This document shows, one piece after another, positions 1 to 32,000 of a stretch of 32,000 bases of DNA; within the stretch, counting starts at the first letter, position 1; the number at the start of each line of letters is the position of its first letter. The position numbers and the translations under genes were made by a program. Source of the DNA: Promethearchaeota archaeon (GTDB lineage: Archaea > Asgardarchaeota > Lokiarchaeia > Sigyniarchaeales > SOKP01); NCBI GenBank assembly GCA_030606485.1, contig JAUWGH010000005.1:90001-122000 (forward strand), in the 5' to 3' direction. Below the pieces are notes generated by a model. It did not search any database. It saw only the letters and a program-made list of their open reading frames with translations, and had not been told where the DNA came from.

Positions 1-204
1 TCCATTAAAAAATCCTAAGGATTCTATACCTTGCTGTAATAATTCAACAAAAGATATAAGAATCATAACTCCAGCAGAAAAGCCCATGGAGATTGAAATA
101 TATTTTGGACCGGGTTCCTTAAAAAATAATGCGATTACACTACCAATTGTGGTTGATAAGCCAGCAACAGTTGTTAATATTAGAGCAAATATGAAATTTT
201 CCAC
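1..204 (-). CDS. zupT: ZIP family divalent metal transporter, N-terminal part (runs off the left edge)
   Basis: Not in the ORF track. Manual translation from GTG at 204 gives (M)ENFIFALILTTVAGLSTTIGSVIALFFKEPGPKYISISMGFSAGVMILISFVELL. The 'AGLSTxIG' and 'GFSAGVMIxISFVELL' motifs are typical of ZupT/GufA. Confidence 0.9.
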   Translation of the reverse strand, partial: MENFIFALILTTVAGLSTTIGSVIALFFKEPGPKYISISMGFSAGVMILISFVELLQQGIESLGFFNG

Positions 205-352
205 TTTACAAAAAAACTCGCTTTGATTATTTCAAATTAAAACCAATTAATTTTTAAAAATGAAAATATGAATTAAAACTAATTTAAATTAGTTAAATTT
301 TTTTGAGATGTAGATTTATTCCTAAACACATTCGTGCTATTATGTGCTGTTT

Positions 353-646
353 TTATTTTAGGTCCTCAGCTAAATCAAGAAATTCTGTGTATGGAATGGC
401 TGTCCAGCTTTCTGCGAAGGTAGCTCCCGCAGAACGGGAAAGTAACGAAACTTTTGCAGCTTCTTTTTCATTTTTCACTTCAAAAATATCAAGAAAGTCA
501 TAAGGACCTAATATGGCATAGTGTGCAATCCATTTAATATCTGGAACTTTTTCTCTAACTAGCTTTAACCACTTTTCACCCTGTTCTTTCCTTTTCTTAA
601 CTAGGTCAGGATGTTGAAGTTTGGTTGCAAGTATGTATATAGGCAT
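353..646 (-). CDS. GYD domain protein
   Basis: 97 aa. YAILGPYDFLDIFE and 'AAKVSL..SAG...ESWTAIP' match the GYD family pattern. Confidence 0.8.
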   Translation of the reverse strand: MPIYILATKLQHPDLVKKRKEQGEKWLKLVREKVPDIKWIAHYAILGPYDFLDIFEVKNEKEAAKVSLLSRSAGATFAESWTAIPYTEFLDLAEDLK

Positions 647-661
647 AATATATTTATGGGC

Positions 662-703
662 AAGATTACACTTTAAATCTTATGATTACATTTTAAACCT
701 TAC
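662..703. promoter_or_regulatory. Tandem 20-bp direct repeat, each unit an AAGATT-N8-AATCTT-type inverted repeat, overlapping the putative TATA box of the GYD gene
   Basis: 664-683 GATTACACTTTAAATCTTAT versus 684-703 GATTACATTTTAAACCTTAC (17/20 identical). AAGATT (662-667) and AATCTT (676-681) form a perfect inverted pair. TTTAAA lies 26-31 nt upstream of the ATG at 646. Confidence 0.5.
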
Positions 704-910
704 AAATAATTATCGTTATTCCTTTGATAAAGGTATTAAAATTATTGAATATGAGTTAAAAAATTAGGAAAATAGTTATCTAAAATATATCGCCTTAAAT
801 ATATTAAAAAAATTCACTTAAAAGAATTAATTTTTATTAAAATTAATTTTAAATAAAATTGATAATTAAAGTAAATAATTGCAAGAAAAATAAACTTCAG
901 AGAATAAGAA

Positions 911-1309
911 ATGGATAAAGAATTAGATGATATTCGTAAAAAGAAGGAAGAACTATTAAAAAAAATGCTTGAAATGCCAAATGACGTTTTACATCTTAAA
1001 AATTATCAAGAATTATCCAATGTGATAAACCAATATCCTAACAAAATTGTTATTATTGATTGTTCTGCTGTCTGGTGTGGTCCATGCAAATGGTTTTCCC
1101 CAATATTTGAACAACTTCAAAAAGAACTTAAAATGGATTTCATTTTTACGAAAGTTGATGTCGATGAGGCTCGAGATATTGCGATAAATTTTGGAATTCG
1201 AGCAGTTCCCACGACATTATTCATAAAGGCCGGAAATATAATTAAAAAAATTGAAGGTGCAATGAAGTACGAACAAATGAAACCTATTCTTTTACAATTA
1301 AAAGCATAA
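911..1309 (+). CDS. trxA: Thioredoxin with charged N-terminal extension
   Basis: WCGPC active site, FTKVDVDE, IRAVPT cis-Pro motif. Confidence 0.95.
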   Translation: MDKELDDIRKKKEELLKKMLEMPNDVLHLKNYQELSNVINQYPNKIVIIDCSAVWCGPCKWFSPIFEQLQKELKMDFIFTKVDVDEARDIAINFGIRAVPTTLFIKAGNIIKKIEGAMKYEQMKPILLQLKA

Positions 1310-1380
1310 ATCATTTTATATTGCTTTTCTTTTTCTTTCATTCTCAAATTTTTTAAAATTGATTTCTCTATTATTATCTA

Positions 1381-3870
1381 ATGAAAAATATCAATTCAAA
1401 GATGGATTTTGAAGATATTTTAGCCCTTGATAAAGTTATTGATTTAATTAAAGATTTTTCCGATAAAAATCCAATTAAGAAGTATAAAATTAATTTTAAG
1501 AAGATTAAAGAAAAGGTAAATGAATTAAAAAGTATAAAAGATAAAGATATTAAATCGAAATACAATTTATTTAAGACTATTTTAAGAAAATTAAAGTTAA
1601 TTATCAAGCGAGAATTCCATCCGGAGATATTTTTCATTATTGGAGGGCATGGGGGTGTAATAATCAATGATATTGGTTTTTGTGAATTTGACTCTCCTAA
1701 ATTTGCAATAAATCGCTTATTAGAAAAAATGGAACTTGCAATTAAAACCAATATGCCTTATCATATTGAAATTGCAATAAGTTGTTTGGAATGGTTGTAT
1801 AAAAAATATCCTGAAAAAATCTCGGAATTTTTAAGATTATTTAAACTTGGTAGGTTTGAAATAATTAATCCTACTTTTTCACAACCATACAGTTTAATCA
1901 TTGGTGCTGAATCGAATATTAAGCAATTCGAATACGGACTAAATTATTTAAAACAATTGGGATTAGATTGCACAATTTATTATTGTTCAGAAAGTTCGAT
2001 ACATCCTCAAATCCCTCAAATTTTAAAAGGATTTGAAATTGAATTTGGTTCCTTAAGGACTCGGCTTATTGGATTAAATCCCACTACCCCCTCTGGAAAT
2101 ATCGATTGGATAGGTTTAGATGATACAAAAATAAGTACAATCACAGAGCAATCTGGAGTCTTTAATGGAGAATATTGGCATGGAACATTCTTCAGAGAAA
2201 TTCCAAACCTCCTATTTCAATCTGTCTCGCGTCCTTTTATGAAATACATTGTGTATTCTTCTATTGAAGATTTTATAATGCCCCAACCTTATCAAGAAGA
2301 AATTTGGAGGCTTTCAAAATTTTTAGAAATCTTTGGAAAATTCATTACATGTTTTGAATTTTTTCAAAAATTTGAAAAGGATGGAGAGTTCAAATTCAGC
2401 CGGGATAATTTCGCATTAGCAGATAGTATCTTTGTTTCAAATAAACTATTCCTTAAAAATAAAAAATGTGAGATTAGTTTATTAACTGCTGAGATTTTAA
2501 ATTGCATTTTAGGGTTATTCAATGAGACATCAAATGATTCCTTTTTTGATGATTTGTGGAAGAAACTATTACTTACTCAAGCTCATGATAATTATGCAGT
2601 TCCATTCATACGATCAGGAGACTACTCTGCTCAACAATTGGGTCGTGAAGAATTACATAAATTAGAGATAAAAAATGATAAAATCTCAATTTCTGAATTA
2701 AGCTTCAAATTACAAAAAGAGATCCAAAATCAATGTAGAGATTATTCTAGTGAGGCTCTTTCTAAATTGGCAGAAAAATTGGGATCAAAAACTGAAGTTA
2801 TTAAAAACAATGATATCAATTTTCTAATATTCAACCCGACGGCAATTACGAGACGAGATGCCTTTTCAATTCAATTATCGTTAGAAGATCCTTCCAAAAT
2901 GACACTTATTGAAGATAATGAAGAAATTCCCTTTCAATATCACAATTCTACCTTGAAATTTATGGCTGAAGTCCCAGGAATAGGTTTCAAAATATATTCA
3001 CTAACCCAACAAAATGCTAAAATCTCTCAACCAAATACAGATTATTTTTATAAATTGAAAATTCTGGAAGATCTTAAGACAATTGAAATAAAATATAAGG
3101 ATAAAAATGTATGTGAATTAAAATTTCAATCAAAATTTGATTACAACCTATCAATAAAAAAGCATTATAAAGATAACATTGAAGAAAAATTCATATTGAA
3201 TGGAGAAATAAACGAAAAAACTTTCAAAATTGAAATTATTCAATATAACGGTGTAAATAGACTTGAATTCAATTTGGATTCTAATTCTTTAAGAGAAATA
3301 ATACTTATTCCCAAAATTGAGATTTCAAAATCTTTTATTAATTATCCATTTGGCATCGAAGAGACAAAAAGAACAAATATACAAACATTGGACTTTTTAT
3401 GGTTAAAAGGTAAAAATGAAGGAATAATTTTCATGCAAAAAAATAGTCAGAAATTCCATATTGACCGTTATAATTTCAAAATACGAAATTTCATAACTTC
3501 CAAAGGAAGATTTGAATTTGCTTTATCAATTACTAATGAAGATGAATTACATTCTACCTTAAACTATGCCAATTCCTTTCAATTTAAGTTATTCGGGATA
3601 CGACTTAATCATAATCATAAATTTGAAAAGAAATCTATGTCATTTCTTACAATAAACCAACCAGTTACACTCATTAACTTATGGAGACGAAAAAATAATT
3701 CCTATTTACGAGTATTTAATCCAAGTGATAAACAAAATAATATCCAATTTGAAGGAGCATTAATTAGAAATCAACTAAGAGAAATTAATTTTAATTACAA
3801 TGAAATAGGATCTAAAAAAAATCGAATAGATAAAGTTAATCCTTGGAAAATTCGAACTTTTAAAATTTAA
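1381..3870 (+). CDS. GH38 (alpha-mannosidase)-like protein with degenerate catalytic motifs
   Basis: Collinear with the intact GH38 at 28572: FEIINPTFSQP..GAESNIKQFEYG, PQIPQILK, LLLTQAHD, FLIFNP, EVPGIGFKIY, PFG, YLRVFN..NPWKIRTF. The HSHxD and D-x-FG motifs are replaced. Confidence 0.75.
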   Translation: MKNINSKMDFEDILALDKVIDLIKDFSDKNPIKKYKINFKKIKEKVNELKSIKDKDIKSKYNLFKTILRKLKLIIKREFHPEIFFIIGGHGGVIINDIGFCEFDSPKFAINRLLEKMELAIKTNMPYHIEIAISCLEWLYKKYPEKISEFLRLFKLGRFEIINPTFSQPYSLIIGAESNIKQFEYGLNYLKQLGLDCTIYYCSESSIHPQIPQILKGFEIEFGSLRTRLIGLNPTTPSGNIDWIGLDDTKISTITEQSGVFNGEYWHGTFFREIPNLLFQSVSRPFMKYIVYSSIEDFIMPQPYQEEIWRLSKFLEIFGKFITCFEFFQKFEKDGEFKFSRDNFALADSIFVSNKLFLKNKKCEISLLTAEILNCILGLFNETSNDSFFDDLWKKLLLTQAHDNYAVPFIRSGDYSAQQLGREELHKLEIKNDKISISELSFKLQKEIQNQCRDYSSEALSKLAEKLGSKTEVIKNNDINFLIFNPTAITRRDAFSIQLSLEDPSKMTLIEDNEEIPFQYHNSTLKFMAEVPGIGFKIYSLTQQNAKISQPNTDYFYKLKILEDLKTIEIKYKDKNVCELKFQSKFDYNLSIKKHYKDNIEEKFILNGEINEKTFKIEIIQYNGVNRLEFNLDSNSLREIILIPKIEISKSFINYPFGIEETKRTNIQTLDFLWLKGKNEGIIFMQKNSQKFHIDRYNFKIRNFITSKGRFEFALSITNEDELHSTLNYANSFQFKLFGIRLNHNHKFEKKSMSFLTINQPVTLINLWRRKNNSYLRVFNPSDKQNNIQFEGALIRNQLREINFNYNEIGSKKNRIDKVNPWKIRTFKI

Positions 3871-3952
3871 ACCTTATTCATTATTACAATATTTATTTAA
3901 GATATTAACTAATATAATTTAATTAAATTCCAAAAGAATGCATTGAAAAGAA

Positions 3953-4723
3953 ATGAAAGAAAAAATTCAAAAATTTGCTGAATTAATACTTGAATCTGAA
4001 AATATAGTAGCGCTTACTGGAGCGGGGATGTCCACAGAAAGCGGTATTCCAGATTTTCGCAGTCCCGGCACAGGATTATGGGAGCGAATGGATCCTTCAT
4101 TTGCAGATATATCAACTTTTACGCGAAATCCCACAGAATTCTACCAAAAAATGTTAGAAATGGGTCTTAATATGATTAAAGCCAAACCAAATGCAGGCCA
4201 TAAAAGCCTGACAAAATTTCAAAAAATGGGAAAATTAAATGGAATAATGACCCAGAATATAGATGGCCTACACAAAAGAGCTCATACTAAAAATGTAATC
4301 GAATTACACGGTAATATAAATGAAGCAAAATGCATGGGGAAATGTGGAAAAATACATCCTATAACAACTCTTGTTAATCAATTACTGCATTCTGATGCAA
4401 AATCAACAAAATGTCCTGATTGTGGTGGTGTTTTAAAGCCAAATGCAGTCTTTTTTGGAGAACAATTACCTGCGGAAGCGCTTGAAAGAGCCGATAAACT
4501 TATCGCAAACTGTGACTTAATGATGATTTTGGGCACAAGTCTTTTAGTATCACCAGCAAATTTTTTGCCATATAAAGCTTTAAACGTTGATGCCAAATTA
4601 GGTATAATAAATAGAGAAAAAACAAATATTGACCATCAATGTCTCGTAGTCATACATGGAAGCATCGCAGAAATTCTTCCAAAAATAGTTGAAATTGTCG
4701 AAATTGAATATAATAAAAAATAA
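3953..4723 (+). CDS. cobB: Sir2-family NAD-dependent protein deacylase
   Basis: GAGMSTESGIPDFRS, TQNIDGLH, ELHG, Zn-ribbon CxxxC...CPDC, VFFGE, GTSLLVSPA. Confidence 0.95.
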   Translation: MKEKIQKFAELILESENIVALTGAGMSTESGIPDFRSPGTGLWERMDPSFADISTFTRNPTEFYQKMLEMGLNMIKAKPNAGHKSLTKFQKMGKLNGIMTQNIDGLHKRAHTKNVIELHGNINEAKCMGKCGKIHPITTLVNQLLHSDAKSTKCPDCGGVLKPNAVFFGEQLPAEALERADKLIANCDLMMILGTSLLVSPANFLPYKALNVDAKLGIINREKTNIDHQCLVVIHGSIAEILPKIVEIVEIEYNKK

Positions 4724-4743
4724 ACTACAAAATAAATCAATAT

Positions 4744-5874
4744 TTGAATTTAAAACCTAAATCAATAATGGAACCTTTCCAACTTTTAATTAAACCAGTT
4801 TCTTTTGATTGTAATCTAAGATGTAAGTACTGCTTTTATTTGAGAGTGGCTGATTTATATTCAAATAATGCACGCCCTCGTATGGATTATAAAGTTCTCG
4901 AAAGAATAATATCAAAATTCTTGCAATATCGTTTTAATGAATCTGTTTTCAATTGGCAAGGTGGGGAACCTACTTTAATTGGGCTCAATTTCTATAAAAA
5001 AGTTGTAGAATTCCAACAACAGTATGGTATGTCTGGACAAGCAATTGGAAATGCTCTTCAAACTAATGGAATTCTTATTAACGATGATTGGGGAAAATTT
5101 TTTAATGAATATCACTTTTTGATTGGTTTAAGTCTTGATGGACCCAAGCAAATCCATGATCGTTATAGAAAAAGTATTGGCGGTAAGTCAATTTGGGAAA
5201 AAGTAATGAAAGCCACTGAATGCTTAAAGAAAAATAATGTAGAATTCAATATATTATGCGTAATAAGTAAAGCAAATATTAATCGAGTTAAAGAGATTTA
5301 CAATTTCTTTATAAATAACGGTTTTTTTTATTTACAATTTATTCCCGCTCTTGAAGCAGATGAAACTGGTAAGAAAGCATCTTATTGCATTAATGCATCC
5401 CAGTATGGCAAATTTTTATGTGACCTCTATGATGAGTGGATAAATTCTAATCGACAAGCATCAATAAGAACTTTCGATGCAACCTTAGCTGGTCATTTAG
5501 GATATCCAATAGGATACTGCGCTCTCGAAGAAAAATGTGCAAATTATATAGTTGTAGAATGGAACGGAGATATTTATCCATGTGATTTCTTCGTCTATGA
5601 AAAATACAAATTAGGGAATATTTTACATAATAATTTTACGGAATTAATTGAAAAACGAAATACTATATTTGCTTTTCAAAAAGAACAGCTTCCTCAAGAT
5701 TGCTCGGAATGTGAATGGAAAAAATTGTGTTTCGGTGGATGTCTCAAAGATAGATTTTTCCCGGATAATCCACATCCAGAGAAAACATACTTTTGTGAAG
5801 GATATACAAAATTTTTTTCTTACACTAATAAATATTTCGAAGCACAAGCAAATAATTTAAAAAAAAGAATTTAA
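4744..5874 (+). CDS. Anaerobic sulfatase maturase (radical SAM/SPASM, AtsB/AslB family)
   Basis: IKPVSFDCNLRCKYCFY (CxxxCxxC), WQGGEPTL, NALQTNG, and the SPASM cysteines C-x5-C, YPCD, CSECEWKKLCFGGC, YFC. Start is TTG 4744 or the ATG about 8 codons later. Confidence 0.9.
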   Translation: MNLKPKSIMEPFQLLIKPVSFDCNLRCKYCFYLRVADLYSNNARPRMDYKVLERIISKFLQYRFNESVFNWQGGEPTLIGLNFYKKVVEFQQQYGMSGQAIGNALQTNGILINDDWGKFFNEYHFLIGLSLDGPKQIHDRYRKSIGGKSIWEKVMKATECLKKNNVEFNILCVISKANINRVKEIYNFFINNGFFYLQFIPALEADETGKKASYCINASQYGKFLCDLYDEWINSNRQASIRTFDATLAGHLGYPIGYCALEEKCANYIVVEWNGDIYPCDFFVYEKYKLGNILHNNFTELIEKRNTIFAFQKEQLPQDCSECEWKKLCFGGCLKDRFFPDNPHPEKTYFCEGYTKFFSYTNKYFEAQANNLKKRI

Positions 5875-5963
5875 TTCTATTATTATTTAATTATGAAATA
5901 ACACTTTCATCACGAACTTTTATACGAGGCTATCAATTATTACTTCTAATCCGAGTTCCTATA

Positions 5964-6535
5964 ATGAAAAAAAATCAAAAATATCAATTAAACAAAGAAT
6001 AAAAACAGCATTCAATTCAGCAAAACCACTTTTATTAAGACACCATCCATTATGTGAAAAATTTGAAGGACATACGTTTAGAATTAAAGGAATTGATTTC
6101 TGCATTGGATGCTTTATTGGATACCCAACTGCAATAATTACGATTATTTCCTTACCATTTACAGGATTATTCAATATTTTCACACACACCGATTTGTTAA
6201 TAATTTCAATTATTTTATTATCCAGTTTTTTGCTCAGTCTATTTGGCTTAACAAAAAGAAAATCCATTAAAATTATATCTAAGATTTCAATCGGACTTGG
6301 AGCAGGTTTTCTTTTTTGGAGTATATTTAACTCACCAAATCCATATAGCGTCAATTTTATAATATTTGGAATTACTTTTATCATAATACTATCCATATTA
6401 AATGCGTACCATGGATACGGAACATACAGAATATGTAAAAAATGTGAATATAAAGCTGATTGGAATAATTGCCCTGGTATGAGTTTCTTTAATAAACAAG
6501 GTAATTTTAAAAAGAAAAATATTGAGGAAAAATGA
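5964..6535 (+). pseudogene. DUF2085-like membrane protein with a 1-nt frameshift in an A8 run just after the ATG (true frameshift or sequencing error)
   Basis: ATG 5964 followed by A8 reaches TAA after 12 codons. The shifted frame (that of track ORF 6194-6535) is open from 5897 without a start codon and reads SKISIKQRIKTAFNSAKPLLLRHHPLCEKFEGHTFRIKGIDFCIGCFIGYP. One extra A restores a 190-aa ORF. Confidence 0.65.
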
Positions 6536-6546
6536 AAAAAAAGAAT

Positions 6547-6900
6547 TTATATTTTAGTTCCACAGTTAGGACAATAAATTACTTCAGATGATAATTCAGC
6601 TCCGCATAGAGGACAAAATTTATACTCCCATTTAGAAGGAATATCAGCCGTATTTGAGGGGGGTGTTATAATGATTGTTTGTGTTACTGGTTGAGTAGTT
6701 GGAGCAATTACTTCTGGTTGAGCTGGTGAAAAAGAAGAACTCCCACAAAATGGACAGACAGAAGATTGTAAGACATAATAAATTAAATAAAGAATCCATA
6801 AACACCCAGTACAACATAATAGAAGGAGAAAGGTCCCAACATTGAAATCTGGGGACTTAGGTACCACATTTCTTTTACACATATTACAGTATCTTGCCAA
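6547..6900 (-). CDS. LITAF-like zinc-ribbon membrane protein with C-terminal double zinc ribbon
   Basis: CNMC - hydrophobic segment (FLLLLCCTGCLWILYLIYYVL) - CPFC, then a P/T-rich linker and CPLC...CPNC. Confidence 0.7.
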   Translation of the reverse strand: MARYCNMCKRNVVPKSPDFNVGTFLLLLCCTGCLWILYLIYYVLQSSVCPFCGSSSFSPAQPEVIAPTTQPVTQTIIITPPSNTADIPSKWEYKFCPLCGAELSSEVIYCPNCGTKI

Positions 6901-7074
6901 TTTTCACGCCCTTAAAATCATTTATTTGACAATTAATATAGTAAAAAATAAGTTTTTATACTTATATATTGGTTCGAAATAAACAAATTTTGAAAATTAA
7001 AAAATTATACTAATGCCTATCATGCTCTCTATTTAGACAGAAAGTATTTTAATTTCAAAAAATTATGAATATTT

Positions 7075-7758
7075 ATGCTAATTGGAGACATTGAGATAAA
7101 CCCTACAAAAATAATATGCTTGGGTTTAAATTATAAAGATCACATCGAAGAAACGAGACCTGGACAAGCCCTACCAACTGAACCCGTATTATTCACAAAA
7201 TCTCTAAATTGCCTAATCCAAAATAAGGAACCAATTGTATATCCTAAAATGTTATATGAAAATCGAAAATATAATCGTGTGGATTATGAAGTAGAACTAG
7301 CTTTTATAATAAAAGATAAATGTAAAAATGTTTCTATTGAAGATGCATATGACTATATCTTAGGATACACAATATTTAATGATGTAACCGCCCGTAAAAT
7401 GCAAATAAAGGACATTACTTCTAAACAACCATGGTTTCGCTCAAAAAGTATTGATACATTTGGACCAATAGGCCCTAGAATTGTTGATACAAATACAATT
7501 TCAGATCCCCAAAACTTGAAAATTGAATTAAAACTAAATGGAGAAATAAAACAATCATCAAACACTAAAAACCTTCTATTCAATGTTCCAGAAATCTTAC
7601 ATTATATAAGTAGGTTTTTTACAATGGAACCAGGCGATATAATTGCAACCGGTACTCCAAGCGGAATAAGTCCCATTAAACCCGGAGACCTAATTGAAGC
7701 AACAATCGAAAAAATTGGCACGTTATCAAACCCTGTAATATTAGAAGGTGAAAAATAA
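7075..7758 (+). CDS. Fumarylacetoacetate hydrolase family protein
   Basis: IICLGLNYKDH, FTK, DYEVELAFII, NDVTAR, KSIDTFGPIGP, GDIIATGTPSG. Confidence 0.93.
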   Translation: MLIGDIEINPTKIICLGLNYKDHIEETRPGQALPTEPVLFTKSLNCLIQNKEPIVYPKMLYENRKYNRVDYEVELAFIIKDKCKNVSIEDAYDYILGYTIFNDVTARKMQIKDITSKQPWFRSKSIDTFGPIGPRIVDTNTISDPQNLKIELKLNGEIKQSSNTKNLLFNVPEILHYISRFFTMEPGDIIATGTPSGISPIKPGDLIEATIEKIGTLSNPVILEGEK

Positions 7759-7807
7759 GAATTAATTACTATAAAAAAATAGAATTTAAAAAATTTTAAA
7801 ATTTATC

Positions 7808-8581
7808 TTACTGATTTTTCTTTTCTTCTTTTTCTTTTTCTCTTTCTTCTCTCTCGGATTCTTCCTTGCCTTCAAGTCGAAGAACATCGATGATCTTTAT
7901 GATTTCTGCTGCTTGTTTATATCTCTCTTCTCTAAATTTATCCTTATTCAATCTCTTATCGAAATTAATTGGAGTACCAATCTTTATTTTCAGCCGAGTA
8001 CTAGGAATAATGTTAAATAGGGTCTTTTGTTCGGTGTATATTGCAATTGGAATAATTGGTGCGTCAGCAGCAACTGCAAACTTTATAATAGCTGCCATTG
8101 ACTTGAGTTGCACTTCGTCAGTTAATTTTGCCTCAGGCGTCATCGCTACAAGATCACCCTTTTTGTTTAAATAATCAAAAACCTTTTCTACTGGCTCTAT
8201 ATCTTCTTTGCTCTCTGTACTTCGAAACATTCCTAACATCTTTAAAACTGGCCCAGCAACAGGATTTTTTATGAGTTTTGGGTGTAACATAAAATGTATC
8301 TTTCTCCCAGACACTTGACTTATAATTAGCATATCAAGCATTACATTTTTACTAATTGTTGTAAGAATTGCTTTCCCGAACAACGGAATATTCTCATTCC
8401 CGTCAATGGCTAAATCGTTAAATAACATTAACGCAGAACCACCAATATATTTTAAGGCCCCATAAAGTAAATCACCCGCCACCGCCTTCATATTCACTTT
8501 CTCTGGCTCCTTTTCTTCTTCAAGAGAAACCGATTTATTAGCTATGGTAATTTCCGATTTTTTATCAATATTTGATTCCAT
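7808..8581 (-). CDS. PlsC/lysophospholipid acyltransferase-like protein lacking the catalytic His
   Basis: Fold motifs are present (IDGNENIP..G, KIHFM..PKL, LGMF, AMTPEA, APIIPIAI, IKIGTPI). The HxxxxD motif reads KNVMLD. Confidence 0.75.
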   Translation of the reverse strand: MESNIDKKSEITIANKSVSLEEEKEPEKVNMKAVAGDLLYGALKYIGGSALMLFNDLAIDGNENIPLFGKAILTTISKNVMLDMLIISQVSGRKIHFMLHPKLIKNPVAGPVLKMLGMFRSTESKEDIEPVEKVFDYLNKKGDLVAMTPEAKLTDEVQLKSMAAIIKFAVAADAPIIPIAIYTEQKTLFNIIPSTRLKIKIGTPINFDKRLNKDKFREERYKQAAEIIKIIDVLRLEGKEESEREEREKEKEEKKNQ

Positions 8582-8636
8582 ATTTCTTTACCTCTTTTTA
8601 TAATTTTTTTCTAATCTAAAAGCCTTTTTTCATCCT

Positions 8637-8831
8637 TTAAAGTTTGTATATAAGTTCATTTAATTCGTTCATACGTTTCTCGTAGAAGGCTTTTATATCT
8701 TTCTCGGATACAAAATTTGGTATCATTGTTTCCGTAAAATAATCAAATAAAGTCGATAATTTTGTCTTATGCTTTAAGGTATCTAAATATTCCTTTCCCA
8801 TATTAAATAATTGTTCAATAAATTTAGACAT
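8637..8831 (-). CDS. Hypothetical 64-aa protein
   Basis: ATG at 8831 lies 2 nt after the TAG of the activase gene, a more plausible start than the track's 8870. Sequence MSKFIEQLFNMGKEYLDTL..., amphipathic helical character. Confidence 0.6.
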   Translation of the reverse strand: MSKFIEQLFNMGKEYLDTLKHKTKLSTLFDYFTETMIPNFVSEKDIKAFYEKRMNELNELIYKL

Positions 8832-8833
8832 CT

Positions 8834-9862
8834 CTAAAACACCTCCCATTTTCCGCACCTTGACCCCCATCTGGCAATAACTTCATTATTCTCAACGATG
8901 GAGCATTCTACTATGGAGCAATTATTAGGGCAATCCCCACAATTGAACGTTCTCGTCCTAAAATCAATATCAGTCATTCTAAGCCCTCTAAATACTGTAT
9001 CAATTTCATTATTTATATAATATTCTCGTGAAAGAATTGCCATTCCAAGCGCGCCCATGAGTACATTAAGACCATTTTTAGGAACAGTTATTTTACAGCC
9101 TAAGTGTCTTTCAAAAGCTTGAATAATCCCCTTATTAAATGAAACTCCTCCTTGAAATACAATAGGCTCTTCTAAATCTTTTCCTTTTGATAAATTATTT
9201 AAATAATTCCTTACTAAAGAGTCGCATAACCCAGCAATAATATCCTCCTTTGAATATCCAGAATTTTGCTTGTGAATCATGTCTGATTCTGCAAACACGG
9301 TACATCGACCAGCAATTGAAGCAGGATTTTTTGATTTCACGGCATAATCACCAAAATCCTCAATTGGAATATTAAGGCGAGTTGCTTGGTGATCGAGAAA
9401 ACTACCAGTGCCAGCTGCACATACACTATTCATAGCGAAGTCTACAATGATTCCATCCCTGAGAATAATTATCTTTGAGTCCTGGCCCCCAATTTCTAAA
9501 ATGGTTCTTACATCTGGATACAACGACTGAGTTGCCACAGCATGTGCGATTATTTCTGTTTTAGCAAGATCTCCTCCAACCACCGCCTTAGTTAAATATC
9601 TTGCAGATCCAGTGGTTCCACATGCTCTTATTGCATATTCCTGCAGCTCTGGATTTTTCTCAATTTGACTTCTCATTTCTGCCATCCCAAATTTGACGGA
9701 ATCTATTGGACTGCCTTGATTTCGCAAAAAAACTTGAGATAAAACCCTTTGATCATTATCCATTAATACAAATTTGAGGGTAACTGACCCGACATCTATA
9801 CCTAGATAGCTATCGTGTTTTCCATCTTTTGGCACGTGTGTTTTATCGTTAACCTGAACCAT
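8834..9862 (-). CDS. ATP-dependent [4Fe-4S] activase (BadF/BadG/BcrA/BcrD, HgdC-type) with C-terminal Cys-rich linker
   Basis: GIDVGSVTLK, TTGSAR, TEIIAHA, EIGGQDSK, MNSVCAAGTGSFL, IAGRCTVFAES, FQGGV. C-terminal FNCGDCPNNC...WGSRCGKW. Confidence 0.93.
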   Translation of the reverse strand: MVQVNDKTHVPKDGKHDSYLGIDVGSVTLKFVLMDNDQRVLSQVFLRNQGSPIDSVKFGMAEMRSQIEKNPELQEYAIRACGTTGSARYLTKAVVGGDLAKTEIIAHAVATQSLYPDVRTILEIGGQDSKIIILRDGIIVDFAMNSVCAAGTGSFLDHQATRLNIPIEDFGDYAVKSKNPASIAGRCTVFAESDMIHKQNSGYSKEDIIAGLCDSLVRNYLNNLSKGKDLEEPIVFQGGVSFNKGIIQAFERHLGCKITVPKNGLNVLMGALGMAILSREYYINNEIDTVFRGLRMTDIDFRTRTFNCGDCPNNCSIVECSIVENNEVIARWGSRCGKWEVF

Positions 9863-9875
9863 ATTTTATAAACAC

Positions 9876-11066
9876 CTATCCAGCTTGAATAAATTGAAAT
9901 ATAGAATTATATAGGCTACCCCCATGAACCTCATATGAGGGCTCCTTTGATTTCTTTTCTAATTTAATCTCCTTCTTTTGTCTCTTTTGTTTACGCCTTC
10001 CTTGGATTAAATCTACAAATGCTTCTAAACGTGTTCTGAAGCCACTTTCAGCAGCATGTTCATCAAATGAGAAGAAAATTATTGGTAAATTATATTTTTT
10101 ATAAAGAGTATTTGTCAATATTGTTCTAGCTGAGATTTCAGGCATACAAGTGAAAGGATATGCATGGATGAAGCCATCGAAGCCAGACCTTGCTCTATCG
10201 ATATACTCACCTATGACCCATACAGCTTCTCCTCCGATATCCATTGGCATATAAGGGCGAGCTAGATATTCTAACCACTTCCTATGAAAATTTAAATGAA
10301 ATTTATGAATAACCCAATCGTAAACACTTAGATTCTGATATAGTTGAACCCCCATTTCGCCGAGTTTACGCCGAATATCGAGATTATCATGGGATTCTAA
10401 TGTGATATGGATCTCTCCTGATAATGCCACTTTTAAGGGGTCACGACTTCGGTCTATATCAATTTTTTTAAAATCATTTGTGATAACGGATTTAAATTTA
10501 CGTAATTCATTTATTTTATTAGTTTTATCAAGTTTTATTAGGAGTTCCTTTACAACTCGAGTTGTATCCCCCTTATTTCGCTCATAGCATCTAATTAATC
10601 CCTCTGCAGTTGAAATATCTTCGATATATTTTGTTTTTTTTATAAAATATTGAACCGCTTTGACAGCTTTTGTATATAGAAATAGATTTTTTGTTGGAGT
10701 TACATCAAATAGGGTTTTTACCCATTTAAATTCTAATAAGTCTGCTTGGTCAAGAGGTATCACACGAATATTTTTATAACCCATATCATGTAAGATCCGT
10801 TCCTGAACAGCATGGTAAAATCCAAATCTACAGGGCCCACAATCTATAGCCATAACCAAAGTATCCGCTCCCTTCTTAATCGCACTTACAAAATCTCCAA
10901 GAGTTACTTTAAAGGGAAAGCAGACAAACTCAGGAGAGTATTTGACTCCGATTTTCACAGCTTCACGATTCGTGGGATCTGGTAATACCACTTTCACACC
11001 CATACACTCAATGAGAGTCTTGAAAGCAGGCCAACTATACCCCATGTTAGGAAATGATACTATCAT
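9876..11066 (-). CDS. 2-hydroxyacyl-CoA dehydratase-like / PlsR-like Fe-S subunit
   Basis: SFPNMG, SPEFVCFPFKVTLGD, CGPCRFGFY, PFTCMPE, FDEHAAESGFRTRLEAF. Confidence 0.8.
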   Translation of the reverse strand: MIVSFPNMGYSWPAFKTLIECMGVKVVLPDPTNREAVKIGVKYSPEFVCFPFKVTLGDFVSAIKKGADTLVMAIDCGPCRFGFYHAVQERILHDMGYKNIRVIPLDQADLLEFKWVKTLFDVTPTKNLFLYTKAVKAVQYFIKKTKYIEDISTAEGLIRCYERNKGDTTRVVKELLIKLDKTNKINELRKFKSVITNDFKKIDIDRSRDPLKVALSGEIHITLESHDNLDIRRKLGEMGVQLYQNLSVYDWVIHKFHLNFHRKWLEYLARPYMPMDIGGEAVWVIGEYIDRARSGFDGFIHAYPFTCMPEISARTILTNTLYKKYNLPIIFFSFDEHAAESGFRTRLEAFVDLIQGRRKQKRQKKEIKLEKKSKEPSYEVHGGSLYNSIFQFIQAG

Positions 11067-11225
11067 TAAACTCTTATTGCTCCTCTTCTATTTTTATATT
11101 CTGGTTCAATAGCTCTAAGATTTATATCTATTAGACTTAATTTTCTCGAGTTTTTAAATATTTAAATGCAAACGTATTTTCTCAAATAACTTTCTATACA
11201 AATAGGTAAGATCATATAAAAAAAT

Positions 11226-11286
11226 TATGAATTATTTCATATTTTTAGAATTCTTAGAAAATGGCGCTTTAAATTTAAAATGCCAT
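11226..11286. promoter_or_regulatory. Inverted repeats in the intra-cluster gap: TATGAA-N4-TTCATA, and a 26-bp imperfect hairpin (possible terminator/operator)
   Basis: 11226-11241 TATGAATTATTTCATA. 11261-11286 ATGGCGCTTTAAATTTAAAATGCCAT, followed on the minus strand by TTT, about 40 nt after the stop of the 11326 gene. Confidence 0.35.
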
Positions 11287-11325
11287 AAATTTTTTGCTTA
11301 TAAATTTATTTCCCTTCGTTTTTTT

Positions 11326-12444
11326 CTATGCTTCTTCAAAGATTTTTAAATCTTGCTTTTCTTTCATTTCATCTAGTTTTCTTTTTTTCCGTTTAATCAT
11401 TTCCACGAAACTTTCAATTCTTGTAAGCAGTCCAGCTTCACCTGTATGTTCATCCATTATTATCTGCAAGAAAGGAAGCCTAATTACCTTCATATCCCTC
11501 ATAATTAACTCAGCTATCAAGCTGTCGGGGCCACACGCAAAGCTGATTAGAAATATAACTCCGTCAATCTCTTTACGTCCTTGGACTAGATAATATCTAA
11601 TTGCGGCTAAAATCTCGTCTTCATGAAGCCAATATGGTCTAAATTGCTTATTAATAATTACTGGCTCCTTGAATAGTATTTCTGGTAAATTTTCAATAGT
11701 TAGCACATCTACTCCGTGTCTAGTTAGTTTTTTCTGAAAGTCTAAATTCACGTATGTATCAAAAATATTATATCCATGCCCAAGTAGGAGGAATTTAATA
11801 TTTTTGGGGGTTTTCTTTTTAAGCATTTTAAATGGTTTGTCTTTTTCTACTAGTTTTAATGCATATCCAACGGGAGTCCCTTTTCTTAAGAAGTCTTGAT
11901 ATTGTTTATGGTATTTTTTAGCTTTTTCATATGCCTGTAAAGCTTCGCGTTGTCCTTTTCCAAGTGTTTTAGCAAGCGAAATGATTGAATTTGAGATTGG
12001 ATTTTCTTTTACATTAATAGTAAAGGTTAAAATTTTGGGGATATTTGGCAAGGTTCTTATAACATCAGGGAGTGATAAAAACTTAGGACAGAAATATCCC
12101 TCTACTCGCTCGGATACGTATCGTGGGACAAAAATATAATCCAATTCGGGATATTCTCTCATTAAATATAATATATGTCCATAATATACTTTTACAGGCA
12201 AGCAAAGTTCCCCAAATCCTTGAAATGCTCCTTCTTCCACTATTTGCTTATAAGTGGGAGGACTAAGTATAAGTTCGCAACCTAACTCTTCCAATAATTT
12301 TTTCCAAAAAGGAAAAAACCTATAAAAATGAAGAGCTCGGGGAATGCCCACTTTAATTTTCGATTTCTTGTCATATCGATAAGATTTCAACGCACTTTTT
12401 AGATGTTTTAGTTCTCGTTGGTTTGTCGTTTTCTTCGACTGCAT
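11326..12444 (-). CDS. DUF2229 (CoA enzyme activase-related) Fe-S subunit
   Basis: KVGIPRAL..Y..FPFWKKLLEELG, ELCLPVKVYYGH, FCPKFLSLPD, SFACGPDS, DEHTGEAGLLTRIESF. Confidence 0.85.
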   Translation of the reverse strand: MQSKKTTNQRELKHLKSALKSYRYDKKSKIKVGIPRALHFYRFFPFWKKLLEELGCELILSPPTYKQIVEEGAFQGFGELCLPVKVYYGHILYLMREYPELDYIFVPRYVSERVEGYFCPKFLSLPDVIRTLPNIPKILTFTINVKENPISNSIISLAKTLGKGQREALQAYEKAKKYHKQYQDFLRKGTPVGYALKLVEKDKPFKMLKKKTPKNIKFLLLGHGYNIFDTYVNLDFQKKLTRHGVDVLTIENLPEILFKEPVIINKQFRPYWLHEDEILAAIRYYLVQGRKEIDGVIFLISFACGPDSLIAELIMRDMKVIRLPFLQIIMDEHTGEAGLLTRIESFVEMIKRKKRKLDEMKEKQDLKIFEEA

Positions 12445-12467
12445 TCTGGCTGAAAACCTCGAAACAC

Positions 12468-14147
12468 TTACAGATCTGGTGAGTTGTAAACTTGTAAATC
12501 CTTAATTCGAGCCATCATTTTATTTGTTAAATCCTTTAACACTTCAAATGATGGCATTTCTTGTGCATCCCAATATTTTGCGTGTTCCATAAATGGTTCT
12601 CCCGCTTTCAATACACATGCTTTTCCGAAATTGAGCATTTTAGCGTGTTTAGGGTATATGTCCTCAGTCCCGGTTATTCCAACTGGAATAATTGGAACTT
12701 TTGCGTCTATTGCTAATCGAACACATCCTGTATGACCTTCTAATAAATTACCGTGACCACTATTTGTGGTTCCCTCCGGATATGTGCATACAAGATGTTC
12801 CGCCTCTAGCTGTTCTTTAGCATAAAGATAACTTTCTACATCATGCTCACCTCGTTTGAGAGGGAAAGCATGATGACTCCTAACCCATGCATTTACAATC
12901 GGAACTCTAAAGAGTGATTGTTTAGACATTTGATATAATATTCGTTTTGGTTTTTGCGTAATAGCTGTAGCAATCATAATTACATCCCATTCAGAATTAT
13001 GGCTTGGAGCGATCAAGGCGCCTCCTTCTTTTGGAATATACTTATCGAAGTCAATGGTTTTATATGGAATTAATGTATTGCACAATTGATGCACGAGATT
13101 TCCAGAAAACATTTGTATTGCTTCTTGAAAGTGTGTTCGCAAATCAAACACTTCTAAAGCTCTCAAAAATCCATACCATGTATCATCGATTAATTTTAGA
13201 ATTTTTTTACCAGTAGATTTGGGTTTTAACAAACTTTTTAATGCATCATGTTTTTGTAATCTATCCATATCTGATGGAGAATCTATAGAAAGCGAGAGCT
13301 CAGGATCTTTCTCTGATCCCTTGCTATACCCCATTTCAATTAAATCTTTAATTTTTTCTCTAAGTTCATCCGATAATTTCCTGGCATCTGGATAGCTGAG
13401 TTCTTTTCCATAGTAATCAGTGTAATAAATTGGTTTTCCAATACGAACAAGCACTCGTGTAGGCTTCATTAATAATTTACCCTTAGCTAAAGCACCAGAA
13501 GTCCCTAATACACAAGATGGAACAATTGGACAACCTGTTTCTACCGCTAATCGAACAGTACCTGTATGAAATTCTTCTTTGAGAATACCATCATATGAAC
13601 GAGTTCCTTCTGGAAACATACCTAAATATTCCCCATCTAGCATAATTTTTTTTGCTGTGTTATAAGCTTTTGTATCTTTTTCCCCACGATGTAATGGGAA
13701 AGCTCCAAGATTTGTAAAGAGTGTCGTCACTAATGGTGTTTCGAAATTCTCAATTTTACTCATCCAACGAATTCGTCTTTGGATGGATGAACTAACAAAG
13801 AAAGGATCCAAATGTGAAACATGGTTTGACGCAACTATTCCGCCTCCATAATCTGGAAACATTTCTCCTTCAACTCGCAGATCCCAATATATTCGAGCAA
13901 TATTCCGGATAATTGGAAATGCACCCCAATAAAATAGTCTATCGGTTTTTTCTAGTAGATCAAATGTACCAAAAAATTTCCTAACCAATCTGTTTAGCGG
14001 ATCAATCGGATTATATTTCAAGATAAAATTAAGTATTTCTTGAAACTGTTTTGAAGCGCCAGAGACATGCTTCTTCTCCTCTTTAATTTCTTCTCCTTTA
14101 GTTGTTTGTATAGACAAACTTTCGAGATCGATTTCTTCCATTTCCAT
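12468..14147 (-). CDS. plsC: Tandem two-domain PlsC-family glycerolipid acyltransferase
   Basis: Domain 1: NHVSHLD, WMSK, LGAFPLHRG, FPEGTRS, PIVP. Domain 2: SHNSEWD, QMSKQSLF, AFPLKRG, YPEGTT, PIIPVGITG. Both have an intact HxxxxD. Confidence 0.9.
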   Translation of the reverse strand: MEMEEIDLESLSIQTTKGEEIKEEKKHVSGASKQFQEILNFILKYNPIDPLNRLVRKFFGTFDLLEKTDRLFYWGAFPIIRNIARIYWDLRVEGEMFPDYGGGIVASNHVSHLDPFFVSSSIQRRIRWMSKIENFETPLVTTLFTNLGAFPLHRGEKDTKAYNTAKKIMLDGEYLGMFPEGTRSYDGILKEEFHTGTVRLAVETGCPIVPSCVLGTSGALAKGKLLMKPTRVLVRIGKPIYYTDYYGKELSYPDARKLSDELREKIKDLIEMGYSKGSEKDPELSLSIDSPSDMDRLQKHDALKSLLKPKSTGKKILKLIDDTWYGFLRALEVFDLRTHFQEAIQMFSGNLVHQLCNTLIPYKTIDFDKYIPKEGGALIAPSHNSEWDVIMIATAITQKPKRILYQMSKQSLFRVPIVNAWVRSHHAFPLKRGEHDVESYLYAKEQLEAEHLVCTYPEGTTNSGHGNLLEGHTGCVRLAIDAKVPIIPVGITGTEDIYPKHAKMLNFGKACVLKAGEPFMEHAKYWDAQEMPSFEVLKDLTNKMMARIKDLQVYNSPDL

Positions 14148-14158
14148 TTTTTATTACC

Positions 14159-14950
14159 TCATAATGATTCTGTTTTTAATTTTTTTTGAGCTTGAGATTT
14201 AATAATGCGACCAGTTTCGACTCCAAGTAAAGGAAGGATATCAACTATGGATTCTAATAGTAAATCTGGCTCGTATTCAGCTAAAAGTTCCCTTGTACAA
14301 AGACCACTCGATACTCCTATTGTCCAGAAACCTGCTTTTTTACCTGCTTCAATATCTGTAGGCATATCTCCAATAACTATAAAATCCTCTCTATTGTAGG
14401 ATTTATAATGATTCAAGGGAGGTTCAACACTTGCAGGGTCTGGTTTTAATGCTGGGAGTTTATCTTGGCCATAAATATCTAAAAAGTAACTCTCAAGTTC
14501 TTCCCGCCTTAAATGGCGTAAGATACTTTCTGTAATATTATGTGAAATAATAAAAAGATCACAATGTTTTGAGAGAGTTTCTAAAAGTAATTTTGAGCCT
14601 ATATGAAATTTAGCTTCTTTTGAAAATTCTTGATATTTTGCAAATATTTCTATTGCAATTCGTAATTTTTTTAATAACCGGTGATTTTCAAGCACAGTAA
14701 CATATTTAAAAATGCTATAAGATTGGAGTATTATTTGGGACATTGGATATCCTTGAACTGATTCTAAAATTGCGCCGATTTCTTGTAATGAAACATCCAT
14801 GTTTGCATTGATAGAGCGCTTATCGAAAACCTCAGTCACTGCTTCATGCAGAGGTTCTCTAACGTCAAGGAGCACTCCATCAAAATCAAATATCACTCCC
14901 TTAATATTATGCCTTTGAAGCCGTTCAATGAGTTCTTGGTCGCGTTTCAT
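14159..14950 (-). CDS. HAD-superfamily phosphatase
   Basis: IFDFDGVLLD (motif I), ISHN (motif II), KPDP (motif III), IGDMPTDIEAG (motif IV). Confidence 0.9.
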   Translation of the reverse strand: MKRDQELIERLQRHNIKGVIFDFDGVLLDVREPLHEAVTEVFDKRSINANMDVSLQEIGAILESVQGYPMSQIILQSYSIFKYVTVLENHRLLKKLRIAIEIFAKYQEFSKEAKFHIGSKLLLETLSKHCDLFIISHNITESILRHLRREELESYFLDIYGQDKLPALKPDPASVEPPLNHYKSYNREDFIVIGDMPTDIEAGKKAGFWTIGVSSGLCTRELLAEYEPDLLLESIVDILPLLGVETGRIIKSQAQKKLKTESL

Positions 14951-14958
14951 TATTTGTT

Positions 14959-15001
14959 TTTCTCAATTTTGAGAAATTTATTAAAAAATTTGCAAATTTT
15001 T
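14959..15001. promoter_or_regulatory. Two perfect 18-bp palindromes flanking a TATA-like element upstream of the lipid cluster
   Basis: 14959-14976 TTTCTCAA-TT-TTGAGAAA. 14984-15001 AAAAATTTG-CAAATTTTT. The minus strand reads TTTAATAAA at 14985-14977, 27-35 nt upstream of the ATG at 14950. Confidence 0.5.
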
Positions 15002-15303
15002 ATTAAAATCTAGCCTTGGAACTGGCTATATTAATTCAAATAATAACTTATTTGTATAAGGTATTATTTTTATAATACTTTTAATACTTTTCATCTAAAA
15101 CAGAATTTTAATAGTATTATAATTAAAAATCTCTGAATTGATTACCCCTAATAATTCCCAATCCAAAACTAAAAATTAAAGATACAAACCTTTCCCGTAT
15201 GAAAAATAAATAGATTGATGGGAATAAATTGAACTATTTCAGATTTTTATATAAATTTGATATAAAATTTAATGGGAAAAGGTTAAAATTAAGAAATTAA
15301 AAT

Positions 15304-16264
15304 CTAAAATCCCATAAAAAATAACACATATCCAACTATATCAAAACAGACATAGCTTATACAATAAATAACAATAATCCTATTTTGATAATTTTTGTTT
15401 TGAATAAATTGTTTTATATAATTAATAAATGCAGGAAAAATATAGATTTGATGTCGTGGTCCGCTTATACTCGAACGCCATATTAAATTAAGAAAGTCAT
15501 CGTTATAATATGTTGTAGTTCCAACCAATGTCCCACTACTATTGCTTTCAATAAATTCTAAAAATAATCCCTCTTGAAATAAAAATTGGATATTTAGAAT
15601 TAAGAGAAAAAGTCCAAAAAAGAAGAAGAGAATAATTTTTCTAGATGATTTGAGAATTAAAAGTGGAAAAAATATTATTAATGCAGGTTTAAACATTCCT
15701 AAAGCAAGAATTAAACTGGCAATAATATTGCCAAGTATTACGTATTTTTCATCTCGAGATCTTCCTGTTTTTTCTAAAATAAATAAAGAAAATATGCCGC
15801 ATGCCATTAGGATAAAATCTGAATTACCAGAAAAAACCTCGTTAATTATAGCGTAGTTTAAAATTAAAATAAAGAAGGTAATTTTTTCTACATTTGAATA
15901 TTTGTTGTTTTTCAGAATATGATACCAACAAGCAATCAATAAAGAAATGCTTAAAATCCACCAAATGATTAATCCAGATTCAAATGTGAAGAAATTTATA
16001 TAGAAAAAAATAATAAAAAAAGAAGGAGTATAGATAAACCATTTGTATTCGTAAATATTATTCGGAAAATAGGAAAAAGCTTTTTTGAATATCCAATAAT
16101 CAACAAAAGGATGATTATCAGAAAATGGAATAAATGTTAATTTATACCAGATTAAAATGAGATATTATCAATGGATAAAATAAAGCTATTACGATTGCTA
16201 TTTTTTTTATTTTAAAATAGCTTACTTCTAAATAATTCTTTTTTTCTCCAATAACTTTATTCAT
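15304..16264 (-). pseudogene. Frameshifted polytopic membrane protein, GT-C/GT87 (DUF2029)-like
   Basis: The frame of track ORF 15304-15939 is open up to 16164 (..PFVDYWIFKKAFSYFPNNIYEYKWFIYTPSFFIIFF..). An ATG ORF in another frame at 16264-16142 supplies an N-terminal TM helix. Hydrophobic fragments in other frames continue to about 15123. The family call is tentative. Confidence 0.45.
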
Positions 16265-16604
16265 TGTAATTAATTAGAATATTTTTATCTTTTTTATTTA
16301 TAGTTATTTCTTTTGCCTTGGATTTCTATGTAGATATTTCCCTTCTTTTTAAGTTTATTAATAAGATTTATTTATTGAAATTTTCTATTGGTATTTTATC
16401 AGTATTTATCTTAAATCTTATGATATATTCTATTTTTTATTTTTAATGACCCCTCTCTCTCTATAGATAATTGTTCACTTTAAATGTAATAATCACCCAG
16501 ATTTGTAAATAAATAAAAATGCTTTATTTTGAAGAAGACTGAGGAAAAATTAAAAATTTGTCGAGGGGTTAAATAATAAATTTCAGTGAAAATTCTTTAA
16601 TTAG

Positions 16605-17354
16605 ATGGAGTTGCTTTCAGGCTACGCATATCACAAAGAAAACAGCAAATATCCTTTAATTCCGAGTGGGGATTCTAAACTAGATGAATTATTACAAGGG
16701 GGATTTCACAAAGAATTAATATATTTACTATATGGCTCCAAAAAAATCACAAACGATATTTTGCATTCGACGGCGGTAAGTTTTCAAAAAAGATTTCTTG
16801 ATGACGGTCTCGGCGGGAGAATCGCCTACATCGATGCAACAAATAAATTTAGCCCCTATAAAATAAGCACTCTGGCCTTATCAATGCGATTAAGTCCTTC
16901 ACTAGTGTTGGGCAATATTCTGATCTCTCGGGCATTCACATGGCCTCAAATGGTCGAAATATTAGAGAACAAGTTATTAAAGATTGATGATATAAGAATG
17001 GTTCTGGTTTCTGGAATAACCAAGCTATTTGGGAATTATGAACAAAGTACATTTGAAGACTTATCAAGGGCTATAAATGGCATAAAGAAAGTCGCACAAA
17101 AAACGAAATCATTAGTTATTATAACCGCACCACTTCACGAAAATTCTTATGTTCGAGTAAAGGGGGGTAATATACTCTCTCACTTCGCAAATGTATTAGT
17201 TTTAATTAACGATGAGGATCGCTTCACTGAGTATCGACTAATCCAACATCCATACTTGCCTAATAAAAAGGTTGTCAGATGGAAAGCCCGCAAGCAAAAA
17301 GTAGATAGATCTAAAACCTTAAAAAATACGACATTAGATTTTTGGTTTTCCTAA
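16605..17354 (+). CDS. RadA/RecA-fold protein with degenerate Walker motifs (ImuA-like)
   Basis: IPSGDSKLDELLQGGF, AYID..NKFSP, NILISRAFT. The Walker A region reads YGSKKITND and Walker B reads MVLVSGI. Confidence 0.8.
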   Translation: MELLSGYAYHKENSKYPLIPSGDSKLDELLQGGFHKELIYLLYGSKKITNDILHSTAVSFQKRFLDDGLGGRIAYIDATNKFSPYKISTLALSMRLSPSLVLGNILISRAFTWPQMVEILENKLLKIDDIRMVLVSGITKLFGNYEQSTFEDLSRAINGIKKVAQKTKSLVIITAPLHENSYVRVKGGNILSHFANVLVLINDEDRFTEYRLIQHPYLPNKKVVRWKARKQKVDRSKTLKNTTLDFWFS

Positions 17355-17387
17355 AACCAAGCTAAAATAAAAATTGAGGTGAAATAA

Positions 17388-17645
17388 TTGGGTAGAACAG
17401 TTCCGTCTTTCCGTCCAGCGCTTGAAATGGAAATCAAGAGCTGGAAAGATTTCAAAAGAGCTCTAAGACCTGAAGAGAGGAAATTTTTCGATCAAGTAAT
17501 GGATCACGCTCGAATTCACGCTGATGCTGGAAGCATGGCAGCTAGACTTGTGTTATCCGAATTCCTCTTTTTCTCAGTAGCACTTGAACAAGAGAAAAGA
17601 ATTGAGGAACTAGAAAAGAGAATAAGCGAATTGGAAAAAAAGTAA
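17388..17645 (+). CDS. Small helical PolB2-associated protein (arCOG07300-like)
   Basis: MGRTVPSFR...W..FKRALR..ER..FD pattern. TTG start with a GAGGTG RBS. The stop directly abuts the polB start. Confidence 0.75.
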   Translation: MGRTVPSFRPALEMEIKSWKDFKRALRPEERKFFDQVMDHARIHADAGSMAARLVLSEFLFFSVALEQEKRIEELEKRISELEKK

Positions 17646-20039
17646 ATGACTAAGATAAAGAACTTCTACGGATGGATATTGGACGTCACCACATATGCAA
17701 GTGGGATTATTTTATGGGTCAAAATAAAAAAAGAAAACCAAACAGTTCAGATTAAATCTGAATTTCAGCCAGAATTTTTCGCAGTTCCAAAAAAAGGGCG
17801 ATTTGGAAGCGATTTTCCAAGGCTGAAGCAGATCCTCAAATCCCACCCAAATATTGTCAGAGCAAGACTTTGTAGTAAGTATGTCTCGATTGACGATTGC
17901 GAAAAAAGGATGATTTTTGGGGTGTCAGTAAAAAAGCCTTCTGTATTCAAATCTACAATAAAAGATATCGAAAAACTTGATTATTTCACGTTATATAATA
18001 CTGACATTCCAATTGCTCAAATGTATTTCTACGTGAATAGTCTCTTTCCAATGGCTTTCTGTTGCTTTTCAGTGAGTTTGGGTGAAAATAATGAAATGCA
18101 TTTGCTCTCTTATGAGTTAAAGGATAACAACGAAGACTTGTTTTATGAGACGCCTCCCTTGAGGGCGATTTGGTTGGAGATCAAAGTCCAGCAGAAGGGT
18201 TTGAGACCACAATTTAATGAGCCGATGGCATATGCGGAGATAGGAATTGTCGAGAATGAAAGAAAGGCAGACATGCCCAGAGCCGATTCTCCGATAAAGA
18301 GAACCATACTTATTGATAATGGTGATGAGGAAGAAAATTTGTTGGAGATAGTTCGAACTATTGAAAGGATTGATCCGGATATTATTCTTACAAAAAGGGG
18401 TGATGAATTTGCAATGCCTTATTTAGTTGCTCGAGCTTCTGCAAATCGAATTACAAGAAGATTTTATCTATCTCGCACCAAGACCCCCCTCAAGAGCGGA
18501 ATCTTCAAGTTAAGTGGTGAAGACCATTTTTTTTCCTACGGGATCATATATCGTCGTTCGCAAACCCAGTGTTATTTAACTGGCCGATTTCATTTGGACT
18601 CTTCAGCCTACGGAAGCCTTCATTTCATCGATGGTAATATTCCAGGGGTCATTGAAGTTGCGCGAGTGTCTCGAGTTCCAATACAACGACTTACCCGAGT
18701 TACAATTGGTGGCGCCCTACAATCCATACAATTCTATAATGCGTATCAGTCTGATATTCTTATTCCACCTTTAAAAAGTAATGCAGAAGACTTCAAAACA
18801 GCTCTCGATCTAATTTTAGCAGATAGGGGCGGACATATTTTTGAGCCGAAGATCGGAGTGTTTAATAATGTTGCTGAACTAGATTTCGCTTCAATGTACC
18901 CCTCATTAATGAGTACATATAATATCTCACCCGAAACCCTCAATTGTAAATGTTGCAAAGATGATCCTTCAGCAATTCAAGTTCCGGGATTGAACTATCA
19001 TATCTGTAAGAAACGACGCGGTATTGTTTCAAAATCAATTGAAATACCTTTGAGAAAAAGATTAGTATACAAACAAATTGCGAAAGAGACTGGAAATATT
19101 AAGTATAAATATATGCAGAAAGCCCTAAAATGGATACTCGTCGTTTCATTTGGATATTTAGGGTTCAAGAATTCACGATTTGGCCGAATAGAGGCGCATC
19201 AAACTGTTTGTGCGTATTCTCGTGAGTTTTTATTACAATCGGCAGAAATTGCTCGTGAATATGGATATAAAATAATTCACGGTATTGTAGACTCCTTATA
19301 TATAGAAAACAAAAAAAACACTTCAAATGAGCAATTTAGGAAAGATTGCGAGGAAATTTGCAAAAGAATAGAAGAAGCAACGAAAATTCCAATTAATATT
19401 GAAGGAATATATAATTTCATTGTATTCATGCCCTCTCGTGCGAATCCAAAAATACCTACACTCAATCATTATTGGGGAGTAAGAGTCGATGGGACAACAA
19501 AGCTGAGAGGAATTGATATTAGACGCAGAGATACACCAAAGATCGTGAAAGAGGCACAGAAGGCAATGATTAATGTCTTTATGAATGTGAAAACTAAACA
19601 ACAATTTTTGTCTAAGATCCCTGAAGCAAAAAGTGTTTTATATTATTATTTAGATAAAATTGATAGTGGGAATGTAACGGCTGAAGAGCTAAGCGTCACA
19701 ATAAGAGTTTCTCGAAAACCTTCCCAATATAAAGTAAATTCATATCAAGCGGTTGCTGCCAACCAAAAGGAGAAAGCAGGGGTGCCAGTGTCTGCGGGTC
19801 AAAAAGTAAAATTTATCATTACAAACGCTGAAGCTGATCCAAGTTCAGCATATAAGAAAGTAATCCTTTCGGAACTGTACAACCCAAAAAAACATCAATA
19901 TGACAAGAAAAAATATAGAGAACTCCTAACTCGTGCATTTAAAAATATCATCCCCTTTGAATTGCCAGATTTGGAAAATTCAATAAAATCGAGAAATGAA
20001 GAAAGAAAACTTCAAGAAACTCTTCTGAATTTTGTCTAA
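17646..20039 (+). CDS. polB2: Family B DNA polymerase, PolB2 type
   Basis: Motif A ELDFASMYPS is intact. Motif B is KWILVVSFGYLG and motif C is HGIVDSLY, both PolB2-type substitutions. The exonuclease DxE motif is not recognisable. RGIDIRRRDTP thumb motif. Confidence 0.88.
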   Translation: MTKIKNFYGWILDVTTYASGIILWVKIKKENQTVQIKSEFQPEFFAVPKKGRFGSDFPRLKQILKSHPNIVRARLCSKYVSIDDCEKRMIFGVSVKKPSVFKSTIKDIEKLDYFTLYNTDIPIAQMYFYVNSLFPMAFCCFSVSLGENNEMHLLSYELKDNNEDLFYETPPLRAIWLEIKVQQKGLRPQFNEPMAYAEIGIVENERKADMPRADSPIKRTILIDNGDEEENLLEIVRTIERIDPDIILTKRGDEFAMPYLVARASANRITRRFYLSRTKTPLKSGIFKLSGEDHFFSYGIIYRRSQTQCYLTGRFHLDSSAYGSLHFIDGNIPGVIEVARVSRVPIQRLTRVTIGGALQSIQFYNAYQSDILIPPLKSNAEDFKTALDLILADRGGHIFEPKIGVFNNVAELDFASMYPSLMSTYNISPETLNCKCCKDDPSAIQVPGLNYHICKKRRGIVSKSIEIPLRKRLVYKQIAKETGNIKYKYMQKALKWILVVSFGYLGFKNSRFGRIEAHQTVCAYSREFLLQSAEIAREYGYKIIHGIVDSLYIENKKNTSNEQFRKDCEEICKRIEEATKIPINIEGIYNFIVFMPSRANPKIPTLNHYWGVRVDGTTKLRGIDIRRRDTPKIVKEAQKAMINVFMNVKTKQQFLSKIPEAKSVLYYYLDKIDSGNVTAEELSVTIRVSRKPSQYKVNSYQAVAANQKEKAGVPVSAGQKVKFIITNAEADPSSAYKKVILSELYNPKKHQYDKKKYRELLTRAFKNIIPFELPDLENSIKSRNEERKLQETLLNFV

Positions 20040-20043
20040 TTTT

Positions 20044-20745
20044 TTATTCTAATTCTAATTTTCTCTCTGAAGGAATTAATTTTTGCATTATGTAAAATAT
20101 TGAGCCATAATCTTTTTGATTCTTCTTGACCATATCTATTTCATTTTGATATTTTTTAAATATCTTAAGAGCTTCCGGATTATTACCATATTTTTTACGT
20201 AGTTCTTTGATTCGTATTTCTAGAGGATTATAATATTCTATCCACCAAGCGTCCTCGGGTAACGAAAAATAATTAATAAGTTTATAGCCACAGCTATGTA
20301 TCTTCTTAATCTTATTTGATACATTTTTTTTCTCATCATGGACAACTAAGAAACCGTTGGTTTTAAGTAACCGACTCCATTCCTTAAGACCTTTTTCAAA
20401 ACCAATTATGAATATTGAACCTTCTGACCAGATGATATCGAAATATTCATCTGGGAAATCCATCTCAAATAAAGAGCATTTTAAAGCTTTCATTCGATTT
20501 GAAAAGCCGTTTTCTTCAATCTTTCTATTCAGTTTATCTAAGAGAGATTGGTTGATATCTATTCCAATTATTTCACTATTACTCAACTTTGCCAATTCAA
20601 TAGTTGCAACACCCGAACCACACCCTATATCAAGAATACGTGGTTTTTCCAATTCAGGAAGCAGTTGAAATGCTTTTCTTGTATATTTATTAAAGTTTTC
20701 TCTAAAATGGTCTAGATACATCTCGAATAATAGGTCTTTAGACAT
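20044..20745 (-). CDS. Class I SAM-dependent methyltransferase
   Basis: ILDIGCGSG, IGIDI, FDIIWSEGS. Confidence 0.9.
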   Translation of the reverse strand: MSKDLLFEMYLDHFRENFNKYTRKAFQLLPELEKPRILDIGCGSGVATIELAKLSNSEIIGIDINQSLLDKLNRKIEENGFSNRMKALKCSLFEMDFPDEYFDIIWSEGSIFIIGFEKGLKEWSRLLKTNGFLVVHDEKKNVSNKIKKIHSCGYKLINYFSLPEDAWWIEYYNPLEIRIKELRKKYGNNPEALKIFKKYQNEIDMVKKNQKDYGSIFYIMQKLIPSERKLELE

Positions 20746-20801
20746 AAATTTACATCCAATTTTATATTAAGAAATCTTTTATCAGGAATTTTTTTTAAAC
20801 T

Positions 20802-21986
20802 TTAATTAATAATTTGTGAAATTCTTTCTAATGCTTCTTTGATTCTCTCTATTGGTTGAGTTAAAGCAAATCTAACAAAATCTTCTCCATATTGGCCAAA
20901 TCCAATTCCTGGAGTAATAACAACACCAACTTCTATCAGATTTTTCACAAAATCCATGCAGCTCTTTTTACCTTGGGGGATTTGTGTCCAAACATAAAAA
21001 GTTGCTTGTGGTTTTTCAGTTTTCCATCCAATTTCATTTAATCCATTTATTAAGACATCTCGCCTTTTTTCATATATTTTCATATTTTTTTCCACAAATT
21101 CTGGTTTTTTTTCCGATTTATATTCATTTAAACCTTTGATAACAGCCTTCTGGATAAAAATAGGACACCCGGAGTCAATTTGAGATTTGATCTTCCTTAA
21201 TCCACTAATTAAATAATCATCTCCAGCTACCCAACCACATCTAAATCCAGTCATACAAAACATTTTTGAAGCAGTGTTAATTTCTATATGATTCTGGTTA
21301 ATTTGTAAAAGGGTTGGAGCGATATAATCGTTAAATGTGAATTCAGAATAGGGATTATCATAGACTATAAAAAAATTATAATCTTCCGCATAATCAACAA
21401 CTTTTTTAAGGAAATTTATCGGTGCAATCGCGCCAGTTGGGTTATTTGGATAATTTAAATACATCATTTTAGCTTTTTTGAGAATATTTGTCTCTATTAT
21501 CTCTAAATCCGGAAGAAAATTATTTTGTTCCAATAAAGGCATTAAATACGGTTTTCCGTCACATAAAGTGGTAGCACCATATTCATAAACCGGATACCCA
21601 GGATTTGGACATAAAACGATATCGCCCGGGTTAATAAAAGCTCTAGCTATATTTGCAACTCCTTCTTTTCCACCTATTAAATTTGAAATCTCATTTTCGG
21701 GGTTAAAATCCAATCCAAACCGTACTTTATACCAATTAGCTACGGCAGTTCTAAAATCTTCCTCTCCCATACTTGCTGGATAATTCTGATTTTTTGGAAA
21801 TTTAACTTGTTCAATCATTTCATTAAGTATAAATTCGGGAGTTGTTAAATCGGGATCTCCTATTCCGAGTGAAATTAAATCCATTCCCTCTCTTTCTTTT
21901 TTCACCTTGAGTTCTTCTATAGCCGCAAAAATGTATTCAGGTAATTGTTTGACACGATCTGCTAATTCAATTTTTATACTAAACAC
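20802..21986 (-). CDS. dapL: Class I/II PLP aminotransferase, LL-diaminopimelate aminotransferase-like
   Basis: LGIGDPD, GGKEGVAN, PNPGYPVY, NYPNNPTGA, DNPYSE, SKMFCMTGFRCGW (PLP Lys), TPGIGFGQYGEDFVRFAL. Substrate is not certain. Confidence 0.75.
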   Translation of the reverse strand: MFSIKIELADRVKQLPEYIFAAIEELKVKKEREGMDLISLGIGDPDLTTPEFILNEMIEQVKFPKNQNYPASMGEEDFRTAVANWYKVRFGLDFNPENEISNLIGGKEGVANIARAFINPGDIVLCPNPGYPVYEYGATTLCDGKPYLMPLLEQNNFLPDLEIIETNILKKAKMMYLNYPNNPTGAIAPINFLKKVVDYAEDYNFFIVYDNPYSEFTFNDYIAPTLLQINQNHIEINTASKMFCMTGFRCGWVAGDDYLISGLRKIKSQIDSGCPIFIQKAVIKGLNEYKSEKKPEFVEKNMKIYEKRRDVLINGLNEIGWKTEKPQATFYVWTQIPQGKKSCMDFVKNLIEVGVVITPGIGFGQYGEDFVRFALTQPIERIKEALERISQIIN

Positions 21987-22230
21987 CTTAAAAGTTAAAA
22001 ATTTGAAGATGAAATATGTGAGAACTATTAAATATTTTTCTTCAATGACTTATTAATTAAAAATTAATTTTGTCTTCCCTAGAGATGCTGAATTAATAAA
22101 AAATCTAACTATAAATAATTAAAATAATAAGTTTGATAAGACATTTTTATTTTATAAGCTAAAAATTTTTAGTTTGTAACTTATATAGATTTAAAAAGAT
22201 AGTAGATATTAAATTAAAATAAAAAAAGCC

Positions 22231-22245
22231 TATAGTAATACTATA
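22231..22245. promoter_or_regulatory. Perfect 7-1-7 palindrome upstream of the DUF134 gene
   Basis: TATAGTA-A-TACTATA, ending 18 nt before the ATG at 22263. Confidence 0.35.
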
Positions 22246-22262
22246 TTTCTAAATGATGTAAT

Positions 22263-22706
22263 ATGGGGAGACCTCATAGAATTCGCTATGTTGAAAGATT
22301 TCCAGATTTTACGTATTTTAAACCCCAAAGTGATTCTTTTAAAAAAGGTTTTGAGGTAATTTTAACCGTTGCAGAATTTGAAGCATTAAGATTAAAACAT
22401 CACGAAAGAAAAACACAAATAGAGTGTGCTGAACTGATGAATGTCTCACAACCCACTTTCTCTCGAATATTAGATTTAGCTCATAAAAAAATTACAGAAG
22501 CATTATTACACGGTAAAGCAATTCGAATTGCAGGGGGTCCAATCGGAATAAAAAAACTCTTTATTGGTTATGGATGTTTAAATTGTTTTAATGAATGGCA
22601 AGATGGAAAAGCATCAGAAATTAATAAAGAATCTGTAGTATGTCCTGAATGCAATTCAAAAAATTTGTATTTCTTAAAAAAAGATATGCTGCAACAAATG
22701 ACCTAA
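22263..22706 (+). CDS. DUF134 HTH protein with C-terminal zinc ribbon
   Basis: MGRPHRIR, LTVAEFEALRL, TQIECAELMNVSQPTFSRIL..AHKKITEALLHGKAIRIAGG, CLNC...CPEC. Confidence 0.9.
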   Translation: MGRPHRIRYVERFPDFTYFKPQSDSFKKGFEVILTVAEFEALRLKHHERKTQIECAELMNVSQPTFSRILDLAHKKITEALLHGKAIRIAGGPIGIKKLFIGYGCLNCFNEWQDGKASEINKESVVCPECNSKNLYFLKKDMLQQMT

Positions 22707-22707
22707 G

Positions 22708-23154
22708 CTATTTTTTGCTTTCAAAATATTTTTTTAATACTTTATTTAGGGTGTTTACAGCCAATAAAGGACAATGAGTATGACTTGAAGGCAGTTTTTT
22801 TAATTCCTTTATAATATCATCAGGTGTAATTCTTAAGGCTTCTTCAATACTTTTATTTTGTGCCATAATCGTGAGTTGGCAACCCGAAGCAACCGATGGC
22901 CCACAACCATCAGTTATGAAAGTTATTTTCTCTATAACATTATCTTTTTCGTTGATTTTTAAAAAAAACTGCATTGTATCTCCGCAAGGTCCTAAGAATT
23001 TATCTTCAACTGTTGGATTTTCCATTTTTCCCCAATTTTTGGGATTATGAGATAACTCAATCACTCGCTTAGAAAATGTCTTGGACTCTTCGTCATCGAT
23101 CTCCTTTTGGAGGTTTTTTACGAATTCTTCGAATTGATCATTGAGATTATTCAT
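22708..23154 (-). CDS. iscU: IscU/NifU-type Fe-S scaffold protein
   Basis: NPKNWG, GPCGD, TDGCG, HTHCP: three conserved Cys plus the Asp and His. Confidence 0.88.
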   Translation of the reverse strand: MNNLNDQFEEFVKNLQKEIDDEESKTFSKRVIELSHNPKNWGKMENPTVEDKFLGPCGDTMQFFLKINEKDNVIEKITFITDGCGPSVASGCQLTIMAQNKSIEEALRITPDDIIKELKKLPSSHTHCPLLAVNTLNKVLKKYFESKK

Positions 23155-23214
23155 AATAAAAAGAAATTAAAAAAAAATAAAAATTTTATCTTCAAATATT
23201 TTATTTATTATATT

Positions 23215-23595
23215 TTATTCATGAGAATGTCCATCTTCTTTTGCAATTCCGTAGCCCTTTCCTCCACCCGGAGAACACAAACTTTCTCCTCCTTCTAATG
23301 TTCCATCTTTTATTTTTTGAATGACATCATCTATTCTACCGGTAGCTCCAAGAATTACATCTATTCCATATTGCTTAAAAAATTCTTGAGCACGCCACCC
23401 CATACCACCAGCGATCATAACATTTACTCCATTTTGGCTCATAAATTGTGGAATAGTTCCGGTTGCATGACCAGGATTGTTAATTTCTGTTCGATTTACT
23501 ATTACTCCATTTTCAATATCCAACAAAGTATAAGAGGGGCATCTTCCAAAATGTGCAGAAACTGTTCCAGAATCTGTACTAATAGCAACTTTCAT
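23215..23595 (-). CDS. NifB/NifX (FeMo-co biosynthesis-like) family protein
   Basis: VSAHFGRCPSY, NPGH, VMIAGGMG.RA, C-terminal CSPGGG..HSHE. Confidence 0.88.
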   Translation of the reverse strand: MKVAISTDSGTVSAHFGRCPSYTLLDIENGVIVNRTEINNPGHATGTIPQFMSQNGVNVMIAGGMGWRAQEFFKQYGIDVILGATGRIDDVIQKIKDGTLEGGESLCSPGGGKGYGIAKEDGHSHE

Positions 23596-23666
23596 AATAT
23601 TTATACCTACTATTTTTGATTTATAAATTTACAATATTATTTATATTCAATTTTTATAAAAAATAA

Positions 23667-24596
23667 TTATATTTTTTGTATTATATTTTTAATATTTTTA
23701 TATATCTCTTTTATAGCAATGCTTGCTTTTGAGTTTGGAGCATATTCAACCACTGGTTGAGCATTCGAAATTGCCCGTGCCACGGAAAAATCAAAAGGAA
23801 TTCTCCCAATAACATTATAGTTTTTTTCAATTATATATTGCTTAAATTTTTCTTGAAATTCACTTTCTAAATCTGCTTTATTAACAATAATACTAAATGG
23901 AATTTTAAATTGATTAGTTACTTCAATCACTCGTATCATATCGTGTAAGGCAGAGGGTGTAGGTTCTACCATAGCAATAACATAGTTAAGTCCGGAAATT
24001 GTTGCAATTACCGGGCATCCAATTCCAGGTGGTCCGTCTATTACTTCTAACTGCGCAGAAATTGATTTATTTACTTCTTCAGCAAAATTCTTACATTCAG
24101 TAACCGTTTTACCTGAAGTTGTAGAGCCTAATATAGTTTCGCCATATATTAAAGGTATATCATTTATTGTTGTATAAGATTTAATTACTCCACTCTTTAC
24201 TGCTTCAATTAAAAATGCTTTTTCAGGACATAAATATGCGCACGCTCCACAGCCTTCACATGAAAGATAATCTATAATTGGAATTTGTTGTTCATCATTC
24301 CAATATAGTGCATTAAATTCACAATAATGTTCGTCAATACATTTTTTACAATGCACACATTTTTCTTCCAGAAAATTAGCTTTTAGTGTAGTATATAAAT
24401 CTTTGTTCACAATATCACTCTTCGATTTGAATAGTAAAGCTAAATTTGGTGCATCTACATCACAATCTAATAAAATTACACCTTTAATCTCTGGATCTTT
24501 CCTTGCCAGATATCCCAAAGCTGCAGCAATAGAAGTTTTTCCGACTCCCCCCTTTCCGCTTAAAATACCTATTTTAAATGGTTCACTCTGACTCAG
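23667..24596 (-). CDS. MinD/ParA-family ATPase with 4Fe-4S ferredoxin insert; probable non-canonical CTG start
   Basis: The track ORF starts at 24518, after the P-loop. The in-frame upstream sequence encodes ILSGKGGVGKT. There is no ATG/GTG/TTG before the in-frame stop at 24615-17. CTG at 24596 is 8 nt after GAGGTG. Other motifs: DCDVDAPN, CxxCxxC, CEGCGAC..CP, DGPPGIGCP, EPTP. Confidence 0.85.
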   Translation of the reverse strand: MSQSEPFKIGILSGKGGVGKTSIAAALGYLARKDPEIKGVILLDCDVDAPNLALLFKSKSDIVNKDLYTTLKANFLEEKCVHCKKCIDEHYCEFNALYWNDEQQIPIIDYLSCEGCGACAYLCPEKAFLIEAVKSGVIKSYTTINDIPLIYGETILGSTTSGKTVTECKNFAEEVNKSISAQLEVIDGPPGIGCPVIATISGLNYVIAMVEPTPSALHDMIRVIEVTNQFKIPFSIIVNKADLESEFQEKFKQYIIEKNYNVIGRIPFDFSVARAISNAQPVVEYAPNSKASIAIKEIYKNIKNIIQKI

Positions 24597-24601
24597 CTTT
24601 A

Positions 24602-25543
24602 TTACACCTCTACTTTAATATTTGTCCATTCAAGTAAATTATTAAAAACCCTTTCGAAACCTATATATCCTTTTCCATTAGTATCAAATTTAGTATTTTC
24701 ATCCATTATAGGCACGCCAATTGCATAAGAATTGACAATTTCCTTATCTAATGGAATATCTCCTAATGCGTTTATTCCATCACTACTTAATTCTCTTAAA
24801 AAAACTTCTTTATTTCCAAGTAATGATGAACGATTTAGTATAACTTTAGTAGATTTACCTAATAATTTTATGAGTTTTATTATTCTTCTTAAGTCAAGAG
24901 CACCAAAAGGAGTTGGTTCTGTTACACTGATTACATAATCTGCGGTTGAGATTCCTTTCTCAACATCACAATGAGCTCCTGGCGCTGTGTCTAAAATAAC
25001 AATATCATATTTGTCAGGATTTGTTTCTATTTCCTTTTCCATGTTGTCAATTAATTTTTCTATAACTGCAGCTGAACGTGCTTCTCCAACTTTTAATTCC
25101 CCAACCCATAAATCTATATCCCTAATTTTTGTTTCATATGTCCATCCGATTACTTTTGAACTAGATATAATCGCCTTAACTGGACATAATTTATAACACA
25201 ATTTGCATCCTGAACATAATGTTAATATTGGAATAGGATATTGATCTTTTACTTGAAGTATTGCATGAGCCATGCAATTTTCTGCACATAACCCACATTT
25301 CGTGCATATATCGTTATTAAATTCAGGAAGAAAAAAAGACACTTCTTTTTGATTTTCTAATTTTCCACTTAATAATAAATAAGTATTGGGGTTATCAACA
25401 TCACAATCGATTAATAATACCTTCTTACCAAGATTTTTAAACATTATAGCAAAATTAACGGCAATTAATGTCTTTCCGGTTCCTCCTTTCCCACCGGTTA
25501 CAGTAATTATTTTTGGTTTCATAACGTTTATTCTTTTTTGCAT
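24602..25543 (-). CDS. MinD/ParA-family ATPase with 4Fe-4S ferredoxin insert (second paralogue)
   Basis: TGGKGGTGKT, DCDVDNPN, CTKCGLCAENC, CSGCKLCYKLCP, DTAPG..C, VTEPTPFG. Alternative start at ATG 25522. Confidence 0.9.
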   Translation of the reverse strand: MQKRINVMKPKIITVTGGKGGTGKTLIAVNFAIMFKNLGKKVLLIDCDVDNPNTYLLLSGKLENQKEVSFFLPEFNNDICTKCGLCAENCMAHAILQVKDQYPIPILTLCSGCKLCYKLCPVKAIISSSKVIGWTYETKIRDIDLWVGELKVGEARSAAVIEKLIDNMEKEIETNPDKYDIVILDTAPGAHCDVEKGISTADYVISVTEPTPFGALDLRRIIKLIKLLGKSTKVILNRSSLLGNKEVFLRELSSDGINALGDIPLDKEIVNSYAIGVPIMDENTKFDTNGKGYIGFERVFNNLLEWTNIKVEV

Positions 25544-25560
25544 CTAAAATGAAAAAATAG

Positions 25561-26043
25561 TTAAGATTGGCGTCGTCCCATACCGCCACCGCCCCCCATT
25601 CCACCGCCACCGCCCATTCCACGACCGCCACCGCCCATTCCACGACCACCACCGCCCATCCCAAAATGTGCTCCAACACTTGAATTACTTAAAGGAGTAA
25701 GCTTTCCTTCAATAAGTAATTTAATTGCTTCATTAACTGTTAAATTCTGTTGTAGCATTTGGTAAATTTTTATATTTAATGAATTAAGCGCATAAAATGC
25801 ATTTGGACCTAACTGTCCAACAATAGCTTCTGTTGCACCATTATTTCCCAAAATCTGTCCTGATTGAATTCCAGCACCACCCATTGCTCCTGCAGCTGTA
25901 TTACTAACAACATTCACAGAAGCAATTTCATTATTGACGAGCTTAACAAATGTAAATGATTCACACCTACCAAATCGTGGATTAATAGAGGACTGAAGAC
26001 CTCCTTCTCCGAAAGTAGGCACTGCAATAATCCTATCTACCAT
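25561..26043 (-). CDS. NifB/NifX family protein with Gly/Met/Arg-rich C-terminal tail
   Basis: PRFGRCESF, GAMGGAGIQ, IVGQLGPNA, tail (GMGGGGR)n. Confidence 0.88.
   Translation of the reverse strand: MVDRIIAVPTFGEGGLQSSINPRFGRCESFTFVKLVNNEIASVNVVSNTAAGAMGGAGIQSGQILGNNGATEAIVGQLGPNAFYALNSLNIKIYQMLQQNLTVNEAIKLLIEGKLTPLSNSSVGAHFGMGGGGRGMGGGGRGMGGGGGMGGGGGMGRRQS
25604..25663. repeat. 21-bp coding tandem repeat (encodes GMGGGGR)
   Basis: CCGCCACCGCCCATTCCACGA is exact at 25604-25624 and 25625-25645, with a diverged partial third copy after it. Confidence 0.85.
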
Positions 26044-26128
26044 AATTAATTATTCCTCTTTATTTTTAATATTTGTATATGAGTATAATTTAAAAATTTT
26101 CTTATAAAAAATTATAAAAAAAAAATAA

Positions 26129-26554
26129 TTATTCTGATTTTTCTGATGTTTGGTTTTTCTGTAATTCTGAAAGTCTTTTATCAATATCTTCTAAAGCACC
26201 TTTCATTGAATTTAATTCTGACTCAAGAAACTTTCTTTCTTGTTCTAACATGGCTGATTCTGATTGGGTAGTCATTCCTGGAGCCACAGGATAACCTGGT
26301 ACGATAGGAGGATATACTGGAGCTGTTACCTGATATCCTGGATAAATCCCAAGACCTCTTCCATAACCCCAATAACCTCTACCCCATCCCATGCCTCTAC
26401 CATAACCTCTACCTCTTCCCCAACCTCTACCCCAGCCAAGACCCAAACCACCGCCTCTTGTATATCCTGAAGTAGAATAACCTGCACAATACCCTAAAGC
26501 TCTTCCTGTCATTGGTCCCAAACCACCAGGACCAGTTCTATCTCCACCTGGCAT
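26129..26554 (-). CDS. DUF5320 family protein
   Basis: MPGGDRTGPGGLGPMTGRALGYCAG, GRG-rich middle, C-terminal coiled coil (LEQERKFLESEL...IDKRLSEL). Confidence 0.88.
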   Translation of the reverse strand: MPGGDRTGPGGLGPMTGRALGYCAGYSTSGYTRGGGLGLGWGRGWGRGRGYGRGMGWGRGYWGYGRGLGIYPGYQVTAPVYPPIVPGYPVAPGMTTQSESAMLEQERKFLESELNSMKGALEDIDKRLSELQKNQTSEKSE

Positions 26555-26594
26555 TTTTTATATACACACTTCCTTTTTTTATTAATTATTTTTT

Positions 26595-26653
26595 TATGAA
26601 TCATTATTCATATATATAAAATTCTTTATATACTTTTGCATAATTATTCAAAA
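26595..26653. promoter_or_regulatory. Operator-TATA-operator promoter of the DUF5320/NifX operon
   Basis: TATGAAT-CATT-ATTCATA (26595-26612, perfect 7-4-7) and TTTTGCAT-AATT-ATTCAAAA (26634-26653, one mismatch), 40 bp apart. The minus-strand TTTATATA at 26620-26613 lies between them. Confidence 0.6.
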
Positions 26654-26704
26654 CCCAAAAATAAATCATTTCTCTAGAAATTTAAAAAAAGAGATGTCAT
26701 TATT

Positions 26705-26953
26705 CTAAAAAAATTTTCTCACTAAAGCTGGAAGATCATTTAAAATATCATCAGAAATCTTGTTTGCCTTCAATTTTATGATTAGGCTTTTATTTTCAAT
26801 TCCTTTAGACTTTAACTTGATATTAATCATATGCATCTCTGAAGCATTTCCACCATTGCCCGACCAATGCTCTTCCATTCGATTAGCAATTACAACACTT
26901 CTTTTTTTATCAGACTTTTCACTATTAAAATTCATTTTCTTATTATCTGACAA
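26705..26953 (-). CDS. Hypothetical protein
   Basis: 82-aa ORF filling an intergenic space on the same strand as its neighbours; no recognisable motif. Confidence 0.5.
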   Translation of the reverse strand: MSDNKKMNFNSEKSDKKRSVVIANRMEEHWSGNGGNASEMHMINIKLKSKGIENKSLIIKLKANKISDDILNDLPALVRKFF

Positions 26954-27111
26954 TTAAATCAAATCATAGTTCTTTTTTGTTTCATCAATATCTATATTTT
27001 TAAATAAAACTAAAATTTCTACACAGAATTGACATTATTTTTTGAAATAAATTTATTATAAATTAGTTTGAACAAGAAATATTGGTCAATATTTGAATTT
27101 CATATTAAAAT

Positions 27112-27570
27112 TCATATGATATCGTTAAAAAAATCGGTAATTTTAATCAATTTATTTGTATTCATATCCATAATTAATCTCACGATTGAACCTTTAACTA
27201 AAAGTGTATCTTTTGATTTTGTATTTTTATAACAGTCCATAGCAAGTGTTACCGAAGTATTCCCTACTTTCAAAATTCGAGTGTGAATTAAAATTTTATC
27301 TCCAAAAGTAGCTGATTTTAAATATTCAATTTCAACCTTTCTCACTGGGAATACGATACCCTCTTTATGTAAGGTGCCACAATCTTTCCCTAATTTTTGA
27401 GTAAAACTAATAAAACCATCGTCAAAATAATTGAGATATTTATTTGAATGAACAACTTGCATTAAGTCGGTATCATCCACTCGTACTTCAATTTCTTTAA
27501 AGTCTTCAATTCCAAGTAGTTTTTCAATTATTTTTTTCTCTCTTTCTTCATTTGGGGACATAAATTTCAA
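27112..27570 (-). CDS. Acyl-CoA thioesterase (4HBT/YbgC hotdog family), copy 2
   Basis: VRVDDTDLMQVVHSNKYLNYFD, FPVRKVEIEYLKSATFGD, KVGNTS. Confidence 0.88.
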   Translation of the reverse strand: MKFMSPNEEREKKIIEKLLGIEDFKEIEVRVDDTDLMQVVHSNKYLNYFDDGFISFTQKLGKDCGTLHKEGIVFPVRKVEIEYLKSATFGDKILIHTRILKVGNTSVTLAMDCYKNTKSKDTLLVKGSIVRLIMDMNTNKLIKITDFFNDII

Positions 27571-27653
27571 ACCATACTATCTTTATTTATTTTCTAATTA
27601 GAATTTTTCGTTAAATACTATTGATTTTAACAGATTTAAGTTAATAAATGAAA

Positions 27654-28106
27654 TTAGATCAAATGTTTAAAAAATTCAGTTATTTTAATCAATTTATTGG
27701 TATTCATATCCATAATTAATCTCACCATTACACCTTTGGTTAATAATACATTATCTGATTTTCTATAGCATTTGTGAGCAAATGTCATAGAAGTATTACC
27801 AACTTTTAAAAGACGACTATGAACTTTTATAATATCCCCAAAAATGGCAGAATTTGCATATTCAATTTCAACTTTTTTCACAGGAAATACAATACCATTT
27901 TTAACAGATTCGAATACATTAAAATTTAATTTAGAGGTAATACTCACAAATCCAAAATCAAAATAATTTAAATATTCATTAAAATGCACGATGGACATAA
28001 AATCTACATCCTCAGCTCTAACGGGAACTTCTGTATAATCTTCTATTTCCAGTAGTTTTTCCTTGATTCGTTTCTCTCTTTCTTCATTGGCAGACATTTG
28101 AATCAA
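27654..28106 (-). CDS. Acyl-CoA thioesterase (4HBT/YbgC hotdog family), copy 1
   Basis: VRAEDVDFMSIVHFNEYLNYFD, FPVKKVEIEYANSAIFGD, KVGNTS. The start may be the ATG three codons in. Confidence 0.88.
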   Translation of the reverse strand: MIQMSANEEREKRIKEKLLEIEDYTEVPVRAEDVDFMSIVHFNEYLNYFDFGFVSITSKLNFNVFESVKNGIVFPVKKVEIEYANSAIFGDIIKVHSRLLKVGNTSMTFAHKCYRKSDNVLLTKGVMVRLIMDMNTNKLIKITEFFKHLI

Positions 28107-28206
28107 AAATTATTATTTCTAATTATTCTTTTTAATTTCACATTAATTTTAATTTTATTGAATGAAAATTAAACAAATTAATATATTTTTAAACTGATCT
28201 TAATAT

Positions 28207-28542
28207 GTGAGCGAACCTAGGAAATATAACTTAACTTTAAGCGGAATTTATTTCATTAATTGTTTATTAATGTTAATTAAGTTTTTTCCATATTCCGAAT
28301 TTATAGATATTATTGGCCTAGTTTGGCCAATTTTTGGCTTCTGGGCGATTTTAGAGTTTTTAAGGAAGGATCGCTGGGGTTGGGGCGGAATAATTTCCCA
28401 ACCTTTTTTATTTTATTGTGCAATTTATTTTCCAATAATTGTAATCATTAATTTGATTAGTTTATCTTTTACAGCAGATTTTTTTATAGATTTGACTCTC
28501 GCTATTTTAGGTGTAATTCAAATGATTATATACTATGATTAA
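28207..28542 (+). CDS. Hypothetical small membrane protein (3-4 TM)
   Basis: 111-aa hydrophobic ORF, GTG start, 29 nt upstream of the GH38 gene. Confidence 0.6.
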   Translation: MSEPRKYNLTLSGIYFINCLLMLIKFFPYSEFIDIIGLVWPIFGFWAILEFLRKDRWGWGGIISQPFLFYCAIYFPIIVIINLISLSFTADFFIDLTLAILGVIQMIIYYD

Positions 28543-28571
28543 AAAAGTATATAGAAGTAAGGCTTTAAAAA

Positions 28572-31289
28572 ATGGGAAAAAAAATATTTTTAACTCCACA
28601 TTCTCACTATGATTATTTATGGTGTGATACACCAGACGGAATGGGCAGTAAAAATGCAAAATTAATAAAAGAAGCCTTACTGATTATGCGAAAGCACGAA
28701 AATTATCGTTATATTATTGATTCAGTGATGGCATGTGAATATTTTCGTATAAATCATCCTGAAATGTGGGAAGAACTCCAACAGAGGGTGAAAGAAAGAA
28801 AAATTGAGTTAATTGGTGGAGATATTGTAGCTCCGGATACTCTCTTACCCAACGGGGAAAGCCTTGTAAGACAATTTTTATATGGTTGTAGGTATTTTAA
28901 AAAACATTTTGGAATCGATTCAAAGATTGCATATCTTATTGATTCATTTGGTCAAACACCCCAACTTCCGCAGATATTAAAAAAAGCTGGTTTTGAATTT
29001 TTTATTTTTGTTAGAGGAGCAAGAAATAGAAGGCTCCCACAAGAATTTTGGTGGAAAAGTTTCGATGGGTCTAAAATTCTTACTCATTGGATGTATTCAA
29101 CTTATACATATATTCCTCCTCCTTTTGCAATGACGATTTTACCTCCTATTTTTCCATTCTTTCTGATTCCTGGAACTTTACAAATAATTCCACAAAATTT
29201 CAGAGTGTATGAATTTCTAATAAAAATTTTTCCTCCATTTAAATACATTTTTCGTAGATTATCAAATACCGGGTTAGGAATTTCTATATTCGGATTGGAT
29301 ATGGGGGGTCTAAAGTTTTCAATTAAAAATAGAATTGTTAGGTCAACTACTGATAACATTCTAATTTTAAATGGAACAGATAATCTTCCTCCAAGTACTA
29401 ATATCCTTGATGCAGTCGATTACTATAACAAAAAAAATAAGGAAAATAAAGTAATTATCGCAATTCCCTCAGAATTTCACTCTGCTCTAAAAAAATCAAG
29501 GAAGAAATTTGGTATTGTAGAAAACTATGAATTTTTAGGACCTCCAGATCTATTCCCAGGAACGTTTAGTAATCGACCTAAATTAAAGCAACAAATACGA
29601 TTCTTAGAGAATCAATTTTATTTAACAGAACTATTTTCGACATTATCCAATCTATTAAATAACACTCCTTATCCTAAAGAGGAAATTAGTAAGGCAATAA
29701 AGCGAATTCTTTGTTGTGATTTCCATGATGGAATAACCGGAGTTCATATAGATGCAGCATATGATAATATAATGAAGCAATTAAAACTTACAGAATTACA
29801 ATTAAAAAGACTATTTAAAAGTGCATTAAGTTATTTCATTAAAAATATTGATACATCTAATATTTTAAAAGAAGATATACCGCTCTTAATTTTCAATCCA
29901 CTGTCTTGGGAACGCACAAGCATTGAAAGAATAAACCTATCCAGTAAAATAAAAGAATTTATTATATTAAATCAAAATGGTAAACAAATCCCTTATCAAA
30001 AAGAAAAAATAAACGAGGAAAAAAAATCTTACATTTTCTTGGCTAAAGATATTCCTCCAATCGGTTATGCCTTATATTCCATTAGGAAAAACCAATCTTC
30101 AAATCAGGAACAATTTAATTTGGAACAAAAAAAATTCAACATTCTAACTATTGAAAATAATCTTCTAAAATTGAATTTTAAAGATGGAAAATTAATTAGT
30201 ATTTATAATAAAAAAGATAAATATGAGCTGAATTCAAATGGCAAATATTCAATTGGAGGGTTAAGAATCCATAATGATCGAGGAGATGGTTATTATATTG
30301 GAAGAATTGGAAAAGTCCATCATATGTATGATTTTCAACTAGAAGTTGTCGAAAAAGGACCAGTTAGAACCGTCGTTAAATTAAATGGGAAATTAAAATG
30401 CAAAAGTAAGATTTTATTTAAATCAATTAACGAAATCACTCAATATATCATAATTCCTAATTTTGGTGATGTAAGAATTGATTTTATTACTATCTTTTAC
30501 AATAACATAAGAAACATTCGTATTCAAGCCTGTTTTCCAATTCCTATATCAAACCCTACTATAAGATCAGAAATTCCATATGGATTTATTGAGCGAAATA
30601 TTGAACCAAAAGTGGGAAAATCATGGAAGGAAATAAATAAACATTTTGAACATTATGATAGAATAAAACCTGTTATTAATTGGATGGACTTTTCGAATAT
30701 TAAGGAGAAAAAAGGAGTTTCAATTATGAATTATGGAATACCAGAATATGAAATTGGTAAAAATAAAGACTCTTGCTATCTGACTCTCATGCGAAGTACT
30801 GGATTACTTTCAAATATAATATACGGAACCGTTCCTGCCATAGCTGGCCCTTTTTATCGGATTCCTAAAGCTTATGCAATTGGAGATCATACATTTAGAT
30901 ACTCTTTATATTTATATAATGGTGATTTTCCTAATAACCTTATAGCTAAAAAAGCTCAAAATTTTAACATACCCTTGATTGTTCGGAAGATCAAGCATAA
31001 TAAGGGCAAATTAGGAAGTGAATTTAGTCTTTTTTTAATTGAACCTAAAAATTTTATAGTATCATCAATAAAAAAACCTGAAGATGGAAATAATAGCCTC
31101 TTAATTAGATTATTAGAAACATCTGGAAAAAAATCAACAGGGGTAGTAAAATTCAATCAAAAAATTAAGAATGTTATAAAAGTGAATTTATTAGAACTCC
31201 CAATTGAGGAGATAAAGATTGAGAATGATAATTCCTTTACTTTTGGATCAAATCCACAAGAGATATTGAGTTTCATTATAAAAATATGA
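28572..31289 (+). CDS. GH38 alpha-mannosidase
   Basis: TPHSHYD, LPNGESLVRQFLYG, LIDSFGQTPQLPQIL (nucleophile Asp), FWWKSFDGS, CCDFHDGITG, SEIPYGFIER, LTLMRS, GDHTFRYSL, LIRLLE. Confidence 0.92.
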   Translation: MGKKIFLTPHSHYDYLWCDTPDGMGSKNAKLIKEALLIMRKHENYRYIIDSVMACEYFRINHPEMWEELQQRVKERKIELIGGDIVAPDTLLPNGESLVRQFLYGCRYFKKHFGIDSKIAYLIDSFGQTPQLPQILKKAGFEFFIFVRGARNRRLPQEFWWKSFDGSKILTHWMYSTYTYIPPPFAMTILPPIFPFFLIPGTLQIIPQNFRVYEFLIKIFPPFKYIFRRLSNTGLGISIFGLDMGGLKFSIKNRIVRSTTDNILILNGTDNLPPSTNILDAVDYYNKKNKENKVIIAIPSEFHSALKKSRKKFGIVENYEFLGPPDLFPGTFSNRPKLKQQIRFLENQFYLTELFSTLSNLLNNTPYPKEEISKAIKRILCCDFHDGITGVHIDAAYDNIMKQLKLTELQLKRLFKSALSYFIKNIDTSNILKEDIPLLIFNPLSWERTSIERINLSSKIKEFIILNQNGKQIPYQKEKINEEKKSYIFLAKDIPPIGYALYSIRKNQSSNQEQFNLEQKKFNILTIENNLLKLNFKDGKLISIYNKKDKYELNSNGKYSIGGLRIHNDRGDGYYIGRIGKVHHMYDFQLEVVEKGPVRTVVKLNGKLKCKSKILFKSINEITQYIIIPNFGDVRIDFITIFYNNIRNIRIQACFPIPISNPTIRSEIPYGFIERNIEPKVGKSWKEINKHFEHYDRIKPVINWMDFSNIKEKKGVSIMNYGIPEYEIGKNKDSCYLTLMRSTGLLSNIIYGTVPAIAGPFYRIPKAYAIGDHTFRYSLYLYNGDFPNNLIAKKAQNFNIPLIVRKIKHNKGKLGSEFSLFLIEPKNFIVSSIKKPEDGNNSLLIRLLETSGKKSTGVVKFNQKIKNVIKVNLLELPIEEIKIENDNSFTFGSNPQEILSFIIKI

Positions 31290-31310
31290 AATATTAATGC
31301 AACTAAAAAA

Positions 31311-32000
31311 TTAAATCAAAGAGCTTCCAACCATACTTGGATGTGCTTTTCTACCTAGCATTTGTAATAATGTTGGAACAATATCTGTTGTCGCACAATA
31401 AGGAATTTCTTTATGAGGAATTTCTGAAGAACCTCCAATTAATAAAGGCACAATTGCACAGTCTCTAAGACCCAAATCATGGAAATGAATATTGTCACTT
31501 TTTTGCTTACCATGGGCAATATTAAAAATAACACTCCCATCGGTGCTCAGGATAATATCACCACTTCGAGGGTTTTTAAAATGACGTGGAATTAAATCAG
31601 GATACATTGGAAAATCAAGATGATATGTGGCGTCCATCCATTCGTGATTTGAATGAAATTTACCATCTAGTAATTTACTGGCAGTTTCATCCTTTAAATA
31701 ACCAAATATATCATTATCATCATCTTCAGAAATGTATTTAGTCTTATAATCTATGTTTGTCCCTTTATATTCTATTTTACCAGTGTATATCTTTCCAGTT
31801 TTCTTATCTTTTCGTTTTAAATATACAATCCCTTTACGATGAGTATTGTTATCATCTTTATAATACATCAATTGACTGTGTTCAATATTAAATAATTTAT
31901 CTAATAGATTAACCCGTTTTGGTCCAAAATTTTCAAGCTCCTTCAAAATAGGCAGTCTCCATTGATATTTATTCTCTTGAAGTAAATTATTGCGTCCTCT
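31311..32000 (-). CDS. Alkaline phosphatase superfamily protein (nucleotide pyrophosphatase/phosphodiesterase-like), C-terminal part; start lies outside the window
   Basis: The frame is open from 31946 to position 32000. Motifs NPRSGDIILS, HG..HDLG....VPLLIGG, TTDIVPTLLQMLG. Confidence 0.75.
   Translation of the reverse strand, partial: RGRNNLLQENKYQWRLPILKELENFGPKRVNLLDKLFNIEHSQLMYYKDDNNTHRKGIVYLKRKDKKTGKIYTGKIEYKGTNIDYKTKYISEDDDNDIFGYLKDETASKLLDGKFHSNHEWMDATYHLDFPMYPDLIPRHFKNPRSGDIILSTDGSVIFNIAHGKQKSDNIHFHDLGLRDCAIVPLLIGGSSEIPHKEIPYCATTDIVPTLLQMLGRKAHPSMVGSSLI

Follow-up and report, generated by a model that had tools for sequence, protein, structure and literature searches.

Seven co-oriented genes in the window (the whole stretch of 32,000 nt analyzed here) form a candidate route, open to experimental test, to non-isoprenoid lipids in archaeal relatives of eukaryotes (Table 1). 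We read them as a lipid operon whose function falls into two parts: an acyl ester would be made and then reduced to a vinyl or alkyl ether. The probability of this reading is put at about 0.45. Judged by sequence, the Fe-S enzyme of the operon is a distant relative of the enzymes by which bacteria convert ester to ether lipids.

Eukaryotes have fatty-acyl ester lipids, and it is an open question how they arose from an archaeal host whose ether lipids were isoprenoid. Asgard archaea with Ger homologs and PlsC, and with possible bacterial-type ether lipids, are already in print (PMC13159169; PMC6737245; PMC6431249). The general idea put forward in the sequence-only reading is therefore not new, but the coupling of PlsC with a DUF2229 reductase in one operon was not found in the literature searched. 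That literature describes scattered Asgard PlsC, PlsY, and Ger homologs without a defined pathway. The operon is a defined unit: seven genes in a conserved block, containing the only acyltransferase domains of the organism and having a natural variant that lacks the reductase. It can be cloned whole, and the anaerobic assays in E. coli used for enzymes of the PlsA/Ger type are applicable. A confirmed ether or ester product would mean that Asgard archaea synthesize non-isoprenoid lipids of the ether or ester kind, and a refuted ether product would mean that DUF2229-type radical enzymes catalyze a further, new reaction.

Gene Order, Host, and Conservation

Open reading frames and domain searches of the window place all seven genes between positions 7808 and 14950, and the domain calls agree with the sequence-only reading. 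Its description of most genes as separated by a few to about 55 nt holds for five of the gaps (11, 23, 259, 13, 2, and 55 nt from HAD to PlsC3), but not for the spacer between Red1 and Red2. In other genera this junction is 0.4–2.2 kb long or is occupied by two paralogous DUF2229 systems (L023, L026, L029).

Table 1. Features of the seven-gene module, in order of transcription; positions are those of the window.
Feature	Positions	Strand	Description	Evidence
HAD	14159..14950	-	HAD-IA type phosphatase, 263 aa, first module gene	PF13419 (HAD_2), 80.5 bits
PlsC2	12468..14147	-	Double PlsC-type acyltransferase, 559 aa	Two PF01553 domains, 180.7 bits
Red1	11326..12444	-	DUF2229 + HGD-D-tail subunit, 372 aa	PF09989, 156.4 bits (cut-off 29.4)
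Red1-Red2 spacer	11067..11325	.	259 nt, AT-rich	Read directly
Red2	9876..11066	-	Second HgdD-like subunit, 396 aa	PF09989 N-terminal fragment, 37.2 bits (cut-off 29.4)
Act	8834..9862	-	Single ATP-dependent activase, 342 aa, C-terminal Cys4 tail	PF01869 (BcrAD_BadFG), 152 bits
64-aa protein	8637..8831	-	Conserved protein	Start 2 nt past Act stop
PlsC3	7808..8581	-	His-less PlsC-fold protein, 257 aa	Weak PF01553 match, 38.9 bits

The host is an uncultured Asgard archaeon of the Lokiarchaeia class from cold-seep and marine sediments. The suspected Asgard origin was borne out, and the contig is not bacterial: a genome of the same genus is that of Promethearchaeia archaeon ABR01, and GGGP synthase is present. 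Anaerobic life is common to the hosts of this module and of the PlsA/PlsR system.

Conservation of the module extends over one family of Promethearchaeia (Lokiarchaeia) and the family that is its sister. Of the family genomes sampled, 23 have a Red1 ortholog, and in every one of them PlsC2 is directly upstream of Red1; the same adjacency is found in the sister family with different flanking genes. The linkage of acyltransferases to the Fe-S genes, which the earlier reading had proposed to check, is thus conserved. The order HAD-PlsC2-Red1-Red2-Act-small-PlsC3 is complete in other genera (L028, L030) and carries insertions in L024 and L029. The same gene arrangement is seen in other genera next to different flanking genes, and so is not due to chance. 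About 60 of the 81 family genomes, from all 13 genera, have a Red2 ortholog (at least 62% identity). In one 100%-complete genome the cluster accounts for all PF01553 and all PF09989 domains, with no PF01553 domain outside the module. One complete genome (G083) keeps HAD, PlsC2, and PlsC3 and has lost the reductase, which fits a scheme in which esters are made first and reduction is optional. Metatranscriptome contigs span parts of HAD, PlsC2, and the Act/Red2 junction, a weak hint of expression only.

Acyltransferases and Phosphatase

PlsC2 passes the model for 1-acylglycerol-phosphate-type acyltransferases (AGPAT, TIGR00530; 151 bits, cut-off 103). The motifs NHxSHxDP and FPEGTRS of its N-terminal half and HNSEWD and YPEGT of its C-terminal half are invariant in 11 orthologs, and by these motifs both halves appear catalytically intact. 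The best PDB match, by sequence and by fold, is the bacterial LPA acyltransferase PlsC of T. maritima (5KYM). The HX4D and PEGT motifs of that enzyme are present in PlsC2, but here two complete domains are fused into one chain. The model has two helices ahead of each catalytic core. An ESM Atlas search placed this form of PlsC2 in a cluster that is 100% archaeal.

The last gene had been described as a PlsC without the catalytic histidine, and this is the case. In the window PlsC3 reads KNVMLD, with K replacing the catalytic His, and PEAK replaces PEGT. Its five orthologs have K, E, or D at the position of the His and PE(A/S)K in place of PEGT. With 40.6 bits it falls below the TIGR00530 cut-off of 103, and it is probably non-catalytic. 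It stays beside PlsC2 in the reductase-less genome.

The phosphatase carries FDFDGVL at residues 21–27, the DxD nucleophile motif, and belongs to the HAD_2 family while scoring below every NCBIfam equivalog cut-off. Its orthologs (43–52% identity) are directly upstream of PlsC2 in L025–L030 and L042; in L022 the ortholog is also upstream, at a distance of about 4 kb.

The Fe-S Enzyme and the Small Protein

Red1 and Red2 both pass the DUF2229 cut-off and both fail that for HGD-D (PF06050; 23.8 bits in Red1 and 20.6 in Red2, cut-off 28.4), each matching over the last ~60 residues only. No other module gene is as conserved as Red1 (62–73% identity across the family), in which C81, C119, and C304 are invariant; in Red2 the invariant cysteines are C49, C79, and C307. 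The AF2 model of Red1 (pLDDT 86.6) has HadC, DCCP, and MbdO/BzdO as top folds. The fold is that of the 2-hydroxyacyl-CoA dehydratases and benzoyl-CoA reductases (HadBC/HadI, 3O3M/4EHT; HgdAB/HgdC, 1HUX; MbdONPQ, 9GAI; BzdNO, 8S02) and of the double-cubane protein DCCP (6ENO, 7YYL), with a Foldseek probability of 1.0 and a TM of about 0.5; sequence identity to this group is 12–16%. These enzymes use ATP-driven electron injection, as is proposed for the module.

Act scores 192 bits against TIGR00241 (cut-off 125), and its cluster-bridging Cys148 and Cys187 are invariant. It is homologous to the activases of these dehydratases and reductases at E 1e-34 to 1e-37. The C-terminal tail, CxxCxNxC...GxxC, also occurs in a bacterial split Act, in the Asgard BBDH form, and after the activase domain of every full-length PlsA/Ger-architecture protein checked (10/10 BBDHDDH proteins). 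It is absent from the classical 264-aa activase of the genome. As a family-defining motif it is an observation of the present analysis and not a published criterion.

Between Act and PlsC3 lies a small ORF of at most 77 codons, of which the 64-aa form is the conserved one (86–94% identity within the genus, 55–58% in three other genera). The protein has no Pfam or NCBIfam match above cut-off.

Relationship to PlsA, Ger, and the Dehydratases

On these profile scores the Fe-S genes are members of the DUF2229-type branch, together with PlsA and Ger, and not of the HgdAB/Fld/Bcr type. Three canonical HGD-D sets (140–293 bits) are encoded elsewhere in the genome. Since HGD-D is below cut-off in the module and these sets lie elsewhere, an identity as amino-acid-fermentation dehydratases was rejected. 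Grouping with such dehydratases had been named as the outcome that would speak against a lipid role; instead, the genes are of the DUF2229 type and linked to acyltransferases. Among 14 control genomes profiled for both domains, DUF2229 was found in T. maritima (Ger), L. lactis, B. thetaiotaomicron, and T. thermophilus, and HGD-D only in E. coli and M. jannaschii. Lactococcus cremoris, a relative of L. lactis, has a tested PlsA (PMC12838417).

The relationship to PlsA/PlsR and Ger that the sequence-only reading proposed stands as membership of the same branch, but not as orthology. The modules Act, Red1 (D-H), and Red2 (d-H) are co-linear with full-length proteins of PlsA/Ger architecture. The HMMs of Red1 and Red2 cover residues ~640–1000 and ~1000–1420, respectively, of such proteins of 1355–1460 aa, Red2 thus matching their C-terminal third. 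Identity to full-length PlsA/Ger-type proteins is 24–31%. In a tree of sampled, uncharacterized full-length proteins of PlsA/Ger architecture, the PlsC-linked Red1 sequences form a clade (99/99) whose sister group (88/81) is the clade (100/100) with all of these full-length proteins. Orthology of the three genes with these proteins was rejected on the identity values and the separate sister clade. Outside the Red1 clade, the nearest relatives are either fusions with a flavoprotein resembling cytokinin dehydrogenase/DprE1 or free-standing bacterial proteins, so the chemistry of the Red1 branch may be diverse.

Like PlsA/PlsR of Clostridium perfringens (CPE1194/1195), the module has an activase, Red1 (DUF2229 with an HGD-D tail), and Red2 in co-linear order, with the cluster cysteines conserved. 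PlsA, whether a single chain of ~1415–1640 aa (a single gene in Enterococcus faecalis and L. cremoris) or split over two genes, has two activase domains (PMC12838417), whereas the module has three separate genes and one activase. Unlike PlsA, the enzyme is tied to PlsC2, the probably non-catalytic PlsC3, the HAD phosphatase, and the 64-aa protein. Ger (Thermotoga maritima Tmari_0479; Desulfatibacillum alkenivorans SHJ90043) is a DUF2229-type BCR/HAD enzyme of BBDHDDH architecture (PMC13159169), which the module matches as B / DH / dH. BB denotes two activase domains, conserved in all alkyl-ether producers (PMC13159169). The cluster has one 342-aa activase gene, and an Act homodimer could take the place of BB. 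Sequence cannot tell an alkyl from an alkenyl product (PMC11868695).

Ger homologs have been reported in Lokiarchaeota and Heimdallarchaeota by a screen requiring at least 30% query coverage at E ≤ 1e−50 (PMC13159169). Such thresholds would favor long forms over split subunits of ~370 aa. Long forms also occur in Asgard genomes, as BBDH proteins of 865–985 aa and proteins of ~1400 aa.

Proposed Function and Alternatives

In the first part of the proposed pathway, HAD, PlsC2, and PlsC3 would make or remodel an acyl-ester glycerolipid. PlsC2, with what appear to be the only active PF01553 domains of the genome, would move a fatty acyl group, most likely from acyl-CoA, onto an acceptor of the glycerol-phosphate type, which may be G3P, G1P, or a lyso-archaeal lipid. 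The earlier reading had suggested looking for gpsA, plsY, and plsB elsewhere; PlsY and PlsB were not found in the genome, and searches for GpsA and CdsA gave no clear match. Because PlsY and PlsB are absent, PlsC2 may acylate twice. The search for G1P dehydrogenase was ambiguous. The 18 AMP-binding (acyl-CoA-ligase-type) genes were counted as supply for acylation. The HAD enzyme would take off the phosphate, and PlsC3 may bind lipid or acyl-CoA without transfer.

In the second part, Red1, Red2, Act, and the 64-aa protein would form an ATP-driven Fe-S enzyme. An Act dimer would couple ATP hydrolysis to the injection of a low-potential electron into a Red1/Red2 heterodimer, each subunit holding one cluster on three cysteines. 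The ester carbonyl would then be reduced and dehydrated to a vinyl or alkyl ether, as by bacterial PlsA/PlsR and Ger. The genes are co-linear with PlsA/Ger-type proteins, yet the low identity and the sister position make ester-to-ether conversion only a reasonable assignment. Counted against it are the single activase, the lack of PlsY and of a clear GpsA or CdsA, the archaeal-only lipids of a cultured Lokiarchaeon, and the placement of Red1 outside the full-length clade. PlsA and Ger are also active without dedicated acyltransferases.

The Fe-S enzyme may instead act on the acyl chain or acyl-CoA donor and not on the ester bond, with PlsC installing an unusual acyl group. By radical chemistry it would dehydrate or reduce a modified acyl thioester (hydroxy, enoyl, or other), in the manner of other BCR/HAD members. 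We consider this unlikely but worth weighing, as the closest solved folds of Red1 (HadBC, Mbd/Bzd reductases, DCCP) use CoA thioesters or small molecules, Red1 is outside the clade of full-length PlsA/Ger architecture, and in some genomes PlsC2-Red1 is flanked by genes for an acyl-CoA dehydrogenase, an old-yellow-enzyme homolog, and a 3-hydroxyacyl-CoA dehydrogenase. These beta-oxidation-type neighbors are not conserved, however, DUF2229 is so far tied to lipid-ester enzymes only (PMC13159169; control genomes), and for CoA-ester chemistry the genome already encodes the three canonical HGD-D sets. An acceptor other than a glycerolipid is improbable. PF01553 also covers OlsA-type and other non-glycerolipid acyltransferases, and another hydroxyl or amine (in an amino-acid lipid, polyol, sugar, or isoprenoid derivative) could be acylated and the product processed by the Fe-S enzyme and phosphatase; weak NCBIfam matches to OlsA and Aas models and the likeness of the sister FAD fusions to enzymes of prenylated substrates (cytokinin dehydrogenase, DprE1) point this way. 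The AGPAT score of PlsC2 and its best match to an LPA acyltransferase in both sequence and fold argue for a glycerolipid.

It is also rather improbable that the module serves the salvage or remodeling of foreign glycerolipids, bacterial or eukaryotic, taken up from the sediment, with lysolipids re-acylated, phosphate removed, and ester lipids reductively processed for catabolism and not to build the host membrane. Two intact acyltransferase domains favor synthesis over breakdown, and genes for lipases, transporters, or beta-oxidation are never conserved members of the module. The sediment habitat, the 18 acyl-CoA-ligase-type genes and 12 FAD_binding_4 oxidases, and the lack of PlsY and of a clear GpsA, which de novo synthesis would call for, are consistent with salvage, as is the lack of predicted transmembrane helices in all seven proteins.

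Within the ester-to-ether reading, it is possible, if doubtful, that this one Lokiarchaeia family makes its own fatty-acyl-derived ether glycerolipids, or hybrids with an acyl or alkyl chain on an isoprenoid lyso-lipid (GGGP). In either case PlsC2 would perform the acylations of bacterial PlsY/PlsB and PlsC, and the split PlsA-like reductase would convert the ester. Archaea closely related to the eukaryotic host lineage would then have crossed the lipid divide naturally. The sole published lipid analysis of a cultured Lokiarchaeon, as cited in PMC13400652, reports archaeal lipids only.

Eukaryotes and myxobacteria have an aerobic route to ether lipids (GNPAT, AGPS, FAR, PEDS1) in which an acyltransferase of the PF01553 family is likewise paired with a step that forms an ether. 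Its chemistry is unrelated, with a flavoenzyme exchanging acyl for alkyl on DHAP, followed by a desaturase that depends on O2. In the paralogous Red1′, the fused flavin domain resembles cytokinin dehydrogenase/DprE1 and not AGPS.

Gene Content and Layout of the Module

The seven minus-strand genes of the module are listed in the table together with related loci, with intergenic gaps of 11, 23, 259, 13, 2, and 55 nt from HAD to PlsC3. The seven co-oriented ORFs are thus as the sequence-only reading described them, but its spacing of a few to about 55 nt does not describe the Red1-Red2 spacer (11067-11325). This spacer is AT-rich and is an insertion site in other genera. It may hold an internal promoter, which would give two transcription units from one module. 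An ORF upstream of HAD (15304-15939) was considered as a further member and rejected because it has neither a Pfam match nor a relative in any compared locus, same-genus loci included. Neither Rfam nor tRNA scanning of the window gave a match.

Genes of the module and related systems in the same genome (G000) or in compared loci (L numbers)
Feature	Position	Strand	Description
HAD	14159-14950	-	263 aa; HAD_2 phosphatase (Pfam/NCBIfam)
PlsC2	12468-14147	-	559 aa; two PF01553 domains; passes TIGR00530 (AGPAT), 151 bits vs. 103
Red1	11326-12444	-	372 aa; DUF2229, 156 bits; sub-threshold HGD-D tail
Red2	9876-11066	-	396 aa; DUF2229 N-fragment, 37 bits; HGD-D tail
Act	8834-9862	-	342 aa; BcrAD_BadFG / TIGR00241 activase
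Small ORF	8637-8831	-	64 aa; no Pfam/NCBIfam family
PlsC3	7808-8581	-	257 aa; weak PF01553
BBDH + partner system	L009 11073-15070; L025 11019-15404; L026 6975-11335		adjoins PlsC2-Red1
Flavoprotein::Red1' system	L026 1781-6641; L033 7269-11409; P0121 (L010 9001-11448)		
L021 (G000:C10:62000-80000)	6118-13893		VTT/DedA-family protein, VIT1 protein, classical 264-aa activase, then FAD oxidase, CCG, FGGY

The motifs NHxSHxDP and FPEGTRS in the N half of PlsC2, and HNSEWD and YPEGT in its C half, are invariant in 11 orthologues. Its best solved relative, both by sequence and by fold, is the T. maritima PlsC 5KYM. An AF2 model of moderate confidence (pLDDT 68.7) places two long helices ahead of each catalytic core. 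All PlsC3 orthologues have K, E, or D at the position of the catalytic His, and PE(A/S)K replaces PEGT; judged by these residues, PlsC3 is a predicted conserved pseudo-enzyme. Exactly three Cys are invariant in Red1 (81, 119, 304); Red2 likewise has three (49, 79, 307) and, in addition, the clade-specific Cys76. Act retains the two Cys that bridge the cluster and ends in a tail with the invariant motif CxxCxNxC...GxxC. The small ORF is 55-58% identical in three other genera, each time between Act and PlsC3. No transmembrane helix was predicted in any of the seven proteins. A predicted complex of PlsC2 and Red1 scored 0.01, which counts neither way.

Relationship of the Fe-S Proteins to Ester-Reducing Enzymes

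A grouping with amino-acid-fermentation dehydratases, raised as a possibility from the sequence alone, was not borne out. The HGD-D scores of Red1 and Red2 are below the cut-off and limited to the final 60 residues, and three canonical HGD-D sets (140-293 bits) are located elsewhere in the genome (C8:2995-5284, C8:34792-37164, and C10:679715-681975). Among 14 control genomes, DUF2229 was matched in T. maritima, L. lactis, B. thetaiotaomicron, and T. thermophilus, and HGD-D in E. coli and M. jannaschii only. T. maritima carries Ger (PMC13159169), and L. cremoris, a relative of L. lactis, has a tested PlsA (PMC12838417).

Kinship to the bacterial ester-to-ether lipid enzymes PlsA/PlsR and Ger, also proposed earlier, stands in part. 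In its favor, proteins of the Ger architecture (BBDHDDH, 1355-1460 aa, the size range of characterized PlsA genes; PMC12838417) are co-linear with Red1 over their middle third and with Red2 over their C-terminal third, DUF2229 is shared, and the activase-DUF2229 junction of the full-length proteins has a Cys4 motif in common with Act. This motif is absent from the classical 264-aa activase of G000. Red1 has the fold of HadC, DCCP, and Mbd/Bzd subunits. Against close kinship, the full-length forms are only 24-31% identical to Red1/Red2/Act and fall in a separate sister clade. In a maximum likelihood tree, rooted with Red2 modules and built from a sequence set without characterized PlsA/PlsR or Ger, the PlsC-linked Red1s and the flavoprotein fusions described below form one clade (99/99). 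All sampled full-length and BBDH forms fall in its sister clade, which has support of 100/100; the sister relationship itself has 88/81. No named characterized protein was among the homologue-search matches listed.

Conservation and Linkage

In a phylum-wide sample of 150 genomes (25 from the window's own Lokiarchaeia family and two from its sister family), the synteny of acyltransferases with Fe-S genes that the sequence-only reading proposed to check is kept across 23 of the 25 family genomes, each with a Red1 orthologue of at least 62% identity, and in the sister family. Both sister-family genomes, and one low-quality bin elsewhere, have a Red1 form at 47-50% identity. Double-PlsC PF01553 domains lie within ~250 nt of Red1 on the same contig in every sampled genome carrying it. 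The module PlsCs are the sole PF01553 domains in genomes of the window's family (two to three per genome). The order HAD-PlsC2-Red1-Red2-Act-small ORF-PlsC3 is complete at two compared loci (L028 and L030) and has insertions at two others (L024 and L029); in the sister family it is PlsC, His-less PlsC, Red1, Red2, Act. A Red2 orthologue is present in ~60/81 genomes of the family, covering all 13 genera. The module flanks are kept within the genus only, and beta-oxidation neighbors (acyl-CoA dehydrogenase, 3HCDH, OYE) were rejected as part of the module since they are not conserved across loci.

Among other Asgard families, three (f14, f22, f25) have PlsC and no Red1/Red2/Act system, and one (f5) has a Red1/Red2/Act set at 33-36% identity without PlsC. 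A genome of the window's own family, G083 (100% complete), is a natural reductase-less variant. It retains HAD-PlsC2-(~970 nt)-PlsC3 (L042, G083:C6:64000-78000, 5142-9421), and we detected neither the reductase genes (Red1, Red2, Act) nor the small ORF, nor any DUF2229-type match genome-wide with the queries used. No genome with the reductase and without the acyltransferases was found in this family.

The window corresponds to G000:C5:90001-122000, and G000 is 3.75 Mb in 13 contigs, with completeness rated 100%. The contig is archaeal, not bacterial as had been allowed for: the genome encodes GGGP synthase, and the window includes a family-B DNA polymerase and a Rad51/RadA-like gene. Red1 is 94% identical in a same-genus genome, Promethearchaeia archaeon isolate ABR01, Promethearchaeia being the class of Promethearchaeales and Helarchaeales; "Candidatus Harpocratesius sp." belongs to the sister family. 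Near-identical DNA occurs in cold seep and marine sediment metagenomes (ten studies). NCBI names of close homologues (Thor-, Hermod-, and Odinarchaeota) disagree with genome taxonomy, which places at least the "Hermodarchaeota" MAG GCA_048885525.1 (G049, locus L022 on G049:C5) in the window's own family. Because of this conflict, it would be a mistake to infer from names that the gene occurs "across Asgard phyla."

Paralogous DUF2229 Systems

The Red1-Red2 spacer is home to two paralogous systems in some genera. In the first, a BBDH protein of 865-985 aa, with DUF2229 and two activase domains, is paired with a partner of 462-474 aa that has no Pfam match and matches the Red2 HMM only faintly. 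The BBDH type falls with full-length proteins of PlsA/Ger architecture in the tree. The second is a fusion of ~815 aa between a VAO-type flavoprotein and a DUF2229 module (Red1'), followed by its own Act' and Red2'. Had the flavin domain been AGPS-like, it would have been a second connection with ether lipids; this identity was rejected because cytokinin dehydrogenases and DprE1 match the domain best in the PDB.

Lipid Context and Possible Function

PlsY was not found in G000. Searches of the genome for GpsA (PF01210) yielded weak, ambiguous Rossmann-type matches only, and those for CdsA (PF01148) and G1P dehydrogenase (PF13685) likewise gave only weak, ambiguous matches. Two glycerol-kinase-like genes are both under the equivalog cut-off. 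The classical activase at locus L021 has no dehydratase beside it; the FAD oxidase that follows is GlcD/AGPS-type, and after it come a CCG Fe-S protein and an FGGY kinase that resembles glycerol kinase and scores 461 bits, under the TIGR01311 cut-off. G000 also has 12 FAD_binding_4 genes. The counts of the FAD_binding_4, AMP-binding, and HGD-D sets suggest that this archaeon invests heavily in acyl-CoA and radical dehydratase reactions.

The tight clade-wide linkage, together with acyltransferases that outlast the reductase in G083, argues for the acyltransferases and the Fe-S enzyme belonging to one pathway. With the lack of any family genome having the reductase alone, it also suggests that acylation precedes reduction. 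PlsC2 would form an acyl ester first, and Red1/Red2 would then reduce this ester, as PlsA and Ger do. That the PlsC2-made ester is the Red1/Red2 substrate is the most economical reading by analogy with those enzymes and agrees with the sequence-only reading, and we give it a probability of roughly 0.45.

The genome carries 18 genes for AMP-binding ligases and just one carrier-protein-like ORF; therefore, acyl-CoA is the likely donor for PlsC2. Radical chemistry acting on this acyl-CoA donor, and not on the ester, is an alternative that we consider rather unlikely. The module could also serve to salvage foreign lipids, which seems improbable, and an acceptor other than a glycerolipid appears more doubtful still.

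Expression, Previous Descriptions, and Other Genes of the Window

Metatranscriptome contigs (two libraries from one study) cover parts of HAD, PlsC2, and the Act/Red2 junction at 98, 95, and 92% identity, respectively. This is a weak hint of transcription because DNA carry-over is possible, and the lack of contig cover over other parts of the cluster does not speak for their silence. PlsC and PlsY in Asgard archaea have already been published (PMC6737245, PMC6431249), as have Ger homologues in Lokiarchaeota and Heimdallarchaeota, for which bacterial-type ether lipids were suggested (PMC13159169). We found no description of the operon in the literature searched on DUF2229, or on plasmalogen, Asgard, and acyltransferase together.

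Elsewhere in the window, 22263-26554 encodes a DUF134 protein, a NifU-like protein, two Nitro_FeMo-Co-family proteins, two MinD/ParA-type ATPases, both with ferredoxin inserts, and DUF5320. This is probably a cluster for Fe-S or metallocofactor handling. Two large GH38-type (alpha-mannosidase-like) genes are located at 1381-3870 and 28572-31289, the former matching weakly.
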